From an uncultured Candidatus Saccharibacteria bacterium (GTDB lineage: Bacteria > Patescibacteriota > Minisyncoccia > Sungbacterales > JACQCQ01): a stretch of DNA of 64,000 nt. Below the pieces are notes generated by a model that did no database searches, had not been told where the DNA came from, and was given only the letters and a program-made list of their open reading frames with translations. Shown here one piece after another: positions 1 through 64,000 of the stretch (within the stretch, counting starts at the first letter, position 1; every line of letters begins with the position of its first letter). The stretch lies in assembly GCA_964494945.1 (NCBI GenBank), contig CAZBTX010000001.1:3088-67087 (forward strand), in the 5' to 3' direction. A program made the position numbers and the translations under genes.

Positions 1-2
1 GC

Positions 3-128
3 GTGCAAATTTTTCACAAAACTCTCGGCGGTAAAATAATTGAGCTTAAAGGCCGAGGACACTATACCCTTGATGATATGGGGACAGAAGAGTTTCCGGA
101 GTTATTGAGTGAGATAAATCATCAATAA
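3..128 (+). CDS. 3' end of a gene truncated by the window start (hypothetical)
   Basis: Frame 3 is open from the window edge to a TAA at 126-128. Composition matches the AT-richer backbone. Confidence 0.3.
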   Translation: MQIFHKTLGGKIIELKGRGHYTLDDMGTEEFPELLSEINHQ

Positions 129-190
129 TTCACGATCTTGAACGGCGACCCGCCTTCGTTAAAACTTCGGCGGACAAGTAAATGCGTGAA

Positions 191-217
191 CCCCCACACC
201 AAAATTTGGTGTGGGGG
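191..217. repeat. Perfect hairpin CCCCCACACC-aaaattt-GGTGTGGGGG, related to the CCCCACACC-terminus repeat family. Possibly the terminator of the upstream gene.
   Basis: 10-bp perfect inverted repeat with a 7-nt loop, read directly. The same arm sequence forms the ends of the elements at 1248, 6461, 8035 and 14357. Confidence 0.5.
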
Positions 218-310
218 TAGAGCGCGGAGCAAAGAATTTTATTGGACCTAGGTCACAGGCCTGCCTGCCGGTAGGCAGGCTCGATTCCACGCACCGGAGC
301 CATCCTTTAC

Positions 311-334
311 AAAATAGCACAAAAGTGCTATTTT
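311..334. promoter_or_regulatory. Operator-like perfect palindrome AAAATAGCAC-aaaa-GTGCTATTTT
   Basis: 10-bp perfect inverted repeat upstream of the Cys-rich protein gene at 445. Confidence 0.35.
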
Positions 335-358
335 GTTTTTAGTTCATAGAATCATTTC

Positions 359-399
359 TTGGCCGCATGTGCGCATATGTAGTGCGTAGTTGCGGCCAA
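359..399. promoter_or_regulatory. Inverted repeat TTGGCCGCA...TGCGGCCAA flanking a 23-nt core
   Basis: 9-bp perfect inverted repeat read directly. It lies between the palindrome at 311 and the RBS of the 445 CDS. Confidence 0.3.
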
Positions 400-444
400 G
401 AAACCAATCACACGTTCAGAGATGCTAAAGGAGGGAAGCTGTCC

Positions 445-699
445 ATGGCGAACACTAGACCCAACGACATTCCCTGGGGCGGGAACTATCCGAAGGATGC
501 TGTGCAGTGTGATGGCTGTGCTGGTCATGGGTGCGTGGTCTGTGGCAATAAGGGCTGGCTACCGGTTAACCACCCTCGGGGGAAGCGATGTCTATGGGAT
601 AGATGTGGGGCGCCGATTGCACCTCCCCATTGGGGTGTTTATTGCACTTCAACATGTGCTTTCTTGGACGGGAACTTAGATGACTATTGGGGAAATTGA
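445..699 (+). CDS. Small Cys-rich, zinc-ribbon-like protein of about 84 aa
   Basis: ATG at 445 sits behind AAAGGAGGGAAG. Translation is rich in C-x2-C pairs (CDGC, CVVC, CTSTC). The region is GC-rich. Confidence 0.5.
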   Translation: MANTRPNDIPWGGNYPKDAVQCDGCAGHGCVVCGNKGWLPVNHPRGKRCLWDRCGAPIAPPHWGVYCTSTCAFLDGNLDDYWGN

Positions 700-911
700 G
701 CAATTGGTCGTTAAATAATGGGGGCCTGGCCAGCTCCTATTAATTTTGTTTTATAACCATTTCCGTACGTATTTTTCTTATGAGAAAATAGGTCCTGACG
801 TTGTTCAGCAATTGCGAGTGATGTCTTTTACTGTTCGGAGTTGATTGACGAAGGTATAACAAACATGCTTTTGTGTACTTAAGCGGTTATTTGTTCGTTA
901 GGAGGAGACCA

Positions 912-1193
912 ATGGAACAGAGGGAGGAACTGCTCGCCGATGGAAGGTCGGGAGAAGTCGCGGCCATAGCGGAGAACGGTGCGCGGCGTAGCCCCGGTCG
1001 CCCATCCGTAACGGCTCCGTTCGCGTTCGTGATCGGGCGGTGGCTCAATGCCCGGCCGGAGACCTCAGGCGCTGAAGTGTTGCGCCGCGCGCGACGTGTC
1101 GGTTACAGGGGCGGCAAGAGCGCCCTGTATGCCCTGGTCGCGCGCTTGAGAGCGGCCGCCATCTCCTCAACAACCCAGTCCGTCGATGCTTGA
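912..1193 (+). CDS. Small Arg/Ala-rich protein with a GRPS...GYRGGKSALYALVARL segment that resembles a transposase/resolvase-type HTH (hypothetical)
   Basis: ATG at 912 follows GGAGGAGACC. A strong terminator hairpin follows the gene. Confidence 0.4.
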   Translation: MEQREELLADGRSGEVAAIAENGARRSPGRPSVTAPFAFVIGRWLNARPETSGAEVLRRARRVGYRGGKSALYALVARLRAAAISSTTQSVDA

Positions 1194-1198
1194 AGTCA

Positions 1199-1247
1199 GC
1201 CCGTCTCCGCCAATGGCAGTAATGCCAACGGCGGAGACGGGCCATTA
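1199..1247 (+). terminator. Rho-independent-type terminator hairpin
   Basis: 13-bp perfect stem GCCCGTCTCCGCC...GGCGGAGACGGGC directly after the stop at 1193, then an A/T-rich tail. Confidence 0.6.
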
Positions 1248-1360
1248 TATTTATCCCCACACCTTCCTGAATACCCTGCGGTCTTGCCGCGAGGATGAAG
1301 GGCGGATTCAAATTTTTCCCGCGGGGTTCAATGCCCAGTGAGAATGTGTGGGGATAAATA
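1248..1360. mobile_element. MITE-like palindromic element, long form of about 113 bp, with TATTTATCCCCACAC / GTGTGGGGATAAATA terminal inverted repeats
   Basis: 15-bp perfect terminal inverted repeats. The internal sequence is about 85% identical to the copy at 14357-14470 (CCTTCCYGAATACCC..CGGTCTTGCYGCGRGGATGAAGGGCGGATTCARAT). Confidence 0.65.
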
Positions 1361-1425
1361 AAAAAGCGTAATTATTCCAAGCATTTTTCAACTTGGGGAG
1401 CACTTTGATAAACTGTGCAGCGGCA

Positions 1426-1454
1426 TTGACAATAGCATTGCAATATGCTATGCT
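1426..1454 (+). promoter_or_regulatory. Sigma-70-like promoter TTGACA-17 bp-TATGCT
   Basis: Near-consensus -35 and -10 hexamers with 17-bp spacing, about 120 nt upstream of the CDS at 1574. Confidence 0.4.
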
Positions 1455-1573
1455 TTGTGTTGTTCTTTAAGTATGTTTTGCGGTAACAAAAAGTGTGTTT
1501 AAATGCCCTTTTTGTTGTCGCAAAGCGATCAACCATTCCGCAATAAGGCGGGATGCAACCCAGGAGGCGTGCC

Positions 1574-1996
1574 ATGGAACGGTCTTATCAGTCCTTCCAG
1601 GCTCCCCGGGATGTAGTGATCCAGTTCGGTGCCAGCGACAGCGTTGGCAACGAGAAGCCTGGGTCGCTTCACTTCCTCAACCTCAACGGAGTCCAGCCGA
1701 TGTCGAGTCCGTACGGAACGCCTGTCGGCAATCCGGTGGACATCAGCATCGCGCTCTCGCCCCGTCAGGTGGCGCAGATCGTGAAGCACTTCTTCGTAGA
1801 GGTCGTCTTTGCGGGCGGCATCTACCAGAAGTTCTTCGAGCGCCTGATGACGAAGCGCTGGGCGTTGATGACGGCGGCAGAGTACAAGTCGCCCGTCATG
1901 GACTCCGAGGCTTTCCGCGAGATGCACTACCACAAGGACCATCCGAGTGGCCTGGTGCTTCCCGAGGAAGATGTCGACTGGGCGCACCATCGGTAG
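1574..1996 (+). CDS. Hypothetical protein of 140 aa (GC-rich island)
   Basis: ATG at 1574 after CAGGAGGCG. No recognisable family. A terminator follows. Confidence 0.45.
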   Translation: MERSYQSFQAPRDVVIQFGASDSVGNEKPGSLHFLNLNGVQPMSSPYGTPVGNPVDISIALSPRQVAQIVKHFFVEVVFAGGIYQKFFERLMTKRWALMTAAEYKSPVMDSEAFREMHYHKDHPSGLVLPEEDVDWAHHR

Positions 1997-2005
1997 GGGT
2001 TCTAA

Positions 2006-2065
2006 CCCCGCCAGGTGATAGTTTCGCGAAGCCGCGAGACGATTCACCTGGCGGGTGTTGTTATT
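2006..2065 (+). terminator. Terminator hairpin CCCCGCCAGGTGA...TCACCTGGCGGG followed by a T-rich run
   Basis: 12-bp inverted repeat read directly after the stop at 1996. Confidence 0.5.
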
Positions 2066-2285
2066 TCTGGAGACCAAGTTGATTCAAGAGTTTTCAAATC
2101 ACTGACAATTCTTTTCCAATCCAGAATTCTAAACACATCCAGCCGGGAGCTGCATGTAGACGAGATATTGACAGGATAATTTAAGTGTGATATCTTTTAC
2201 ACTAAGTCGGCGCTGGATAAGGCAATGATCGAGGCCTAATTGTCAGCTTGCCGATATATTATTCGCAGAACTTTCTTTTGTATTT

Positions 2286-2486
2286 ATGCCAGAAGGAACC
2301 ATTGCCCGTAAGACCGATAGAGGCTTCGGCTTCATCAAGCGCGCGGGCGAGGAAAAAGACCTCTTTTTCCACTCGAACGAATTGAAGGGAGTTACCTTTG
2401 ATGAACTTCAAGAAGGCGACGCGGTGACATTTGAAGTCGCGGACAGTCCGAAAGGGCCGAACGCGGTGAATGTAAACCGCGCCTAA
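2286..2486 (+). CDS. cspA: Cold-shock protein (CspA family)
   Basis: 66 aa with RNP1-like GFGFI and HxxxL motifs (KTDRGFGFIKRAGEEKDLFFHSNEL). Confidence 0.85.
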   Translation: MPEGTIARKTDRGFGFIKRAGEEKDLFFHSNELKGVTFDELQEGDAVTFEVADSPKGPNAVNVNRA

Positions 2487-2494
2487 CAAAAACA

Positions 2495-2535
2495 AAAAGC
2501 GTCCCGACATGCGTCGGGACGCTTTTTGTTTTTTC
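2495..2535 (+). terminator. Rho-independent terminator
   Basis: AAAAAGCGTCCCGAC-atgc-GTCGGGACGCTTTTT is a perfect stem followed by a T-run. Confidence 0.75.
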
Positions 2536-2613
2536 ATTTTGATTTGACAGGGGAGTGGGTACCATGTGAACCTATACAAAACACCATCAAACGCTCCATG
2601 AAAGGAGGCGCCA

Positions 2614-2976
2614 ATGCAAGCGTTGTACACGAACATCATCGTCTACACCGTCTTTCTGGTTCTCTGTTGTCTGTTGGCGCTGATCTCCGTTTGGAAAGCG
2701 CACAAGCGGAAGTTGCGCTATGTCTGCTGGATAATCTCACGTGGAGAGGGGTACGTCAGCGCGGAGATCATCTGGCGCCGCATGGGGCGGGAGGGCGGCG
2801 GGGTCATGTCGCCAGATTTTCTGAAGAGGTTCCTTCCGAGGTTGCGGAAGGAAGGATACCTCACCATGCAGCGTCCCGCTTTAATTGCGCTCTACCAGCT
2901 GACGGACAGAGGTCAGGCGGAAGCTCTCCGGCACCGCCCCAGGCCTCGTGCTGTCGTAAGGAGCTTGCGAGGATGA
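2614..2976 (+). CDS. Membrane-anchored small protein with an N-terminal TM helix and a basic winged-helix-like C-terminal part (hypothetical regulator)
   Basis: ATG after AAAGGAGGCG. A hydrophobic stretch of about 20 aa is followed by an R/K-rich region. Confidence 0.4.
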   Translation: MQALYTNIIVYTVFLVLCCLLALISVWKAHKRKLRYVCWIISRGEGYVSAEIIWRRMGREGGGVMSPDFLKRFLPRLRKEGYLTMQRPALIALYQLTDRGQAEALRHRPRPRAVVRSLRG

Positions 2977-3209
2977 GAGAAATCATTCGTGGTACGCCAA
3001 GTGTCGCTAGGAAGTACTGCCCGGCGTGCGAGCCGGATGCTGACCCCAGTCGCGAGATTCTGGACGTACTCTGGTGCGAGAAGCACGTGCCTTCGCGGGA
3101 TGGCAAAGACGATGCGTTGGCGAAGACGAGCGACGTGCCTTTATCTAGAAACGCCGAGGCCGGCGGGGACAACAACCGAAGATGGTGCGAAGCACTGCAT
3201 CGGCGTTAA
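2973..3209 (+). CDS. Small Cys-containing protein (CPAC...WCEKH, zinc-ribbon-like), translationally coupled to the preceding gene
   Basis: ATGA start/stop overlap at 2973-2976. Confidence 0.4.
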   Translation: MREIIRGTPSVARKYCPACEPDADPSREILDVLWCEKHVPSRDGKDDALAKTSDVPLSRNAEAGGDNNRRWCEALHRR

Positions 3210-3331
3210 GGGCCGCTGTGGGAATCAACTCCCCGGCGGCCATTTCTTTTTGTTGACATAAGACCCAAAGTGTGCTTCTCTTTGATTACGCGTTTCTAGA
3301 TTTCCCATGGGCAGAAAGAGGAGGCCCGAGT

Positions 3332-3679
3332 ATGAGCGGACGGGCGGTGAAGCACGTGCGGCAGTCGCTCGGCACCAAGCTCCGCGTGCTCCGGAAGTCA
3401 CGTGGGCTCTCGCAGGAGCATCTCGGCGAGAGGTCGAACCTCTCCGGAAAGTTCATCGGCGAAGTGGAGAGGAGCGAGAAGTCCATCTCCGTGGACTCGC
3501 TCTGGAGAGTCGCGGCGGCCCTCGAGATGCCGCTTCGCGACCTCGTGGACGCGGACTGGAGGAAGCCGGTGACGGACCGCGACAAGAAGATCGCCGAAAT
3601 CATGGCGCTTCTCCGCCGGAAGGGGCAGAAGGAGCTCGCCATGGCCTACGCGCTTCTTCAGGCGCTCTTTGGGAGGTAG
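3332..3679 (+). CDS. XRE-family (Cro/CI-type) HTH transcriptional regulator
   Basis: ATG after GAAAGAGGAGG. The translation LRVLRKSRGLSQEHLGERSNLSGKFIGEVERSEKSISVDSLWRVAAAL matches the HTH_XRE pattern. Confidence 0.7.
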   Translation: MSGRAVKHVRQSLGTKLRVLRKSRGLSQEHLGERSNLSGKFIGEVERSEKSISVDSLWRVAAALEMPLRDLVDADWRKPVTDRDKKIAEIMALLRRKGQKELAMAYALLQALFGR

Positions 3680-3768
3680 ACAAGCTTGGGGATATTCCGG
3701 CGCACGCCGCGGTCGTTGTCAGACCGCGGCGTTTTTCTTTTTATAGAAAATGGGTGTATTTTAAGGGC

Positions 3769-4197
3769 ATGAATTACGGAGAAGGATACAGCCCGCCCGA
3801 GTCAAAAAGCCCGCTGACGGCCCATTATTACGGAGATGCCGTAAGACGCCTTTTTCTACTTGGCGGCATCATCATGATTCTAACCCTGCCGTTTTTTTCA
3901 AACCTTATCCCCGTGTCTGGCTGGGTTTCGCTTTTTGCCATAATTGTTGTTGGAGTAGTATCCGGTCTTACGAATCCAATGCATATTTGGGTGGCAGTAT
4001 TCAATCTGGTTATATCTGTTATCGCTTTTGCGGTGTTTGAATATTACGCGGTGTTACAGTACTTGGCGGATGGCAACGCGAAAGAAACGTGGTTTTTCTT
4101 GACCAACCAGGCGCTGGCTCTGATATTTTTTGTCGCAATATACTACGCGACTAAAACCCTCCGCGGGGATCTCTTAAGAAAAAAAGACGCTGTTTAG
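3769..4197 (+). CDS. Small integral membrane protein with 3-4 TM helices (hypothetical). First gene after the return to AT-richer backbone.
   Basis: ATG at 3769. Long hydrophobic segments. Confidence 0.45.
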   Translation: MNYGEGYSPPESKSPLTAHYYGDAVRRLFLLGGIIMILTLPFFSNLIPVSGWVSLFAIIVVGVVSGLTNPMHIWVAVFNLVISVIAFAVFEYYAVLQYLADGNAKETWFFLTNQALALIFFVAIYYATKTLRGDLLRKKDAV

Positions 4198-4236
4198 AAC
4201 TATTGCATACGCGGGGGAATTTGGTTATAGTCCCTC

Positions 4237-4956
4237 GTGGAATTTGATATGGATGACATCCGTGCCGAAGCATCAAGATTTGAGATAATTGAAAGACGCG
4301 AAAAAAATCGGCGCTTTAAGTGCGCGGCTATGTGGCTTTCCGCCGCCGTTTTTGTCTCCGGCGCCGTTGCCGGAACTTTTTGGTTGGCTAAAAATGAAGG
4401 ACCCGCTGTCACCGCTTCTATTTCCGAGGCCGTGTCGGAAAAAGATTGGTCCAGGGGCTCGCCCGACGCCAGAGCGGTACTGGTTGAATACAGCGATTTC
4501 CAATGCCCGGCTTGCGCGGCTTATTACCCCATGGCTGAAGAACTGCAGAAAGAATTTGGAGACAAGCTTCGTTTTGTGTACCGGCATTTCCCGTTGCGAC
4601 AGCACGCCTATGCTAATTTAACCGCTCGGGCTACCGAAGCCGCCGGCAGACAGGGAAAATTTTGGGAGATGTATGGCATAATTTTTGAACATCAAAAAGA
4701 ATGGGCCGCTTCCGACCAAGCCAGCGAGCTTATGGCCGAATATGCCAAAACCCTTAATCTTGATATGGATAAATTCTCCAAAGATCTGGCTTCGGACGAG
4801 GTGAAAGAAAGAGTGGAGAATAATCTTCAGAGCGGATTGAGTTCGCGCGTGGAAGGCACGCCAACTTTTTTCTTGAACGGCTCAAAAATCCAAAACCCCA
4901 GAAACTATGCTGAATTCAAACAACTTATCACCGAAACTCTCGCCGGCGGTTCTTAA
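4237..4956 (+). CDS. DsbA-family thiol-disulfide oxidoreductase, membrane-anchored thioredoxin fold
   Basis: CPAC active-site motif inside a thioredoxin-like context (FQCPACAAYYP). N-terminal TM anchor. Confidence 0.75.
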   Translation: MEFDMDDIRAEASRFEIIERREKNRRFKCAAMWLSAAVFVSGAVAGTFWLAKNEGPAVTASISEAVSEKDWSRGSPDARAVLVEYSDFQCPACAAYYPMAEELQKEFGDKLRFVYRHFPLRQHAYANLTARATEAAGRQGKFWEMYGIIFEHQKEWAASDQASELMAEYAKTLNLDMDKFSKDLASDEVKERVENNLQSGLSSRVEGTPTFFLNGSKIQNPRNYAEFKQLITETLAGGS

Positions 4957-5377
4957 ACGTTTGGCGGTTATTTTTCTGATATTAGGGTCTTTGGGATTTT
5001 TGGACGCCCTGTATTTGAGCGTGAGCTACATTAGCGGCGTTCCGCCCTCTTGCTTCATTACCTCCAGCTGCGACGTTGTGACCACGAGTGAATACGCGGC
5101 CATCTGGGGGATACCGGTAGCAATGCTGGGAGTTTTTTACTATTTTACGGTGTCTCTTTTGGCGCTTTTGACGCTGGATACGAAAAATGAAAAGTTTCTA
5201 TCGGGACTTTCATGGTTCACGCTTCTTGGTTTTTTGGCGTCATTGTGGTTTGTTTACGTACAATTCTTTATTCTTAAGGCCCTTTGCATTTATTGTCTGC
5301 TGTCTGCTCTGATTTCCACCCTGCTTTTTATTTTGGGCGTTTACGTTATATACTTATTTAGGCGCAAAGTCGCGTAA
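4907..5377 (+). CDS. Vitamin K epoxide reductase (VKOR)-family membrane protein. The real start may be the TTG at 4961.
   Basis: Multi-TM protein with a CIYC (CxxC) motif. It immediately follows and overlaps the DsbA-like gene. Confidence 0.6.
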   Translation: MLNSNNLSPKLSPAVLKRLAVIFLILGSLGFLDALYLSVSYISGVPPSCFITSSCDVVTTSEYAAIWGIPVAMLGVFYYFTVSLLALLTLDTKNEKFLSGLSWFTLLGFLASLWFVYVQFFILKALCIYCLLSALISTLLFILGVYVIYLFRRKVA

Positions 5378-5405
5378 TTATTTTCAATAAAAACTTTTAA
5401 ATTAT

Positions 5406-5792
5406 ATGAACATGCGTTTGATTGAATGGGTTTTGCGAATAGCGGTAGCCGGTGAGTTTGCCGGGCATGGCATGATAGCCATGCAAAACCTTAATCCCAA
5501 ATGGTCTCTTTGGATACAGCAATTTTTGCCGTCTTTGTCGCACGAAGCGGCTGTTACGCTTTTATTTTGGATAGGGGTCGCGGACCTTTTGGTGGCTCTT
5601 ATAGTTCTTATAAAACCGATAAGAATAGTTTTATTGTGGGCGGCTTTTTGGGGATTTTGGACGGCCTTAATGCGTCCCTTGGTAGGTGAGCTGGTTTGGG
5701 ATTTCATAGAGCGCTGGGCCAACTGGGGGGCGCCATTGGCGCTGCTTTTAATGCGCGGGTTCTCTTGGAATTTGCGCGGCTGGTTTAGATAA
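5406..5792 (+). CDS. DoxX/MauE-like small membrane protein
   Basis: 4-TM hydrophobic protein next to the DsbA/VKOR pair. The family call is from the general pattern only. Confidence 0.4.
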   Translation: MNMRLIEWVLRIAVAGEFAGHGMIAMQNLNPKWSLWIQQFLPSLSHEAAVTLLFWIGVADLLVALIVLIKPIRIVLLWAAFWGFWTALMRPLVGELVWDFIERWANWGAPLALLLMRGFSWNLRGWFR

Positions 5793-5897
5793 CCGCAAAT
5801 TGGGTATAAATATCTTGCTGATTGACTTAGGGGTAGTAGATTGGTAAGTTGCTAGAGAATCGCGTTCACGTCAAACCAGAAAGGGGGGCGTGGCCCC

Positions 5898-6365
5898 ATG
5901 ATGACAAGCCGGACTCGGCGCAGGATAAGGCGGTTTTTCAGAAGAAACAGACCCTGGATTTTTCTGGCTTCTGTGCTCCTCATGCTGGCAGTAGTCGCGG
6001 TTTTGGGGTGTGCTCCGCGGCGGGAAGTGCCGATGCCGAAGAGTCAGGAAACGATTCCGCGACCGCGCCATGACGACTTCGTGGCACAGTTATCGGGCGA
6101 GAAAGAAATATTCGGGAACGAGCTGGAGTTGCCGCCGCGCACGCATGAGCACGGTCTGCGCCGCGCGCCCATCCCTGACGCGGATAACCCGGCTGTCCCA
6201 CTTGACTACTGGCGGCGCTGCGAGTTCAGCGCCATACCGGAGAATGGACTTTCCATCCTCAACTGCTTCTACCCCAGCGGCCAGAAGTTCCGCTACGGTC
6301 CTATAGCCGGTCACCAAGGGCCCGCGCGACGAACAGCGCGGGCCCTTTTTTTAAGACGTTTTTAA
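5898..6365 (+). CDS. Putative lipoprotein on a GC-rich micro-island
   Basis: ATG after GAAAGGGGGGCG. Signal peptide ending LAVVAVLGC (lipobox-like). The 3' end of the CDS runs through its own terminator hairpin. Confidence 0.45.
   Translation: MMTSRTRRRIRRFFRRNRPWIFLASVLLMLAVVAVLGCAPRREVPMPKSQETIPRPRHDDFVAQLSGEKEIFGNELELPPRTHEHGLRRAPIPDADNPAVPLDYWRRCEFSAIPENGLSILNCFYPSGQKFRYGPIAGHQGPARRTARALFLRRF
6318..6352 (+). terminator. Rho-independent terminator GGGCCCGCGC...GCGCGGGCCC followed by TTTTTTT
   Basis: 10-bp perfect stem and T-run, read directly. It overlaps the last codons of the 5898-6365 CDS. Confidence 0.65.
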
Positions 6366-6389
6366 CGAAGGTGCTATGATTTAATAATT

Positions 6390-7667
6390 ATGAGGAAGTT
6401 GTTATTTATTGCATTGATCGGCATCGGACTTTTACTGGCGCTCGCTTGGGGCGTTGCCTTTTATCCCCACACCTTCCCGAATACTCCGTGGGAGGGTGTG
6501 GGGATTTATTGGGAAAACTTGCGCGGAGCGTGGTTTGCGGTAAAACCCGCCGCACCCAAAATAACTGAAAAAGAGACCGTTTCGGAACTTCCTTTAAAAT
6601 TACCGGCAGACCTTTCCATTTCGTTATTCGCCAAAGACCTTCCCGGCGTTAGAGTCATGGCGCGTGACTCTTTTGGTAACTTTTGGGTAAGTCAGACATC
6701 AGAGGGCGTGATCTCATTTTTGGAAATGGAGGGCGGTAAAGTAAAAAGCCAAAGTATAATACTCAAGAATTTGAAAAAGCCGCACGGTCTGGCCTTTGAC
6801 CCCGAAAATCCTTTTACGCTTTACTTTGCGGAAGAAGATAAGCTCTCAAAAGTGACGGTCTATCCCAACGGGCTCCCACAAAAAATCGCTGATTTGCCGT
6901 CGGGTAGTGGGCACTTTACGCGGACCATTGGATTTGGGCCGGACGGGCGGCTTTATGTTTCCATTGGGTCTTCCTGCAATGTTTGCCGCGAATCTGATAA
7001 CCGGCGCGCCGCTATTTATTCTATGAAAAAAGATGGGTCGGACTTTAAATTATATGCCAGTGGTCTTCGTAACGCCGTATTTTTTACTTGGGCGCAGGAC
7101 GGAAAATTATGGGCGACGGATAACGGTCGTGATCTACTGGGGGATGATCTGCCGCCGGATGAAATCAACATCATTGAATCCGGCAAGAATTATGGTTGGC
7201 CGATTTGCTACGGCAAAAACATACATGACACCGTCTTTGATAAAAATACTTATATTCGCAATCCGTGCATGGAACCGTTTGAAACACCATCTTATATAGA
7301 CCTGCAGGCGCACTCGGCGGCCCTGGGACTCGCTTTTGTACCCCAAAACGGTTGGCCGGAGGATTATCAGGGTAACCTGATAGTGGCTTATCACGGCTCC
7401 TGGAATCGGACCGAGCCGACTGGGTATAAAGTAGTGCGTGTTAAATTGAATTCTTCGGGCGAATTTTTAGGCATTGAAGATTTCATTACCGGTTGGCTCC
7501 GACGCTCCGACGAGAAGTCAGGAGTCGGAGTCCCGACCGTAACGTCGGGACTGACTTCATCGGGCAAAGTTCTAGGCCGTCCGGTTGGAGTTTTCGCCGA
7601 GCCGGGTGGGGTGGTCTACATTACAGACGATAAAGCGGGGATAATATATAAGATAAGCAGAAAATAA
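6390..7667 (+). CDS. PQQ-dependent soluble sugar (glucose/sorbosone) dehydrogenase-like beta-propeller protein
   Basis: Signal peptide. Overall similarity to the YliI/sGDH-type pattern (GPDGRLYVSIG, WATDNGRD, NYGWP). Confidence 0.7.
   Translation: MRKLLFIALIGIGLLLALAWGVAFYPHTFPNTPWEGVGIYWENLRGAWFAVKPAAPKITEKETVSELPLKLPADLSISLFAKDLPGVRVMARDSFGNFWVSQTSEGVISFLEMEGGKVKSQSIILKNLKKPHGLAFDPENPFTLYFAEEDKLSKVTVYPNGLPQKIADLPSGSGHFTRTIGFGPDGRLYVSIGSSCNVCRESDNRRAAIYSMKKDGSDFKLYASGLRNAVFFTWAQDGKLWATDNGRDLLGDDLPPDEINIIESGKNYGWPICYGKNIHDTVFDKNTYIRNPCMEPFETPSYIDLQAHSAALGLAFVPQNGWPEDYQGNLIVAYHGSWNRTEPTGYKVVRVKLNSSGEFLGIEDFITGWLRRSDEKSGVGVPTVTSGLTSSGKVLGRPVGVFAEPGGVVYITDDKAGIIYKISRK
6461..6508. mobile_element. 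Short copy of the ATCCCCACACC-terminus MITE-like family, inserted in-frame near the 5' end of the PQQ-dehydrogenase gene
   Basis: ATCCCCACACCTTCCCGAATACTCCGTGGGAGGGTGTGGGGAT. The same termini and CTTCCCGAATAC core as the copies at 1248 and 14357. It encodes YPHTFPNTPWEGVGIYW within the ORF. Confidence 0.6.
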
Positions 7668-8392
7668 TGGCGGATAACCAATATAACGAGGCCTATATTA
7701 AAGCCAAAGAGCAACAGGCGGAAAAGCACAAGGAGGTTTCTCACGAAAGATCAAAAGACCGCTTGCCGCCCGGCCAAGTACTTACTAAAACCTTTCCCAT
7801 TCTGGATTTGGGTATTAGGCCGACTTTAGACCGTTATCCCAAGTGGACACTGGAGGTTAAGGGTAACGTGGAAAATCCGATCGTATTATCCATTGATGAA
7901 GTGAAAAAAATGGCCGATACCGATATTACGGCTGATTTTCATTGTGTGACGCGTTGGTCGCGGTATGACCTGCATTGGTCGGGGGTCCCATTTTCTAAGA
8001 TCATGGAGCTTGTAAAACCTCGTCTTTCCGCAAACCCCCACACCAAACGAGAACAGCTGGAGAGTATGAATTTTAGTAGTGTCAGTCCTCGTTCTGGTGT
8101 GGGGGTAAAATTCATAGTTTTCCATTCTTTTGACAAATATACGACGAACGTAACTTTGGATGACGTAATGCAAAAGAACGTTATTGTGGCGACAAAACTG
8201 GAAGGCGGCGAAATACCGCCGGAGCACGGCGGGCCGATCAGGATGATACTGCCGCATCTTTACGGCTGGAAATCGGCCAAATTCTTAACGGCGATTGAAT
8301 TTGTGGACGAAGATAAACCCGGTTTTTGGGAGGTACGGGGATACTCCAATAGAGCGCGCCCCTGGATTGAGGAGAGATACAGTGGCGATTAA
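7667..8392 (+). CDS. Sulfite-oxidase-family molybdopterin oxidoreductase (YedY/MsrP-like catalytic subunit)
   Basis: Motifs typical of the SO family, including the CVTRWS cysteine-ligand region. Its ATG overlaps the stop of the upstream gene (TAATG). Confidence 0.7.
   Translation: MADNQYNEAYIKAKEQQAEKHKEVSHERSKDRLPPGQVLTKTFPILDLGIRPTLDRYPKWTLEVKGNVENPIVLSIDEVKKMADTDITADFHCVTRWSRYDLHWSGVPFSKIMELVKPRLSANPHTKREQLESMNFSSVSPRSGVGVKFIVFHSFDKYTTNVTLDDVMQKNVIVATKLEGGEIPPEHGGPIRMILPHLYGWKSAKFLTAIEFVDEDKPGFWEVRGYSNRARPWIEERYSGD
8035..8105. mobile_element. 71-bp palindromic element CCCCCACACCAAACGAGAAC...GTTCTGGTGTGGGGG, inserted in-frame inside the YedY-like gene
   Basis: 15-bp near-perfect inverted repeat whose outer arms equal the 191-217 hairpin and the MITE termini. 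It encodes NPHTKREQLESMNFSSVSPRSGVGVK in the ORF. Confidence 0.55.
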
Positions 8393-8862
8393 TGATTTTG
8401 GCACACCGTTTCGTTTTTAGGCGCGGAGTCAGGCAGTACGGCGTTTAAAACAGAGCTCACAGCATTAACGATAACGCCATTTTTCGGATTTTCCTCCTTT
8501 AACTCTTGGATTAAGACCTTAGCTCCACCCACAGCCGATTGTAGAATTTCTCTTTCTTTTGCCGTTTTGGGTGCCGGAGTTTGGGCGATAACTTGTATCT
8601 CTTTTTCCAGTTTATCTATTATCTCGGCACGCTTTTCCACGGGATTATCTGGTTTTATCCTTTCGGCGATATTGCCGGCGATGGGCGTTATCTTAGCTTT
8701 TAACGGTGGAAGCAGTTTGTCGGGGGAAAAGTTAGAAAGACCCACCGTAGCCATGGCGTTTTGAGCTTTTGCTTTAATGTTCTTTTGTATTTCCGGCGGT
8801 AAGTAGCGAAATCCAATATAGCCGGATACAACTATAGCTGCAATTATAAAAGATGTTTTCAT
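8389..8862 (-). CDS. Membrane-anchored Lys/Ala-rich hypothetical protein
   Basis: N-terminal TM helix followed by a low-complexity region. Convergent with the YedY-like gene. Confidence 0.45.
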   Translation of the reverse strand: MKTSFIIAAIVVSGYIGFRYLPPEIQKNIKAKAQNAMATVGLSNFSPDKLLPPLKAKITPIAGNIAERIKPDNPVEKRAEIIDKLEKEIQVIAQTPAPKTAKEREILQSAVGGAKVLIQELKEENPKNGVIVNAVSSVLNAVLPDSAPKNETVCQNH

Positions 8863-8930
8863 AAGATAAGCAAATTCATAATAGCATAAATTTTGTGGTG
8901 TTTTATGGTGTTCGGGGTCTTATCCCGCCT

Positions 8931-8962
8931 TATATCCCTAATTCGCACGAATTAGGGATATA
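8931..8962. promoter_or_regulatory. Perfect 15-bp inverted repeat TATATCCCTAATTCG-ca-CGAATTAGGGATATA
   Basis: Read directly. It lies in the promoter region of the minus-strand gene 8389-8862. Confidence 0.4.
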
Positions 8963-9111
8963 TTACAATTATCTGCTATAGCATGTTATTGATGTAATTT
9001 TAAAATTCAAGAATATGAAAAAGACACAAAAATTCAATTTGACCAAGCGTAAAGCGCTGTGCTACGAATAAGACGTTCGCTGACATCTGAATATAAAAAC
9101 GAAAGGGGGCG

Positions 9112-10194
9112 ATGCTGGTGGGACGAAAGTTGGTGAGACGAAGGATGGGGGATTTGCCTAGAGTTCTAAAACAGGGCGCTGTTGCCGTTTTTGTCGTTGA
9201 CGCCGCAACTTCATCCGCTAGCATCGTTTCTCACGTTGCTGCTGTTGAGAAGGCGGCACTGAAACTCGCGATTTTCTTAGAGAAAGATGCGAGCGGCAAA
9301 GAAGAAGTACTGGCGGAGATGGGCATCTTTAGGGGACGTCCCTATCGATCGAACCATAAGGCACGCAATTTTGTTGGGATGCGTTCTTATAAGCGCTCAC
9401 TAACAGAGGTTCAAGCGGGGCTGGCGGCGCGGCATATCTGCCTTTTTCTAGACGGCCTAGTGCACCACCGTAGCCAGCAGGAGAAATTGCCAGGCGAGAA
9501 CGGCAGAATGCGCACGCGCGGCTGGGCCCCGCCCGAGATCGATTGGAACTTCAGGCGTCCCTACGGACCTTGTATCACCATCGAAGAGCGCGATTCCGCC
9601 CTACTCCGTCTTTTTGAGGAGCTGGAGACGCTGAATCCGCTTCTCGGCTGGGGAGTGCAGAAGGTAGCGAACGTCGCCAATCATGGTAACTTTCAGAAGA
9701 CCTACCGTGTCCGGAAGAAGGGTGGTAAGTTTCCCAAAAGTTGGTGGGAAGCAGTTGAACTTCTGAAGAAGCGCGACCGGCGGCCGTATTTGAGGCCGCA
9801 TGTTTTGGCGAAAATCGCTTGCCGCGTCAGAAATACTTCCAAGCGGGACAAGCTGTATAACGCGAAGCGTTTCATCGAACTCTGCCGTGAGGAAGAGCTC
9901 GTCGGCCCGTGGGGATACGATCGGGCGCCGCATTATCTCACGCATCCGTACAAGTTTAAGATCCTCCCGCGGGGGGCGGAGTTCTGGGACGTGCTGGAGG
10001 GAAACCACGGCGTGGCCGTAAGTTTCATCCGCAAGATCGAGAGCCGCTACACGATTCGTATCGTGGAGCGAAGAGCAAGTTGGCACAGGAGGAACGAAAA
10101 ACACCAAGCAGCCAACGGTCACACAGAACAAGGTGATCTCTTCGCCGACGATGCGGCGTTCCAAGAGTTCTCACGCATCATTGACGAAGCTTAG
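9112..10194 (+). CDS. Hypothetical 360-aa basic protein, first gene of a GC-rich two-gene island
   Basis: ATG after AAAGGGGGCG. No family recognised. The dense antisense ORFs in the track indicate high GC. Confidence 0.45.
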   Translation: MLVGRKLVRRRMGDLPRVLKQGAVAVFVVDAATSSASIVSHVAAVEKAALKLAIFLEKDASGKEEVLAEMGIFRGRPYRSNHKARNFVGMRSYKRSLTEVQAGLAARHICLFLDGLVHHRSQQEKLPGENGRMRTRGWAPPEIDWNFRRPYGPCITIEERDSALLRLFEELETLNPLLGWGVQKVANVANHGNFQKTYRVRKKGGKFPKSWWEAVELLKKRDRRPYLRPHVLAKIACRVRNTSKRDKLYNAKRFIELCREEELVGPWGYDRAPHYLTHPYKFKILPRGAEFWDVLEGNHGVAVSFIRKIESRYTIRIVERRASWHRRNEKHQAANGHTEQGDLFADDAAFQEFSRIIDEA

Positions 10195-10211
10195 AAGAAA
10201 GGAGGCGCGGC

Positions 10212-11399
10212 ATGGCTAAGCTCGGTACGGGCGCGGCCCTGCCGCGCCCTGATCTCGAACGAGCGGAGTTCGTGTTTCAGAAGCTCGCGAGGGCATGGCG
10301 GGAGCGTGAAAGCGGTGGGTACTTCGGGGGTCTGGTGGCGCCGCAACAACGCTATATGCCCGAAGTCATCAAGAAAAATCCCGACCGCGTCGCGCAGTTC
10401 CTCACGTTTTCCGCCATACTCATGCGCGGCTCGGTTGACTCGGATCATATGTTCGCTTTCGTGGAGAAGTTCTACCGCCTGTACCCTCACTTTTTTGACC
10501 CGCGGGTGCTGGCGCGAACAAAACCGGATGTTTTGGAATCGGTCTTGCGTGAAACCGCGCGCCTTTCTTATCCTAGGGCCTCATATGAGCGCCTCAAAGG
10601 GATAGGCCCGCTCGGGTACAAAGCGGACGAGTTCATACAGCATCTTATCGCCATGGCGCGGGGGATCTGCGATCAATGGGAAGGAGATGCGCGGAATATC
10701 TTCTACGGCGTCAGCAACTTTGACGAGGCGGTGAAGCGCGTCAAGTTCCAGGGCATAGGAGAAAAAATCCTGGCGCTCTGGATGCTGTGGTTCTGGGAGT
10801 TCGGGTTGATACCCAAGGATGTGTCGCTGCCGGGTGTGGCGGACTTTCACTTCCTCCGGATACTTCTCGCCAACCGCATTTGGCAGCCGGAGTTAAAGCC
10901 GCTTCGTGAGGTAGTGCGCGCCGCAGGCCAAAAGCGGTTTCTGCCGCACCTTCTGGAGACGCCGGGCGTGAGGGTTTTAGACAGCACGCGCAATCGCCTG
11001 ATGCGCTGGACGGACGAGTTCCTGCGAGACTTGGGGCTTGACTCTTATGATGTCTCGCACGGTACGTGGTATCTGTCACGGGAGTTCTGCTCGCTCTATC
11101 CCGGGAACAGGGCATCCTCTACCGGTAGGAAAAAGCGAAACGAGATAGTCATAACCGGTTTCGCGGATCTCATAGGGCTTGAGCGCGGCGAGGGCTGGCC
11201 CGATCGTCCCGACTACTGCGGCACCTGCCCGCTCTCATCAACCTGCGAGCTCTCGGTCCCCAACGCGCCGTACTACAGGAACGGCGTAATGGCGGTGGTG
11301 GGGAAGCGCATTCATTCGCCGTTTACGGAACTGCCGGTTATGCGCGAGGTGCCGAGAGACTTTAAGGAAAGGTCATCGGCCTGGAGCCCCGCCCGTTGA
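10212..11399 (+). CDS. HhH-GPD superfamily DNA-glycosylase-like protein with a C-terminal Cys cluster
   Basis: ATG after GAAAGGAGGCGCGGC. FQGIGEKILALWMLWFWEFG...VADFHFLRI aligns by eye with the EndoIII LPGVGRKTA...AVDTHIFRV HhH-GPD segment. A second L-x-GIG hairpin is present. The C-terminal C-x2-C-x5-C is CGTCPLSSTC. Confidence 0.45.
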   Translation: MAKLGTGAALPRPDLERAEFVFQKLARAWRERESGGYFGGLVAPQQRYMPEVIKKNPDRVAQFLTFSAILMRGSVDSDHMFAFVEKFYRLYPHFFDPRVLARTKPDVLESVLRETARLSYPRASYERLKGIGPLGYKADEFIQHLIAMARGICDQWEGDARNIFYGVSNFDEAVKRVKFQGIGEKILALWMLWFWEFGLIPKDVSLPGVADFHFLRILLANRIWQPELKPLREVVRAAGQKRFLPHLLETPGVRVLDSTRNRLMRWTDEFLRDLGLDSYDVSHGTWYLSREFCSLYPGNRASSTGRKKRNEIVITGFADLIGLERGEGWPDRPDYCGTCPLSSTCELSVPNAPYYRNGVMAVVGKRIHSPFTELPVMREVPRDFKERSSAWSPAR

Positions 11400-11430
11400 A
11401 GCACAGCGCGGCGGGGCTCTTTTCTTTTGC
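11387..11430 (+). terminator. Terminator CCCCGCC...GGCGGGG followed by CTCTTTTCTTTTG
   Basis: 7-bp GC stem and T-rich tail after the stop of 10212-11399. Confidence 0.45.
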
Positions 11431-11446
11431 GGGAAAATTGGACATA

Positions 11447-11776
11447 ATGTTCGGGATGATTACACTTGACGATTTTAAGAAAGTTGAAATGAAAGTCGGC
11501 AAAGTTTTGGCGGCCGAACGTGTAGATGACTCGGAGAAACTTTTGAAATTGCGGGTAGATATCGGGAGCGAGAAGCGGCAAATTATCGCGGGTATAGGCA
11601 GCTATTACGCTCCGGAGGAGCTTATGGGGCGAAATATCATAGTTGTCGTGAATTTAGAGCCGCGGATGTTGATGGGCTTAGAATCACAGGGTATGCTACT
11701 CGCAGCTTCCTGTGAGGGCGAAATTTCGATTATTATACCGGATAAAGACGTGGCGCCCGGATCAATTATTCGCTGA
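11447..11776 (+). CDS. tRNA-binding-domain protein (CsaA/Trbp111-like OB fold)
   Basis: LDDFKKVEMKVGKVLAAERVDDSEKLLKLRVDIG...IIAGI matches the tRNA_bind/EMAP-type domain. Confidence 0.65.
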   Translation: MFGMITLDDFKKVEMKVGKVLAAERVDDSEKLLKLRVDIGSEKRQIIAGIGSYYAPEELMGRNIIVVVNLEPRMLMGLESQGMLLAASCEGEISIIIPDKDVAPGSIIR

Positions 11777-11794
11777 TAAAAAGATAAAAACAGT

Positions 11795-12262
11795 ATGGAA
11801 GCGCTATTATCAAAAAAATTTATTCTTATTACTCTTGGGTTTTTAGTTGTGCTGGCACTTGTTACTAGTTTTGGTTTGCGCTGGTATAGCGCTAGGCAGG
11901 AAGCGGCCGGAACCGCTAAAGAAGAAGCGGCTCGTCAAAATGAAACGAATGCCGCCAGGAATATCAAAGAAAATCGTGTGAATTATATCGATGATGGTTT
12001 CTCGCCAAAGGAACTTACTATTGCGGCCGATAGGGGACTGGGTTGCGTGGTGAATGTAGAAAATCAAAGTACTCACGCACTGACGGTTGGTCTTTCGCCG
12101 CATAATCCCGTCAAAGACCCAGGCCAAAATTATCTTCCCGTGCCGCCGGGAGAGAACGTCATGTTTGACCCGCGTTATTCCGGGTACACGGAACTTAGTT
12201 TTCACGACCACGAACGGCCGCAATTTGAATTTACCGTAAAATTTGAGAAGTCATGTCAATGA
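11795..12262 (+). CDS. Membrane-anchored hypothetical protein
   Basis: N-terminal TM helix. No confident family. Confidence 0.4.
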   Translation: MEALLSKKFILITLGFLVVLALVTSFGLRWYSARQEAAGTAKEEAARQNETNAARNIKENRVNYIDDGFSPKELTIAADRGLGCVVNVENQSTHALTVGLSPHNPVKDPGQNYLPVPPGENVMFDPRYSGYTELSFHDHERPQFEFTVKFEKSCQ

Positions 12263-12390
12263 TCTCTTTCTAGGTCAATACTTCGCTATAGCAGAGTATT
12301 GTACGTTCCAATGTTTTGCAGAACATTGGAACATATTTTAGGTTGGTTCGGGTTAATTAGGTCGTAAATTATGTCTGGATTTAGTATCAG

Positions 12391-13284
12391 TCAGTATTGG
12401 TAAGTGTCCACGATGAGGCTGTTTTCGTCGTAGAGGGTTATAATATCGTGGAGTTCGCGCCAGAGTTTTTCGGTGCGGTTTAGATATAGATGCCAGGTGT
12501 TCCTGTAAAAATCTGAAGCATTCCTGAAGTCGTCAACGCACCCCCGGTAATGCATATGATTGGCGATAAATTGGGTACATTCGTCTCCGATGCCGATGGT
12601 GGCCTCACCGGAAATAACGGGTATGCGGCAGGTCGAAAATTTACTTTCTAAAAAGCGCAGGCACACGTCTTTTAAGCTGACAAGTTTGGCAATATCGATC
12701 CGCGGGCACGATTCCGAAAGCCGCGGCGAGAAATCGTTATTTTCGTTAAGGTATCCCGTGCAGGCGTTCTCCCGAAATCCAACATTGACAGGACTGGAAC
12801 CCGTGTGGATGAAAGCTTCTTGATTAGGTTCAAATTTTACCACCGACTTATCAGACACTAACGGGATCAGCGCACCCTCTCCTAAGAGATAACGCTTACC
12901 CTGGGTGTTCGCGAGGGACCAATTGTGAATGTAGATCGGCCCTTTCTTATTCCCCGTATTGTAAATTCTCACGTATTGATCGCGAATCCCGCCGTAGGCC
13001 GCGCCGCTGACGCTTGAAATTTTAACGCTGCCGCGGAAGCCAGAGATGCCAGATTCTGGTTTTAGCACCGGTGCCGGCGGTTCATAACCCGTGCCGCCTG
13101 CCGGAGCCGGTTCTTTAACTCCAGCCGGTGATGAGCCCCAAAACCCGCCGCCGGGTCCGGAGGCGCGGGGGCCGGGAGATAAGAAGTTAAATCCCAAAGT
13201 CCCTTCTTTCACGATGCCAAATCCGCCGGTTGCGATTACCGCGACCGCCACCAAAAGCCCAAAAATTAGAAATACTTTGTCCAT
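12391..13284 (-). CDS. Secreted/membrane-anchored protein with a lamin-tail (LTD)-like domain
   Basis: SVSGAAYGGIRDQYVRIYNTGNKKGPIYIHNWSL is an LTD-like pattern. N-terminal TM anchor. Confidence 0.45.
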   Translation of the reverse strand: MDKVFLIFGLLVAVAVIATGGFGIVKEGTLGFNFLSPGPRASGPGGGFWGSSPAGVKEPAPAGGTGYEPPAPVLKPESGISGFRGSVKISSVSGAAYGGIRDQYVRIYNTGNKKGPIYIHNWSLANTQGKRYLLGEGALIPLVSDKSVVKFEPNQEAFIHTGSSPVNVGFRENACTGYLNENNDFSPRLSESCPRIDIAKLVSLKDVCLRFLESKFSTCRIPVISGEATIGIGDECTQFIANHMHYRGCVDDFRNASDFYRNTWHLYLNRTEKLWRELHDIITLYDENSLIVDTYQY

Positions 13285-13394
13285 CCCGTTAGAAGCAGAT
13301 CGCGATCAGAGTCGCTTTCTGCTTATAATAATCTCTTAATAATGCCATAATTTATTCTTTAAACTTCTTTCGCGATCGCGGCTTCTAACGGGAT
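13283..13394. repeat. Palindromic element of about 110 bp with ATCCCGTTAGAAGC / GCTTCTAACGGGAT termini (repeat family 2)
   Basis: 14-bp perfect terminal inverted repeat. Its arms CCGTTAGAAGCAGATCGCGATCAGAGTCGCTTTCTGC recur in inverted orientation at 17531-17644. Confidence 0.6.
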
Positions 13395-13413
13395 CCATGT
13401 CTAAAGTTTATAT

Positions 13414-14484
13414 TTATAGAAGCACCGCGCCGATGATATCAGGATGTCCGCGTATGAATTCTTCGGCGGTCATCGACTTTCCGCCCGCGGGGCATAATCG
13501 GTCAACGGCCAACGCTCCCTTCGCGGTTTCCACCGCCATAGGCGTTCCCTCGGCTCGCCAGACGGTGCCGGGCGGATTCACCCGAGTACTCGGTATGGCG
13601 CGAGCGGCTTCTATCTTCAAGCGTAGCGCATCACGGTCCCTCTGCCAAAAACAGTGCGATTCGGGCCAGCGGAGGTAAGCCCTGATCTGGCGTTCCAACT
13701 CTTCGGCGGTTTTATCCCACGTGAGCTTGCCGTCCTCTTTTTTCAGTATTTTCGTGTAGGTCGCGAACGCATGGTCTTGCGGAGCCGGTTCTAAACTCCC
13801 TTGAAGCCAGGCCGGAATGGCATTTTTGGCGCACTCCGCGCCAAGTTTCGCCAGCCGCTTTGAAAGCGTTTGTCCGGTATCCCGGTCTTCAATCCGGAGT
13901 CGCGCTTGGGTTAAAATCGGGCCGTGGTCCATTTCTTTGTCCATTAGCATAATAGTGACACCGGTCTCTTTTTCTCCCGCCAGAATAGCGCTTTCAATCG
14001 GGGAAGCGCCGCGATACTTGGGAAGGAGCGACGGATGGATATTCAAAGCGCCGTGCCTGGGAATGCCGAGAATCTCATCGGGAATTATCTTGCCGTAAGC
14101 CGCCACTAAGAAGAGGTCGGAGTCTAGATCGCGCAACATTCTCACAAACTCTGGGTCGCGCAAGGTTTCCGGCTGGAAGATTTTAATACCGTGATTTAGG
14201 GCGAATTCTTTCACGGGGGTAGGGGATAATATTTGGGCTCTCCCCACCGGACGTGGGGGGTTGGTAACTACCGCTACTACCTCCATTCCCGCATTCAAGA
14301 CCTCCGAAAGCGCCGGCACGGAGAATTCAGGGGTGCCCCAAAAAACAATGCGCGGGTTTTTATCCCCACACCTTCCCGAATACCCCACGGTCTTGCTGCG
14401 GGGATGAAGGGCGGATTCAGATCCTTCTCGCGGAGTATAATACCCCGTGGGAAGGTGTGGGGATTTATTAGAAACGTGTTTCAT
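13414..14484 (-). CDS. fmt: Methionyl-tRNA formyltransferase. The six-frame ORF carries an N-terminal extension encoded by the MITE-like element; the functional start is probably near 14350.
   Basis: Core PRIVFWGTPEFSVPALSEVL...HPSLLPKYRGASPI is the Fmt pattern. No ATG or GTG lies between the MITE and the conserved RIVF segment. Confidence 0.85.
   Translation of the reverse strand: MKHVSNKSPHLPTGYYTPREGSESALHPRSKTVGYSGRCGDKNPRIVFWGTPEFSVPALSEVLNAGMEVVAVVTNPPRPVGRAQILSPTPVKEFALNHGIKIFQPETLRDPEFVRMLRDLDSDLFLVAAYGKIIPDEILGIPRHGALNIHPSLLPKYRGASPIESAILAGEKETGVTIMLMDKEMDHGPILTQARLRIEDRDTGQTLSKRLAKLGAECAKNAIPAWLQGSLEPAPQDHAFATYTKILKKEDGKLTWDKTAEELERQIRAYLRWPESHCFWQRDRDALRLKIEAARAIPSTRVNPPGTVWRAEGTPMAVETAKGALAVDRLCPAGGKSMTAEEFIRGHPDIIGAVLL
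14357..14470. mobile_element. MITE-like element, long form of 114 bp, exactly filling the def/fmt junction
   Basis: TTTTTATCCCCACACCTTCCC...GGGAAGGTGTGGGGATTTATTA is a 16-20-bp terminal inverted repeat. The interior is about 85% identical to 1248-1360. Confidence 0.65.
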
Positions 14485-15001
14485 CGGGTGTTATGTCAAA
14501 GAGGCGGACTACCTTGTCAATGAAAAGAATGCCGTCCAGATGGTCCAACTCATGCTGGATGACGCGCGCGAAAAATTTGGAAGCGCCGTGCGAAAATTTT
14601 TTGCCGTTCTCATCATAGGCCTCCACTTCAATTTTTTCCGGCCGCCCGACGATGCCGTATTTGCCGGGCACCGAAAGGCATCCCTCCACGAACTCGGTCT
14701 TTTTTGTTGAGAACTTTTTAATGACAGGATTGATATAAACGTATTGGGCCCAATTTTCGCGCTCCCGCCGCTTAGGGTCTTCAATGAATTTTGCTTCTTC
14801 GGAAACGACAAAAACGCGAAGTGGTATGCCGATTTGCGGCGCGGCAATGCCGATGCCGTCTCGGCTGGCAGAGAGTGCCGCTTTCATGTTTTCAATTTTT
14901 TGAGCAACTTTGGGTGAACCGAGGGAGGCCAAGTCCACCTCTTGAGAACGTCGGCGGAGCAGGGGATTGGGTTCGGTCAATATACGCGGTGTCATGGGCA
15001 T
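14468..15001 (-). CDS. def: Peptide deformylase
   Basis: GIGIAAPQIG, EGCLS and HELDH motifs. Confidence 0.9.
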   Translation of the reverse strand: MPMTPRILTEPNPLLRRRSQEVDLASLGSPKVAQKIENMKAALSASRDGIGIAAPQIGIPLRVFVVSEEAKFIEDPKRRERENWAQYVYINPVIKKFSTKKTEFVEGCLSVPGKYGIVGRPEKIEVEAYDENGKKFSHGASKFFARVIQHELDHLDGILFIDKVVRLFDITPDETRF

Positions 15002-15003
15002 AA

Positions 15004-17013
15004 TTAAAGCAATGATTCCGGCCCCACGTCAATGAGAACCTCCGCGGGCACCGTTTCGGCGATCAGGCGCTTGGCTGATAGCGATTCGCCGGCGCTTATT
15101 ATTTTTACCAGGATATGAAAAATAAAAACGCCCTTTTTCTTCTCTATGTAAGCAGGATAGGGGTTGGTTATTTCTACGATGCCGCGTCCCAGCTGATGTT
15201 CCAGGACCTGCAATAAGCTGTAAAGTTTTTTAACTCGGGAGAGAGCTTTTTCGCGTGATGTATCATTGACAGTTAATTTTATCAGTTCTCCGTAAGGGGG
15301 GTAATTGAATTTTTTTCTTTCTTTTAATTCTTTCTCGGCGAAATATTCAAAACTGCCGTGGAAGAGGTCCGAAAGCACTTCCGGTTCCTTGGCAAAACTT
15401 TGCAGAATGAAGATCTTAAGGGCGAGAGCGCGCACCACGGATAGAATTCTGAAAAGCCGCTCGTTTTGGGCAAAGTCGGGGAGCGATAGCGCCGTGTCAA
15501 TGCTGACCACGGCCGCCAAGTCAAAGGTCGGGAGTTCTATGCCCGAGATGGCAAATTCCGTGCCGACGGCGATGTAAGAACTAAGTTTGTTTAATTTATC
15601 GGAAATGAGCTTTATGTTATCCGCTTTTTTTGATTCTCCCAAACTTACGGGAATAATGGGCATCTCCGGAAACATTTTCTTCAGTTCTTTTACCACGCGT
15701 TCAACGCCGATGCCGTAGAATTTCAGACGGTGTGAGCCGCATTCGCGGCAGACATCGGGCGGACTCTGCTTGGCGCCGCAGTGATGACAGAGAAGGGTAG
15801 ATTCGGACATGGATTCCTGCGTATGGTATACAAGCGGCACGGCGCAGTCGGTACACTTGAAAATATAACCGCATTCTTGGCACAAAATGAAGGGGGCGAA
15901 CCCTTTGCGGTTTACGAACAAGAACGCACGGCCCGCGTCATGTACCAGAGTTCGCAGTTTATCTTTTAGGACTTGAGAAAATATCACAAACCCTTTGGCT
16001 TCCTTAATTTCTTTTTGCATGTCGGCGAATATGGAAACAGCCAACGTGCGGGGTGACGGGAGTATCACGAGGCGTTTGTTGGGTCCGCCGTCCTTGACCA
16101 GTTCGTAAGCGCTAAGCGAGGGAGGCGCTCCGGCCATTATAAGAGTGCTGCCGTGCATGGCTTGGAGTTTCTTGGCCACATCCCGAACGTGATATTTAGG
16201 GGCCTGATCCCAGGATTTATGAGCAGGAGAGCCGTCGTCATCAATTATGACGAGGCCTAGATTAATAAAAGGCAGAAATAGCGCGGCCCTGGTGCCGACA
16301 ATCGCCATGGATTCACCCGTTCTTATCCTATGCCAAGTTTCTCGCAGTCCCTTTTTAGGCAAAACACTGCTGAAATTACGTATCTTATCGGAAGTCAGTG
16401 CGCCAGATATTTCATTAAATAGAGTTTCGCTCTTTGTAATTTCGGGCGCTATGACCAAAACCTGTTCGGACCTGGCTAGAGTTTCCACTACGGCACTTTT
16501 ATATCTTTCTATTGCTCCCGGTCCGATTATGACCTCGGTTCTTGGAATATTGATAGCTGGGCTTTCTAGCCGGGCACCCCAATGATTTATATCACCGGCA
16601 GTAATGAACGAAGGTATCAGCATTTTCAAAATGACGCCAGGCGAAGTTAGGTAATATCGGGATAGCCACCACAACATTTCCACATCACGAGAGCTAAATA
16701 CTGGTTCCTCTTTTAGAACTTTTTTTATTTTTTTCAGCGTAAAAGAAGCGGAACGCAAATTTTGCTTGGCGTGCCGCACCGGGGAGGACTTTATTACAAG
16801 GCCCAAGAGTTTTTGACGACTTATCTCAATTTCAACCAACACCCCCGTGGCCAAGGACGAAGCATGGAAATATGAAAATGACTCCGGCAGCGATTTAGGC
16901 AAACGTGCCAGGGGTATGACTTCAATTAGAAACATAGCTAGGCGTATGATAGCAGAAACCAAGTCTTGCGGCAGTAGGTTATAAGGTAAAACTGACGCGA
17001 GGAGGAAAATCAT
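15004..17013 (-). CDS. priA: Primosomal protein N' (PriA helicase)
   Basis: DEAH-type helicase motifs plus a Cys4-Cys4 zinc-binding insert (CQECG...CTDC...CHHCG...CRECG). Confidence 0.85.
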   Translation of the reverse strand: MIFLLASVLPYNLLPQDLVSAIIRLAMFLIEVIPLARLPKSLPESFSYFHASSLATGVLVEIEISRQKLLGLVIKSSPVRHAKQNLRSASFTLKKIKKVLKEEPVFSSRDVEMLWWLSRYYLTSPGVILKMLIPSFITAGDINHWGARLESPAINIPRTEVIIGPGAIERYKSAVVETLARSEQVLVIAPEITKSETLFNEISGALTSDKIRNFSSVLPKKGLRETWHRIRTGESMAIVGTRAALFLPFINLGLVIIDDDGSPAHKSWDQAPKYHVRDVAKKLQAMHGSTLIMAGAPPSLSAYELVKDGGPNKRLVILPSPRTLAVSIFADMQKEIKEAKGFVIFSQVLKDKLRTLVHDAGRAFLFVNRKGFAPFILCQECGYIFKCTDCAVPLVYHTQESMSESTLLCHHCGAKQSPPDVCRECGSHRLKFYGIGVERVVKELKKMFPEMPIIPVSLGESKKADNIKLISDKLNKLSSYIAVGTEFAISGIELPTFDLAAVVSIDTALSLPDFAQNERLFRILSVVRALALKIFILQSFAKEPEVLSDLFHGSFEYFAEKELKERKKFNYPPYGELIKLTVNDTSREKALSRVKKLYSLLQVLEHQLGRGIVEITNPYPAYIEKKKGVFIFHILVKIISAGESLSAKRLIAETVPAEVLIDVGPESLL

Positions 17014-17459
17014 TGGAAAGTATTTGGGAGTACGTAATACCGTTTTCGAGAGAAGTACTCACGGGAATAGTCACTGACCGAAGTCCCGCGCATATCGGTC
17101 CCTACGCTCATGCTATTGATTTTCTCATGCCGCCTGGTTCAGTAGTCCTCGCGCCACGTGGTGGGCGAGTAATAGCGATGAAAGATGATGGCAGGTTAGG
17201 GGGCCCCAGCCGCTCGTTTGCCGAGCACGCGAACTATGTTACGCTCGCGCATGGCCAGAACGAGTTTTCCGAACTCGTGCATCTCGCACCAGCATCGATT
17301 CGGGTGTCAGTTGGCCAATGGGTCGAGGAAGGAGACCCACTCTGTCTTACTGGACTGACCGGCTGGCTTTATGAGCCCCATCTCCATTTTATGGTCTTTG
17401 TAACACTCCCCGACAGAAGTTTTCAGAGCCGCAGGGCTCGGTTCAGGGTTCCGCTATGA
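17013..17459 (+). CDS. Peptidase M23 (LytM)-domain protein. The start is uncertain: a TTG at 17013 overlaps the priA start codon, and the next in-frame ATG is at 17130.
   Basis: HAIDF...HANYVTLAH...HLHFMV resembles the HxxxD/HxH M23 signature. Confidence 0.5.
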   Translation: MESIWEYVIPFSREVLTGIVTDRSPAHIGPYAHAIDFLMPPGSVVLAPRGGRVIAMKDDGRLGGPSRSFAEHANYVTLAHGQNEFSELVHLAPASIRVSVGQWVEEGDPLCLTGLTGWLYEPHLHFMVFVTLPDRSFQSRRARFRVPL

Positions 17460-17530
17460 TATTGTGCGGGACCCTTTTGTATTTAGATTGACGCATACAT
17501 ATTTCTTTGAGAAGATAGCTTTGATGGAGT

Positions 17531-17644
17531 CCCGTTAGAAGCCGCGATCGCGGTTCGCGGGTTTAAATAGCAATGAAGCTAGAACTAATAAAACAATCTA
17601 ATTCGCAGAAAGCGACTCCGATCGCGATCTGCTTCTAACGGGAT
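17531..17644. repeat. Second copy of repeat family 2 (CCCGTTAGAAGC termini), inverted relative to 13283-13394
   Basis: GCAGAAAGCGACTCCGATCGCGATCTGCTTCTAACGGG is the reverse complement of the left arm of the first copy. ATGGAG lies directly outside both ends. Confidence 0.6.
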
Positions 17645-18842
17645 GGAGCCCGCGGGACGCACAAAAAGATTGATGATAGCGTTGGCGTTTATTGTCGTCG
17701 GCGCTTCTTTCTTTTTGGGGATCGGGGTGGGGTACATCAACCGCCCGGCGGTGGAAAAAGTGGCGGGAATTTTAAATAAAGAAACGGCCAAGCCCGCTGA
17801 AGTGGATTTCAACCAGTTCTGGGACGTCTGGCGCCGCATTGAGGAGAGATACGTGGATAAAGATAAAATTGAGAGAGGTAAACTGATCGACGGAGCGATT
17901 GCCGGTATGGTCAAGGCCGTAGGTGACCCTTATACCGTTTACCTGCCGCCGCAGGAATCCAAAGAATTTCAAGCCGAGATCAAGGGCAGTTTTGAGGGTA
18001 TCGGCGCGGAGATCGGCATCCGCAAAAATATTTTGACGATCATAGCGCCGCTTAAGAATTCACCCGCGGAAAAATCGGGTTTGAAAGCAGGTGATAAAAT
18101 TTTAAAGATTGGAGACACCATAACCGCCGACTTATCCGTGGAAGAAGCCGTGCGTCTGATACGCGGACCCAAAGGTACTAAAGTTAAACTCACTATATTT
18201 CGCGATAACGACGGCGAACCGAAAGAGATATTTGTCACGCGTGACGTTATCGTGGTTCCCAACATTAAAACGGAATTGAAACCCGGTGGCGTTTTCTACA
18301 TACAGCTTTCTCATTTTTCCGAAAATTCATCCAGCGATTTCAAAAAAGCCGTGGCGGAGTTCCAGCGTTCGGGGTCAAACAAGCTGATTTTGGACCTTAG
18401 GAACAATCCCGGCGGCTTTTTGACGGCCGCAGTTGATATCGCCAGCTGGTTTTTGCCGGCCGGAGACACGGTGGTTACGGAACATTGGAGCAACAGCAAA
18501 GACGAGGTTTATCGGAGCAAGGGATATAAAGTTCTCGAGTCAACACCGGTCGTAGTTTTAGTAAATCAAGGGTCGGCTTCGGCCTCCGAGATCGTGGCCG
18601 GTGCTCTACGCGACAAAAGAGGAGCGAAACTCGTTGGCGAAAAAACTTTCGGCAAAGGGTCCGTGCAGGAGCTCCAGGATCTGGCCAAGGGCGCTTCGCT
18701 GAAAATTACCATCGCCAAGTGGTTAACCCCCTCCGGCAAATCCATAAACGAATCGGGGCTGGAGCCGGATTTCGCGGTCGCGGCGACCACGACGCCGGAT
18801 ATTGACCCGGTGCTGGAAAAGGGTCTGGGACTCCTAAGATAA
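17643..18842 (+). CDS. Carboxy-terminal processing protease (S41 family, CtpA-like). The start is probably the ATG at 17673.
   Basis: PDZ domain and S41 catalytic region (GSASASEIVAGAL...KTFGKGSVQ). Confidence 0.85.
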   Translation: MEPAGRTKRLMIALAFIVVGASFFLGIGVGYINRPAVEKVAGILNKETAKPAEVDFNQFWDVWRRIEERYVDKDKIERGKLIDGAIAGMVKAVGDPYTVYLPPQESKEFQAEIKGSFEGIGAEIGIRKNILTIIAPLKNSPAEKSGLKAGDKILKIGDTITADLSVEEAVRLIRGPKGTKVKLTIFRDNDGEPKEIFVTRDVIVVPNIKTELKPGGVFYIQLSHFSENSSSDFKKAVAEFQRSGSNKLILDLRNNPGGFLTAAVDIASWFLPAGDTVVTEHWSNSKDEVYRSKGYKVLESTPVVVLVNQGSASASEIVAGALRDKRGAKLVGEKTFGKGSVQELQDLAKGASLKITIAKWLTPSGKSINESGLEPDFAVAATTTPDIDPVLEKGLGLLR

Positions 18843-19020
18843 TTCAAAAATCAAAATGGAAAATGACGAGTAGAACGACTAATTAACCTAATTTCTAATT
18901 ATTCTAATCAAATCCCAATGTCTAATGACGCAATGATTTAAAATAATAATTAATGAGTCGTTGGACATTCAGGCATTAGACATTGATTAGATTAATTAGA
19001 ATAATTAGATATTCATATGG
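18843..19020. repeat. AT-rich intergenic palindromic element of the CTAAT-motif family
   Basis: Left arm CTAATTAACCTAATTTCTAATTATTCTAATCAAATCCCAATGTCTAATGACG. Right arm CATTAGACATTGATTAGATTAATTAGAATAATTAGATATTC is its approximate reverse complement. Confidence 0.55.
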
Positions 19021-19021
19021 T

Positions 19022-19468
19022 ATGAAGGTAATTCTACTTCAAGACGTTTCAAAAGTTGGCCATAAAGGCGACATAAAGAACGTCTCTGACGGATACGCGC
19101 GGAATTTTCTCCTGGCGCGTAAGCTGGCCGTGGAAGCCACAAAAGAAATGCTCGCCCAAAAAACCAGCGAAGAAAAACGAAATGCCGCAAAAAGACATGA
19201 GGAGGCGAGAAAATACGAATGGCTTCGTGATCGGCTTTTAAGTATCACCATTCCTCTTTCTTTAAAATTGGGCGAGAAAGGCGAGGCCTTCGGCTCGATT
19301 GGGGCGGCAAAAATTCTGGAAGCGCTTTTAAAGCAGAAAATTGAACTGCAAAAGGAATGGCTGGTTCTGCCAAAGGCGTTAAAAACACTGGGCGAGCACC
19401 ATATACCCATTAATTTTCCGTACGGCGTGCAAGCCACCGTTAAGGTAATAATAGAGAAAGCCGCATGA
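19022..19468 (+). CDS. rplI: 50S ribosomal protein L9
   Basis: [31 protein letters not shown] is the L9 N-terminal domain. Confidence 0.9.
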
Positions 19469-19469
19469 T

Positions 19470-19564
19470 AATAAATTCAAAAATCAAAAATCAAAAGTCA
19501 AAATGACAAATCAAAATTCAAAAATAAATTGCCGAAGGCGTACCAAAATTTTGCACTTTGACTT
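19470..19564. repeat. Long imperfect AT-rich hairpin element ending at the pyrG start codon, with a GCCGAAGGC apical hairpin
   Basis: AATCAAAATGACAAATCAAAATTCAAAAAT and TTTGACTTTTGCATTTTGC also occur in 32370-32490 directly upstream of murG. Confidence 0.5.
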
Positions 19565-19585
19565 TTGCATTTTGCATTTGTAACT

Positions 19586-21214
19586 ATGACGCGTTTTATT
19601 TTTGTGGCGGGCGGGGTGATGTCGGGCATCGGCAAGGGCGTGGCCACGGCCTCCATTGGTAAAATTCTCTCCTCGCGTGGATTTCGCGTTTCGGCCGTAA
19701 AGATCGACCCGTATTTGAACGTAGACGCCGGCACCATGAATCCCATTGAGCACGGTGAGGTTTTCGTTACCGACGACGGCGTGGAGTGCGACCAGGACAT
19801 GGGGAATTACGAGCGCTTTTTGGACATAAATCTGCCTAGGGACAATTATATGACGACGGGCTCGGTCTATCAGACGGTGATAACCAGAGAACGCAATTTG
19901 GAATACGGCGGTCGGTGCGTGGAAATCGTGCCGCATATTCCCGAGGAGGTCATCGCGCGCTTGGATAGAGCCGCTAAAAAAGCCAAGGCCGATTTTCTTT
20001 TAGTTGAGGTCGGCGGCACGGTGGGGGAATATCAGAACCTTATTTTTCTGGAAGCCGGGCGCATGATGAATCTGGAGCGGCCGGGGCAGGTGATGTTCGT
20101 TCTGGTTTCATACTTGCCCGTACCTTCCTTCATCGGCGAGATGAAAACCAAGCCCACCCAGCAGGCGGTGAGGACCCTAAACGGCATCGGCATTCAGCCG
20201 GATATGATACTGGCCCGTTCCTCGCATCCTTTGGATGAACCGAGGAAAAGAAAAATATCAATTTTCTGCAACGTGTCGCCACAGGACGTTATCTCGGCGC
20301 CGGATGTTTCTTCCATTTACGATGTGCCGCTTAATTTTGAGAAAGAAGGACTTGGGGACAGAGTATTGGTAAAATTCGGGTTAAAGCGGCGGCGGAACGG
20401 CCGTGATATGAAAGAATGGAAGCGTCTGGTGCTGCGCGCGAAGAGAGTAAAAACGCCGGTGAAAATCGGAATTGTCGGCAAATACTTCGGCACCGGCAAT
20501 TTCACGCTTTCCGATTCGTACCTTTCCGTGATAGAAGCCATTAAGCACGCTTCCTGGGCCGAAGGCCGGAAGCCGGAAATAAAGTGGTTGGACGCCGAAT
20601 CATACGAAAAATCGGCCAAAAATCTGGAAGAGCTTAAAAAGTTTGACGGCATAATCGTGCCCGGCGGATTTGGTTCTCGCGGGATTGAGGGAAAGATAAA
20701 GGTCATTGAATACTGCAGAAAAAAGAAAATCCCGTTTTTGGGATTATGTTATGGGCTTCAATTGGCGGTGATTGAGTTTGCCCGAAATGTTTGCAAGTTG
20801 AGGAGCGCTAACACGACGGAAATTGACGCGAAAACCAAGCATCCAGTGATACACACTCTGCCGGAGCAGTTGATGTACATTCAAGAAAAAAAGATGGGCG
20901 GGTCCATGCGGCTCGGCGCTTACACTTGCGAGTTGAAGCCCGGGACAAAAGCCGCAAGAGCTTATGGCGAGCATATGGTTTCCGAGCGCCACCGCCACCG
21001 CTACGAGGTTAATAATGAGTACCGCGAAATTCTAGAGAAAAAAGGGCTTGTTGTCTCCGGCCTAAATCCAGAGCGGAATTTGATTGAAATCATGGAGCTT
21101 AAAAATCATCCCTTCTTTCTAGGCACCCAAGCGCACCCTGAATTGAAATCTCGGCCGCTTCATCCGCATCCATTGTTTAGAGCGTTCGTCCGGGCCGCGA
21201 AAAACCGTAAATAA
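19586..21214 (+). CDS. pyrG: CTP synthase
   Basis: N-terminal synthetase domain (FVAGGVMSGIGKG) and C-terminal GATase with the GLCYGLQ active-site Cys. Confidence 0.95.
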   Translation: MTRFIFVAGGVMSGIGKGVATASIGKILSSRGFRVSAVKIDPYLNVDAGTMNPIEHGEVFVTDDGVECDQDMGNYERFLDINLPRDNYMTTGSVYQTVITRERNLEYGGRCVEIVPHIPEEVIARLDRAAKKAKADFLLVEVGGTVGEYQNLIFLEAGRMMNLERPGQVMFVLVSYLPVPSFIGEMKTKPTQQAVRTLNGIGIQPDMILARSSHPLDEPRKRKISIFCNVSPQDVISAPDVSSIYDVPLNFEKEGLGDRVLVKFGLKRRRNGRDMKEWKRLVLRAKRVKTPVKIGIVGKYFGTGNFTLSDSYLSVIEAIKHASWAEGRKPEIKWLDAESYEKSAKNLEELKKFDGIIVPGGFGSRGIEGKIKVIEYCRKKKIPFLGLCYGLQLAVIEFARNVCKLRSANTTEIDAKTKHPVIHTLPEQLMYIQEKKMGGSMRLGAYTCELKPGTKAARAYGEHMVSERHRHRYEVNNEYREILEKKGLVVSGLNPERNLIEIMELKNHPFFLGTQAHPELKSRPLHPHPLFRAFVRAAKNRK

Positions 21215-21224
21215 AAAAAATGAG

Positions 21225-21400
21225 GCGGGAGTCACGTCGCTTCTCTTGTCATACCATGCCGCTCTGCGGCCGGTTGCCCGTTAAGGCATGACGTGAGTGC
21301 GCGTTCCCGCCTCTGGGCTCCTAGGAGAGCCCGTTCAGATGGGTGCGAGCCATGGTAGGTACCTCCCCCGCTGGTCTGACCTCCCGATGGGGCTATTGTA
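21225..21400 (+). ncRNA. GC-rich segment with nested helices between pyrG and tRNA-Lys; candidate structured RNA or complex terminator
   Basis: Nested complementary pairs GAGGCGGGA/TCCCGCCTC, TCACGTC/GACGTGA, ATGCC/GGCAT and GGGCTC/GAGCCC, read directly. No known RNA family recognised. Confidence 0.25.
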
Positions 21401-21480
21401 CATATCTAAGGATTCTTGTCAAGGGTCGGAGAATTTAGTAGTATTATTGGGCCTACTTTTAAGCTAAAATCAAATATAAC

Positions 21481-21551
21481 CCTCCCATAGCTCAATGGCA
21501 GAGCAGTTGCCTTTTAAGCAATTGACCTAGGTTCGATTCCTAGTGGGAGGA
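21481..21551 (+). tRNA. tRNA-Lys (anticodon UUU)
   Basis: Manual cloverleaf: acceptor CCTCCCA/TGGGAGG, D-stem GCTC/GAGC, anticodon loop CTTTTAA, T-arm CTAGG-TTCGATT-CCTAG. No encoded CCA. Confidence 0.85.
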
Positions 21552-21559
21552 CAGTATAG

Positions 21560-21596
21560 GGGCCATTAGCATAGTGGCAGTGTCCCGACTTACATT
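21560..21596 (+). pseudogene. 5' half of a tRNA-Ala gene (acceptor, D-arm and part of the anticodon arm), truncated in the anticodon region
   Basis: GGGCCATTAGCATAGTGGCAGTGTCCCGACTTACAT matches 28 of 36 positions of the 5' half of the intact tRNA-Ala at 21970. Its acceptor strand GGGCCAT pairs with ATGGTCC of the 3' remnant at 22055-22095, with a G3:U70 pair. Confidence 0.55.
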
Positions 21597-21684
21597 AATA
21601 AGTTTAATCATAAGAAGTCGCGGATGCTCGATTTTCTTAAGAAAATCGAGCATCCGGTTTGTCCCGATTTATACAAATTTTTAA

Positions 21685-21930
21685 ATGTTTTATCTTTATG
21701 TTTTAAAATCAATTCAATTTGGGACCTACTATATTGGTAGTTGTAAAGATTTGCAGATTCGGCTAAGACAGCATAATAGAGGCAAGGTGAAGTCAACAAA
21801 GTTTCGAAAGCCATGGGAACTAGTACATTCAGAACGATTTATGACTTTATCTAAAGCTCGATCAAGAGAACTAGAACTCAAATCTTTAAAAAAGCGTATC
21901 GCATTGGAAAGGTTGATAAAACATTTCTAA
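21685..21930 (+). CDS. Small GIY-YIG nuclease-domain protein (COG2827/UPF0213-like, YhbQ-type)
   Basis: FYLYVLKS...GTYYIGSCKDLQIRLRQHNRG fits the GIY-(x10)-YIG motif plus the conserved R and HN/E region. It sits between tRNA-gene halves. Confidence 0.7.
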   Translation: MFYLYVLKSIQFGTYYIGSCKDLQIRLRQHNRGKVKSTKFRKPWELVHSERFMTLSKARSRELELKSLKKRIALERLIKHF

Positions 21931-21969
21931 AATTTGTGAAATAAATCGAAGATTCTCGACGGCAGAGGT

Positions 21970-22040
21970 GGGCCCTTAGCTTAGTGGCAGAGCACCCGGT
22001 TTGCATCCGGGAGATAGGAGTTCGATTCTCCTAGGGTCCA
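21970..22040 (+). tRNA. tRNA-Ala (anticodon UGC) embedded in a 13-bp extension of its acceptor stem
   Basis: Manual cloverleaf: G3:U70, anticodon loop TTTGCAT, T-arm AGGAG-TTCGATT-CTCCT. Flanking CGACGGCAGAGGT/ACCTCTGCCGTCG extends the acceptor helix. No encoded CCA. Confidence 0.8.
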
Positions 22041-22054
22041 CCTCTGCCGTCGGA

Positions 22055-22095
22055 ACATCCGGAAGGCGGGAGTTCGATTCTCCCATGGTCCACCA
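22055..22095 (+). pseudogene. 3' half of a tRNA-Ala gene (anticodon-stem 3' strand, variable loop, T-arm, acceptor 3' strand plus CCA)
   Basis: ACATCCGGAAGGCGGGAGTTCGATTCTCCCATGGTCCACCA is highly similar to the 3' half of the tRNA at 21970 and complementary to the acceptor strand of the 21560 remnant. Confidence 0.55.
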
Positions 22096-22096
22096 A

Positions 22097-22130
22097 TCTC
22101 AAAAACGCGCCCGCGGGCGCGTTTTTGAGA
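22097..22130. terminator. Bidirectional terminator TCTCAAAAACGCGCCCGC-GGGCGCGTTTTTGAGA
   Basis: 17-bp perfect palindrome with A/T runs on both sides. Confidence 0.7.
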
Positions 22131-22229
22131 TTGACCTCTGTTGCTCGTTGACGGCCGGTTTTTTGTATGCTATAGCTTGCGAAACGGTTTAAACGCCCTT
22201 TACCAATTTGGGAGAAGGAGAGGTGACCA

Positions 22230-23057
22230 GTGAAACAGAAATGGGGACGGATTCCGTTCGTTCTTCTGGCCGCGGCGGCCGTCATGCTGGCGGGGGTGCC
22301 TACTCTCGCCCGCGCTTTTGAGCCGACACGGCTTCTGCAGTGGAATCAGGAAGAGCGCCTTTCCGCGAATATCCTCGGCCGCTACTTTCTCCTGAACAAC
22401 CGGCCGGTCCAGCGGGGCACGCCGGAAAGCAGCTCCTCGGCGGCCTGGGAATACGGCCTGCGGCTGCAGTACCGCATTCTGGAAGTCCCGTCGCTCGGCA
22501 AGCTTGAGGCCTATGCCGACAGCGAGGGCTTCACGCACGAGGACGTTTTTGACAGCTGGCAGGTTCTGGTTCAGCTCGGCTGGACGCTGCGTAACTTCCG
22601 GGTTTCACTCGGGCACTTGCGCGAGCTGAATGTCGGACGCGGCAACCAGCACGGCGACGGAAGGCACGGCGCGTTCCAGCTTTGGGTGGGACCGGATGTC
22701 AAAGTCGTAGATACCGAGAAGTGGCTGGTTGACGCTTACGGACGTTATTTCATCAAGGCGAACATCCAGGCCTCCGTGAGCAACCGGCTGGACGAGGGGA
22801 ATGCGATGCTGGGAGAAGTCGGACTGCACGCGACCTATCGTCTCCTTCCTTACCTTTCCTTGAACGCATCTCCCTACGTTCTCGCGGACGACAAGGTTGA
22901 ACGCCTCGGTGTCTATCCTGCTGTCATCTTTGACGTAAGCAAGAAACTGCCGTTCGTTCCCGCGGGTATGTCGCTTGAGCTCGGGGGCAACTTCGGCTCT
23001 TCCGTTCATCGGCGCGAAGAAGTGGTTTGGTTCGGCCTTAACTGGAAACTGAAGTAG
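22230..23057 (+). CDS. Putative outer-membrane beta-barrel-type protein (MipA/OmpV- or DUF481-like). On a GC-rich island.
   Basis: Signal peptide, alternating amphipathic beta-strand pattern and a C-terminal aromatic-rich strand (VVWFGLNWKLK). RBS GGAGAAGGAGAGG. Confidence 0.35.
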   Translation: MKQKWGRIPFVLLAAAAVMLAGVPTLARAFEPTRLLQWNQEERLSANILGRYFLLNNRPVQRGTPESSSSAAWEYGLRLQYRILEVPSLGKLEAYADSEGFTHEDVFDSWQVLVQLGWTLRNFRVSLGHLRELNVGRGNQHGDGRHGAFQLWVGPDVKVVDTEKWLVDAYGRYFIKANIQASVSNRLDEGNAMLGEVGLHATYRLLPYLSLNASPYVLADDKVERLGVYPAVIFDVSKKLPFVPAGMSLELGGNFGSSVHRREEVVWFGLNWKLK

Positions 23058-23080
23058 CGTGCCGGCCAGCGGATTTGTGG

Positions 23081-23125
23081 GCGGCCTCGCCATCGGGCGA
23101 GGCCGCCTCTTCTTTTTGTTTTTTT
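23081..23125 (+). terminator. Terminator GGCGGCCTCGCC...GGCGAGGCCGCC followed by a T-run
   Basis: Perfect GC stem and TCTTCTTTTTGTTTTTTTG tail. Confidence 0.7.
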
Positions 23126-23292
23126 GTGCATGAAATGGCCTGTTTAGAAAACCATTTTTACTTTACTGGTAAACCGATTGCAAAAATACGGTTTTTATTG
23201 TATTTTCAAGATAAGTAGCAGTCCTTTGATGTGCTGGTCTTCAAGTGGGGACCTAACATAAATTTCGCAGGATCTGGAAAGAGAGGTGAGTC

Positions 23293-23658
23293 ATGAAGAG
23301 GTTCGTCGCCGTACTTCTCGTCGTCATCGCTGTCGCGATGCTGGCCGGGCCGGTCGAGGCGCACCGCCACCACTGGGGCGGCCACCACCACTGGGGTGGT
23401 TCGTACTGGTGGGGACCCGGTCCCTACTGGGCTCCAAACCCCCTCTGGGCACTGCCGTATTACGTTCCGCCGCCCGTCGTGCGGGAGAGGGTCATCGTCG
23501 TTCCGGCCCCACAAGAGGAGCCGCAGACCTACGTCCAGCAACAGTCGCCGCCCGTGCAGTACTACTGGCACTTCTGCCGAAGTGCGAATGGGTACTACCC
23601 CTACGTGCCAACGTGTCCGGAAGCGTGGGAGCGAATCCCAACACAACCGCCTAAGTAG
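23293..23658 (+). CDS. Secreted His/Pro/Trp-rich small protein with a C-terminal YYWHFC...YYPYVPTCPEAW motif
   Basis: Signal peptide. HRHHWGGHHHWGG repeat. The C-terminal aromatic/Cys motif is recalled from proteobacterial periplasmic proteins. Confidence 0.4.
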   Translation: MKRFVAVLLVVIAVAMLAGPVEAHRHHWGGHHHWGGSYWWGPGPYWAPNPLWALPYYVPPPVVRERVIVVPAPQEEPQTYVQQQSPPVQYYWHFCRSANGYYPYVPTCPEAWERIPTQPPK

Positions 23659-23680
23659 CGGCTAGAGAGGAGGTACGGAG

Positions 23681-24235
23681 ATGTTGAGAAAAAGCGCCAC
23701 GAGGGCTGTTGCTCTTCTCTTGCTTGCGGTCTTCGCCGCCGGTTGCGTATCGCTGCCGCGCGAGGGTCCGTCCAATCCTGCCTTGATGGGACATGGGAAG
23801 AATGTCGCCCAGTACTACCAGGACGACCAGAACTGCCGAAATCTGGCGCTGGCAAGAGTCGGAAAGTCGCCGCAGGAAGCCGCCAACGAAAGTCAGGTGG
23901 CAAGCACTATCATCGGTACTATCATCGGTGCGGCGGTGGGTGCGGCGATTGGCGCCGCCACTGGTAACGCCGGTGCTGGCGCTGCCATAGGCGCTGGCAC
24001 TGGTTTCGTCGGAGGCACAGCAGCTGGCGCAAGCGCTGCCGCCGAGTCGGCAGTTGCCTACCAGCGGCGGTACGATGCAGAATACAACGTCTGCATGTAC
24101 AACGCCGGTCACCAGGTCCTAGGGCGTCAGGCGGTTCCGCAGTACGCGCCGCCGCCCTCACCTCCTCCGGGTTATGCGCCCCCGCCTCCTCCCGGTACAC
24201 CGCCACCGCCCCCTCCGGGAGTTCTGCCCCGGTGA
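23681..24235 (+). CDS. Lipoprotein with a glycine-zipper domain (SlyB / 17-kDa-antigen-like) and a proline-rich tail
   Basis: Lipobox LAVFAAGC. IIGTIIGAAVGAAIGAATGNAGAGAAIGAGTG is a GxxxG zipper. C-terminal PPPxP repeats. Confidence 0.55.
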   Translation: MLRKSATRAVALLLLAVFAAGCVSLPREGPSNPALMGHGKNVAQYYQDDQNCRNLALARVGKSPQEAANESQVASTIIGTIIGAAVGAAIGAATGNAGAGAAIGAGTGFVGGTAAGASAAAESAVAYQRRYDAEYNVCMYNAGHQVLGRQAVPQYAPPPSPPPGYAPPPPPGTPPPPPPGVLPR

Positions 24236-24293
24236 ACGCTGGTCTCGCAAGAGTCCATGGCGGGGTGCAAGTGAGAATCATTCGAAGGCCGTC

Positions 24294-24347
24294 GCGGCCG
24301 GGCAGATGTAGTTGCTCTACATCTCGCCCGGCCGCTCTTTGTTTTTT
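24294..24347 (+). terminator. Terminator GCGGCCGGGCAGATGTAG...CTACATCTCGCCCGGCCGC followed by a T-run
   Basis: Long GC-rich perfect inverted repeat, read directly. Confidence 0.6.
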
Positions 24348-24408
24348 AAGTAGCAACCGCAAGTTTATCGTGATAAAATGCCTACAGTACGAATAATTTC
24401 TGGATATT

Positions 24409-25806
24409 ATGCAAAGGACGCTAACTCAAGAAACACCGGATAAAAAAGGGGAGACCGTTACCATAAAAGGCTGGGTGGACGGCAGGCGCGACCACGGAAA
24501 AATAATCTTTATTGACTTACGCGACCGCACAGGCCTTGTGCAGGTTGTTTTTACTCCCGCGGGCGGAGAAGTTTACGACCTGGCGAATCAGCTAAGGGAC
24601 GAATGGGTGGTGGAGATCAAGGGAGTTGTCGCCAAGCGCCCGGAAAATATGCGAAATCCCGAATTAGCCACGGGCGAAATTGAACTGCAGGCATCCGAAC
24701 TCCGCGTTTTGAACCAGTCCCAGACGCCGCCCTTCCCCATTCACGGCGACGGACGCGAAATTGAAGAGGAGTTGCGTTTGAAATATCGTTACTTGGATTT
24801 GCGAAGAAGTCGGCTTCAGAAGAATTTAAGATTGCGGCATGAAATCATCCTCTTTTTGCGGAATTACTTGACTAAAGCGGGGTTTGTGGAAGTGGAAACG
24901 CCGATCCTGACCAAGGGCACGCCCGAGGGGGCGCGCGAATATGTCGTGCCCTCGCGCATTTATCCTGGGAATTTCTATGTTTTGCCCCAGTCTCCCCAGC
25001 AGTATAAACAGCTTCTGATGGTGGCGGGCTTGGAGAAATATTTTCAGATCGCCCGATGTTTTCGCGACGAGGACCAAAGAGGCGACAGACAGCCAGAATT
25101 TACTCAATTGGATCTCGAAATGAGTTTTGTAACCCAAGAAGATGTTTTAAAACTTGGAGAAGAACTTATGAGCGCCTTAGTTAGCGCCGTGATGCCGCAT
25201 AAGAAAATCTCCCAGATGCCCTGGCCGCGCCTGACGTATAAAGAAGCCATGGATAAATTCGGCACCGACAAACCCGACTTGCGGCGCGACAAAAATGATC
25301 CGGATGAACTGGCGTTTTGCTGGATTCACGATTTTCCCATGTTTGAGAAGAACGAGGACGGCGAGATCCAAACCGTACATCATCCCTTTACGCGGCCGCA
25401 TCCGGAAGATGAGGCGCGGCTTGAACCCGATCCTTTAGGCGTCCGGGCCCTGGCCTATGATATCGTTTTGAACGGATATGAAATTTCGTCAGGCAGTATT
25501 CGCGTGCATGAGAGAGCATTGCAGAACCGGATCTTTAAGATGCTGGGGCTTTCGGATGAAGAAATCCAATTAAAATTCGGCCATATGCTGGAAGCTTTCG
25601 CATACGGCGCGCCGCCCCACGGCGGGTTCGCGCCGGGGCTTGACAGGATCATCATGATACTAGCCGGTGAGCCGAATATTCCCGAAGTCATAGCTTTTCC
25701 CAAAACCGGCAACGCCCGTGACCCAATGATGGGCTCTCCGGCCCCGCTAAATCCCAAGCAACTTAAGGAACTTCATTTAAAGACAGAAAAAAAGATAGAA
25801 AAATAA
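24409..25806 (+). CDS. aspS: Aspartate--tRNA ligase, short (archaeal/non-discriminating-type) form
   Basis: N-terminal OB anticodon-binding domain and class II core motifs (FRDEDQRGDRQPEFTQLD, GGSIR). 465 aa, with no bacterial insertion domain. Confidence 0.85.
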   Translation: MQRTLTQETPDKKGETVTIKGWVDGRRDHGKIIFIDLRDRTGLVQVVFTPAGGEVYDLANQLRDEWVVEIKGVVAKRPENMRNPELATGEIELQASELRVLNQSQTPPFPIHGDGREIEEELRLKYRYLDLRRSRLQKNLRLRHEIILFLRNYLTKAGFVEVETPILTKGTPEGAREYVVPSRIYPGNFYVLPQSPQQYKQLLMVAGLEKYFQIARCFRDEDQRGDRQPEFTQLDLEMSFVTQEDVLKLGEELMSALVSAVMPHKKISQMPWPRLTYKEAMDKFGTDKPDLRRDKNDPDELAFCWIHDFPMFEKNEDGEIQTVHHPFTRPHPEDEARLEPDPLGVRALAYDIVLNGYEISSGSIRVHERALQNRIFKMLGLSDEEIQLKFGHMLEAFAYGAPPHGGFAPGLDRIIMILAGEPNIPEVIAFPKTGNARDPMMGSPAPLNPKQLKELHLKTEKKIEK

Positions 25807-25817
25807 GCATTATCTAT

Positions 25818-25840
25818 AAGTTCAATAGAATATTCTATTG
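25818..25840. promoter_or_regulatory. Operator-like site AAGTTCAATAGAATATTCTATTG containing the perfect palindrome CAATAGAATATTCTATTG
   Basis: 18-bp perfect palindrome 13 bp upstream of the ATG of the TrpR-like gene. Its inverted twin is at 26278-26299. Confidence 0.5.
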
Positions 25841-25852
25841 TACCAATTACGG

Positions 25853-26266
25853 ATGCCTAAGGTTTCCCGCAATATATTATCAGAAGAAGTGCATCATCAG
25901 ATAATGGATGGGCTGGTTAGAAGTTTTGCCAGAACCAGCGACGAAGCCAAAATTAAGAAGTTCATGAATGATCCATTTACCCCCACAGAAAAAATCATGT
26001 TAGCCAAACGGCTTATGGCGTCTGTGCTTTTACAAAGAGGATATGGGTATTTGGCGATTTGTCGGATGCTTAAGCTTAGCAAGGCGACTGTAAACTTCAT
26101 TAAACGCGACATTGAGCGTTCCGGAGAAGGATACCGCTTGATTTATGAGAGTATTTTTAAGGAGAAGGGAAGTCGCTTGAATAAATGGCTTGAGGCATTG
26201 CGTTTACCTATGAAGGGATCACGCCGTGACATGCGCCGCTGGAAAAAGGCTCTTTACGAGCTTTGA
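25853..26266 (+). CDS. TrpR-related (YerC/YecD-family) small DNA-binding protein
   Basis: FTPTEKIMLAKRLMASVLLQRGYGYLAICRMLKLSKATV is the Trp-repressor-like HTH pattern. A paralog is at 39813-40235. Confidence 0.6.
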   Translation: MPKVSRNILSEEVHHQIMDGLVRSFARTSDEAKIKKFMNDPFTPTEKIMLAKRLMASVLLQRGYGYLAICRMLKLSKATVNFIKRDIERSGEGYRLIYESIFKEKGSRLNKWLEALRLPMKGSRRDMRRWKKALYEL

Positions 26267-26277
26267 GCTAAAGGTAT

Positions 26278-26299
26278 GATAGAATATTCTATTGAACTT
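26278..26299. promoter_or_regulatory. Inverted twin GATAGAATATTCTATTGAACTT of the site at 25818
   Basis: Shares ATAGAATATTCTATTGAACTT, the reverse complement of the upstream site. Immediately upstream of scpA. Confidence 0.45.
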
Positions 26300-26301
26300 A
26301 T

Positions 26302-27024
26302 ATGAGGCCGAAGTATTACGTAAAGCAGGAAAAGTTTGAAGGTCCGTTGGACCTTCTTTTGGAGTTGATAACCAAGGAAAAACTTCCGATAAACGAGATT
26401 TCTCTTTCCAGTGTCACCGAAGAATATTTGGCGGAAGTGAAAAAGATGGAAACGATTGACCAGGAAGCGCTGGCCGAATTCTTGGTGATAGCGGCCCAGC
26501 TTATGCTTTTAAAATCCAGATCGCTTCTACCGCATCTGGCCTTGTCGGAAGAGGAAGAAGAATCCATTAGCGACCTGGAAAGACGTTTGCAAGAATATGC
26601 CAAGATCAAAGAACTTGCCAAAGAGCTGAAATTTATAGAGAGTCGGGGTAATCACATTTTTTCACGTGAGCCGTATCTTGGGTTACCTGTGGTATTTTAT
26701 CCGCCACCGGGGCTTAGAGCAGGCGTTCTCGCGTTCATTTTCCAGACGCTTTTGGCGGCCATCCCCGCCGTAAAGTCGCTGGCCGAAGAAAAAATAAAGA
26801 GAGTAATTTCACTGGAAGAAAAGATACGTGAGATCCAGTCGCTGCTGACGGCCAAAGTTGAGCGGGTATTCTCGGATATCATAAAAGGCAGCAAGGAAAA
26901 AATTGAAGTAGTGGTATCTTTTCTCGCCATTTTGGAATTGGCCAAACAAAAGCTTATCTCGCTGCACCAAGATGAGGCCTTCAATGATATTATGATAAGA
27001 GCCAACAGCCATGAAAAACCTTAA
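26302..27024 (+). CDS. scpA: Segregation and condensation protein A
   Basis: YYVKQEKFEGPLDLLLELI N-terminal ScpA signature. Overlaps scpB downstream. Confidence 0.8.
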   Translation: MRPKYYVKQEKFEGPLDLLLELITKEKLPINEISLSSVTEEYLAEVKKMETIDQEALAEFLVIAAQLMLLKSRSLLPHLALSEEEEESISDLERRLQEYAKIKELAKELKFIESRGNHIFSREPYLGLPVVFYPPPGLRAGVLAFIFQTLLAAIPAVKSLAEEKIKRVISLEEKIREIQSLLTAKVERVFSDIIKGSKEKIEVVVSFLAILELAKQKLISLHQDEAFNDIMIRANSHEKP

Positions 27025-27562
27025 ATCCAAAATTGAAAGCATCTTATTTTTGGCGGGCGAGCCGATGGCTTTGGCTCGTTTGGCAAAGATCGTTAAAGAA
27101 AAACCTAATGCCGTAGAAGCAGCGCTTAAAGAACTGGAACGCGAGTACAATGAGCGAGGTATCAGGATATTGCGCCATGACGGCGAATGGCAGTTAGGCA
27201 CCGCTCCAGAAAATGCGCCGGTTCTGGAGGATTTGGTGAAGAGCGAGTTTACCGAAGAGCTTTCCCGCGCGGCACTGGAAACTATCTCTGTCATCGCTTA
27301 TAAGGGGCCTATGACGAGGGCCGAAATTGAGCATATCCGTGGAGTGAATTCGTCATTTTCCTTGCGCAACTTGTTGCTTAGGGGCTTGGTGGAAAGAATT
27401 GAAAATCCCAAAGATGCCCGGTCTTATTTATATAACGTCAGCATGGATTTTCTGAAATATCTGGGCCTCGCTAACCGCGAAGCCCTACCGGAGTGGCGAA
27501 CTCTTAAAGAAGCAAAAACTCCCCAAATTGATGAGGTCGCGAATAAAGACGCGGCCGGGTAA
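27011..27562 (+). CDS. scpB: Segregation and condensation protein B
   Basis: IESILFLAGEP...ALETISVIAYKGPMTRAEIEHIRGV is the ScpB winged-helix pattern. Confidence 0.8.
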   Translation: MKNLKSKIESILFLAGEPMALARLAKIVKEKPNAVEAALKELEREYNERGIRILRHDGEWQLGTAPENAPVLEDLVKSEFTEELSRAALETISVIAYKGPMTRAEIEHIRGVNSSFSLRNLLLRGLVERIENPKDARSYLYNVSMDFLKYLGLANREALPEWRTLKEAKTPQIDEVANKDAAG

Positions 27563-28508
27563 ACCAAATATGCCAAATTTTAAATTATGGCTTCCCGCGT
27601 TTGTTTTTCTGACGTCTTTGCTAGGAACGTCAATTTGGATAAGTCAAAAAGAGCGGGAACTTAATCTTAAAAATTCCGGGGCGGCAATTTATAATCCCGT
27701 ACCAGTAGCTACTGGAAAACATTCATTGCCGACATTGAATACAGCAGATATAAAAGCCGAAGCGTTTGTGGTCGGCACGGCATCCGGCAAGATAATTGCC
27801 GAAAAAAATAAAGACGTTAAAGTTCCAATTGCTAGTATCACTAAAATTATGACGGGGCTCCTCCTGGAAGAACGGGGGAGTGATGCCGTGATTTGGCTAA
27901 CACCTGAAGCCAAAAAAGCCAAACCGAAATTGAGCGCTTTTCCGGCCGGCACCATACTTTCCAAAGACGTAGCCGCAACGCTTCTCTTGGTTGAATCGGA
28001 CAACGACATAGCCGAGTCGATCGCTCGAACTCTCGGCATATTTTTTGATGCCAAAGTGTCGTTCCCGCGCGAGTCATTTATTAAGGGTATGAATAGAAAA
28101 GCCGTCTCACTCGGCATGCAAAATACCCATTTTGCAAATCCTACGGGCCTGGATAGTCCGGAACATTATTCCACGGCTTCCGACATATTCCGCTTGGTAC
28201 AGTACGTTTCTCAAAAATATCCTGGTTTTTGGGATCGCACCGCGAACCCGCCTGATAGTGTCGCCTCTCTTTCCGGGGCCAAAATTGACTTGACGAGTTC
28301 CAATTTGCTGGCCGGGTATCCGGGACTTATCGGCGGCAAGACCGGCCTCACCGACGAAGCGCTGGGAGCGCTGGTGCTTAAATACCGCACCGAATATTTT
28401 CCCGAGGATTTGATCATAGTCATTCTCCGGTCTGCCGACCGTTTTAAAGACGGAGAAGCGTTTTTGCGCGAAATAGAAAAAGCGTTTAAAAAGAGCATCG
28501 GCCGCTGA
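27528..28508 (+). CDS. D-alanyl-D-alanine carboxypeptidase (S11, PBP5-like). The start is probably at 27570.
   Basis: SITK (SxxK), SDN and KTG motifs in order. Confidence 0.8.
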   Translation: MMRSRIKTRPGKPNMPNFKLWLPAFVFLTSLLGTSIWISQKERELNLKNSGAAIYNPVPVATGKHSLPTLNTADIKAEAFVVGTASGKIIAEKNKDVKVPIASITKIMTGLLLEERGSDAVIWLTPEAKKAKPKLSAFPAGTILSKDVAATLLLVESDNDIAESIARTLGIFFDAKVSFPRESFIKGMNRKAVSLGMQNTHFANPTGLDSPEHYSTASDIFRLVQYVSQKYPGFWDRTANPPDSVASLSGAKIDLTSSNLLAGYPGLIGGKTGLTDEALGALVLKYRTEYFPEDLIIVILRSADRFKDGEAFLREIEKAFKKSIGR

Positions 28509-28577
28509 CGCTTCACGTCCGGCTTGATTTTACGTATCTCGCCATAAATTTTAGAGCAAGGTATAATAAGCCCATAA

Positions 28578-29663
28578 TTGGGCGTATTTATGGGCGGAGA
28601 ACGAGAACTCATTTTAAACGTGTTGAAGGTCTTTGGATTGGCTGCTTTTGCCTTTTTGGTTGCCATGGCTTGGACGCCGGTGCTCACGAATTTTCTTTAC
28701 AAGCATCGTCTGTGGAGGAAGAAAGCCAGAACTCACTCTCCCGACGGCACCACGACACCGATCTTTAATTCGATGCACAAGGAGAAGGAAGTTTCGGTGC
28801 CGCGGCTCGGCGGCCTTTTAATTTGGGGAACGACGCTCGGAATTACTCTGGGGTTTTGGCTTTTAACATATTTTACGGATATACCGCTTTTGGGAAAGAT
28901 GAATTTTCTTTCGCGAAATCAGACCTGGTTGCCGCTTTTCACGCTGGTGGCCGCTTCGCTTTTAGGGTTGGCCGACGACATTTTGCAAATTTACGAACGC
29001 GGAGGATACATCGCCGGGGGCGTGCCTTATCGCATACGTTTGGCCTTAGTCGCGCTGATAGGTGTCGCGGGCGGATGGTGGTTCCACTATAAATTGGGAT
29101 TCTCCGCGCTATATGTTCCGTTTCTCGGCGACATTCCCATTGACGGTCTTTATATACCTCTTTTTGTGATAGTCATGGTTGCGATGTTTTCTTCAAGCGT
29201 GATTGATGGATTGGACGGCCTGGCGGGCGGCGTTTTTGCTTCCATTTTTGCCGCTTTTGGAGGCATAGCGTTTTTTCAGAATCAGATAGACCTGGCGGCT
29301 TTCTCGGCCGTGATGCTGGGGTCTCTTTTGGCCTTCCTTTGGTTCAATATTCCGCCGGCGCGGTTTTACATGGGAGAGACGGGTAGCTTGGGGCTGGTCG
29401 CGGTCATTACGGTGCTGGCGTTTCTCACCAATTCCGTGATCGTTCTTCCCATCATCGGCTTATTGCTGGTGGTGGAATCGCTTTCGGTAATTTTGCAGTT
29501 CGCTTCTAAAAAGTTCAGAGGCAAGAAAGTATTTCTAGTGGCACCCATTCATCACCACTTTGAAGCCAAGGGCTGGCCGGCCTATAAAGTTACCATGCGT
29601 TTTTGGGTGGTGAGCGTGGTATTTGCCATTATTGGGATGGTCATAGCCCTGGTCGGCAGGTAA
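28578..29663 (+). CDS. mraY: Phospho-N-acetylmuramoyl-pentapeptide transferase
   Basis: Multi-TM protein. DD-x2-D motif region (GLADDILQ) and the PIHHHFE-like C-terminal motif. Confidence 0.85.
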   Translation: MGVFMGGERELILNVLKVFGLAAFAFLVAMAWTPVLTNFLYKHRLWRKKARTHSPDGTTTPIFNSMHKEKEVSVPRLGGLLIWGTTLGITLGFWLLTYFTDIPLLGKMNFLSRNQTWLPLFTLVAASLLGLADDILQIYERGGYIAGGVPYRIRLALVALIGVAGGWWFHYKLGFSALYVPFLGDIPIDGLYIPLFVIVMVAMFSSSVIDGLDGLAGGVFASIFAAFGGIAFFQNQIDLAAFSAVMLGSLLAFLWFNIPPARFYMGETGSLGLVAVITVLAFLTNSVIVLPIIGLLLVVESLSVILQFASKKFRGKKVFLVAPIHHHFEAKGWPAYKVTMRFWVVSVVFAIIGMVIALVGR

Positions 29664-29667
29664 ACAT

Positions 29668-31236
29668 ATGTTGGATCTGATTATCAGAGACGGAACTATC
29701 ATTGATGGCACGGGCAGGGCTGGATTTTCAGCCGATGTCGGCGTAAAAGATGGGCTCATTAGCGAGATAAGGAACTTAAACGAGGTCAAAGCGGAAAAAA
29801 TCATTGAAGCGGGTGGGCGATATGTGACTCCCGGTTTTATTGACATCACCAACCACTCCGACGTCACAGCGGCCATATTTCAGGCACCCCTGATGGAAAA
29901 TTTAATGCGTCAGGGCATTACCACGATTATCGGCGGGAACTGCGGTGTGTCTTTGGCGCCCTTAACGGACCCGGACGTGATACACGGCATCAGAAAATGG
30001 GTTCAAACCTCGTCAATCAACGTTAATTGGCTCACGGTAGGGGAGTACTTGGCTCAAATAGAGAGTTTGGGTATTGGCATAAATTTTGGGACGCTGGTAG
30101 GTCATGGCACGATACGCCGAGGCGTTACGCATGATGCCGTTCGTCCCTTAAAACTGGAAGAGTTAGCCAAAGTAAAACTCATGCTGCAAGACGCTATCCG
30201 CCAGGGCGCTTTGGGATTCTCCACCAATCTTGCAAGTTCCCATGAGCTTCACGCTACCACCGAAGAACTAATAGAGATGGCGCGCGTGCTTGCAACCGAG
30301 GGCGGTGTTTATAAGACCCACTTAAGAGATGAAGGAGCCAATTTAATATCGGCGGTCAATGAAGCACTCCGTATCGGCGCTGAAGCCGGGGCGCCGGTCA
30401 TCATATCTCATTTAAAAGCCATAGGCAGGCAATCTTGGCCTCTCATGAAACGTGCCGTCAAAATGATAGAAACGGATTCCAAAAGCGGGCATAAAGTCAT
30501 GTTTGACATTTCTCCTTACCGCACCACCGGCTCGCAGCTTTATATGTTGTTGCCGGCATGGGCGCGCGAAGGCGGATTTTCTGCCATGTTGCCGCGACTT
30601 CGCGACGCCACCTTAAGACCTAGAATTGTCGCTGATTTAAAGGCGTTATCTTTGCATTTCGGTAAATTCTGGGTGTCTGAAGCCGAGGACGGTTTAAGTA
30701 CGGGGAAAACGCTAGAAGCTCTGGCCGAGAAGATGGGTACGGACCCGCACGAGACGGTATTGGAACTTTTGATCGCCAATCGCGGCCGCGTCTCTATTAT
30801 TGGAAAAACACTTCATCCCAAGAACGTTGAAATAGGCATAAAAAGCGCTTTTAGTATGGTTGCTTCCAACGGCAGCGCTTATGATATGGCCGCCATACCT
30901 CTGGATTTCCCGCATCCGAGGTCTTTCGGCTCTTTTCCGCATTTCCTGCACGTTTACACGAGGGACAAGCAAATTCTTTCCTGGGAAGACGCGGTCATGA
31001 AAATAACTTCAGCGCCCGCAGAAGCAATGAGGATTAAGAATCGCGGTAAGATCCTTAAAAATTATGCAGCCGATATGGTCGTGCTTAACCCTGATACCAT
31101 TTGTGATGAAGCGACGTATAAGAATCCTTTCCGCGTTCCCGAAGGCATTGATGCCGTGGTAGTTAATGGAGGAGTCGCGCTGGAAAAAGGACAAACTGCG
31201 GGTATTCGTAAGGGTAAGATAATACGCAATTCGTAA
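29668..31236 (+). CDS. N-acyl-D-amino-acid deacylase (D-aminoacylase) family amidohydrolase
   Basis: LIIRDGTIIDGTG...PGFIDITNHSD is a metal-binding amidohydrolase start. Length and pattern are typical of D-aminoacylases. Confidence 0.7.
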   Translation: MLDLIIRDGTIIDGTGRAGFSADVGVKDGLISEIRNLNEVKAEKIIEAGGRYVTPGFIDITNHSDVTAAIFQAPLMENLMRQGITTIIGGNCGVSLAPLTDPDVIHGIRKWVQTSSINVNWLTVGEYLAQIESLGIGINFGTLVGHGTIRRGVTHDAVRPLKLEELAKVKLMLQDAIRQGALGFSTNLASSHELHATTEELIEMARVLATEGGVYKTHLRDEGANLISAVNEALRIGAEAGAPVIISHLKAIGRQSWPLMKRAVKMIETDSKSGHKVMFDISPYRTTGSQLYMLLPAWAREGGFSAMLPRLRDATLRPRIVADLKALSLHFGKFWVSEAEDGLSTGKTLEALAEKMGTDPHETVLELLIANRGRVSIIGKTLHPKNVEIGIKSAFSMVASNGSAYDMAAIPLDFPHPRSFGSFPHFLHVYTRDKQILSWEDAVMKITSAPAEAMRIKNRGKILKNYAADMVVLNPDTICDEATYKNPFRVPEGIDAVVVNGGVALEKGQTAGIRKGKIIRNS

Positions 31237-31240
31237 CGCG

Positions 31241-32335
31241 ATGAGGTCAAGTTACGCTTTTAAAGAAAAATGGTTGCTTGTGATAACCGCCGTGCTTTTG
31301 GTCGGCGGGCTTTTTTTGGTGTCTTCGGCCTCTGTCGCATTTTCACAGCGGCTTTACGGTTCAATTTCTTTTATCGCTTTTCGCCAGTTGCTTTGGGCGT
31401 TGGTTGGGCTTGCGGCGTTTTTTACAGTGCAGCTGATACCCTATAAAGTTTGGAAATGGTCAGCCCCCTTTTTATTTTTGCTGTCATTGATATTGCTTTC
31501 GGCTGTTTTTTTGCCCGATATCGGCTTTGAATTAAAGGGGGCTCACCGCTGGATACAGATCGGCTCATTTAATTTCCAGCCATCGGAAATCGCCAAACTT
31601 TGTCTTGTTATCTTTCTGGCTTGGTGGTTAGACAGGCAAAAGGGACGGGCAGCCACGATGCGATATGGAGCGCTTCCATTTCTTGGTATTATGGTTGTGG
31701 TCGGTGTTTTGATTATTAAAGAGCCGGATTTGGGGACTCTCGGCGTTATATCCGCCACAGGCCTTCTCATGTTTTTTGCCGGCGGCGGCAAGTTGACGCA
31801 CCTCTTTGGACTTTTGGTTTTAGGGGTATTCGCGATACTAGCCGTTGCCTGGTTCATGCCGCATTCAGTAGATCGTCTGCGTGTTTTTTGGGATTCCAGC
31901 GTAGACCCCGGCGGCATTGGCTATCAGGTGCGCCAGGCGTCCATCGGCATCGGCTCGGGCGGTTTCTGGGGTGTCGGGTACGGGGAGTCACGCCAAAAAG
32001 AAGGATACTTGCCTGAACCCATTGGGGATTCAATTTTTGCGGTAGTCGCCGAGGAGTTCGGGTTTCTGGGGGCGAGTGCGGTCGTCATAGTTTTTGTGCT
32101 CCTTTTGTGGCGCGGAATAATTATAGCCAAAAACGCCCCGGATACGTTCGCTAAACTCTTGGCTTTGGGTATTACGGGCACAATAGTCATCCAGGCCTTT
32201 ATTAACATAGGAGCTATTTCCGGCCTTTTGCCGCTGACCGGCATACCTTTACCCTTTATTTCATACGGCGGCACGGCCTTGGCGGTCAATTTAGCGGGAC
32301 TTGGAATGGTCTATCAGATAGCCAAGCACTCTTAA
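31241..32335 (+). CDS. ftsW: Peptidoglycan glycosyltransferase FtsW/RodA (SEDS family)
   Basis: 10-TM SEDS pattern. Its position between mraY and murG argues for FtsW. Confidence 0.8.
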   Translation: MRSSYAFKEKWLLVITAVLLVGGLFLVSSASVAFSQRLYGSISFIAFRQLLWALVGLAAFFTVQLIPYKVWKWSAPFLFLLSLILLSAVFLPDIGFELKGAHRWIQIGSFNFQPSEIAKLCLVIFLAWWLDRQKGRAATMRYGALPFLGIMVVVGVLIIKEPDLGTLGVISATGLLMFFAGGGKLTHLFGLLVLGVFAILAVAWFMPHSVDRLRVFWDSSVDPGGIGYQVRQASIGIGSGGFWGVGYGESRQKEGYLPEPIGDSIFAVVAEEFGFLGASAVVIVFVLLLWRGIIIAKNAPDTFAKLLALGITGTIVIQAFINIGAISGLLPLTGIPLPFISYGGTALAVNLAGLGMVYQIAKHS

Positions 32336-32369
32336 CAAATTCGAAATTTAAAAATCCTTATACGGCCGA

Positions 32370-32490
32370 GCCGTCAGGCTGTAGGCAAAAATCAAAATGA
32401 CAAATCAAAATTCAAAAATTAAACACTCTATAATTATCCCGAAGGGATACCTTAATTTTGACTTTTGCATTTTGCCTTTTAAATTTATTG
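32370..32490. repeat. AT-rich imperfect hairpin element ending at the murG start codon, with a TCCCGAAGGGA apical hairpin; related to 19470-19564
   Basis: Shares AATCAAAATGACAAATCAAAATTCAAAAAT and TTTTGACTTTTGCATTTTGC with the pyrG-upstream element. Confidence 0.5.
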
Positions 32491-32491
32491 T

Positions 32492-33616
32492 ATGAGAATA
32501 CTTTTTACTGGCGGCGGAACGGGAGGGCACTTTTTCCCGATCGTGGCTATCGCGAGAGAACTTCACCGCATTGCCGAAGCAGACAGGATTTTGAACGTGG
32601 AACTTTATTACATCGGGCCGGATGGTTTCGGCCGCGATGTTATGCTTCGCGAAGAAATCATTCCCGATACCATACCGGCCGGCAAAGTGCGCCGCTACTT
32701 TTCGCTGGTAAATTTTTCTGATACCTTAAAAACGATTTGGGGCGTTCTGGTGGCGCTCTGGAAATTATTCGTAATGATGCCTGACTTAGTATTCTCCAAG
32801 GGGGGATACGGCAGTTTCCCGGTGCTGGTTGTGGCGCGCCTCTACCATATTCCAGTGATAATTCATGATTCTGACGCTGTGCCGGGCCTGGTCAGTAAAT
32901 GGTCGGCGAAATTCGCCAAACGCATCGGGGTGGCTTTCCCCGGGGCGATAGAATATTTTCCCAAAGAAAAGACGGCGGTAGTGGGTAATCCTATACGTTC
33001 TCGGATCTTGGGCGGTATTAGGGAGAACTCGAGAGAGCATCTGGCTGTATTCTCTCAAAAGCGGGTACTGCTTATTTTGGGCGGCAGTCAGGGCGCTGAA
33101 CCCATTAATCAGATGATACTCTCGGGCCTCTCTGACTTCGTGAAAGAGTATGAAATTATACACCAAACGGGAGAAAAAAATTTTGCTGATGTATCACAGC
33201 AAGCGAATATTGTTCTATCCAGTGAAACTAAGCTCCTTTACCACCCCTTCCCATTCCTCAATGAGACGCAATTAAGAGAAGCGTTGGCGGCCTGTGATCT
33301 CATAATTGCCCGAGCTAGTGCCGGCAATATTTTTGAAATTGCCGCTGCGGGCAAACCGTCGATTCTTATTCCCTTACCGCACTCAGCCCAAGATCACCAA
33401 CGCGCCAACGCTTATGAATACGCCAAAGTAAGTGCCGCTTTGGTCGTCGAACAAAATAACGCCACGCCGAATTTGATTCTGCATACTCTTATGCGGATCT
33501 TTGAATCGCCGGAGGAATCAAAAAAGATGACCGAAGGCGCCCAGAGATTCGCCAGAATTGACGCGGCGGAAATTATCGCGCGCGAAATACTTAATCTGGC
33601 GCTGCATAAAGCTTAA
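32492..33616 (+). CDS. murG: UDP-N-acetylglucosamine--N-acetylmuramyl-(pentapeptide) pyrophosphoryl-undecaprenol GlcNAc transferase
   Basis: GGTGGHFFP N-terminal motif. GT28 family architecture. Confidence 0.9.
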   Translation: MRILFTGGGTGGHFFPIVAIARELHRIAEADRILNVELYYIGPDGFGRDVMLREEIIPDTIPAGKVRRYFSLVNFSDTLKTIWGVLVALWKLFVMMPDLVFSKGGYGSFPVLVVARLYHIPVIIHDSDAVPGLVSKWSAKFAKRIGVAFPGAIEYFPKEKTAVVGNPIRSRILGGIRENSREHLAVFSQKRVLLILGGSQGAEPINQMILSGLSDFVKEYEIIHQTGEKNFADVSQQANIVLSSETKLLYHPFPFLNETQLREALAACDLIIARASAGNIFEIAAAGKPSILIPLPHSAQDHQRANAYEYAKVSAALVVEQNNATPNLILHTLMRIFESPEESKKMTEGAQRFARIDAAEIIAREILNLALHKA

Positions 33617-33631
33617 TTTGGTACCCAACCT

Positions 33632-35113
33632 ATGAACGTTCGTGTTCGCATTGCGCCTTCTCCCACCGGACATCTGCATGTCGGCACCGCGCGTTCGGCG
33701 CTTTTTAATTATTTGTTCGCCAAAAAAGCAGGCGGCGAATTTATTTTGCGCATTGAAGACACCGACCGCGAGCGGTCAAAAAAAGAATACGAAGAGGGGA
33801 TTATTGAATCACTAAAGTGGCTTGGCCTTGATTGGGATGAGGGGCCGATCAGACAAAGTGAACGAGTTGATATTTATAAGAAATATATTTCTCAATTGCT
33901 AAAAAATGGTAAGGCATTTGCCTGTTTTTGCGAAAAAAATATTATCGAAAAAGAATTAAAGGACGACCAGCATTATATGCATTATTGTCCATCGAGGAAT
34001 GATGCTTTTAATTCAAATGAAATAAGGCCATTCGTTATTGCCTATAAGAACGACGACTTTGGAGAGCAGCAAAAACAACTTAAACACGAATTACAAAATA
34101 CAAAAAAGATTGGTGGTTTTAGGACTGTGAGTTTACCAACTGAAACAAAAACGTGGATAGAATTTAGCGATGAAATTAGGGGGGAGTTCAGTTTTCCTAA
34201 AGAAATATTTGGTGATTTTATCATCGCAAAAAGTCTCGAGGAGCCACTCTATAACTTTGCGGCAGTTGTTGATGATTATGAGATGAAAATATCGGATGTG
34301 ATCAGAGGAGAGGACCACCTCCCTAATACACCTAAACAGATTCTTCTTTATGGGGCACTTGGTTGGCAACCACCAAAGTTTGCCCATCTTCCGCTTCTTT
34401 TGGGAACTGATCGTTCAAAGCTTTCTAAACGTCACGGAGCGACTTCGGTGATTGAGTTTCGGAAAGAAGGATATTTACCCGAAGCTTTAATCAATTTCCT
34501 GGCGTTACTCGGCTGGAACCCCGGGGGCGAGCAAGAAATCTTCTCACTTAATGAGTTAATTGAAAAATTCTCGCTTGATAAAGTAAATAAGTCGGGTGCT
34601 ATTTTTGACATAGCGAAGCTTGATTGGATGAACGGCGAATATATCCACAAGATGGCTGTCTCTAAACTTGCGGATTTGCTTTCGCCGTTCATGGATAATG
34701 CCGGACTGGATGCCGCTAAGATGCCGAAAGAAAAATTAGAAAAAATAGTGGCTTTGGAGCAGCCCCGCCTTAAGCGCCTTGCCGAGATAGGGGAGAAGGT
34801 AAAATATTTTTTCCGCCAGCCGGAATATGATAAAGAGTTGCTGCGGTGGAAGAATATGAGCGATGAGGAAGTTGCTGACTGTCTTAAAACGGCGGAAAAA
34901 ATAATTTCCAATTTCCAATTTCCAATTTCCAAAGCGGTGATTGAAAAGGCCTTTTTACATGAGATAGGGGAGGGGGACAAAGGGAGAGTTCTTTGGCCGC
35001 TGCGGGTGGCGTTAACCGGTCTTCGATCTTCACCCGGCCCTTTTGATATCATTGAGATCCTGGGACGGGACGAGTCAATTTCGCGCCTAAGGCGCGCCAT
35101 AAATTTGCTCTGA
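33632..35113 (+). CDS. gltX: Glutamate--tRNA ligase
   Basis: HLHVGTARSALFN (HIGH) and KLSKRHG (KMSKS) class I motifs. Confidence 0.9.
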   Translation: MNVRVRIAPSPTGHLHVGTARSALFNYLFAKKAGGEFILRIEDTDRERSKKEYEEGIIESLKWLGLDWDEGPIRQSERVDIYKKYISQLLKNGKAFACFCEKNIIEKELKDDQHYMHYCPSRNDAFNSNEIRPFVIAYKNDDFGEQQKQLKHELQNTKKIGGFRTVSLPTETKTWIEFSDEIRGEFSFPKEIFGDFIIAKSLEEPLYNFAAVVDDYEMKISDVIRGEDHLPNTPKQILLYGALGWQPPKFAHLPLLLGTDRSKLSKRHGATSVIEFRKEGYLPEALINFLALLGWNPGGEQEIFSLNELIEKFSLDKVNKSGAIFDIAKLDWMNGEYIHKMAVSKLADLLSPFMDNAGLDAAKMPKEKLEKIVALEQPRLKRLAEIGEKVKYFFRQPEYDKELLRWKNMSDEEVADCLKTAEKIISNFQFPISKAVIEKAFLHEIGEGDKGRVLWPLRVALTGLRSSPGPFDIIEILGRDESISRLRRAINLL

Positions 35114-35129
35114 ATGTTATACTGGCTAT

Positions 35130-36458
35130 ATGCGTGCGTATGCTCTTTCTCGGGGGAGTTTATTTTTGTGCTTGGCGGCCGTAAGCGTTTTTTTAGCTTG
35201 TCCCGTCCAAATTGGGGCGGCCGAACCCGCGCCCGGTGAATTGCAAAGTCAAATTGAAGCCAAAACAAAGGAAATCAAGGCCCTGGAAGCCGAAGCGGAA
35301 AAATACCGGCAAACTATAGCTACTACAGAGGCCCAAGCCAATACGCTGAAAAATCAGATCGCCAGGATAAACTCCGCCATCGCCAAGCTTCAAAATGACA
35401 TTAAACTTACCGAGCGGCAGATTCAAAGAACCAATCTTGAGATAAAGAGTTTAAAGTTCCAAATCACAGATACAGCATCTGACATCAGTGAGCACCAGGA
35501 ACGCCTTAAGGAGTTGGTGCGGCTTTTGGATATTTACGACCATGAGCATCCGTTGGAGATCCTTTTAAAGAACAGGCAATTATCGGAATTTTTTAATAGA
35601 ATACAGTCAACCATAAATCTGCAGGACGAGGTCAGGACGGTTATAGATGAACTGCGAACTCTAAAAGGCGACCTTTCACATAAGAAATCGGCTTCGGAGG
35701 TCAAGGTCATTGAATTAAAACGCGAAGGTGAGCGCTTGAACGACGCTAAGGCCCTGCAGGTGAATGCACAGAGTGAAAGAGCGAAGATCTTAGCCGAGAC
35801 GCAAAATCAAGAAAAAAAATATCAAGAGCTTTTGGCCGAAAATGAACGGAGGCGCGGGGAACTGGAAGCGGAAGTATTCGCTTTTGAGAATAAATTGCGC
35901 ATAACGCTTGACCCCAATGCGTTGCCCAAACGCGCCTCGGGCGTTTTGGATTGGCCTCTGCCCAAATTGGCCCAATCATTGTTCCAGTGCGGCCATACGG
36001 TTTTGGCATTTTTAACGCAGTGTTTTGGAGATACTTCATTCGCAAGATCCGGCGGCTATAATGGTAAGGGACATAATGGGGTGGATTTTCGAGCTAACGC
36101 GACCACCGAAATATATTCGGCCGAGAAAGGAGTGGTGCGCGGGGTTGGGGACACGGATACGGCTTGCCGGGGCGCCTCATACGGCCGATGGGTGTTAATC
36201 GACCACGAAAACGGCTTGGCCACGCTTTACGCGCACCTTTCTTTGGCCAGGGTCTCCCCGGGCCGAACTGTGGAGCGCGGCGAGGTAATTGGATACGCCG
36301 GTAAAACCGGCTACGCCACCGGGCCGCATCTGCATTTCTCGGTATTTGCCAGGTCAGCGGTCAATATTGGCGTTTTGCCGAGCCGCGTATGCAAAAGGAA
36401 CATGACATTACCGCTTTCACCCTTTAACGGTTACTTGAATCCGCTGGATTACTTATAG
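35130..36458 (+). CDS. Secreted M23 peptidase with an N-terminal coiled-coil region (EnvC-like)
   Basis: Signal peptide, about 250 aa of heptad-rich sequence, then GHNGVDF...HLHFSV M23 motifs. Confidence 0.8.
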   Translation: MRAYALSRGSLFLCLAAVSVFLACPVQIGAAEPAPGELQSQIEAKTKEIKALEAEAEKYRQTIATTEAQANTLKNQIARINSAIAKLQNDIKLTERQIQRTNLEIKSLKFQITDTASDISEHQERLKELVRLLDIYDHEHPLEILLKNRQLSEFFNRIQSTINLQDEVRTVIDELRTLKGDLSHKKSASEVKVIELKREGERLNDAKALQVNAQSERAKILAETQNQEKKYQELLAENERRRGELEAEVFAFENKLRITLDPNALPKRASGVLDWPLPKLAQSLFQCGHTVLAFLTQCFGDTSFARSGGYNGKGHNGVDFRANATTEIYSAEKGVVRGVGDTDTACRGASYGRWVLIDHENGLATLYAHLSLARVSPGRTVERGEVIGYAGKTGYATGPHLHFSVFARSAVNIGVLPSRVCKRNMTLPLSPFNGYLNPLDYL

Positions 36459-36475
36459 GCCTCGCTTAGATCTTT

Positions 36476-36964
36476 GTGGTTGTTTATAATAAATATATGC
36501 CATCAGATTTACCCCCACACCGGGAAGCCACAGCTAGAAGGCTACGGAGTAATAATCGTCCGCTCCCAGAGGGAAATTACTTAGACGCCACACTCGTAAA
36601 GGCGTGGTATGGGGGTTTACGATATCGCACCTGGGTCGCGGCATCCTTGCTTTTGCCGTCTTTGGCGCTGGCAGGCACTATACAGATGACCCCCTTAAGG
36701 ATCTTAACGCCGGATGAATTTCTGCGAACGCTTGGTTTTCAAATTTCAGCCGGTGAAGTGAGTGGCCGCGCCCAGAATATCCTTCAAGACATAGAGGCAA
36801 GATTCAGGCAAAGCAGGGGAATGGAGTTGGTGCAATATGTGGAAAAAGATACGGGCATTAATCTAATAGCGCTCGTAAGAAATATTTTGACCATTTCAGC
36901 GTACCTTTTCGTACAAATATTCGCGATTATTTCCGATATTGCTTCTAAACTAGCCGCGCCTTAG
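36476..36964 (+). CDS. Hypothetical protein. Its 5' part overlaps a degenerate CCCCACACC...GGTATGGGGG segment.
   Basis: ORF only. No family recognised. Confidence 0.3.
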   Translation: MVVYNKYMPSDLPPHREATARRLRSNNRPLPEGNYLDATLVKAWYGGLRYRTWVAASLLLPSLALAGTIQMTPLRILTPDEFLRTLGFQISAGEVSGRAQNILQDIEARFRQSRGMELVQYVEKDTGINLIALVRNILTISAYLFVQIFAIISDIASKLAAP

Positions 36965-37263
36965 AAAATAAGTCCGGGGGAGTATAAGTTGTACCTATAA
37001 GCTATAAGGTCGTTTAATCTGCATTGTACGACGTAGTTCATAGGCCGCAGGGCGTTCTCCCCCACAGATATTACACGGCCAATTTCCCGGCAGCATTTTT
37101 TATTATTTATTATTTTAATGTCTCCCAGTGAGTGATGTTCACTATCTAAACCGAGCAATGTCCCCCCAATACATGCTTCGGGATACTTAGCCGGGAAAAG
37201 GGTGTCTAGTGGTCTCTCGCCAACCCCGCCTAATCTTTCCAGAATAAGATTCTCCGGGGTCAT
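36961..37263 (-). CDS. Hypothetical 100-aa protein
   Basis: ORF only. Upstream on the minus strand is a GTCATAGAAT direct repeat and a TAATGTTAACAA...TTGTTAACATTA inverted repeat. Confidence 0.3.
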   Translation of the reverse strand: MTPENLILERLGGVGERPLDTLFPAKYPEACIGGTLLGLDSEHHSLGDIKIINNKKCCREIGRVISVGENALRPMNYVVQCRLNDLIAYRYNLYSPGLIF

Positions 37264-37420
37264 AGAATTTGACTACTGGATAGGGTCATAGAATAATGTT
37301 AACAAATAACAAGCGACCGCAACAGAGTTGTTAACATTAGCTCGGGGATTAGAAAATAAATAAGGGGCGGCGCGCTGCGCCGCCCCTCGCTGGATCTTGA
37401 AACTCTCCCCCACCTCTCCC

Positions 37421-37666
37421 TTAGACGACCTTCTCCACTTGGTCGGGGGGCAGCCAGATGTGCTTATCGGCGCCGTCAATGCCCAGAATCTTGCCGTCTT
37501 CGGTAGAAAGTGGGTTCCTGAGCTCCGTTATGGTCACCACAACAACATCCTCACCGCGGCTCACCCTCACCTTATCACCGATGTAGAACCTTCTTCCCAC
37601 CCCGTCGACTATACCTACGATACGGCCCTCCTCTTCGCATGGCGGTTGCCGGTTGGCTACAGTCAT
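37421..37666 (-). CDS. Small GC-rich protein of 81 aa with a predicted beta-rich, OB/swapped-hairpin-like pattern (hypothetical)
   Basis: ATG after GAAAGGAGATCC on the minus strand. Followed on the minus strand by a GGGGCGGCGC...GCGCCGCCCC terminator at about 37345-37375. Confidence 0.45.
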   Translation of the reverse strand: MTVANRQPPCEEEGRIVGIVDGVGRRFYIGDKVRVSRGEDVVVVTITELRNPLSTEDGKILGIDGADKHIWLPPDQVEKVV

Positions 37667-37753
37667 CTGTGCAGGATCTCCTTTCTTTTATCTGCGGCCC
37701 ACATCATAATATACCGAGAAAAGCCATTTGCAAGTTTGCAAAGCCATTAATTT

Positions 37754-38926
37754 ATGCGCACTTCTTATTCAGCGCTGGCCACCTTCAAGCAGTGCCCCAA
37801 GCGCTTCCAATTCAAGATTTTGGACAAAGTCAAAGAGCCCAAGACCAAAGAGCAGGTCTTCGGGACGCTTATTCACGATTGCCTCCACTTTATGTTTCAG
37901 CATGATCCCCTGTTTCCTACTCTGGATCAAGTGCTGGAGCATTATTATGAGAATTTTCCATCCGACGGTTGGCAAGAATCGGAAGCCGAGATTTATAAGA
38001 AACAAGGTGAAACTATGCTTAAGAAATTCTACGCGCATAATCAGCCGTGGAACTTCGTGGTACTTGACTTGGAATCGCGTTTTGAAGTGACGCTGGAGGA
38101 CGCCCAAGGCGGTACCACACATATTTTAGCCGGTATTATGGATAGGATTGATAAACTGCCCGACGGCCGAATTGAGATCATTGATTACAAAACGCAAAAA
38201 CGCATTCCCCCGCAAGACACGGTGGATAAAGATCTCCAACTTTCCATTTACGCTATGGGGCTTAAAAAACGCTGGCCCCATATTGAAGCTGGCAATATAA
38301 AGTTGTCCCTGCAATTTTTGAAGCATGACGAAAAGTTAACCACCACGCGATCCGAGGACGATTTTAAGAGAACCGAAGCTGAAGTGTTGAGGATGATTAA
38401 GGACATTGAATCTCGCGTTGCCGCGGGGCGCGGTTTTGAGCCACGCGTTTCCCCTCTTTGCGACTTTTGCGGGTATAAGCCGCTCTGCCCCGCCTGGAAG
38501 CATTTATATAAGAATGTAAAAAATGAAACAATTGACGGCGCTAAAATCTCCGGGGTCATCAAGGAATATTTTTCTTTGCGTGAAGAAAAACAAAAAGCCG
38601 AAGTCCGCCTAAAAGAGCTGGGGGTTCTGCTCACCCGCTATTTGGCCCAGGAAGAGATTGACAGGGTTTTTGATGAGGTCGGCGTGATCTCTAAGCGCCT
38701 TTTGGAAAAATACTCTTATGACTTTGAAAAGATACGTTCTATCCTGGAGCCGCTGGGCAAATGGCAGGACATTCTGAAAGCTGACGAGGCCAGATTGAAA
38801 AATATTATGAAGGAAATTCCCGAGTGGGCCCGAGAAGAGATAAAAAAGTCCCGTTCATTGGTTCATTCATCAATTACGCTTGCGGCTACCAAAAAGAAGA
38901 TTAAGTTGCCCGAGGCCAGTGGTTAG
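37754..38926 (+). CDS. PD-(D/E)XK-superfamily nuclease (RecB/Cas4-like) with a C-terminal Cys cluster
   Basis: GIMDRID...EIIDYKT resembles the D...E-x-K nuclease core. CDFCGYKPLCP resembles the Cas4/AddB-type Fe-S Cys motif. Confidence 0.6.
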   Translation: MRTSYSALATFKQCPKRFQFKILDKVKEPKTKEQVFGTLIHDCLHFMFQHDPLFPTLDQVLEHYYENFPSDGWQESEAEIYKKQGETMLKKFYAHNQPWNFVVLDLESRFEVTLEDAQGGTTHILAGIMDRIDKLPDGRIEIIDYKTQKRIPPQDTVDKDLQLSIYAMGLKKRWPHIEAGNIKLSLQFLKHDEKLTTTRSEDDFKRTEAEVLRMIKDIESRVAAGRGFEPRVSPLCDFCGYKPLCPAWKHLYKNVKNETIDGAKISGVIKEYFSLREEKQKAEVRLKELGVLLTRYLAQEEIDRVFDEVGVISKRLLEKYSYDFEKIRSILEPLGKWQDILKADEARLKNIMKEIPEWAREEIKKSRSLVHSSITLAATKKKIKLPEASG

Positions 38927-39375
38927 TTTCCGGATAACCCGGAGCAGTTGGCGGCGGGCCTGTATCCAGCTGCCCTGGCTTCAGCTTCGGTGGTAAAACC
39001 TATCTTATTTTCCAGTTTGATGCGGTTGGCTCCGGCGCAACTTTCCAGGTAATAGGCCGAGCCGTTTTTGCTGGCCACATATGCCCCCACTGGCGTCACC
39101 GCTTGTGATACCGCGGCGTCATTTTTAGTGTCCCCCGTCACTTGGGCACCGGCATCTATTGCATCAGACGGCATTTCAATCTTGATTGGCGCGTGCGGCG
39201 CCCAAACAACCGACAGTCGCCCTAATCCAAAACTTGCCAAACTTATCAAAACAACCGCAAGTCCCAGAATTAAGTCAGTTTTATAGACACTCCCCCACTT
39301 CTTGACCCTCTCGATAAATTCTGCTATCATCTTAGGGTTATTATACCTGAAATTATCAACGAATATCGAATCCAA
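38923..39375 (-). CDS. Membrane-anchored protein with a C-terminal Ada-like zinc-binding domain
   Basis: YYLESCAGANRIKLENKIGFTTEAEARAAGYRPAANC matches the Ada_Zn_binding pattern. Confidence 0.5.
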   Translation of the reverse strand: MDSIFVDNFRYNNPKMIAEFIERVKKWGSVYKTDLILGLAVVLISLASFGLGRLSVVWAPHAPIKIEMPSDAIDAGAQVTGDTKNDAAVSQAVTPVGAYVASKNGSAYYLESCAGANRIKLENKIGFTTEAEARAAGYRPAANCSGLSGN

Positions 39376-39431
39376 AACGAATAAACGAATTCGTATATTC
39401 GCAAAAATTCGTTATTCGTTGATGCATCGTT

Positions 39432-39716
39432 ATGGCCACAGCCAAATCCGCCGGAGCAGCCAAATACGGACGCGACTCAAATCCCAAATACCTGGGGGTT
39501 AAACTGCATGACGGCGAATTTGCCAAGCCCGGTAGTATCATTATTCGCCAAAGAGGCCGGCATTATTTCGCGGGTGCCAACGTCCGTGCTGGAGGAGATG
39601 ATACGCTTTATGCCACGACTTCGGGGAAAGTAAAATTCATCACTCGGCACAAAAAGCGCTTTGACGGAAACAGAAAAATAGCTAAAATTGTAAGAGTCAT
39701 ACCTTTGAAATCCTAG
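39432..39716 (+). CDS. rpmA: 50S ribosomal protein L27
   Basis: AKSAGAAKYGRDSNPKYLGVKLHDGEFAKPGSIIIRQRG is the L27 signature. Confidence 0.9.
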   Translation: MATAKSAGAAKYGRDSNPKYLGVKLHDGEFAKPGSIIIRQRGRHYFAGANVRAGGDDTLYATTSGKVKFITRHKKRFDGNRKIAKIVRVIPLKS

Positions 39717-39791
39717 GCACTAAATTCTAAATCGTGTAAAGATCGTATTAAGTTCTAATCCCTAAAATAGAAAAAAATAGAAAATAAAGTG

Positions 39792-39821
39792 TCACTTTAA
39801 TACTGTACAGTATTAAAGTGA
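39792..39821. promoter_or_regulatory. 30-bp perfect palindrome TCACTTTAATACTGTACAGTATTAAAGTGA
   Basis: Read directly. It overlaps the stop codon of the TrpR-like gene 39813-40235. Confidence 0.55.
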
Positions 39822-40235
39822 GCGCCTACGGGGCATATACGCAATCTTGGGAAGTCTGCGGATAGCTTCCTCTAGTTTTTCTAAAGGTTTCGCGAAATTT
39901 CTTAAGATGGTATCAATTTTTTCTTTGCGCTCCAGTTGTTTTATGGCAGCGCGGAATCCCCGTCCGCCTACTTTTAAACGCTCACTCACTGAACCGATCG
40001 TCGGGTCAGACACTTTTAACCTTTGCCGTATATCTAAGTAGGAAAGGCCCCGTTCAAGCATAACTGCAATTAAAAGTCGTTTTCCTAGCATGACTTTTTC
40101 AGTTGTTGAGAGAAGATCATGAAAGAACGACTGTAAATCTTCCCGATTTCGCAAGAGAAAAGATACATCAACCACGCGTTGACTTAGCTCATCAATTTGG
40201 CTATTTGAAAGTTTGTATTTAGATATATGAGGCAT
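39813..40235 (-). CDS. TrpR-related (YerC/YecD-family) DNA-binding protein, paralog of 25853-26266
   Basis: TTEKVMLGKRLLIAVMLERGLSYLDIRQRLKVSDPTI is a Trp-repressor-like HTH. Confidence 0.6.
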   Translation of the reverse strand: MPHISKYKLSNSQIDELSQRVVDVSFLLRNREDLQSFFHDLLSTTEKVMLGKRLLIAVMLERGLSYLDIRQRLKVSDPTIGSVSERLKVGGRGFRAAIKQLERKEKIDTILRNFAKPLEKLEEAIRRLPKIAYMPRRRSL

Positions 40236-40242
40236 ATGCTTT

Positions 40243-40270
40243 TACTTTAATACTGTACAGTATTAAAGTA
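40243..40270. promoter_or_regulatory. 28-bp perfect palindrome TACTTTAATACTGTACAGTATTAAAGTA, 8 bp upstream of the TrpR-like start codon
   Basis: Same 20-bp core TTAATACTGTACAGTATTAA as the sites at 39792 and 40463. Confidence 0.6.
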
Positions 40271-40462
40271 AAGAAAAGGAAGGATTTCTAGTGACCATTC
40301 TAATAATCATGTTGACATATTGGGGTGCAAAACCTTGTATTTTTTGGACGAGTTTATGGCGGTAAATTTAGAAATTGTCCGCCGGAGACGGATCCGCCTT
40401 TGGCGGAAAAATTTTGATCAGCTGCTAGGCGTTGAACTGGCTGTGGTGACTAGAGAAGAGTT

Positions 40463-40494
40463 CTCACTTAAATACTGTACAGTATTTAAGTGAG
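40463..40494. promoter_or_regulatory. 32-bp perfect palindrome CTCACTTAAATACTGTACAGTATTTAAGTGAG
   Basis: Variant of the same operator-like core. It lies between the giant-protein gene stop at 40550 and the TrpR-like promoter. Confidence 0.55.
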
Positions 40495-40549
40495 GGTAAC
40501 TAGGTAAACTGTTGAGCGTTGAGCGTTAAGTGGTGGAAGGTTTTAAAAG

Positions 40550-43500
40550 TTAACTGCTTGGCGTGGAACTGGCGGTGGCAGTGGTGGATGAGGCGGTGTC
40601 GGTGGTTGAGGCAGCGTCAGCTCCGACGCTAGCGTTCGGAGCCCCGACCCCTTCGGGCGTCAGGGTTGTTGTCGGCGTTGTGATTGTGGTGTCGGTTGAG
40701 TCGGCAGTCGGCGTGGTGCTGGCCGTGTCTGTCGGCGTGAATGAAGCTATGGGGCTTACGTCCGAGATCGGCGGCAAGCCGTCGCAATTTCCCGAAATGG
40801 TGCTGACGGCGCCACGCTCTATGAATACGCAATATGCCGCTTTGGTGGCGCGATCAAAAAGCGTAATGCCGGTCGGGGCTTCAGTAGAGCCGACGGTTAA
40901 GTGGTCGGTTTCGATATACTTCATCGTCATGCGCCCCGTCTCGTCAATTTTCCAAAGGCCGTTTTGCGAGACGATTTGTCCGACTCCCAAGAGGGCATTG
41001 CCGTTTAAGTTCACATCCCCGTAGAAGTTGACATTCACCTTGCCCGTAGTCTGATCCACCGACCAGCCATTAGTCGCTATTCCCTGTTCGCTATTCGCTG
41101 CTAGCTGGGTCGTTCCTTCATCAAGCTTTGAGTAGCCGAGGTTGATGAAAACCAGGATTTTGCCGGTTTTCACCGTCTGGCCGTCGGGAAGTCCGACTTC
41201 GGCGGTGTTTGAAGTCGGACTTCCAACAGTTGAGTCGTCAAAGTTTTCTAGAGCTATACCCACTGTCACGCCGGATACGGTAGCTTTCATGCCTACTCCT
41301 GCAAGCGAGGAGGAAGTTATCCTGTCGCCTATCTTGATGGGGCCGGATTCGGTGGAAACCTTAACGGGAACGCGGCCGTTCAAAGCAACGGGAAGTTTGT
41401 TTATGGTTTCGGGAAGATTCTTTCCTGCCGAGGTAAAATCAGAGTAATTATTTGAGGTGATGCCAAGGAGGTTTGATTGATAAGCGGTAGTGGAACGCTT
41501 AAGTTCGGAAACATATCCCAAGTGAGGCAGGGTGGAACTTGCGCTTCCCTTCTCGTCGCTGGCATAGGTTTCAATCATTTTACTGCCATCTCCCAAAGCC
41601 ACGATCTCGCCGTATTCAATTCCTTGTTCAACCGGATAAAGCTCGGCATAGTCGGCTCCACCGGAAGTGCAGTCGCCGATGCCGCGCAACGCGTCTGCGG
41701 AAAGTTCAGCGCCGCTATAACACATAGCAACGTTAGAAATTTCGTCATCTAGCATGGCCTGCACGGGGTTGCTAGCTGCATTGGCGTCTACTATAAGCCC
41801 ATTAGTCCAGGTGATGGCGTCACCCGCAGTTCCTGATGGCGCCGTGCGAAGAGTTATATCGGCGCCGCTATAATAGATTTGTTGCGCGGGATTTGTAATC
41901 TTATATCTCCAACTTCCGTCGTAGTATATATTTGCGCCAAGTCCCCCATCAACGCTACCAATATTCGTGAGCGAAAGCGTTCTTCCCGCCGAACTATTCC
42001 CAATAACGAGCGCTGGTATAGTCCATCCTGGATCTGAAGGTACGACACCGAGAAATATTTGCTGGTCGGCATTCGGGAGTTGCAAGGTGGGGCCGGCAGT
42101 GTTCACTGTGAGAATGCCATCAGTATCTATTGTCATCCGATAAGCCGCCGCAGTTATATCTCGAATCTGAAATAACCCTGTATCTTGTACACCTACAATC
42201 CAATCCCTACTTGCTTTATTGGAAAATCGTAAACCTACGCTGTTGGTTGCGTCCTGATTCCGTATATTTAATTGAGGCGTACTCGAGTCCAAACTCGACA
42301 TGCCAGAACCAGAAACAGCCAGCACTCCAAACGGACTCGTCGTCCCGATGCCGACGTTGCCGCTTCCATCAATCCTCATCTTTTCTGCCATAGTTGACGC
42401 TGAATTTTGAGTGAAAAACGTAAGTGATCCTGCCGTGCCTCCGACGGCCTCTCGCATCAATCCTATTAGAGCTGCTGGATTACCATTACCAGCGGCGCGA
42501 AACTTAATTTTAGAGCCAGCCCCGACTACGTTAGAGTCGGACAAAAGGTTCAATTCCGTATTATTGTCGTCATAGTATGAAGCCCCGGTCGCTATAGTCG
42601 AGCTTGAAATGTTGAATGTTGCACTCCCCGTATCGCCAGCCGCACTAGTTCCAACCAAAATCCTGCCGTCGCTTCTTATTCGCATACGCTCAGTCGAAAT
42701 ATTAGCGTTATCGGCACGTGTAAAAAACGCAAGGATTCCACCTCGTTTGGTTGCCGTTGTCCCGCTGAGATTAGAGCTGATTCGCGCCACCTCTTTGGAG
42801 AAAGTTCCTCCAGACTGGGCATCTGCGTGAAAAGAAATAACTCCAACATTATCCGCGTCAGCATCAGCGGTAAGGTTGCCGAGCCGCAGGATTCCGTAAT
42901 CGTTCGTAGCATCAAGCACACTAAAGAACGAATTTCCTGAACCATAAGGACTGGTGGTAATTAGCGATGCATCAGCAGCATCACCACTTCCAAAAATACC
43001 GTTACCCACAACCGATAACTTGGAGCCCGGACTCGTCGTCCCGATGCCGACGTTGCCGTTGGGAAAGTTAACGCTCGAAATCGTCGCCCCACTGCGCTTC
43101 ACATTCAGCCAAGAATTGGCCGTGGCAAGGGAATCATTTAATGCTCGAAAATCAAATTCGCCCGCCGTCAGCATCCCTGGCCCAAAATCCCAAATCTTGT
43201 TGTCAGCGGTGGCATTGGTGTTATTCATCACAATGCCGGTGGTCGCCCCCTGGATTTCCAACTTGCCATCATGCCCCGGCCCGATACGCGCCGTGCCTCC
43301 GATCTGCACATCCGCTGTACCAGAACCAGCCGCTTTCAAGATATGCAAGCCAGAGGCCGGATTCGTTGTCCCGATGCCGACGTTGCCGGATGTTTGCTGA
43401 ACCACGAATTGATTTGTCCCCACAGTAAAGCCGCCCGTAGCTATTGTAGAAGTAGCGGTAGTAGAAGTGGCAGAGAAGTTGTTGGAAACAATTTGGCCGG

Positions 43501-46500
43501 TGACTGAAAGCATGGCATAAGGAGATGTCGTCCCGATGCCGACGTTGGCTCCGCTTCCGAGGATCAACGAGTTGGATTGAGTTACCACGGCGTTGTAACC
43601 GATGGCCGTCGCGTTGGTGAGGTTGGCGGAGGTAAGACCGAAGGTACTATCGTCTTGAGCGCCAATAAACGTATTGGTTGACCCCGTGGTATTGGCACGC
43701 CCGGCGTTTCTGCCGACCGCTACGTTATTGCCGGCGGTGGTATTTAGCAACGAGTATATGCCAATCGTAGTGTTCTGGATGCCGCTGATGTTATTAAACA
43801 GACTATCAAAACCAACAGCCGTATTTTCACTGCCACCGGTGTTTAGCTTCATCGCCTCAAATCCTACGGCGGTATTAGAACTATTAGTATTGCTCGTTAG
43901 TGCCGAGCTCCCTAAAGCCGTGTTATTACTGCCGGAAACATTGGCGGCAAGGGCTCTGTCGCCAACAGCCGTGTTGTCGTCCCCCGTAGTGTTTAAGGTA
44001 AGGGCGTTATAGCCAACGGCGGTGAGCGAGGTGGCCGCAGTGGTGAGCGAGGCAAGGGCATTAGTGCCAACCGCAGTATCTCTCTGGGAGTCCGTGTCCA
44101 TGGTCAAGTTCCCCGCGCTGACCCCAACAAAAGTGTTGTTAGTGCCGAAAGTATGCAGAAGCGTATTTGCAGCCGACTTGATAATGCCTACGGTGGCTGT
44201 GGTGGCCGGTAGCGTGATCGTTCCCGTTGCCGTGATATTAGCAACCGAGGTGATATTTCCGGAAATCAAGGCATTCCCCTGCACCGAGAGGGTTGTTGCC
44301 GGACTCGTCGTCCCGATGCCGACGTTGCCTGAGTTTTTTACTATGAACCTGTTCCCGTCGGTCCCATCATCACTGGATAGCATGAAAAGATCGGATGCTC
44401 CTGCTGATGCACTGACCTCCAAAAGCGCATCTGGATTTATGTCTCCGATGCCGATGTTGCCGCCCTCAAGAACAGAGAACACCTCGTCGTTCGTGCCTGC
44501 ATAAAATCTTGCCCTGTCGGCATCAAATCTTAACGTTGCCACTGTGGTGCCCCCGCCTTCAATACTCCACCCCGTACTTTGAGATATGAAACTGAGGCGT
44601 ATTTGCGCATCAGCGTTTGCTGAATCAAATGCTGTACAACTGGAAACGCCGCAATCAACACTCACTCTGCCACCGACAATATCCAGTTTTTGACTCGGAT
44701 TCGCCGTCCCAATTCCCACATTCCCGGAATTCAGAACCGTGAAGAGCGTCGTGGTCGCTGAAGCCGTTGACGAAGCGATGGTCAAGAGAGGTTGAGTGGA
44801 ATCGGTCGCAAGATTCGCGATGGAAAGTTTTGAATAAGGCGAGGTGGTGCCAATGCCGACGTTGCCAGAGTTTACAATCCGCATCGCCTCGGTGGCTCCG
44901 TTGTTGCCGACTAAGAATTTAATGAAGTCAGTGGTGCCAACGCCCGAGGTGGACTGTAAAGATAGTGAAGAGCCAACTGCGCTCCCGCCGATCAAAAGTG
45001 GGTCAATGATGGAGGTGCCGAAGTAGCCAGTTTTAATGAGATTGGTGGATTTTCCGATATCGGAGCCATTGTTGGCCTCCGGATAAAATCCGGATGAGTT
45101 GTCAATGTTCCAACGAGTGCTGCCCATGTTTTCAGATAACTGGAGAATTCCGCCACCCGCGCCGATGTTTAAGTTCTGCGTGCCTGGGCTTCCCGCTCTC
45201 TCAATGCCCAGAAAGTGACTGCCGTCGCTGTTTCTGGAGTTTATGCTGAACCGAACGTAGTTGGAGGCATTGGTGTAGGTTGAATATATATTCAGGCCCT
45301 GTTCTTGCGTGCCGTTTTGGAGCGCAACGCCTTTGACTAAGTTTCCTCCAGAGCTTGAGAATTGTTCCTTTTGCAAAAGCACATCCGCGGTTCCCGCGCC
45401 GTTGTCCCAGCCGATGATACTTGAGGAAGCCACGGTGAGCGCTTGGCTTGGATTAGAAATCCTAATCCCCACATTCCCGGAAGCATCCACAATGAAGGAG
45501 GTGGCGGTTGAGGAGCCAATGGCGAACGCGGTCTGGGTGGTTCCGGCCGGGGACTGAATGGAGAGCGTGGCAAAGGGCGAAGAAGTGCCAATACCCACTC
45601 TCCCGAAAGGCGAGGATGAAGTGTCCAAAGAAAGCAGAGGATTGGCGGCTGTGGTGCTTGTCGCCAGAGACCAGGCATTGACCGTCAGGTTGGGAATGGT
45701 GCTTGTCGCCCGATTGTTGTAGACAATGTTCCCGGAGTTGATGGAGAAAAGGTCTCCGATGGCATCACCCACATATAAAGAACCCTCCACCAGCAAAGAG
45801 GAGGCGGAAGTGGAGGCCACGGTGACTGAACCGGCCGAGGTCAGGGAATTGACATACACATCCCCCTCGGCATCCACCAGGAACTTGGTAGAGCCATTGA
45901 CCGCCAGACCCAGGAGATTGGTATCGGAGACGGCTGATGCGGGATTGATATACAGGGAAGAGTTGGACACCGCCGCATTGGCCACTCCCGTGGCCCAGGC
46001 GGGAAAGGTGTGGGGCGTTACGGGGACATAGGTAGCCACCACCTGGCCGGAACTGGTGGTGGTGGCCGAGACGGATAGAGTTCCGTTATTAGCCGAGAAC
46101 ACCCCGCCCACCGAGAGCGCCCCGTGGATCTGGGTGTCTCCCGATACTTCAAAGTTGCCGGAGGTGGTGGTGGAGACACCCACCCCCAAGCCCCCGGTGA
46201 GATATGTATGGCCGGATACGGAAAGAAGCTGGGAGGGTGAAGAAGTGCCGATGCCCACTTTATTCCCCCCAAAATCAACCACCAGAGTATCGGTGTCTAT
46301 GGTCAGTCCTCCCGCCATGGTGGAAGTGGAGGTGGTATCGGTCAGGGTCAATTTAGAGGCGGTAACTCCTGCTGTTACCGTGAGCGACCCCGTGCTCACC
46401 ATAAGATCACCGGTTCTCACGGTGGCGCCGTTATAAATGTCCAGGGAGTCCAGCTTGTCTATTCTCTGCGAGACGGTCACCATCTGGAGGGAAGAGCCGG

Positions 46501-47617
46501 CCACGCGGGAAGTATTATTCAAGTCCCCCCGCACGGTGAAGAGGTCATGGGAGAGGGAGGCCAGTTCCACTCTGATTTTGTTGTTTTCCTGCTGAAAGAG
46601 TTGAGAGAGCTCTTGCTTAAGACCGGCGGTGTCCGTTATGACCAGTTGTCTTTCTATGATGGTGGAGGGTTGCTCTTGCTTTTCGGCAGATGCGGCTGGT
46701 TTCTCCGGCTCTTGGCCGTTTAGCGTAAATTCAACTGTTCCCGATGGCAGGGTCAGCGGCTCGCGAATTCTAGAGCCCAAAAGCAAATTGGAGAAGAAAG
46801 GCCGGATGTTCTTGAAGAGTCCCGCGATGTTGCCTTCGCTTTGGATGATACGCGCGACATTCTGCCCGGTGTCTTGGGTGGCGGTGAGGCCGGATTGATA
46901 GAAATTCAGGGAGGCCTCGGTTAGAGAATTTCCCAGCGAATCAATTAGGTTGCTTTTTAAAGCGGCGGGATTTTTAAAATAGCCGCCAAGGCCGGTTAGA
47001 ATGAGATTTGCCGTATCCGGCGTGCCCGAAGTGATATCGGAGATGCTTAGCCGATTTTGGGTTTCAGCCGGTAAAATTTGGCGATGGGATGTTGAAACAG
47101 CTAAAGAACGCAAGTGCTCCCCGGCGTCTTTTGCCAATTGAGCCAGGTCTGCTCGGGCATTGAACCCAATCCCGATAGCCGCCGCCAGCAGAATTAGCGC
47201 GCCAACCAGCTTAAAATTTGATACGTATCTTAATCTATCTAAATATTCAGTTAAATCGTATCTTTTTTCACTTTTAAGAATATGTTCTTTAATTCTATCG
47301 TCATTAAGTATTGCCAGCAGGTTCTCCTTTTTAACAGCCAACAGCGTTTCCGAAGGTCTGTAATATTTTTTAGCTTCTCTTCCGTCACGAGCAGTTAAAA
47401 TTTGGCTCCCAGCCGGTTCCGCGGGCTCAATATAGGCCCCTTTTGCCTTTTTCTTACGCCCGGAGAGGTAATCAAGTAGATCTTTTTCCGCAACGAACCA
47501 GTCGCGACCAACTTTCACTCCCCTTAACGATTTGCGGTTGATAAGAACTCTTAAATAATCCTGGTGAACACCGGAAAATTTTGCCGCCGCTTTGAGTCCG
47601 ATCAATTTTTGCTCCAT
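40550..47617 (-). CDS. Giant 2355-aa surface protein: an N-terminal excisionase/MerR-like HTH, one TM helix, then about 2200 aa of Gly/Thr/Ser/Asn-rich beta-repeat sequence with at least 11 GNVGIGTTSP-type repeats
   Basis: One uninterrupted ORF. N-terminal LKAAAKFSGVHQDYLRVLINRKSLRGVKVGRDWFV. TM segment LVGALILLAAAIGIGF. Recurrent GNVGIGTTSPxxxLxVxG motif. C-terminal Thr/Ser/Ala-rich tail. Confidence 0.75.
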   Translation of the reverse strand: MEQKLIGLKAAAKFSGVHQDYLRVLINRKSLRGVKVGRDWFVAEKDLLDYLSGRKKKAKGAYIEPAEPAGSQILTARDGREAKKYYRPSETLLAVKKENLLAILNDDRIKEHILKSEKRYDLTEYLDRLRYVSNFKLVGALILLAAAIGIGFNARADLAQLAKDAGEHLRSLAVSTSHRQILPAETQNRLSISDITSGTPDTANLILTGLGGYFKNPAALKSNLIDSLGNSLTEASLNFYQSGLTATQDTGQNVARIIQSEGNIAGLFKNIRPFFSNLLLGSRIREPLTLPSGTVEFTLNGQEPEKPAASAEKQEQPSTIIERQLVITDTAGLKQELSQLFQQENNKIRVELASLSHDLFTVRGDLNNTSRVAGSSLQMVTVSQRIDKLDSLDIYNGATVRTGDLMVSTGSLTVTAGVTASKLTLTDTTSTSTMAGGLTIDTDTLVVDFGGNKVGIGTSSPSQLLSVSGHTYLTGGLGVGVSTTTSGNFEVSGDTQIHGALSVGGVFSANNGTLSVSATTTSSGQVVATYVPVTPHTFPAWATGVANAAVSNSSLYINPASAVSDTNLLGLAVNGSTKFLVDAEGDVYVNSLTSAGSVTVASTSASSLLVEGSLYVGDAIGDLFSINSGNIVYNNRATSTIPNLTVNAWSLATSTTAANPLLSLDTSSSPFGRVGIGTSSPFATLSIQSPAGTTQTAFAIGSSTATSFIVDASGNVGIRISNPSQALTVASSSIIGWDNGAGTADVLLQKEQFSSSGGNLVKGVALQNGTQEQGLNIYSTYTNASNYVRFSINSRNSDGSHFLGIERAGSPGTQNLNIGAGGGILQLSENMGSTRWNIDNSSGFYPEANNGSDIGKSTNLIKTGYFGTSIIDPLLIGGSAVGSSLSLQSTSGVGTTDFIKFLVGNNGATEAMRIVNSGNVGIGTTSPYSKLSIANLATDSTQPLLTIASSTASATTTLFTVLNSGNVGIGTANPSQKLDIVGGRVSVDCGVSSCTAFDSANADAQIRLSFISQSTGWSIEGGGTTVATLRFDADRARFYAGTNDEVFSVLEGGNIGIGDINPDALLEVSASAGASDLFMLSSDDGTDGNRFIVKNSGNVGIGTTSPATTLSVQGNALISGNITSVANITATGTITLPATTATVGIIKSAANTLLHTFGTNNTFVGVSAGNLTMDTDSQRDTAVGTNALASLTTAATSLTAVGYNALTLNTTGDDNTAVGDRALAANVSGSNNTALGSSALTSNTNSSNTAVGFEAMKLNTGGSENTAVGFDSLFNNISGIQNTTIGIYSLLNTTAGNNVAVGRNAGRANTTGSTNTFIGAQDDSTFGLTSANLTNATAIGYNAVVTQSNSLILGSGANVGIGTTSPYAMLSVTGQIVSNNFSATSTTATSTIATGGFTVGTNQFVVQQTSGNVGIGTTNPASGLHILKAAGSGTADVQIGGTARIGPGHDGKLEIQGATTGIVMNNTNATADNKIWDFGPGMLTAGEFDFRALNDSLATANSWLNVKRSGATISSVNFPNGNVGIGTTSPGSKLSVVGNGIFGSGDAADASLITTSPYGSGNSFFSVLDATNDYGILRLGNLTADADADNVGVISFHADAQSGGTFSKEVARISSNLSGTTATKRGGILAFFTRADNANISTERMRIRSDGRILVGTSAAGDTGSATFNISSSTIATGASYYDDNNTELNLLSDSNVVGAGSKIKFRAAGNGNPAALIGLMREAVGGTAGSLTFFTQNSASTMAEKMRIDGSGNVGIGTTSPFGVLAVSGSGMSSLDSSTPQLNIRNQDATNSVGLRFSNKASRDWIVGVQDTGLFQIRDITAAAYRMTIDTDGILTVNTAGPTLQLPNADQQIFLGVVPSDPGWTIPALVIGNSSAGRTLSLTNIGSVDGGLGANIYYDGSWRYKITNPAQQIYYSGADITLRTAPSGTAGDAITWTNGLIVDANAASNPVQAMLDDEISNVAMCYSGAELSADALRGIGDCTSGGADYAELYPVEQGIEYGEIVALGDGSKMIETYASDEKGSASSTLPHLGYVSELKRSTTAYQSNLLGITSNNYSDFTSAGKNLPETINKLPVALNGRVPVKVSTESGPIKIGDRITSSSLAGVGMKATVSGVTVGIALENFDDSTVGSPTSNTAEVGLPDGQTVKTGKILVFINLGYSKLDEGTTQLAANSEQGIATNGWSVDQTTGKVNVNFYGDVNLNGNALLGVGQIVSQNGLWKIDETGRMTMKYIETDHLTVGSTEAPTGITLFDRATKAAYCVFIERGAVSTISGNCDGLPPISDVSPIASFTPTDTASTTPTADSTDTTITTPTTTLTPEGVGAPNASVGADAASTTDTASSTTATASSTPSS

Positions 47618-47628
47618 CTAACGCGCAC

Positions 47629-47658
47629 TGATACGTAAACGTATCTTTGATACGCATC
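47629..47658. promoter_or_regulatory. Overlapping palindromes GATACGTAAACGTATC and GATACG-c-ATC in the promoter/5'-UTR of the giant-protein gene
   Basis: Read directly, 12-40 bp upstream (minus strand) of the start codon at 47617. Confidence 0.35.
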
Positions 47659-47954
47659 TTCATCATACATCTGTATGAAAAAATTTTTCTTGTGGATAAG
47701 TTTATTTTTACAAAATTTATTTTTAATAAATTGTTCATAAGTTTAAGTTCTCATTGCTTATATTACCCAATATGATAATGGGATTAACCGGCAAGATAAC
47801 TCGTCATACTTATTTATTAGAAAGTCATTTGATTACTCATTAAAACAAAAGAGTTTTTCAATGCATTGCTATAGCATTAAATTGAAAAAACGCTTTATTC
47901 TAATAAGCGCGATTGAGTAAGCCGTATTGGCGGCTTAAATTAGCTTAAGTCACC

Positions 47955-48545
47955 TTATCCTCTTAAACTGAAGAATTTTTTAGCCGCATTTTCCTCCGTG
48001 CCCAGGGACCTTACTTCAAGGCAGTTGACTCCCCCATCAAGGCCGAAAACCTCGCAAATGAATTCAATTTCATCTTCGCAGGGCAGGAAATGCGCGAAGA
48101 CACTTTTTTGGAGTTTATAAAAATTCATGTCATTTAATTTTTTGGACAGGGCGTCGCGCGCCTGTTTTTTATTTTCAGGAATATCAAACATCACTACGCG
48201 CCAGAGGCCGTCCCAGCGCGGTGTATTTTTTAATTTGAGATTCTCTAGATTATATTGGCGCAACCTTTTCTCTCCGGTTGCCGTTAGACGCAACAATGTT
48301 TTGTTGCCGGAATTTTCATGTTCCAAAAACTTTTGCCGGCGCAGGCGTTCAATCGCCACACGAATGCTGTTTTTTCGTTTTCTGCCAATGCCAATTTTTT
48401 CCAGCCGCGGGAGAAAAAGATCACTGATGGAAGCGTCTCTTCGCGAAGAAAACGCGGCGGGGCGGTCGCGCAAAATAGAAAGTATTTCTTTGGCGATAGT
48501 CCCCTTTTTTAAATTTTCCCCGCGCTCAACAGCGATTTTGGGCAT
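47955..48545 (-). CDS. PaaX-like architecture: N-terminal winged helix fused to a C-terminal Cas2/VapD-like ferredoxin-fold domain. Putative regulator, not CRISPR-associated.
   Basis: C-terminal WRVVMFDIPENKKQARDALSKKLNDMNFYKLQKSVFAHF matches the Cas2-like pattern (hhhh-FDI...R..L...G-F..LQ-SVF). The N-terminal 100 aa is basic and HTH-like. No cas1 or repeat array in the window. Confidence 0.4.
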   Translation of the reverse strand: MPKIAVERGENLKKGTIAKEILSILRDRPAAFSSRRDASISDLFLPRLEKIGIGRKRKNSIRVAIERLRRQKFLEHENSGNKTLLRLTATGEKRLRQYNLENLKLKNTPRWDGLWRVVMFDIPENKKQARDALSKKLNDMNFYKLQKSVFAHFLPCEDEIEFICEVFGLDGGVNCLEVRSLGTEENAAKKFFSLRG

Positions 48546-48651
48546 ATTGTTTTAAGCATAGAATTAAGTAATTAAATACACAATGGCTCGCTATAGCGAG
48601 CCATTGTGTATTAGATGTGGATGAAACGGGGGTTACCCGCGCGATTTGGCC

Positions 48652-49758
48652 TTACAGTCCTTCCATTCTTAATTTTTCCATGAGTTCTCGGAGTTGTTTT
48701 GATATCCTGCGCGGTATTTCCACTTTGATTTCCACCAGTAGGTCCCCGTGCTGATAACCGCGGGCTTCCGGCACGCCCTTGCCTCTGACTCTTAAAATAT
48801 CTCCCGATTGGGTGCCTTCCGGGATTTTTAAATTAATTTCCCCTTCCAGTGTTTGAACGGCAACGGTACTCCCCAGTATGGCTTGCGATATTTTAACCGG
48901 TAGTTTCATAACAAGGTCATCCCCTTGCCGGCTGAAGACCCTATGCGGCGTGACTTTGAGCCGAATATAAAGGTCGCCCGGCGTTCCGGTCGGATCGGAT
49001 ATATCCCCCTTACCGGTCAATTTAATACTCTCATCCGGCCGTATGCCCTTAGGGATAATAAGCTCCAGCGTTTCTTCCTTTTTCTGTGCACCCTTACCGG
49101 AGCAGGTAGTGCATGGTTTTGACGGTATTTCTCCTTTACCGCGGCAGGCAGGGCAGGTTTCCACACGAGTTATTGAGCCGAGAAAAGTTCGCTCGTTATG
49201 CTGGATATTGCCTTTGCCGCCGCAGGTATTGCAGGTTATGGTCTTGGCCCCAGGTTCGCCCCCCATCCCCCCGCAATGAGTACAGCGTACAACCCGCCTT
49301 AGAGCTATGCTTTCTTTTCCACCCAGAATACTTTCCTCAAATGGTATGGTTAGCTCCACGACAATATCTTTACCACGCTTTTTCTTGGATCCACGGTTTG
49401 CACTAAAGCCAAACACACCCTCTAAAATGTCGCCTATATCAAAGTCAGTTGAACTGTTTTCTCCAAAGTCAAACTTAATGCCGCCAGTTTGTCCGTGCGC
49501 CTTGAAAATATCTCCCCAATCAAACCCGCCGCCAAATCCTCCCCCGGAATTAAACGCTTGGCCGAAGTTATCATATTGTTGACGCTTTTTTTCATCACCC
49601 AATACTTGGTAGGCCTCATTGATCTCTTTGAATTTTGCGTCGTCTCCCCCGCCTTTGTCGGGATGATACTGATGTGCCAGTTTGCGGTAGGCCTTCTTGA
49701 TCTCTTCTTGAGAGGCGTTTTTGGGTATTCCCAGAACTGAATAAAAATCTTTTGGCAT
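48652..49758 (-). CDS. dnaJ: Chaperone DnaJ. The six-frame ORF extends to 49800 through the flanking CTAAT element; the real start is MPKDFYSVLGI at 49758.
   Basis: J-domain with HPD, G/F region, four CxxCxGxG zinc-finger repeats and a C-terminal domain. Confidence 0.95.
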   Translation of the reverse strand: MPKDFYSVLGIPKNASQEEIKKAYRKLAHQYHPDKGGGDDAKFKEINEAYQVLGDEKKRQQYDNFGQAFNSGGGFGGGFDWGDIFKAHGQTGGIKFDFGENSSTDFDIGDILEGVFGFSANRGSKKKRGKDIVVELTIPFEESILGGKESIALRRVVRCTHCGGMGGEPGAKTITCNTCGGKGNIQHNERTFLGSITRVETCPACRGKGEIPSKPCTTCSGKGAQKKEETLELIIPKGIRPDESIKLTGKGDISDPTGTPGDLYIRLKVTPHRVFSRQGDDLVMKLPVKISQAILGSTVAVQTLEGEINLKIPEGTQSGDILRVRGKGVPEARGYQHGDLLVEIKVEIPRRISKQLRELMEKLRMEGL

Positions 49759-49759
49759 G

Positions 49760-49820
49760 AAGTTAGACGAATGTCTAATTAACCTAATTATTCTAATCAA
49801 TACTCAATGTTTGAATGTCT
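49760..49820. repeat. CTAAT-family element AGTTAGACGAATGTCTAATTAACCTAATTATTCTAATCAA...TGTCTAATGAC, left flank of the IVS-protein gene
   Basis: Shares CTAATTAACCTAATT(TCTAATT)ATTCTAATCAA with 18843-19020 and, inverted, with 50200-50243. Confidence 0.55.
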
Positions 49821-50199
49821 AATGACCAATTTTCTTCTTCCTAAGGTTTCTGGTAATACTGTTAAATATCAAATTCAATTCCTTTGCTTCTTGCCAAAGT
49901 TTTCTAGCTTCTTCTCTCGGTTCGGGAACAGCAATTGCTGTCATTCGTAGCCAATGCTTTGTTTCTCTCGCTTCTTTTTTACAAATGCCAATTTTGTGTT
50001 TGAAGTCCCGGCCCGATTCGGCGTCATCGGCTTCGCAATAATTAGCTCCCACACTTGTCCCAGATTTTACTAACTGGTTAATGATCGGCAGAGTTATCGG
50101 ATTCATTGGTAATTTCTTGGCAAATTTAATGATATCTTCACCAAATTTAGCCGTTCTTTCCTCAAGATCATATTTATTTTTGACCGTATCATTGGTCAT
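49819..50199 (-). CDS. Four-helix-bundle protein of the 23S-rRNA-intervening-sequence-protein family
   Basis: DIIKFAKKLP...LVKSGTSVGANYCEADDAESGRDFKHKIGICKKEARETKHWL is the TIGR02436-type pattern. Confidence 0.7.
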   Translation of the reverse strand: MTNDTVKNKYDLEERTAKFGEDIIKFAKKLPMNPITLPIINQLVKSGTSVGANYCEADDAESGRDFKHKIGICKKEARETKHWLRMTAIAVPEPREEARKLWQEAKELNLIFNSITRNLRKKKIGH

Positions 50200-50243
50200 T
50201 GGGGCTTGATTAGGATAATTAGAAATTAGGTTAATTAGTCATT
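50200..50243. repeat. CTAAT-family element in inverted orientation (GGATAATTAGAAATTAGGTTAATTAG), right flank of the IVS-protein gene
   Basis: Reverse complement AAAATGACTAATTAACCTAATTTCTAATTATCC matches the left-flank element. Confidence 0.55.
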
Positions 50244-51167
50244 TTACAAGGAGTACTTAGTGGCAGGAACACTGGAGGCCGATTCTTGGATGACGCCAGT
50301 TTTTCTCCCAAGCGTAAAAAGTAGAGAAGCTATCAGCAATGTCAGCCAATATATGGGAAGAAATATTCCTTTAACGGTCAAAAATACGGCAATGGTATAA
50401 ATCAGCGGCATATATGCTTCATAGGGCTTGGTAAATTCAGCCGATTTGCGGCCTATAAGGTCATAGAAAACGTCTCCCAGGCGTTCCCCGCCGCCCAAAT
50501 GAGTTCCGAGTTGCTGGGAAAGATTATTTCTGGCCTCGGCCAAAAATGAATTTATTTTTGCCGGAGGAAGCGATTTTATGTCTATACCCGGCCCTATTTC
50601 TGGCTTGGTAATATCTAACAAAAGCTCATTTACTGTCCTATCCTTATCCAATGAGATACCCGCGGAAATTACACCAGCAAGTCCCTTAGCGATGTATGGG
50701 AATGAAATGTCAAATACGGAACGCGGCAGAATGACCACATTTTCTTTTTGCGCGCTGGTGGTGTAGTAAAATAACGCCGCTAAGATAGCCATGCCGGTAA
50801 ATAGCGACGGCAGGCCGGAGCGCAGTATTCTTCTTACTCCAAAAAGGAAGGTAAAATCGCGCTGTTTGGATATCTCCCACCATCCAAGCGCCGCGGATAT
50901 AAAGCCCGCGAATACCCAAGCGTATGTCCACTGGTTCAACGGCAGAAAATAAAATGAGGCCGCGAAGGGAATTCCAAGGCCAAGCCATTTCCAATAAAGT
51001 GAGTTCATCAAAATAGCTCCCAAGCCGTAACAAACGGCGAAGACCAGGATCAGTCCAAGAGTACTTAGCGAGAAAAGTCCTTGCTTATTGCCCGCCCAGA
51101 GTGCGCCCAAGCCCAATAACGCCGTTAATGCCGCAAGTCCCGCTTCCTTATAATAGGTGCTTATCAT
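50244..51167 (-). CDS. Polytopic membrane protein of unknown function, overlapping the dnaK stop by 4 bp
   Basis: About 8 hydrophobic helices. No family recognised. Confidence 0.5.
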
Positions 51168-53050
51168 TTTTTATCATTATCGTTTTCTTTCGGCTTCTCT
51201 TCAAACTCCGCTTCTTTGGTACCCGATGGGGTATCTTTATTTTCTTGATTGGCTTTATATAAGATTTCCCCAATTTTTTGGAGTGCCATTGATAGAGATT
51301 GCGAGCTTTTTTCTATCTCCGATTTTCCGTCGGTTTCTTTAGCTTTTTTTAACTCGGCAATTTTGCTCTCAATATCGGCTTTTACTTCGGCTGGAACTTT
51401 ATCGCCAGCATCACGGAGCGCTTTTTCGGAGGTGTAGATAAGCGCGTCTGCCGCGTTTTTTACTTCAATTTCTTCTTTCTTTTGCTTATCTTCAGCCGCG
51501 TGCAACTCCGCGTCTTTCTTCATTTTTTCTATTTCTTCCTTGGAAAGCGAAGATGAGGCCTCAATTCTTACCGATTGCTCTTTAGAAGTCGCTTTATCTT
51601 TGGCCTTGACCGAAAGAATGCCGTTGGCGTCAATGTCAAACGTTACTTCCACTTGCGGCATACCGCGGGGTGAAGGCGGAATACCGTCCAAAACGAACCG
51701 CGCCAGGGTCTTGTTATCATGCGCCATTTCGCGCTCGCCCTGTAAAACATGAATTTCCACCTGCGTTTGGTTGTCGGCGGCGGTTGAAAAGATCTGTGAT
51801 TTGGCGGTCGGGACCGTGGTGTTCCTTTCTATGATCTTGGTGAACACACCACCCAGCGTTTCGATGCCGAGCGACAGGGGCGTTACGTCAAGCAGTAAAA
51901 TGTCTTTTACGTCGCCCTGCATGATACCGGCCTGAATGGCGGCGCCCATCGCCACAACCTCATCGGGGTTTATGGTTTTGTTCGGTTCTTTGCCGAAGAG
52001 GTCTTTAACGGCGTTTTGTATGGCCGGCATTCTGGTCTGCCCCCCGACCATGATTATTTCGTTGATGGTTGATAATTGGAATCCGGCAGCTGATACGGCG
52101 CGCTTAGTAATTTCAATTGAGCGGTCAATGTCGGGCTTGACCAAGGCCTCAAGTGTGGCGCGCGAGAATTTCATAGCCAGGTGTTTAGGCCCGGAAGCGT
52201 CAGAAGTGATGAAGGGAATATTTATCTCGGTCTGTAACGTGGAAGAAAGCTCGTGCTTGGCTTTTTCGGCAGATTCTTTCAGCCGCTGCAGTGCCAAGAT
52301 GTCTTTGGAAATATCAATGCCCTGGTCTTTCTTAAATTCAGTGATTATCCAATTTATTATCTTTTGGTCAAAATCATCACCGCCCAAATGCGTGTCGCCG
52401 TCGGTGGATTTCACTTCAATCGTATCGTCGCCGATCTCAAGCACCGAGATGTCAAATGTTCCTCCGCCGAAATCGTAAACTACGATCTTTTCATCTTTCT
52501 TTTTATTCAAGCCATAAGCCAGGGCCGCGGCCGTGGGCTCATTAATGATGCGTTTGACCGCAAATCCCGCGATCTCTCCGGCCGCTTGCGTGGCCTTTCT
52601 TTGGGAATCGTCAAAATAAGCCGGCACCGTAATAACGGCTTCGGTGATCTTTTGTCCCAGGCGCTCTTCAGTGTCGTGTTTTATTTTTTGAAGGATCATG
52701 GCGGAAATCTCTTCGGGTCTAACCCATTTATCCCCCATCTTGGCCTCAACTCCGCCATTAGCCGATTGACGAAGTTCATAGGGCAGAAGTTTTAGGTCTT
52801 TTTGCACTTCTGCATCAGCAAACTTGCGGCCAATCAGGCGCTTAATGGAATAGAATGTGTTTTGCGGATTGGTAACCGCCTGGCGTTTGGCCAAAAGCCC
52901 GACCAATCTATCCCCCGCCTTAGAGAGCGCCACCACTGATGGCGTGGTGCGATTGCCCTCTTTGTTCTCAATGATTTTGGGCTCACTCGCTTCTACGACA
53001 GCTACAGCTGAATTGGTGGTACCGAGGTCTATGCCGATGATTTTAGACAT
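51164..53050 (-). CDS. dnaK: Chaperone DnaK (Hsp70)
   Basis: [18 protein letters not shown] and VGGQTRMP signatures. Confidence 0.97.
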
Positions 53051-53150
53051 AATATCAATTAATTTTTAATTTCTAATTACTAATTTCTAATCAAACTTAA
53101 ATATCTAATGACCAACTTAAAGATTTAAAAATTTGGGAATTAATCATTGA
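53051..53150. repeat. CTAAT-family AT-rich palindromic intergenic element between dnaK and grpE
   Basis: TTTCTAATCAAACTTAAATATCTAATGACC and an inverted GGACATT..GATTAGGAATTAGGGATTAGATATTGG partner. Confidence 0.5.
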
Positions 53151-53702
53151 TTAGGAATTAGGGATTAGATATTGGACATTTTTATAGACTTTTACCTTGG
53201 CGGGACGCAGGACACGCCCGCCGCGCATGTACCCTCTTTGCATTTCTTCCGCGATGATTCCCTGCTCGTGGTCTTTAGATTCAATTTCATCAATGGCTTC
53301 ATGCAGTTCTGGATCAAATTTAGTGCCGGCAGTTTTTAATGGTTCTACTCCCAGACGCCGCAGGATCTCCAGGCACTGCGACTGGATTAAGTAAAATCCT
53401 TTTCCCGCTTCGTTGGATAGATGTTTTTTATGCTCTTCTCCCAGGGCTAGGTCAAAACTGTCCAAGACCGAAAGAAATTCCAGAATTAATTCGTCTTCCA
53501 GCCGGTCCTTCCAGATTCGTAACCGTTTTTCATCATCTTTTCTGGAATTAATTATATCCGCCTTTGCTCTTTGCCACCCGTCCAGATACTCTTTCTTGTC
53601 ATTTTCGCAGATAGCCAATTTCTCTTTTAATTGTTTTATCTTAGCGACAGGATCGGGGTGAGCGGATTCACCATATTCTTCATTAATTTCCAAGTCATCC
53701 AT
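53151..53702 (-). CDS. grpE: Nucleotide exchange factor GrpE
   Basis: Coiled-coil N-terminus and a conserved C-terminal beta domain (RRLGVEPL...KVKVYK-like). Confidence 0.9.
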   Translation of the reverse strand: MDDLEINEEYGESAHPDPVAKIKQLKEKLAICENDKKEYLDGWQRAKADIINSRKDDEKRLRIWKDRLEDELILEFLSVLDSFDLALGEEHKKHLSNEAGKGFYLIQSQCLEILRRLGVEPLKTAGTKFDPELHEAIDEIESKDHEQGIIAEEMQRGYMRGGRVLRPAKVKVYKNVQYLIPNS

Positions 53703-53705
53703 GTT

Positions 53706-54431
53706 TTAATTCTCTTGCATTATCTCATCTAACACACTAAGAAGTGAAAGTCCTCTGTCGTAATGCATACGTTTTGAACCGACTAGGGCTATAACGCCCG
53801 TGTCTTTGCCGCGCTTCAAGGTTTTTATGATCATACTGTAGGGTCGCGCCTCGCGGATGGGATTTTCGCGGCCAATAAAAACTCGCGGCGCACTAAAATC
53901 CTCTCCTTTTATGAGAATTCGCATATCCCTGTCAATGGAATCCATCATTGTTCCGAATTGGTTGCGAATATCGTTATCGGAAAATTCTGGGTCAGCCAGT
54001 ATTTGGCCAAATCCGCTTTTATAGAACGGCTCCATGTCTTCGGCTAAGCTGCCCCCTATAACTAAAGATTGCGTTAGACGAGCAAAGATTTCCGTGGAAA
54101 TTCTGAAGAAGTCGTCTGAGTCATCCAGATGGGCATCCAGCGCTTCGTGGAGCGAACGCAAGTCGTCCCTATTGGGTTTCATGGGGACGGCTGACTCTGC
54201 CGCGTACCAACGGTATCCATTATCAGTGGGAACGCGACCGGCGGAAGTATGCGGTTGAGAAAGGAAGCCCCGCCGCGAGAGGTCCGAAAGCTCGTTCCTA
54301 ATAGTAGCGGGGCTGTAGGGCAGGCGGTAGCGTTTTCTAAGGTCGTCAGAAGACACTGGATTCCCGGTTCTGATATATTCGGCAACGGTGGCCGAAAGCA
54401 GGTCTTTTTGGCGTTCAGTGAGAGAATTCAT
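53706..54431 (-). CDS. hrcA: Heat-inducible transcription repressor HrcA (short form)
   Basis: LTERQKDLLSATVAEYIRTGNPVSSDDL is the N-terminal winged helix. Position upstream of grpE-dnaK. Confidence 0.8.
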   Translation of the reverse strand: MNSLTERQKDLLSATVAEYIRTGNPVSSDDLRKRYRLPYSPATIRNELSDLSRRGFLSQPHTSAGRVPTDNGYRWYAAESAVPMKPNRDDLRSLHEALDAHLDDSDDFFRISTEIFARLTQSLVIGGSLAEDMEPFYKSGFGQILADPEFSDNDIRNQFGTMMDSIDRDMRILIKGEDFSAPRVFIGRENPIREARPYSMIIKTLKRGKDTGVIALVGSKRMHYDRGLSLLSVLDEIMQEN

Positions 54432-54548
54432 GCAAGAAAAAGTTTAGCATAGTTAGCAATCTGCGGTCAAGAGTGCTAATCCCTCGGTCAGTTTAGGGCT
54501 AAAATGAAGAGCCCACACGGTGAGCTGTGTGTGGCTCCCCATGTGGGC

Positions 54549-54719
54549 TTACTGCCCCGCTTGCTTCTTGCAAAGCATGTCCAGCGCTACCTGGTCCGTG
54601 ACGGGAAACCCCTCGTCATCCAGGAAACCCCGTGAGCACGCTTGTAGCGACAGTTCCTTCGCTATTGCGAGACGCAGCGGGTCAGGGCCGATGGGAGCAT
54701 TCGCCAATTTCATACCCAT
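54549..54719 (-). CDS. 56-aa hypothetical protein, second gene of a GC-rich two-gene micro-operon
   Basis: ATG after AAGAAGGAGATAT on the minus strand. A GC-hairpin plus T-run terminator follows at about 54490-54548. Confidence 0.4.
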   Translation of the reverse strand: MGMKLANAPIGPDPLRLAIAKELSLQACSRGFLDDEGFPVTDQVALDMLCKKQAGQ

Positions 54720-54732
54720 ATCTCCTTCTTAC

Positions 54733-54909
54733 TTACGAGGACGCATGACGGACCACTAGCATCAGTTGCCGGAGTTTTCGCTCCAGCTTTTGGAAATACG
54801 CTGTGCACTTCGGGCAGGAGTCAATATGGGATGTTGCAGCCGCGACATCCCTCTCCGCCACTTCTGCTTCGTCTTTCTGGAACAGCTCAAGCGCCGCAGT
54901 GCAATCCAT
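54733..54909 (-). CDS. 58-aa protein with an H-x3-C-x2-C zinc-finger (zf-HC2 anti-sigma-factor-like motif HIDSCPKC)
   Basis: ATG after TAAGGAGGTAGAGCA on the minus strand. Not in the track (under 60 aa); found by reading the minus strand. Confidence 0.4.
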   Translation of the reverse strand: MDCTAALELFQKDEAEVAERDVAAATSHIDSCPKCTAYFQKLERKLRQLMLVVRHASS

Positions 54910-55082
54910 TGCTCTACCTCCTTACTAATTTGAATACAGTATTGTAAACTATATGTCAATAGCACTAACAGGACTAAGATGTTCGCGTGAGTTTACGGTG
55001 TGTTAGTATAAAAACATATGCCCGCCTAAGTTTTTGGCCGGGCTTCGTCAGATTATTACATAAGCTAAAAATTTAGGCGGGT

Positions 55083-55994
55083 ATGGAAGTTATCAAGCAC
55101 AAAAATATTTCTTGGGTGGATATCAGGAATCCCGGCGACCGGGATTTGGAATTTTTAAAGAAAGAGTATGGCGTGCACGATGATCCCCTGCGCGAATTAG
55201 CCATAGAGACCGCCACACCCAAAATCGACCATTTTGACAATCAGCTATACGTCGTCCTACATTTTCCCGTTTTCAATTATGACAAACGCACCAGCGAAGG
55301 AAAAGAGGTTGATTTTATCGTCACCAAGGAGACTTTGGTTACGGTGCGCTACGATGAAATCGCGCCGCTGGAAGAATTAAGCCGCACCTGCGGCATCTCG
55401 CCTGGCGTTCGCGAGGAATGCTTCGGCGATACTCCCACCCACCTTCTTTTCATCATTCTCTCGCATATGTACGACTATTTGATGCGCGAATTGGGTCATA
55501 TCAAGAAAAACATTGACGAGGTTGATTCTACGCTTTTCCGAGTGAAGGAAAACCAGCTGGTGCGTAAAATTTTAGAAATTCGCAGAGACATCCTTAACTT
55601 CCGAAGAACTTTGGCTCCCCAAAAACAAATTTTGGAGTCCATGGCCGAGCGCGGCGGTGAGCTCTTGGGCCGCAGGTCGCGCGAGTCGTTTCAAGATCTT
55701 ATGGAGGCTTATAATCGCGTCTGGAGTCTTCTGGAGTACCACAAGGAAGCGATTGAGGCGATGCATGAAACCAACAATTCTCTCTTGTCTTCGCGCCAGA
55801 ACGATACCATCCAGACCCTCACCATTCTTTCCGTAACCGCGTTTTATCTTACGCTGATTGCGGCTGTATTCGCCGTAGACGCCGTTTACAAGCCCATAGT
55901 CGGCAGCCGTTACGATTTCTGGGTAATCCTGGCCTTTATGGGAGCGGCAGCGGTAATACTGCTCGGGTTTTTCAAATGGAAAAAGTGGTGGTGA
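55083..55994 (+). CDS. corA: Magnesium/cobalt transporter CorA
   Basis: C-terminal two TM helices with a GMN-type loop region. Overall CorA architecture. Confidence 0.75.
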   Translation: MEVIKHKNISWVDIRNPGDRDLEFLKKEYGVHDDPLRELAIETATPKIDHFDNQLYVVLHFPVFNYDKRTSEGKEVDFIVTKETLVTVRYDEIAPLEELSRTCGISPGVREECFGDTPTHLLFIILSHMYDYLMRELGHIKKNIDEVDSTLFRVKENQLVRKILEIRRDILNFRRTLAPQKQILESMAERGGELLGRRSRESFQDLMEAYNRVWSLLEYHKEAIEAMHETNNSLLSSRQNDTIQTLTILSVTAFYLTLIAAVFAVDAVYKPIVGSRYDFWVILAFMGAAAVILLGFFKWKKWW

Positions 55995-55998
55995 TAAT

Positions 55999-57393
55999 AT
56001 GCCAATTAGGTTTAGAAACACTCTAACCAGAAAAAAAGAAGTTTTTAAGCCACGTCACTCCAGTCGTGCGGATTTTTTTGTATGCGGGCCCACGGTTTAC
56101 GACCATTCGCATATCGGGCATGCTCGCACTTACGTTGCTTTTGACGGCATAGTTTCTTATCTTCGTCTCCGGGGATATAAGGTCAAATACGTGATGAATA
56201 TAACCGACATTGATGACAAGATCATCAATCGCGCCCGAGAGATCAACGTCGATCCGCTTCAAATGTCGCGCCGATTCACCGAAAATTTTTATGAAGACAT
56301 GCGGCGTCTGGGCGTTAAAAGCGTTTCAAACTACGCGCCGGCCAGCAAATACATTCCGCAAATAATAAAACAGATAAAGCGTCTGATAAAGCGCGGATAT
56401 GCCTATGAGTCGTATGGGTCTGTTTATTTTTCAGTGAATAAATTCAAGGGTTACGGTAAGCTTTCGCATCAGGTTATTTCTAAATTAAAAAAATTTACAC
56501 GTTTGGAAATAGACCCAGCCAAACGTGAATCACTTGATTTTGTGCTTTGGAAGGCGGCAAAACCAAATGAGCCGTCATGGCCGTCACCGTGGGGGCCGGG
56601 ACGCCCGGGCTGGCACATTGAAGATACGGCTATTTCCGAATCATTTTTCGGATCGCAATACGACATTCACGGCGGCGCCGTTGATTTGATATTTCCTCAT
56701 CACGAATCGGAGATCGCCCAGCAGGAAGCCGCTTCCGGCAAAAAACCATTTGTGAGGATTTGGCTGCACACGGGACTCTTGAACATCGGCGGCCAAAAAA
56801 TGGCAAAATCATTAAAAAACTTCATTCCCATAAAAAACATGCTGGCGCGACACTCCCCCGAGGACTTCCGTATGCTGGTGTTTCGCGCGCACTACCGTTC
56901 GCCCTTAAACTATACAGAGGAACTTTTAAAAGAAGCGCACAGATCGGTAGAGCGTCTGGGAACGACCATTAGGCGGCTTAGGTTGGTCAAAGAAAAAACA
57001 GGACGAGAATATTTTAGCCGAAAGATTAAAGATGAATTTATAAAACGTCTGGATGACGATTTTGACACGCCCCAATTTCTAGCTTACCTTTTTTCGGCTT
57101 CGCGCGGGATAAATTCGGCTATGGATAAGCGCCGATTATCCAAGACGGAGGCTCTTAGCATTATTAAAGTTCTGTGTAATATTAACAGCGTGCTTAAAAT
57201 TATGCCTCTCAAGTTGTCTAAGTTTGATACGGCTCTAACCGCGGAAATAAAAGAACTGTTCAGAAAGCGCGAAGTAGCCCGTAAAGCCAAGAATTGGCGT
57301 GAGTCCGACGCGCTCCGCGATAAAATAATAGCGCTTGGCTGGTCGGTAAAAGACACGCCGTCCGGCAGTATATTAGAAAAAGTCCAGGGCTAA
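55999..57393 (+). CDS. cysS: Cysteine--tRNA ligase
   Basis: CGPTVYDHSHIGHARTY (HIGH), KMAKSLKN (KMSKS) and the zinc-binding Cys/His pattern. Confidence 0.9.
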   Translation: MPIRFRNTLTRKKEVFKPRHSSRADFFVCGPTVYDHSHIGHARTYVAFDGIVSYLRLRGYKVKYVMNITDIDDKIINRAREINVDPLQMSRRFTENFYEDMRRLGVKSVSNYAPASKYIPQIIKQIKRLIKRGYAYESYGSVYFSVNKFKGYGKLSHQVISKLKKFTRLEIDPAKRESLDFVLWKAAKPNEPSWPSPWGPGRPGWHIEDTAISESFFGSQYDIHGGAVDLIFPHHESEIAQQEAASGKKPFVRIWLHTGLLNIGGQKMAKSLKNFIPIKNMLARHSPEDFRMLVFRAHYRSPLNYTEELLKEAHRSVERLGTTIRRLRLVKEKTGREYFSRKIKDEFIKRLDDDFDTPQFLAYLFSASRGINSAMDKRRLSKTEALSIIKVLCNINSVLKIMPLKLSKFDTALTAEIKELFRKREVARKAKNWRESDALRDKIIALGWSVKDTPSGSILEKVQG

Positions 57394-57439
57394 GTTACCT
57401 ACCTTAAATTATCATGCACAGCTTATAAACTGGCCGTCT

Positions 57440-58873
57440 TTGGCCTTAGGGTCTATTCTGTTTTATAGTCAAGAAACAAAAATGGCGTCTCAAAATCCAA
57501 AATCTATCCCCTCTCCCATATCCTCCAATATTCAGGAGGGGCGCATGCCGCCGCAATCCGTTGACGCGGAAATGTCGGTGCTGGGTTCTTTGATGCTGGA
57601 CCAGGAGGCCATTTACCGCGTTTCCGATATTCTTTCGGTGAGAGATTTTTATAAACCGGGGCATCAGGTCATTTATGAGGCGATGCTGGACCTTTTCAAA
57701 TCCCGAGAGCCGCTGGATATTGTTTCGGTCTCGTCTCGGCTCCGCGAAAAGAATGTTTTGGAGGATATCGGCGGGTCAGCTTATCTTACGAGTTTGGTGA
57801 ATCTTGTGCCTACGGCTTCGCACGTCCAGCATTACGCCAAAATCGTGCATAAAAAGCGCGTGCTGCGGGATCTCATTGACGCTTCATACCACATCGCCGA
57901 GCTTGGTTATAAGGAAGAAGAAGGCGTGGAAACATTACTGGACGAAGCCGAGCAGAGAATCTTCGCCATTTCACAGACCTCGCTTCAGCAAGAATTTTTC
58001 GCGGTCAAAGACGCGCTGGATGACGCCTGGGAGCGCATTGACAGAATTCACAAGGAGGGCTCGGCGCTTAGGGGTGTCACCACCGGATTTAATGATCTGG
58101 ATAATTTGATCGGCGGTTTGCAAAAATCGGATCTGATAATTCTCGCTTCGCGTCCGAGTTTAGGCAAAACATCCTTAGCGTTGGATATCGCAAGAAACGC
58201 CGCGTTAAAAGCCGGGGCTTCGGTGGGAATTTTCAGTTTGGAAATGTCCAGGGACCAGCTGGTTGATCGTCTGATAGCCGCCCAGTCCCATGTGGATCTA
58301 TGGAAATTGCGCACGGGGCGGCTTTCGGCCGAAGGCGATGACAATGATTTCGTAAAAATTCGCGACGCCATGGAAGAGCTTTCCCGGGTGCCTATTTTTA
58401 TTGACGACGCCGCTATGCCAACGGTGATGCAAATAAGGGCTATGGCAAGACGCTTGCAGGCGGAGCACGGCTTGAGTTTAGTGGTAGTTGATTACCTGCA
58501 GCTTATTAAAGGCGAAGGCAATTCGGATAATCGCGTGCAAGAGGTAAGCGAGATATCCCGTTCGTTGAAAGCCATGGCTAAAGAACTTAACGTGCCGGTA
58601 TTGGCACTCTCACAACTTTCCCGCGCCGTAGAGATGCGCTCCTCCGCCATTCCTAAATTATCGGACCTTCGCGAGTCAGGTTCATTGGAACAGGACGCGG
58701 ACCTTGTGGTGTTCATCTATCGCGAGGATAAAAACAAAGAAAATTCAGAACGCAAGAATATTGCCGAGCTCCGGATAGAAAAACACAGGAACGGACCCAC
58801 CGGCATAGTTGAACTTTATTTCAATCCCGAACAAACTTCCTTCCGCTCCATCACCAAGCATTATGATTACTAA
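57440..58873 (+). CDS. dnaB: Replicative DNA helicase DnaB
   Basis: N-terminal DnaB domain (VDAEMSVLGSLMLD). Walker A GSRPSLGKTSLAL and RecA-like motifs. Confidence 0.9.
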   Translation: MALGSILFYSQETKMASQNPKSIPSPISSNIQEGRMPPQSVDAEMSVLGSLMLDQEAIYRVSDILSVRDFYKPGHQVIYEAMLDLFKSREPLDIVSVSSRLREKNVLEDIGGSAYLTSLVNLVPTASHVQHYAKIVHKKRVLRDLIDASYHIAELGYKEEEGVETLLDEAEQRIFAISQTSLQQEFFAVKDALDDAWERIDRIHKEGSALRGVTTGFNDLDNLIGGLQKSDLIILASRPSLGKTSLALDIARNAALKAGASVGIFSLEMSRDQLVDRLIAAQSHVDLWKLRTGRLSAEGDDNDFVKIRDAMEELSRVPIFIDDAAMPTVMQIRAMARRLQAEHGLSLVVVDYLQLIKGEGNSDNRVQEVSEISRSLKAMAKELNVPVLALSQLSRAVEMRSSAIPKLSDLRESGSLEQDADLVVFIYREDKNKENSERKNIAELRIEKHRNGPTGIVELYFNPEQTSFRSITKHYDY

Positions 58874-58994
58874 ATTCCTAATTACTAATTTCTAATACCT
58901 AATCAATGTCCAATCTTCAATGCTTAATCTTTCTTCTTCCCGCTTTTGTCATTAGTCATTAGGATTTGATTAGAAATTAGTCATTAGAAATTAA
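58874..58994. repeat. CTAAT-family AT-rich palindromic intergenic element between dnaB and recR
   Basis: TTCTAATACCTAATCAATGTCCAAT and an inverted CATTAGTCATTAGGATTTGATTAGAAATTAG partner. Confidence 0.5.
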
Positions 58995-59636
58995 ATGTTT
59001 CGCGAGATGTATCCCAAACCTATACAGCGTCTTATAGAACTGCTATCAAAATTGCCGGGCGTTGGTCCGAGGCAGGCCGGTCGCATGGTCTTTTTTATTT
59101 TGCGCGAGTCAAACGGATACGTAACTGATCTGGCCGATGCCGTAAATAATCTTAAAAGGAATGTAGCGGCTTGCAAGGAGTGTTTTCATTTTATGGAGAA
59201 GGATGAGTCGGATCTTTGCGAGTTTTGCAGAAATCCCAAGCGAGATAAAACTTTGATCTCTGTTGTGGAGAAAGAGGCAGACTTGGCTAATATTGAAAAA
59301 ACCGGAGGATATCACGGCCTGTATCACGTCTTAGGCGGCACATTCGCGCCCTTAGACCCGGATTCCCCAAAGAAACTCCGATTGGAGGATTTTTATAGTC
59401 GGATAGAGCGCCATGCAAAAAACGGCAATACTTTAGAGGTAATAATAGCTACCAGCCAAACTACCGAGGGCGAAGCGACCGCCAGATACCTGGAACGCAT
59501 GTTAGAGCCGCTCGCTAAACGCTACCCGGCGCTTAGCGTTTCGCGCCTGGGCCGGGGCATGTCCATGGGTTCAGAGATCGAATATGCCGATGAAACAACG
59601 CTCCATGAAGCATTCAATCATCGAATAAAGCTGTAA
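58995..59636 (+). CDS. recR: Recombination protein RecR
   Basis: HhH LPGVGPRQAGRM, C4 zinc finger CKECFHF...CEFC and Toprim domain. Confidence 0.9.
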   Translation: MFREMYPKPIQRLIELLSKLPGVGPRQAGRMVFFILRESNGYVTDLADAVNNLKRNVAACKECFHFMEKDESDLCEFCRNPKRDKTLISVVEKEADLANIEKTGGYHGLYHVLGGTFAPLDPDSPKKLRLEDFYSRIERHAKNGNTLEVIIATSQTTEGEATARYLERMLEPLAKRYPALSVSRLGRGMSMGSEIEYADETTLHEAFNHRIKL

Positions 59637-59689
59637 TAGAAATTATTCAAAAACTCCGACGCATGTCGGGGTTTTTGAATGAACAGTTA

Positions 59690-60016
59690 TTAGCTCTTTC
59701 GCAGTATCTTTTTTATGAGTACCTCGGTAAAATGCTGGCGGTGCCCTTTCTTTTTGCGATATCGGGTCTTGGCGTGGTACTTAAAAACTATAACTTTTCT
59801 GTCTCTCCCCTGTTTTAGTATTTCTCCGCTAACGGTTGCCTGTGATACTAATGGTTTCCCAACCTCCGTTGTTTTGTCGTCAAAAATCATAAGTATTCTA
59901 GGGAACAAAATAGCGCCCCCTTCTTTCCCGGAGAGCTTTTCAATGTGTATCTTCTGATTTTCCTTGACGAGATATTGTTTCCCGCCGGTTTCAATTACGG
60001 CAAACATAGCGGTCAC
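59690..60016 (-). CDS. rplU: 50S ribosomal protein L21
   Basis: MFAVIETGGKQYLVKENQ is the L21 signature. Confidence 0.9.
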   Translation of the reverse strand: MTAMFAVIETGGKQYLVKENQKIHIEKLSGKEGGAILFPRILMIFDDKTTEVGKPLVSQATVSGEILKQGRDRKVIVFKYHAKTRYRKKKGHRQHFTEVLIKKILRKS

Positions 60017-60234
60017 TCGATAACTTTTTGGAAAGCGTATAAAAATCCCAGCGAGATTTTTATCCTCGCCGCGCTCCTCATCGTCCCGACTGCGTCGGGA
60101 ACCATGCCGATTCGTCGCGCGAGCGTTTCCAGAAAAGCTATCTTCACTTAGGTATTTTCTGAAGGTAGCCCTATGGGCTCTTTATTTATAAACGCCAAAG
60201 CAATGTAGCAAATCATTGAGATACTTGCAAGCGT

Positions 60235-61275
60235 CTACCGCAACTCCGCTTCTTCCGGCGCCGGGCGCTGAAGTTCCAGGGGCTCAATCCCCGCATCTTT
60301 ACTGGTAATGCGTAAAATATCTTTATCAACTTTTCCCAGTTCTTTGTAGGCGGTGTTATATGCGTTTACCGTAGTTCCGAGATTTGAACCAAGCTTTTTC
60401 ATGTAGGTCTCATAAGCATCCAGATGCCGGCGGAGGTCTTCCACGCGTTTCCTTATCTCCTTGGCCGATTCTTCAATTTGCATAGCTTTCAACCCTTGAA
60501 GCACCGTTTGCAAATAGGCAAGGAACGAGGTAGGAGAAACAATCACCACGTGTTTTTCCGCCATAGCGTACTCAATTAAGTCACGAGTGTTGCTTTTAAT
60601 AGCGCCTATCTTATTTACCAAAAGGTCGTAATAAACGGCTTCGGCTGGGATGAACATAAAAGCAAACTCCATGGTGCCCTCCGATGGTTTGACATACTTG
60701 GCGGTTTCATCAATGCGGAGCTTCAAGTCGCCTTTGAATGCTTCCTCCAGTCGCTTACGTTCCGCCTCATCTCGTGTTTCCAAAAGACGTTGGTAATTTT
60801 CCAAACTGAACTTGGAGTCAATGGGTATCACGCGGTCTTTCACGCGAATAATGTAATCAACGATACTGCCGTCTTTAAAGCGATATTGCTTTTCATAATT
60901 ATGCGGGAAGAAATTGTCCAATATCACTTCTAATGAGTATTCACCGAGCATTCCGCGTTGTTTGGGATTTTTCAGGATATCCTGGAGATTTCGTAATTGA
61001 TCGGCAAACCCAACCACTTGGCGGTTTGTTTCCTCAAGTTTCGCCAACTTTTCGGTAACTTCCCTTGTAATTTGTGCCGTGGTTCCGAATTGACTTTGGA
61101 ACATCTTAGCTGACTCACCCATTTGGGTATTTAGGGTTCTATTCATTTCAGCTATCTGATTTTGTAGAAGAACTAGCGGCTGGTCGGGTGTTTTAGATTT
61201 TTGCCCGCGCCAAATTAAAAAGCCAATGACGGCAAATCCGATAACAACAATGATTCCCAATATAATAGCGTCCAT
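60235..61275 (-). CDS. rmuC: DNA recombination protein RmuC
   Basis: N-terminal TM helix, long coiled-coil and a C-terminal RmuC domain pattern. Confidence 0.75.
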   Translation of the reverse strand: MDAIILGIIVVIGFAVIGFLIWRGQKSKTPDQPLVLLQNQIAEMNRTLNTQMGESAKMFQSQFGTTAQITREVTEKLAKLEETNRQVVGFADQLRNLQDILKNPKQRGMLGEYSLEVILDNFFPHNYEKQYRFKDGSIVDYIIRVKDRVIPIDSKFSLENYQRLLETRDEAERKRLEEAFKGDLKLRIDETAKYVKPSEGTMEFAFMFIPAEAVYYDLLVNKIGAIKSNTRDLIEYAMAEKHVVIVSPTSFLAYLQTVLQGLKAMQIEESAKEIRKRVEDLRRHLDAYETYMKKLGSNLGTTVNAYNTAYKELGKVDKDILRITSKDAGIEPLELQRPAPEEAELR

Positions 61276-61277
61276 GC

Positions 61278-62624
61278 TTATTTAACTAATTTTTCAATTT
61301 CACGCCAACGCGACTGCATCTCGTGCTCCGTATCTGCCTCAATGGTGAGGCGAAGAATTGGTTCCGTTCGCGACATTCTTATATTAAACCACCACGAAGG
61401 GTATTGCACGCTAAGGCCGTCTAATTTAGAGCTAATATGTTTTTTATGTTTTCTTTCCAGGATTTTTAGGACTCGCGCTGGATTTTTTAGGCGGATTTCA
61501 AATTGGTGGAAAGTCGAGCGCGAAACGCTTCCGACGATTTGCGACAAAGGTTTTTTAAAACTGGAAACAAGCCGCAATACCTTAAGCATAGTCAAAAGTC
61601 CGGAATCAATATTATGCATATCGCCGTGATAGATATGCGCCGATATCTCGCCGCCGAGAACCGCCTTCGCTTCTTTCATCTTGCTGCGCACATGCACTCC
61701 GCCGACCTTGCTGGTATGCAGTATGCCTCCGTGCGCGGCGATATAGGGGCCGAGAAAGCGCGACTGCGTCAATTCAAATACGAAATTGAGACCCCTACGG
61801 CCGGTGAGAGCTTCAGATGCCAGCAGGGCAAAAATTATATCGTCCCTAATTCTCTTGCCCCTCTCGTCAAAAAAAGAAACACGGTCTCCGTCGCCGTCAA
61901 AAGACATACCTATGCGGTAGTTTCCCCTTTTGCTCTCGTGCACCATTATTTTTTCCACTTCGGGAGATAAGGGGTTGGGAATATGGCCCGCAAACATCGG
62001 GTCGGGATTAAAAAACAGCGGCTTATAGAAAATTGGGTAATGGCTTAAAAGCTCCGGGAGCATGAACGAGACCGTCCCGCCGCCCGCGTCTATCAGTGCT
62101 CGTAGCGGCTCAATTTTGGGCACCAGCCGTTTCAGGGCCTTTAAATAGCGCTCCTTTTCTCGAGTCAGTAGGTTAATCCCGCCTAAATATGGCTTATGTT
62201 TGAATTTGCCGGCTAGGACAAATTTTTTGACTTGGTTCAATCCTTCTTCCGCGCCTATCTCGCCATGTTTAGCCAAAACAAATTTAAACCCGTTATACTC
62301 CGGGGGATTGTGAGAGGCCGTGATGATGACAGCCCCGTCCATGTCCGGCCGGGTTTCGACTGAAAAATAAAATTGGGGCGTTGTCGCTATACCCATATCG
62401 TGGACGTGAGCCCCGTATGATAAGACCCCTTCTATTAAATTTTGACGCAGGATATCAGAAGAGGCGCGGGTGTCTCGCGCTATCAAGAGATTGGGATGCC
62501 GGGTGCGCGATTTTTGAGACACGAATTTGGCAAAAGCGTATCCTATGCGCTTGGCCGCTTCCGGGGTTAAATCGTTGGGATAGACGCCCCTTACGTCGTA
62601 ATCGCGGAAAATGGCTGGATTCAT
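61278..62624 (-). CDS. Phosphomannomutase/phosphoglucomutase (alpha-D-phosphohexomutase family)
   Basis: Active-site TASHNPPEYNGFKF and metal-binding FDGDGDR loops. Confidence 0.85.
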   Translation of the reverse strand: MNPAIFRDYDVRGVYPNDLTPEAAKRIGYAFAKFVSQKSRTRHPNLLIARDTRASSDILRQNLIEGVLSYGAHVHDMGIATTPQFYFSVETRPDMDGAVIITASHNPPEYNGFKFVLAKHGEIGAEEGLNQVKKFVLAGKFKHKPYLGGINLLTREKERYLKALKRLVPKIEPLRALIDAGGGTVSFMLPELLSHYPIFYKPLFFNPDPMFAGHIPNPLSPEVEKIMVHESKRGNYRIGMSFDGDGDRVSFFDERGKRIRDDIIFALLASEALTGRRGLNFVFELTQSRFLGPYIAAHGGILHTSKVGGVHVRSKMKEAKAVLGGEISAHIYHGDMHNIDSGLLTMLKVLRLVSSFKKPLSQIVGSVSRSTFHQFEIRLKNPARVLKILERKHKKHISSKLDGLSVQYPSWWFNIRMSRTEPILRLTIEADTEHEMQSRWREIEKLVK

Positions 62625-62816
62625 GGTTCTAAATTTCTAATTCCCAATATCTAATTTCTAATCAAATCAAAATGCCCAATGACCAATTTGAAAATTTGAG
62701 CATTAGTCATTGATTGGTGATGGCGAATTGGACATTAGACATTTCATGGCGTTGCTGTTATTACTATTATACCAGCGTCTAGAAATTAGTAATGGCGAAC
62801 TGGAAATTTTTCTGTC
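62625..62816. repeat. CTAAT-family AT-rich palindromic intergenic element between the PGM/PMM gene and ychF
   Basis: TTTCTAATCAAATCAAAATGCCCAATGACC ... CATTAGTCATTGATTGG ... GGACATTAGACATTTC with inverted-repeat organisation. Confidence 0.5.
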
Positions 62817-63899
62817 ATGGGACTCAAAATGGGCATCGTAGGCATGCCGAATGTAGGCAAATCAACTCTTTTTCGCGCCTTAACGGCCAAGCCGGTATTG
62901 ATCGCCAATTATCCTTTCGCGACCATTGACCCCAATGTGGGGGTCGTGGAGGTACCTGATGAGCGATTGAATAAATTGGCACAGCTTTCGCGTTCCAGGA
63001 AAGTTGTTCCGGCCGTCATAGAGTTCGTAGACATTGCCGGGTTGGTTAAGGGAGCGGCCGCGGGGGCCGGTCTCGGGAACGCATTCCTCTCACATATCCG
63101 TGACACGGATGCGATCCTACACGTGGTCAGAGTATTCAAGAATGCCGACATTATTCACGTGGATAAAGAACCGGACCCGGGGCGTGATTTCGAGACCATT
63201 TGTTTAGAGCTTATATTAAAAGATCTAGAAACGGCTTCCAGGGCTCTGACTAAGTTGGAATCGGACGCTAAAAGCGGCGATGCGCAAAAAATAGAACGTA
63301 GAGACGCGTTATCTCGTCTTAAGTCAAACTTAGAAAAAGAATTACTGCTTTCCCGCGTGGGTTTATCGGAAGAAGAAAAGATAGTGGCCGCGGAGGTCGG
63401 ACTGCTGACGCAAAAGCCGATACTTGTCGTATTCAATATATCGGATGAGGAATTGCGTGATAATTGGCAGCCAGATAAAGTGCTTTTAGAAAGACTGGAT
63501 GGGATTCCTTATTTGGCTTTCCCTATTGGCATTGAGGGTGAGGCCATCGGGCTCTCGGAAGCAGAAGCCAGGGAATTCAGGAACTTAGCGGGTATTAAAG
63601 AACGCGGACTTGATACTTTGATACGAAAAAGCTACGAAGTGCTTGGCTTAATTACTTTTCTTACCACGGGAGAAGATGAGACGCGGGCCTGGACTATTCC
63701 GGCGGGGTCCAAAGCCCCGCGCGCGGGTCGCGCCATTCATTCCGACTTCGAAGATAAATTTATTCGTGCTGAAATAATCTATTGGGAAAAACTCTTGGAA
63801 GCTGGTTCTTGGGCCAAAGCGCGCGAACTCGGAGCTATTCGCACCGAGGGCAAAGAATACGTCGTTAAAGATGGCGATGTAATAGAATTCAAAATATAA
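62817..63899 (+). CDS. ychF: Ribosome-binding ATPase YchF (Obg-family GTPase)
   Basis: GIVGMPNVGKSTLF P-loop, DIAGLV G3 motif and C-terminal TGS domain. Confidence 0.9.
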   Translation: MGLKMGIVGMPNVGKSTLFRALTAKPVLIANYPFATIDPNVGVVEVPDERLNKLAQLSRSRKVVPAVIEFVDIAGLVKGAAAGAGLGNAFLSHIRDTDAILHVVRVFKNADIIHVDKEPDPGRDFETICLELILKDLETASRALTKLESDAKSGDAQKIERRDALSRLKSNLEKELLLSRVGLSEEEKIVAAEVGLLTQKPILVVFNISDEELRDNWQPDKVLLERLDGIPYLAFPIGIEGEAIGLSEAEAREFRNLAGIKERGLDTLIRKSYEVLGLITFLTTGEDETRAWTIPAGSKAPRAGRAIHSDFEDKFIRAEIIYWEKLLEAGSWAKARELGAIRTEGKEYVVKDGDVIEFKI

Positions 63900-64000
63900 C
63901 TCGCTGCCGCCATTATCGCCGCCATTATCATCGCCGCTATCACTCTTCACTTCAATATTAGTTCCACTCCAATACTAGCGAGTATTGGAGTGGAGAGTTT

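Follow-up and report, generated by a model that had tools for sequence, protein, structure and literature searches.

The fibre gene and its surroundings

On the minus strand of the window (the whole stretch of DNA analysed here, 64,000 nucleotides) a single long reading frame encodes a giant protein, hereafter the fibre protein, with two conserved DNA motifs at its 5' end and a regulator-like gene on each side. The features are the following.

40550..47617, minus strand: open reading frame of the fibre protein, 2355 aa, ATG start, uninterrupted
47450..47617, minus strand: MerR/excisionase-type winged HTH (HTH_17), aa 1–56, found with Pfam, AF2 and Foldseek, predicted cytoplasmic
47216..47449, minus strand: basic linker, aa 57–134; conserved motifs ENLLxxLN, KRY and RYVS lie close ahead of the TM helix
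47153..47215, minus strand: single TM helix, aa 135–155 (Kyte-Doolittle), probable signal-anchor in N-in orientation
46631..47152, minus strand: variable low-complexity juxtamembrane segment, aa 156–329, poorly conserved among orthologues and of low AF2 confidence
46418..46630, minus strand: conserved neck, aa 330–400, a predicted helix and then NNTSRVAGSSLQMVTVSQRIDKL
41663..46417, minus strand: fibre shaft, aa 401–1985, with capping-loop motifs and tail-fibre/tail-spike-like modules
43538..44140, minus strand: run of NTAVG repeats of about 16–17 residues, aa 1160–1360, weakly YadA-head/tail-spike-like
41108..41662, minus strand: beta domain like the G2/pre-neck-appendage-type intramolecular chaperones, aa 1986–2170, beginning ADYAELY (D1989)
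40748..41107, minus strand: small C-terminal beta domain, aa 2171–2290, with two conserved Cys, WxIDExG...LTVG...GITLxDxxT...C...G.C
40550..40747, minus strand: Thr/Ser/Ala/Pro-rich tail, aa 2291–2355, and stop codon
47629..47647, minus strand: imperfect palindrome AAGATACG-N4-CRTATCA, candidate operator, ending 12 nt before the ATG
47691..47699, minus strand: invariant TTATCCACA, about 75 nt upstream of the ATG
47955..48545, minus strand: upstream neighbour, a wHTH plus PaaX_M/Cas2-like regulator (Pfam PaaX_M, E 1.5e-18)
39813-40235: TrpR/YerC-like gene (Pfam Trp_repressor, E 4e-13)

The frame is exactly the one that a preliminary description of the locus had delimited. That description had considered a fusion of two genes by frameshift; query residues 1–405 are matched in a single frame in 13 loci (tblastn), so that HTH, TM helix and stalk stand in one frame in all these orthologous loci, and continuous full-length relatives exist (P0061 with 4341 aa, P0063 with 1805 aa, and P0058). 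For these two reasons we do not regard the fibre gene as a gene fusion. Gly, Ser and Thr account for 11.4% each of the protein and Asn for 7.2%, as expected from the richness in these residues already pointed out, and the ectodomain of about 2200 aa is low in Cys and rich in Gly, Ser and Thr. An exact look-up returned no record of the giant protein. The HTH module stands alone in the window, a six-frame search having detected no other instance of it, and 28 nt of the gene's 3' end recur downstream as a relic.

The palindrome signalled earlier at the 5' end is real: GATACGTAAACGTATC lies at 47630-47645, with 0.07 matches expected by chance, and a -10-like TATCAA immediately precedes the palindrome. 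The palindrome is found a single time in the window and in each orthologous locus, at a constant position, and is invariant in the alignment of seven non-redundant orthologous 5' regions, its right arm having CATATC for CGTATC in three of the seven (L004, L011, L012). This change is uncompensated and leaves a C.A mismatch, which points to a conserved sequence and not to an RNA stem; an RNA hairpin was thus rejected as the main explanation of the palindrome. The second motif, TTATCCACA, which we take to be identical to the DnaA-box consensus, is invariant at 9/9 positions in the same seven-sequence alignment; it is unique in the window, and 11 of the 13 orthologous loci have a single copy each, identically placed.

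Both motifs are first candidate targets of the HTH. The palindrome could equally belong to the PaaX/Cas2-like regulator, whose gene lies directly upstream (48–58% identity) in all 13 orthologous loci with readable upstream sequence; it is better suited to a dimeric regulator, for example this neighbour, than to a monomeric Xis-type HTH. The order hrcA-grpE-dnaK-orf307-IVP-dnaJ-PaaX-like-fibre is conserved. On the other side of the gene the TrpR-like regulator, also described previously, is present, and an 18-bp palindrome core occurs three times around it; the orthologous loci read end short of this 3' side of the fibre gene, and in the context of P0004 the C-terminal matches are contig-end fragments without a TrpR-like neighbour. 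No phage gene was found in the flanks, i.e. hrcA-grpE-dnaK-dnaJ on one side and the TrpR-like gene on the other, and on this housekeeping context a prophage origin was rejected.

The N-terminal HTH and the membrane helix

The assignment of the N-terminus to the excisionase/MerR type, proposed at first sight of the sequence, was upheld by three approaches. Pfam HTH_17 (PF12728) aligns to aa 9–54 and scores 30.8 bits (E 3.6e-7) on aa 1–160, above its gathering score of 27, and 25.5 bits, just under this value, on the whole protein. It is the only family found there by Pfam, the OmpR/PhoB-type winged helix (Trans_reg_C) being absent, and the excisionase profile of NCBIfam (TIGR01764, 'excise') gives 23.1 bits for a cut-off of 28.8. 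The HTH profile found no meaningful match among PDB sequences, which hold no sequence relative. In the AF2 model of aa 1–470, built with 7 sequences, the HTH is the sole confident part: aa 1–55 have a pLDDT of 76–86 and a beta-alpha-alpha-beta-beta-alpha topology (strand 5–7, helices 8–15 and 19–27, strands 33–36 and 39–43, helix 44–57). Foldseek matched this part to Xis of Pukovnik (4j2n, TMt 0.72, rmsd 1.3 A) and BldC (6amk, TMt 0.80), and further to RacA on DNA (5i44), RdfS, TraN and pSK1 Par. The probability is 0.97–1.0 against 4j2n, 6ama/6amk, 8dgl, 5i44 and 1y6u, with weak E-values (0.09–0.8) because the confident part amounts to 55 residues in a model of 470 residues mostly of low confidence. 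A Gram-positive extended signal peptide of the KxYKxGKxW type (TIGR03715), a motif that directly precedes the hydrophobic core, was rejected: NCBIfam gave no match to it in aa 1–160, and the K-V-G-R-D-W stretch (aa 35–40) belongs to a folded wHTH, as its wing, and lies some 95 residues ahead of the TM helix.

The HTH is the best conserved segment of the protein, with 69% identity to the 4341-aa orthologue P0061. Orthologues show no variation in the recognition helix Q(D/N)YLRVLINR, and in the alignment Q19, R23, N27, R28 and K35, polar and basic surface positions of this helix and the wing, are invariant. From this fold and conservation the foot of the fibre most likely binds DNA. Its relatives by structure are instructive: RacA uses a MerR-type wHTH to anchor chromosomal DNA at a site associated with the membrane, and BldC forms head-to-tail multimers on DNA. 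The likeness to Xis (Pukovnik, Tn916), RdfS, BldC, RacA and pSK1 Par covers about 50 residues, with TMt 0.6–0.8 and rmsd 1.3–2.8 A. These proteins are small and soluble, or reach the membrane through a partner (RacA with DivIVA), whereas in the fibre protein the domain is part of one covalent chain with a TM helix and a giant ectodomain.

The linker that follows is basic, residues 1–134 counting 29 K/R for 19 D/E, and its residues E98, N99, N105, Y131 and V132 are invariant in the orthologue alignment. As announced, there is only one hydrophobic stretch in the 2355 aa: Kyte-Doolittle windows of 19 residues exceed 1.5 only at aa 131–141, that is FKLVGALILLAAAIGIGFNAR, with a maximum of 2.01. 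The cytoplasmic location attributed to the HTH also finds support, since nothing hydrophobic precedes this domain in 153/153 relatives and a positive-inside bias is seen: K+R counts are 2.8 on the N side of the TM helix and 1.6 on its C side, with 53 of 70 proteins richer on the N side. This bias argues for an N-in topology, and the HTH would stay in the cytoplasm because no signal peptide precedes it. A cleavable signal peptide (A-R-A|D after the TM helix) was rejected, the AxA motif being absent in orthologues.

Beyond the helix, the variable segment aa 156–329 is a possible cell-wall spacer. The neck is likely a trimerisation stalk: aa 330–360 are predicted helical by AF2, the region that contains it (aa 271–410) has 46% identity to P0061, and profile positions 295–395 are matched at the same place in the distant giant relatives P0068, P0083, P0091 and P0134.

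Shaft, C-terminal domains and relatives

The shaft bears 11 motifs of the GNVGIGTTSP type (aa 451, 672, 714, 918, 965, 1052, 1097, 1356, 1411, 1521 and 1753), in agreement with the at least 11 copies reported before; they are irregularly spaced and not tandem. This count uses a looser pattern; with the stricter pattern of the shuffle test the real sequence has 10 motifs and each of 2000 shuffles none. Shaft modules match phage families, a PHROG tail fibre (phrog_9942, E 1.9e-23, aa 1582–1891) and a tail spike (phrog_4636, E 7.9e-20, aa 1244–1355), and at a capping-loop motif (aa 1083–1127) phmmer matches the sequence of the Bdellovibrio MAT fibre of PDB 8ol4 (E 8.3e-5). MAT proteins (mosaic adhesive trimers) are the prey-recognition fibres of Bdellovibrio bacteriovorus, with a capping-loop consensus V-G-G/N-pi-x-x-P-x-x-x-L that is also present in MyRF (PMC10769870; PDB 8ol4). 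On sequence, GNVGIGTTSPxxxL is identified with the motif of the capping loops in trimeric fibres of phages and in the MAT fibres of Bdellovibrio. In the NTAVG run, N[TNS][AT][VLI]G is found at aa 1215, 1232, 1248, 1265 and 1282; Pfam YadA_head remains below its cut-off (E 0.028, 15.2 bits against 25). The YadA_anchor beta-barrel is absent according to Pfam and the C-terminus is a Thr/Ser-rich tail, unlike in trimeric autotransporter adhesins.

The C-terminal domain is probably, on its family profile and its model, an IMC-like domain of the G2/pre-neck-appendage type. It starts with ADYAELY (aa 1988–1994) and its pLDDT is mostly above 90 in AF2. The family profile matches the autochaperone of phi29 gp12 (3gqh) at its first residue, DFAEYFE (E 5e-4), and Pfam Peptidase_G2 (PF11962) is matched in 7 of 56 homologues (best E 3e-5), the fibre protein of the window having no match to PF11962 at E up to 5. 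Against BFVD, the best Foldseek match of the C-terminal model has E 1.4e-9, and a 'Preneck appendage protein' follows at E 1.9e-8 (TMt 0.60); against the PDB the matches are all weak, to phage capsid decoration or cement proteins (E >=0.05). The S74 chaperone that the preliminary description had suggested is absent: the catalytic motif of S74 is SDxxxK, and the fibre protein has neither a PF13884 match nor a [ST]DxRxK motif; S74 is present in 5 of 56 C-terminal relatives.

The small beta domain next to it has 63% identity to P0061 and a pLDDT of 86–95 (AF2), and P0083, P0088, P0043 and P0044 end in an equivalent domain, there after an S74 domain. If the G2-like domain cleaved itself as in phi29 gp12, just ahead of the D-x-A-E-Y motif once the trimer has assembled, the small domain would be removed and would not be the binding tip. 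The last 65 aa comprise 22 Thr, 11 Ala, 11 Ser and 6 Pro, so that the Thr/Ser/Ala-rich tail is found as described.

The protein resembles MAT by being a long surface fibre related to phage tail fibres, with a shared capping-loop motif and a direct sequence match, and by a proximal end that is conserved and a C-terminal end that is diversified, with S74 or non-S74 termini within the family (PMC10769870). However, MAT proteins have a signal peptide and then a conserved beta-rich N-terminal domain of about 130 aa binding a surface element (PMC10769870), and the fibre protein starts with a wHTH, a basic linker, a TM helix at aa 135–155 and a helical neck; going by the description of the MAT N-domain, the region after the TM helix does not correspond to it, as it is predicted helical or disordered. 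Moreover the organism is a CPR bacterium and not a diderm predator, and the protein is 2–4 times longer. Phage tail fibres and spikes are alike through the PHROG matches, and the phi29 pre-neck appendage through a C-terminal domain that resembles the G2-type autochaperone in family profile and fold, with a start at the equivalent D-x-A-E-Y/L. Unlike phage fibres, this one is encoded in a chromosomal housekeeping context and its N-terminus anchors it in the membrane instead of serving as adaptor to a baseplate or neck.

The survey of homologues of the N-terminal HTH that had been proposed gave consistent architectures. Among the best 150 of 805 profile matches, a TM-like segment follows the HTH(s) in 69 of the 75 proteins of at least 300 aa; in those of at least 1000 aa it does so in 22/22, and 20/22 have GxVGIG motifs. 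The HTH is present in 1–3 tandem copies before the TM segment, and in no protein surveyed does a TM segment precede it. The homologue search gave fragments of at most 610 aa, full-length relatives coming from a separate search of representatives only. The HTH-TM module is joined to very different ectodomains in hundreds of protein clusters, and every relative with a taxon name belongs to Patescibacteria. Relative to P0061 the two ends are the best conserved, as identity falls to 25–35% in the shaft. C-terminal domains are swapped among relatives, with S74, Ig-like DUF5011, H-type lectin and HYR found by Pfam in the 56 relatives.

Public annotation designates members only as 'hypothetical', 'helix-turn-helix domain-containing' or 'tail fiber domain-containing', and we found no description of the HTH-TM-fibre architecture in the literature on the surface of Patescibacteria/Saccharibacteria/CPR or on HTH_17 proteins. 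The membrane-anchored tail fibre with a DNA-binding-type foot would then be an undescribed design recurring across CPR/Patescibacteria.

Possible functions of the fibre protein

We consider, at a probability of about 0.6, that the protein is an N-in anchored, probably trimeric, tail-fibre-like adhesin for cell contact, with a DNA-binding cytoplasmic foot. The reading frame, the identity of the domains, the single TM segment and the conservation of the architecture and of the 5' motifs are observed; topology and DNA target are inferred, as are, from homology, trimerisation, adhesion and DNA binding. It would be a type-II (N-in) single-pass membrane protein forming a long surface fibre of a Patescibacteria (CPR) cell. 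The hydrophobic helix would act as signal-anchor, and the variable spacer and conserved helical neck would lead the chain out through the envelope. The shaft (about 1600 residues) would be made of beta-helical modules closed by GNVGIGTTSPxxxL capping loops, and measure about 100 nm, by proportion to the ~550-A, 922-aa Bdellovibrio fibre, before ending in the G2/IMC-like folding domain and the conserved small beta domain. By analogy with phage and MAT fibres, it most likely recognises and holds the surface of another cell, the host of a putative episymbiont; the attachment role already evoked is supported by the PHROG tail-fibre and spike homology and by the match to the MAT prey-recognition fibre (8ol4; PMC10769870). 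On the inner side a trimer would offer three MerR/Xis-type domains, and more in relatives with 2–3 tandem copies, and with its foot on DNA the fibre might have its base, and possibly its own gene as well, fastened to the membrane. Contact signalling by the protein is possible.

Several known proteins are built in a comparable way. ToxR and CadC have an OmpR-type winged helix and small periplasmic sensor domains, and RodZ has an XRE-type HTH that binds MreB. ToxR, CadC, TcpP and RodZ share with the fibre protein an N-terminal HTH on the cytoplasmic side (probable here), a single TM helix and an extracytoplasmic domain; none of them carries a fibre of about 2200 residues. To our knowledge MyRF is the sole described case combining a DNA-binding domain, a membrane anchor and a trimerising module derived from tail fibres. 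It is a eukaryotic membrane-tethered transcription factor with a phage-derived S74/ICA domain, in which the DNA-binding and ICA domains are both on the cytoplasmic side and self-cleavage frees the factor. It differs from the fibre protein, where the TM helix separates HTH from fibre, the DNA-binding fold is another one and S74 is missing.

In a ToxR-like reading, already put forward in the preliminary description, the protein would be a one-component regulator sensing contact, in which binding or tension of the fibre would alter HTH clustering, DNA affinity or proteolytic release, and transcription, that of its own promoter included, would be switched through the conserved operator. We hold this for possible and rather doubtful. 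Membrane-bound one-component regulators show the same succession of DNA-binding domain, single TM helix and extracytoplasmic ligand-binding part, no other segment is as conserved as the HTH, and the invariant recognition helix goes with two invariant 5' DNA motifs found only at the fibre gene. On the other hand, a module borne in 1–3 copies by very different ectodomains, in hundreds of clusters, looks more like a generic anchor than like many dedicated sensors; besides, a shaft of about 1600 residues transmits conformational signals poorly, the palindrome could be explained by the dedicated soluble PaaX-like regulator, whose gene is the neighbour in every locus, and no protease or partner gene is conserved nearby.

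A bolder extension of the adhesin reading is unlikely in our view. The host-binding trimer would be a device from contact to chromosome, its cytoplasmic Xis/MerR-type domains sitting on TTATCCACA and/or the GATACG palindrome with no kinase or second messenger. Binding would perhaps occur in cis, the nascent N-terminus emerging beside its own gene, and the locus would be tethered to the membrane for co-translational export of the giant protein. Transcription, or a control linked to the cell cycle or DnaA, would then depend on fibre load or host contact, and the HTH_17-TM module would be a general CPR solution reused on hundreds of surface proteins.

It is quite unlikely that the protein is a structural fibre of the envelope, a coat or S-layer-like fuzz serving spacing or protection, and not a host-contact adhesin. 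The lack of a candidate ligand, the low-Cys, Gly/Ser/Thr-rich ectodomain with its Thr-rich tail and the single conserved chromosomal position beside housekeeping genes would fit such a role, but every recognisable module comes from receptor-binding fibres (tail fibre/spike, MAT, pre-neck appendage), the swapping of C-terminal domains in relatives is the pattern of receptor-binding proteins, and conservation is far higher in the C-terminal domain than in the shaft.

Still less probable is a wHTH that does not bind DNA and serves as a protein-protein or topogenic module, docking the fibre base or fixing the N-in orientation. RodZ is a precedent for an HTH that binds a protein at the membrane, many ectodomains share this generic module, and the domain has no sequence relative in the PDB and scores below the TIGR01764 cut-off. 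However, all its close structural matches are DNA-binding domains, many of them solved on DNA, the invariant Q19, R23, N27, R28 and K35 are those expected for nucleic-acid contact, and a topogenic signal alone would need neither a folded domain conserved at 69% nor tandem copies.

Finally, an artefact or a mobile origin (frameshift or misassembly fusion, or tail-fibre gene of a prophage or tailocin), which the strong similarity to phage tail fibres and the 28-nt relic could evoke, can practically be dismissed, since 13 independent loci have HTH, TM helix and stalk in a single frame, the whole arrangement down to the fibre is kept in several full-length relatives of different assemblies, the gene is flanked by hrcA-grpE-dnaK-dnaJ and the TrpR-like gene without phage genes, and virion fibres do not attach by an N-terminal HTH and a TM helix.

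Little is known of how the ultrasmall CPR/Patescibacteria find and hold their host cells and react to them, and host contact has so far been ascribed to type IV pili and a few adhesins (PMC10633639). Here a family recurrent in Patescibacteria joins a phage-type receptor-binding fibre to a DNA-binding-type domain via one helix, a design that could link host contact to the chromosome. Even read conservatively, the family would provide, for CPR bacteria, a list of candidate determinants of host specificity whose tips can be swapped. If the foot does bind DNA, these would be the first case of adhesins directly connected to the chromosome, and, thanks to defined domains, a defined candidate operator and conserved 5' sites, they would offer a tractable entry to contact-dependent regulation in episymbionts.

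Anatomy and relatives of the fibre protein

The fibre gene is one ATG-started ORF of 2355 codons (window 40550-47617, minus strand), and its product consists of 11.4% each of Gly, Ser and Thr, 9.9% Ala and 7.2% Asn, with six Cys in total. By hydropathy over the whole protein exactly one segment is TM-like (aa 135-155). The GNVGIGTTSPxxxL motif occurs in 11 irregularly spaced copies; to test for chance a stricter pattern was applied, which detects 10 of them in the real sequence against 0 in 2000 shuffles. The preliminary description of an ORF with an N-terminal HTH, one TM span and motif repeats is borne out in every particular. Further regions are:

aa 156-329: variable segment, after the TM helix
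aa 330-400: conserved neck
aa 2171-2290: small beta domain with two Cys, after the G2-like domain
following this beta domain: Thr/Ser/Ala tail

A profile made of aa 1-406 and two homologues was searched against 1.84 billion representative proteins, giving 805 matches at E <= 1e-3 and 9 at E <= 1e-30. These nine include proteins with the whole N-terminal arrangement, and in one of them, the 4341-aa orthologue P0061, the likeness extends to the G2-like and terminal domains of the C-terminal end. By tblastn, the HTH-TM-stalk region lies in a single continuous frame at two genome loci (labelled Ca. Saccharibacteria) and 11 metagenome loci. With one frame at these 13 loci, the fusion of two genes by a frameshift, envisaged in the preliminary description, was not found, and a fusion artefact or a prophage origin is essentially excluded; no phage genes occur near the fibre gene.

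The design of the family was counted on the best 150 of the 805 matches. Among these, HTH_17 stands at the extreme N-terminus in one to three tandem copies, never preceded by a hydrophobic segment, and one TM-like segment follows in 69 of the 75 proteins of at least 300 aa and in all 22 of at least 1000 aa, at a median distance of 54 residues from the HTH; 20 of these 22 display GxVGIG motifs in their large ectodomain. The giants P0145 and P0202 carry the same HTH-HTH-TM module with quite different ectodomains. Lys and Arg flanking the TM segment number 2.8 on the N side versus 1.6 on the C side, the N side being the richer in 53 of 70 proteins; this bias, together with the absence of a signal peptide, supports the cytoplasmic location formerly proposed for the HTH.

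All relatives with a taxon name are Patescibacteria (Sungbacteria, Azambacteria, 'Patescibacteria group'), and their only database annotations are 'hypothetical', 'helix-turn-helix domain-containing', 'tail fiber domain-containing' and 'NYN domain-containing', the last because of inteins. On these names and labels the source organism is assigned to Patescibacteria and to no lower rank. Inteins are present in the giant relatives P0068, P0091, P0097, P0108 (three copies) and P0134, an NYN domain being embedded in some of them. They interrupt a repeated capping-loop module at one and the same place, with CVTGDT…VAHN lying between …LLS(I/V)AGH and TYLTGGLG…. The equivalent site of the window protein (aa 464-480, window 46178-46228) is empty and reads uninterrupted LLSVSGH-TYLTGGLG. 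It is unusual for inteins to home into a motif that is repeated within the gene of a surface fibre.

Foot, shaft and tip

Judged by its sequence, the foot of the protein belongs to HTH_17 (Pfam PF12728, aa 9-54): it scores 25.5 bits on the full-length protein, slightly below the gathering score of 27, and 30.8 bits (E 3.6e-7), above it, on the isolated aa 1-160. The NCBIfam excisionase model TIGR01764 reaches 23.1 bits on the same residues, below its cut-off of 28.8. When aa 1-470 are modelled with AF2, confidence is confined to aa 1-55 (pLDDT 76-86), where a strand, two helices, a two-strand wing and a helix succeed each other. In Foldseek the HTH superposes on excisionase/MerR-type winged HTH domains that bind DNA, with probabilities of 0.9-1.0; the E-values are no better than 0.09-0.8, owing to the shortness of the domain and to the long, poorly modelled query around it.

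Foldseek matches of the HTH
Pukovnik Xis: TMt 0.72, rmsd 1.3 A
BldC: TMt 0.76-0.80
Further matches: RdfS; RacA-DNA complex; TraN; pSK1 Par; Tn916 Xis; GlnR, SoxR, BmrR

The best of these structural matches include two precedents for the working of such domains: RacA, by which the chromosome is fastened to a site associated with the membrane, and BldC and Xis, whose binding is cooperative and multimeric.

The shaft resembles phage fibres, matching PHROG tail fibre phrog_9942 at aa 1582-1891 (E 1.9e-23) and tail spike phrog_4636 at aa 1244-1355 (E 7.9e-20). The sole PDB sequence match of the protein, 8ol4 (E 8.3e-5), is located exactly at one GNVGIGTT motif, and is an entry from the mosaic adhesive trimer (MAT) fibres of Bdellovibrio (PMC10769870). 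V-G-G/N-pi-x-x-P-x-x-x-L is described as the capping loop of trimeric beta-helical fibres, found also in S74-terminated phage fibres; MAT fibres stand on the surface of the predator and recognise prey glycans (PMC10769870).

Homologues of the last 370 residues are found in many Patescibacteria proteins (Colwell-, Sung-, Lipton-, Uhrbacteria, Paceibacterota), and the AF2 model of the C-terminal region, made with 56 sequences, is confident (mean pLDDT 80.9). There is evidence, from sequence comparison and from this model, for a predicted G2 or pre-neck-appendage-type intramolecular-chaperone (IMC)-like domain at aa 1986-2170. No Pfam family matches these residues in the window protein itself; Peptidase_G2 is matched by 7 of 56 relatives (best E 3e-5). 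The C-terminal family profile matches the phi29 gp12 autochaperone 3gqh (E 5e-4) from the first residue of the latter, the initial DFAEYFE aligning with ADYAELY of the window protein. In phi29 gp12 cleavage takes place before DFAEYF; a like cut before D1989 in the window protein would shift the functional tip to about aa 1760-1985. Against viral models, Foldseek gives a best E of 1.4e-9 and finds a 'Preneck appendage protein' (E 1.9e-8), besides phage tail proteins, collagen-repeat fibres and algal giant-virus proteins. The S74 domain suggested earlier for this end is absent here and present in some relatives.

In other Patescibacteria (P0003, P0004, P0022, P0041, P0044 and others) the G2-like and terminal beta domains are followed by extra tip modules: Ig-like DUF5011, HYR, H-type lectin or a MopE-like metal-binding motif. 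This pattern is one of mosaic tip diversification, resembling what is described for Bdellovibrio MAT fibres.

Identity of the window protein to P0061, by region
HTH: 69%
C-terminal beta domain: 63%
Stalk segment aa 271-410, neck included: 46%
First shaft module, aa 411-640: 46%
G2-like domain: 39%
Remaining shaft: 25-35%

As read from these identities, constraint is strongest at either end of the protein. When eight sequences are aligned, residues without variation cluster in the recognition helix and wing (S15, G16, Q19, Y21-R28, K35 and D39-F41) and in small motifs before the TM segment (E98, N99, N105, Y131 and V132).

The locus and its candidate cis-elements

The gene order, all on the same strand, is hrcA-grpE-dnaK-orf307-(23S IVP)-dnaJ, a wHTH/PaaX_M/Cas2-like gene, then the fibre gene.

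47955-48545, minus: wHTH + PaaX_M/Cas2-like gene, between dnaJ and the fibre gene
47691-47699, minus: TTATCCACA, about 75 nt upstream of the ATG
47629-47647, minus: palindrome AAGATACG-yTAn-CrTATCA
39813-40235, minus: TrpR/YerC-like gene

The PaaX-like gene lies directly upstream of the fibre gene in 13 of 13 orthologous loci with readable upstream sequence (48-58% identity); dnaJ is also reached in 12 of 13, and dnaK-orf307 is seen where loci extend far enough. Its product is an uncharacterised type of regulator that seems tied to the fibre locus. Between orf307 and dnaJ, a small gene differs among relatives: a 23S-rRNA-IVP (four-helix-bundle) protein in the window (49819-50199), versus a PD-(D/E)XK_3 protein in locus L001 (2043-2435). 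This slot is a variable position within an otherwise conserved heat-shock gene cluster.

Two blocks of the 337-nt 5' region are invariant in seven non-redundant orthologues, TTATCCACA and the AAGATACG palindrome. The former, identical to the DnaA-box consensus, occurs once in the window and once per locus, at the same position, in 11 of 13 loci (L002, L004-L013); the rest of the window and the flanks of the orthologous loci lack it, and L001 carries TTTTCCACA in its place. Its invariance across deeply diverged orthologues hints that the fibre gene might be controlled by DnaA or by the cell cycle. The palindrome follows immediately on a -10-like TATCAT/TATCAA, and in the seven aligned orthologues 8-12 nt separate its end from the ATG. 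It is found once in the 64-kb window and once in every orthologous locus that reaches the 5' region (12 loci), with no change of position. An RNA stem was considered, and against it three of the sequences in the alignment of seven (L004, L011, L012) have CATATC as right arm without compensating change in the left arm; the palindrome is therefore conserved as DNA sequence and not as an RNA stem. No Shine-Dalgarno sequence is visible in this 5' region. Three candidates might bind the two sites: the PaaX-like regulator encoded next door, the HTH of the fibre itself, and DnaA.

On the 3' side, a perfect palindrome of core TAATACTGTACAGTATTA, none being expected by chance, is present in three copies extending to 24-35 bp: just after the fibre stop (40470-40487), immediately ahead of the TrpR/YerC-like gene (40248-40265) and overlapping the stop of the latter (39798-39815). 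The TrpR/YerC-like gene is thus bracketed by its own candidate operators or by terminator-like hairpins. About 110 nt downstream of the fibre gene, beyond the first of these palindromes, a 28-nt near-copy of its last codons and stop (~40418-40447 versus 40550-40580, 24/28 identical by alignment count) seems to be what is left of an insertion or of an earlier replacement of the 3' end (tip).

Proposed working and alternative readings

We propose a membrane-anchored trimeric fibre that contacts another cell and whose foot binds DNA, with a probability of about 0.6 for the picture as a whole; its structural statements we hold with good confidence, adhesion and DNA binding each with moderate confidence. 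The nascent wHTH would remain cytoplasmic while the single helix inserts as a signal-anchor, and the variable segment probably spans the envelope. Trimer formation probably starts from the neck and the IMC-like domain, in the manner of phage fibres and MAT proteins. Scaled from the 922-aa fibre Bd3182 of roughly 550 A (PMC10769870), the shaft would reach about 100 nm, and by analogy its distal part probably binds to some structure on a second cell's surface. The foot, for its part, is likely to bind DNA: a trimer would have three wHTH domains for this, and in relatives with tandem copies the number would rise to as many as nine.

A ToxR-like contact sensor, a form of the one-component signalling device put forward in the preliminary description, fits the layout, the conserved operator and the conserved recognition helix. 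It is nevertheless unlikely, as the module is reused generically and in tandem copies, the shaft is very long, and a dedicated regulator neighbours the fibre gene. ToxR-type regulators share the layout but have a different DNA-binding fold. A purely structural coat fibre is improbable, since every module is of receptor-binding ancestry and tips are swapped among relatives. Slightly less probable still is that the HTH serves for docking as in RodZ, with no DNA bound.

The fibre would work like MAT and phage tail fibres, although it lacks the signal peptide and the conserved beta-rich N-domain of MAT. In the literature searched we found no description of the HTH_17-TM-fibre architecture, and this family goes unmentioned in a Tn-seq study of Saccharibacteria, where other adhesins, with VCBS, dockerin and FN3 domains, are listed (PMC10633639). 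The architecture recurs in Patescibacteria and merits experimental follow-up.

Follow-up and report, generated by a model that had tools for sequence, protein, structure and literature searches.

What kind of element is formed by a gene of the 23S rRNA intervening-sequence (IVS) protein family that lies inside a heat-shock operon, and how can the operon carry it? The case arises in the window, the whole 64,000-nt stretch of contig CAZBTX010000001.1 that was analysed here, where the order of genes on the minus strand is hrcA, grpE, dnaK, a 307-aa membrane ORF, a 126-aa ORF and dnaJ. To our knowledge, the function of S23p proteins and the origin of rRNA IVSs have been open questions since the early 1990s, and the same holds for the purpose of the tandem heptamer arrays of Cyanobacteria and other bacteria. 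The original prediction for this locus had placed an IVS-family gene of 126 aa in the heat-shock operon, between the membrane-protein gene and dnaJ, and both the coordinates (Table 1) and the family scores agreed with it.

In profile HMM searches, the 126-aa protein reached 50.4 bits for PF05635, its sole Pfam match (curated cut-off 33.8), and 71.5 bits for TIGR02436 (curated cut-off 24). The nearest solved structure was 2RLD (hmmsearch, E = 2e-15). An AF2 monomer model consisted of four helices (pLDDT 89.9) and matched 2RLD in Foldseek with a TM of 0.76 to 0.87 and an rmsd of 2.1; 2GSC was also matched, and these two S23p-family pentamers were followed by the Avd structures 4DWL and 8UB7 (TM about 0.65). 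No recognisable catalytic motif (HUH/Y1 or DDE) was present in the four-helix-bundle (4HB) protein, PADLOC did not match it to a defence system, and none of its relatives was found on viral contigs. The first codons of the ORF (ATGACCAAT) and its last codons (ATTGGTCATTAG) form a perfect 10-bp inverted repeat, spanned by the 10-nt pair AATGACCAAT / ATTGGTCATT. Neighbours within approximately 10 kb of the gene were the heat-shock genes, a PaaX/Cas2-like gene, CorA, CysS, DnaB and RecR. An identical 126-aa protein is encoded in the Candidatus Sungbacteria MAG GCA_016181625.1, where the context matches. The window contained no rRNA, its only Rfam matches being two tRNAs.

Table 1. Features of the window that bear on the cassette and its host operon (positions are those of the window; 4HB, four-helix bundle).
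Feature	Position	Strand	Remark
hrcA	54431..53706	-	host operon
grpE	53702..53151	-	host operon
dnaK	53050..51164	-	host operon
hrcA-grpE-dnaK portion of host operon	51164..54431	-	
CIRCE (HrcA operator)	54453..54479		sole one in the window; overlaps the only good promoter-like site 5' of hrcA
Membrane-protein gene, 307 aa, between dnaK and cassette	50244..51167	-	no Pfam/NCBIfam match
5' (upstream) arm: CTAATTAAC-CTAATTT-CTAATTATC-CTAATCAAGCCCCA, up to the 4HB ATG	50200..50243	-	starts 5 nt past the membrane-gene stop
4HB gene, 126 aa, S23p / 23S-rRNA-IVS protein family	49819..50199	-	PF05635, TIGR02436
3' (downstream) arm: CTAATT units reverse-complemented (…TTGATTAGAATAATTAGGTTAATTAGACATT)	49763..49818	-	ends about 11 nt short of the true dnaJ start
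dnaJ	48652..49758	-	true start ATG 49758
Gene-less hairpin, S41 peptidase/rplI spacer	18874..19012		holds the exact 15-mer of the cassette arms; fold z -6.45
Gene-less hairpin, grpE/dnaK spacer	53066..53180		one arm is the last 9 codons and stop of grpE; fold z about -2.9
Gene-less hairpin, spacer of co-directional genes	58868..58993		ends 1 nt 5' of the downstream ATG; fold z about -2.9
Degenerate gene-less member, spacer of divergent genes	62627..62760		fold z -0.7 and -1.6

The operon was compared with those of relatives whose DnaJ is 38-52% identical. Most of them have dnaK followed by dnaJ, 10-100 nt apart. In L097, 7 nt separate dnaJ from the end of a 27%-identical membrane-protein homologue, and L111 and L122 show the order dnaK, membrane ORF and dnaJ with short spacers; none of the three has a cassette. 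The 4HB gene was absent from the dnaK-dnaJ site in all relatives compared, which are distant genomes. When metagenomes were scanned with DnaJ, the best match was 47% identical, so the empty site is deduced from distant genomes only. The proposed invasion of a conserved operon is supported by these cassette-free dnaK-dnaJ and membrane gene-dnaJ arrangements, but a recent date for it is not, given saturated synonymous sites and a GC content that tracks the host. Since the window holds one CIRCE and the sole good promoter-like site is located 5' of hrcA, the cassette probably lies within a single HrcA-controlled heat-shock transcription unit. An argument from Shine-Dalgarno sequences was dropped, as an SD-like motif precedes only 9 of the 51 genes of the window.

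Each arm of the cassette is composed of three to four tandem CTAATT(N or NNN) units with a period of 7 or 9 nt, and the number of units is not the same in the two arms. Written as RNA, four units in tandem read (CUAAUUNNN)4. The exact 15-mer CTAATTAACCTAATT is found at 49775-49789 on the plus strand and at 50224-50238 on the minus strand, with a third copy at 18879. With up to three mismatches it had nine matches in the window against 2.2 expected, a number reached by none of 100 shuffles. A repeat search returned a 20-nt inverted repeat of 95% identity (49770-49789 / 50224-50243) and overlapping 26-nt arms as well. Thus, of the motif of about 30 bp that had been described on both sides in opposite orientations, the inversion of the arms and the shared 15-mer stood, while the longer form CTAATTAACCTAATT[TC]TAATTAT proved not to be identical in the two arms. 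In the minimum-free-energy fold of a 496-nt sense RNA the arms pair with each other (z = -2.75; 0 of 100 shuffles fold as well). A role of the arms as promoters was rejected: promoter-like sites were not enriched (9 found, 8.8 expected), and the arms hold only weak 9/12 matches. Membership in a known RNA family was rejected as well, as Rfam returned nothing at the gathering score for arms or hairpins and, at E <= 1, only chance matches to AU-rich miRNA hairpins.

The same arm family also occurs with no gene between the arms. Clusters of CTAAT followed by ATTAG, which make up hairpins of 100-140 nt, were present in 4 of the approximately 28 window spacers of at least 50 nt, beside the two short spacers that flank the 4HB gene, so that the motif is neither unique to the cassette nor ubiquitous. 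The clusters extend over 18879-19008, 53073-53168, 58878-58987 and 62627-62760. Its presence in every intergenic spacer, which according to the original prediction would have made the bracketing of the gene unspecific, was thus not observed; it is restricted to a few spacers, and the hairpins that it makes there belong to the same family and lack a gene. The inner parts of these hairpins keep CCCAATG(A/T)C(C/T)AAT, the sequence that holds the 4HB start codon. The degenerate member between divergent genes folds no better than its shuffles. In about 1.1 Mb of fetched DNA, window included, 24 clear gene-less cases were counted (the four of the window among them), some of which keep an ATGAC(C/T)AA start remnant. 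Sharing of 11-mers between cassette arms and gene-less hairpins amounted to 0.27 within and 0.13 between genomes (p = 6e-4), and in L037 a right arm of 40 nt is near-identical in the cassette and in a gene-less hairpin, indicating common origin or gene conversion inside genomes. The gene-less hairpins in the four other spacers of the window are ORF-less relatives of the cassette. Heat-shock operons of relatives also contain gene-less tandem-repeat hairpins, which are located before dnaK in L098 and after grpE and in the dnaK/dnaJ gap in L101.

More than 8000 homologues of the 126-aa protein were found, the best of them 73-83% identical and distributed over many Patescibacteria lineages. A scan of one genome per species listed 80 loci among more than 500 matches, corresponding to 79 independent cassettes with 67-83% identical proteins. 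At least two CTAAT upstream plus at least two ATTAG downstream were present in 67 of these 79 Patescibacteria cassettes (of the 80 loci listed). Summed over the 79 cassettes, upstream regions had 230 CTAAT versus 5 ATTAG, and downstream regions 12 CTAAT versus 245 ATTAG. In each unit CTAATT is followed by T or by three variable bases (GAC, AAC, ATT), and either arm has about four units; the mean energy of the arm-arm duplex was -38 kcal/mol compared with -19 for shuffled arms (p = 4e-15). Neighbour genes were unrelated from one cassette to the next (T4SS pilins, type IV pilus genes and others). The upstream neighbour was co-directional with the cassette in 67 of 68 cases, compared with a baseline of 81% (p = 1e-5), and the strand of the downstream neighbour was at baseline. 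A median of 6 nt separates the upstream stop codon from the first unit, and a median of 14 nt the last unit from the downstream start codon, so that the cassette occupies the entire spacer. In seven cassettes the stop codon of the upstream gene is itself the TAA of a CTAAT. None of the fetched cassette loci contained rRNA motifs. The gene and its arms, which recur together in unrelated contexts, hence act as one unit, in line with the view of the locus as an inverted-repeat-flanked cassette, and we are highly confident that it is a cassette of approximately 480 bp belonging to a widespread Patescibacteria family.

The arms are not tied to one repeat sequence. Three proteins of the CPR subfamily (L073, L082 and L084) are 68-77% identical to the query and yet have non-CTAAT units. 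Inverted arrays of other heptamers were present in 7 of 11 cyanobacterial, Chloroflexota and Bacteroidota homologues. Around PF05635 genes on cyanobacterial and Chloroflexota plasmids these were (AATTCGT)4, (AATTCGC)4, (AATTCAA)4, GTCGGAG/GTCGGAA, ATCCCCA with ATCGTAA, and GATGAAG, each time with the reverse complement downstream. Even between proteins that are 70-76% identical the heptamers are unrelated (AATTCGT versus GTCGGAG), which indicates that inverted symmetry is retained and not a particular sequence. These other heptamers in Cyanobacteria and Chloroflexota, the gene-less hairpins, and the co-directional upstream gene together with the full spacer are new relative to the original prediction.

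Across cassettes, identity at the three codon positions was 0.73, 0.80 and 0.44. In L066, a genome with two copies, these are 91% and 94% identical at positions 1 and 2 and 44% identical at position 3, and the GC content of the coding sequence follows that of the host (r = 0.85). These values indicate strong purifying selection and cassettes that have been resident for a long time and did not arrive recently; the selection in turn indicates that the 4HB protein is functional. The CTAATT units persist over distances great enough to randomise synonymous sites, and the arms must thus be either selected or continually homogenised.

Among known elements, ORF-bearing IVSs of 23S rRNA offer the closest anatomical match. 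The IVS of Coxiella burnetii is 428 nt long, carries an S23p ORF in its loop and tandem heptamers (GACAGAT x3) directly upstream of this ORF, and is closed by a 28-bp terminal stem that is cut by RNase III (PMC4990558). In 16S and 23S rRNA genes of CPR bacteria, 22 insertions with PF05635 ORFs were described, most of them non-intron (PMC11270868). The cassette resembles the ORF-bearing IVSs of Leptospira, Coxiella burnetii and Brucella in size (about 430-480 nt), in the placement of an S23p ORF in a loop and in complementary termini forming a long stem around the insert, and it resembles the Coxiella IVS in the short tandem repeats, here CTAATT units, just 5' of the ORF. As for IVSs (PMC4990558), there is no promoter or strong ribosome-binding site of its own, and the cassette would be part of a host RNA. 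Unlike IVSs, it lies between protein genes of an operon and not in an rRNA helix, its gene has tandem arrays on both sides, and gene-less copies are spread over ordinary intergenic spacers; in contrast to the decaying Coxiella ORF, its protein is under strong purifying selection. IVSs are cut out of the precursor by RNase III, with no religation; for the cassette such excision would be a possibility. Its anatomy therefore matches that of an ORF-bearing IVS without the rRNA location that defines this class.

The reading that we favour, and to which we assign a probability of roughly 0.55 as a whole, is an IVS-like cassette with transcriptional read-through, pairing of the arms and possible processing by RNase III. 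The cassette would have no promoter of its own, and its transcription would start at the CIRCE-controlled promoter of the operon and reach it by read-through. In the transcript, the arms would pair to form a long, AU-rich, imperfect stem that would loop out the 4HB ORF and bring the upstream stop codon to some 20 nt or less from the dnaJ start, and such looping-out would make the insertion structurally "transparent" to the host RNA. By analogy with rRNA IVSs the stem would be a plausible substrate of RNase III. Cleavage by this enzyme is a tentative suggestion that draws on the same analogy, and the window showed no RNase III signature; that the RNA stem is functional we consider to have even odds. 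Strand (wobble) asymmetry of the arm duplexes was not detected (sense versus antisense wins 41:41; G-U counts 4.5 versus 4.7), and nothing thus singles out RNA over DNA. Nor was there element-specific covariation within the CTAAT family: left arms paired equally well with their own and with foreign right arms (-31.0 versus -29.9 kcal/mol, p = 0.23), so that arm complementarity is explained by the common motif. The many pairing registers of the tandem design may account for the missing fine-scale covariation. At a coarser level covariation is clear, the unit changing between lineages while the inverted match is kept. This retention of inverted symmetry across different heptamers speaks for a hairpin rather than for a 4HB protein that recognises a specific sequence. 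By analogy with the homologous Avd pentamer and its DGR RNA, the most probable role of the 4HB protein would be to bind the structured nucleic acid of its own element.

The absence of strand asymmetry, with sense and antisense pairing being symmetric as for a DNA feature, bears on a rival explanation in which the element exists at the DNA level. Here, the arms would be the terminal inverted repeats of a MITE-like non-autonomous transposon or cassette with the 4HB gene as passenger, and a transposase or recombinase from another locus would mobilise this element in trans; the gene-less hairpins would be deletion derivatives, and any hairpin would act in single-stranded DNA. MITE-type traits are indeed present (terminal inverted repeats, small size, no transposase, multiple copies), with several gene-less copies per genome, arms that are more alike within than between genomes, and widely varying gene contexts. 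Neisseria Correia elements, ERIC and REP/BIME are likewise short, multicopy inverted-repeat elements in operon spacers that form hairpins in transcripts, and Correia elements are cut by RNase III. The cassette differs from all of these in having arms of tandem 7/9-nt units in place of a unique palindrome and in showing no target-site duplication. In REPtrons (REP-RAYT), too, a gene lies between inverted copies of a genome-dispersed repeat, but the cassette gene is not a Y1/HUH transposase. Integron gene cassettes have a single 3' attC and depend on integrase and attI, whereas here the gene has an arm at either end and its neighbours include no integrase. Paired tandem-repeat sites of similar type in Geobacter metallireducens are targets of the IS110 family (PMC2700814), which would suit mobility. 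On the other hand, the arms are unequal in unit number, no target-site duplication was visible at the arm ends of the window cassette, and no transposase, integrase or recombinase was found among the neighbours within about 10 kb. The copies are ancient and host-like in composition, and signs of recent mobility were lacking altogether (saturated synonymous sites, host-like GC, no target-site duplication, no homologues on viral contigs). That the cassettes almost invariably share the strand of the upstream gene and fit their spacers exactly points to selection on expression, with which DNA mobility is still compatible. On balance we regard a DNA-level element as unlikely.

Of similarly low probability is an explanation in which no stem is formed and the CTAATT units are binding sites of a multimeric regulator, either the pentameric 4HB protein or another factor, that would control the translation or stability of the adjacent genes; the inverted layout would then represent two binding arrays. 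A strict period of 7 or 9 nt and some four units in each of the two arms would fit such a regulator, as would a unit conserved across lineages whose synonymous sites are randomised and the absence of arm covariation beyond the motif. In addition, Avd, a homologue, forms a pentamer and binds RNA as part of the DGR ribonucleoprotein (8UB7, one of the fold matches). Against this, the heptamer differs entirely between 4HB proteins that are 70-76% identical, and non-CTAAT units accompany the 68-77% identical CPR proteins. Such turnover makes it unlikely that the 4HB protein reads base sequence, and a sequence-specific match of protein and heptamer is not supported, given the unrelated heptamers of the 70-76% identical proteins. 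Moreover, the two arms present different single-strand motifs (CUAAUU versus AAUUAG), and in every lineage the same unit occurs inverted in both arms, for which a stem is the simpler explanation.

An orphan DGR accessory gene (Avd), or a chance likeness of AT-rich spacers beside an ordinary small gene, is effectively refuted in spite of the Avd-like fold (4DWL, 8UB7; TM about 0.65) and the AT-richness of the spacers, as the neighbours include neither a reverse transcriptase nor a template/variable repeat, both sequence and fold are nearer to the S23p proteins 2RLD and 2GSC, the motif count exceeds that of all 100 shuffles, and 67 of 79 homologues lie between arms of the same kind. PF05635 is cited in a review of DGRs (PMC10053308). 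The 4HB protein shares the four-helix-bundle fold with Avd, a nucleic-acid-binding pentamer, but identity to Avd is only 13-16%.

Cyanobacterial STRRs are intergenic tandem heptamer repeats. Arrays of TAACTGA are located just 5' of start codons in Beggiatoaceae, Cyanobacteria and Bacteroidetes (PMC4679880), and in Geobacter metallireducens paired inverted arrays of octa- and heptanucleotides, catalogued as putative regulator sites, lie between operon genes such as nifD/nifK and proB/proA (PMC2700814). The cassette arms share with these three types of array a composition of 2-6 tandem 7-8-nt units in spacers, often a few nucleotides before a start codon. They differ from them in that the arrays bracket a 4HB gene, both at this locus and in the examples from cyanobacterial and Chloroflexota plasmids. 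A literature search found no link between STRR-, TAACTGA- or Geobacter-type arrays and PF05635 genes.

Beyond the IVS-like cassette itself, one might speculate, at a likelihood clearly below that of the favoured reading, that non-DGR PF05635 genes and inverted heptamer arrays constitute one widespread and unrecognised class of hairpin-closed elements in transcribed spacers. Classical rRNA IVSs would then be copies that landed in rRNA, the STRR, TAACTGA and Geobacter arrays would be gene-less relatives, and the pentameric 4HB protein would act as a trans partner that binds, stabilises or propagates the hairpins. A strongly conserved protein, near-constant inverted arms and a distribution over operon spacers and gene-less hairpins combine here into one testable model that joins the S23p, IVS and heptamer-array puzzles. 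The hairpins may also mark sites of RNA processing within operons.

The arms further affect gene annotation in CPR genomes, where they create spurious ORF extensions, as for dnaJ and rplI, and can supply stop codons, as for grpE. For dnaJ, the predicted spurious extension of 14 aa was confirmed: it reads MIRIIRLIRHSSNF, begins at a TTG at 49800 and comes from the downstream arm. The rplI ORF gains a parallel spurious extension from the hairpin in the spacer next to it (18879-19008).

Cassettes in which a four-helix-bundle (4HB) gene lies between inverted arms of tandem short units were also present outside the CPR. On the Nostoc plasmid, the cassette of locus L186 is bordered by a 76-aa fragment annotated as 'DNA cytosine methyltransferase' on one side and by a 92-aa hypothetical ORF on the other, and may split a gene. 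Further 4HB cassettes were located on cyanobacterial and Chloroflexota plasmids (L178, L181, L182, L187 and L188), where the surrounding gene pairs are helicase and DNA methylase (three cases), csx2 and cas1, or DUF1156 and Swt1-HEPN. Judged from product names, the neighbours of the non-CPR cassettes examined look like parts of defence operons. At L188, each cassette flank is a complete hairpin of ~100 nt, and both flanks are direct repeats of one another.

Two 4HB cassettes within 1-4 kb were seen at several loci of CPR genomes, namely L066 (2092-3606), L018, L023 and L048. A single 221-aa gene separates the two cassettes of L066. The second 4HB copies of the other three loci are divergent (40-62% identity), and the second cassettes of L018 and L023 are built from other repeat units (ATCCCAA, ATCCAAA).

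Coordinates of features in the window and, where a locus is named, in other genomes
Feature	Position	Strand	Description
4HB cassette, Nostoc sp. ATCC 53789 plasmid pNsp_c	L186 949-1845		perfect (CAATTCG)4 / (CGAATTG)4 arms
Second-family gene-less hairpin	19469-19580		TCAAAA(N)-type heptamer arms
Second-family gene-less hairpin	32380-32486		TCAAAA(N)-type heptamer arms
Giant 2355-aa ORF	40550-47617	-	
196-aa protein gene, next downstream of dnaJ	47955-48545	-	PaaX central / Cas2-like domain

Besides hairpins with CTAAT/ATTAG arms, the window contains a second family of gene-less hairpins, in which the tandem heptamers (7.7 copies in the hairpin at 19469, 5.6 in that at 32380) stand opposite TTTTGC(A) arrays. 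The apex is a small GC-rich stem, GCC-GAAG-GC and TCCC-GAAG-GGA, respectively; both hairpins look like bidirectional terminators of the A-tract / GC hairpin / T-tract type. Since the former hairpin lies on one side of rplI and a CTAAT-family hairpin on the other, this gene is bracketed by one of each family. Units similar to the TCAAAA(N) heptamers (TGACAAA/TGTCAAA) flank the 4HB genes of L073 and L082 in other CPR genomes. A perfect heptamer array, (AATTTCC) x4.3 at 34903-34932, has no inverted partner nearby; it is translated in frame as ISNFQFPIS within a long ORF (33632-35113) that, by appearance, may encode a glutamyl-tRNA synthetase.

Within the heat-shock operon, an arm of the hairpin between grpE and dnaK encodes the last nine codons of grpE and its stop codon (53151-53180), giving a GrpE C-terminus of …NVQYLIPNS*, whereas relatives end in …RPAKVKV(x)K. 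How much can accumulate in such operon spacers is illustrated by a relative, L101 (450-1474), whose grpE-dnaK spacer contains a small ORF, hairpins of two types (one with TCCTAAA units, the other a AACGAGTT-unit palindrome) and what by eye look like tRNA genes. Ahead of hrcA, at 54441-54479, a promoter-like site (TTGACC-18-TAAACT) overlaps the CIRCE operator. The hrcA ATG follows the end of the -10 hexamer by 9 nt, a spacing that hints at an mRNA with no leader or a very short one; SD-like motifs precede only 9 of the 51 window genes.

The 196-aa protein matched PF20803 (E 1.5e-18), and both Pfam and PADLOC gave weak Cas2 hits. A CRISPR array was not noticed. The giant ORF, preceded by a 337-nt spacer of 70% AT, combines an N-terminal HTH-like segment with long Gly/Ser/Thr-rich low-complexity repeats.
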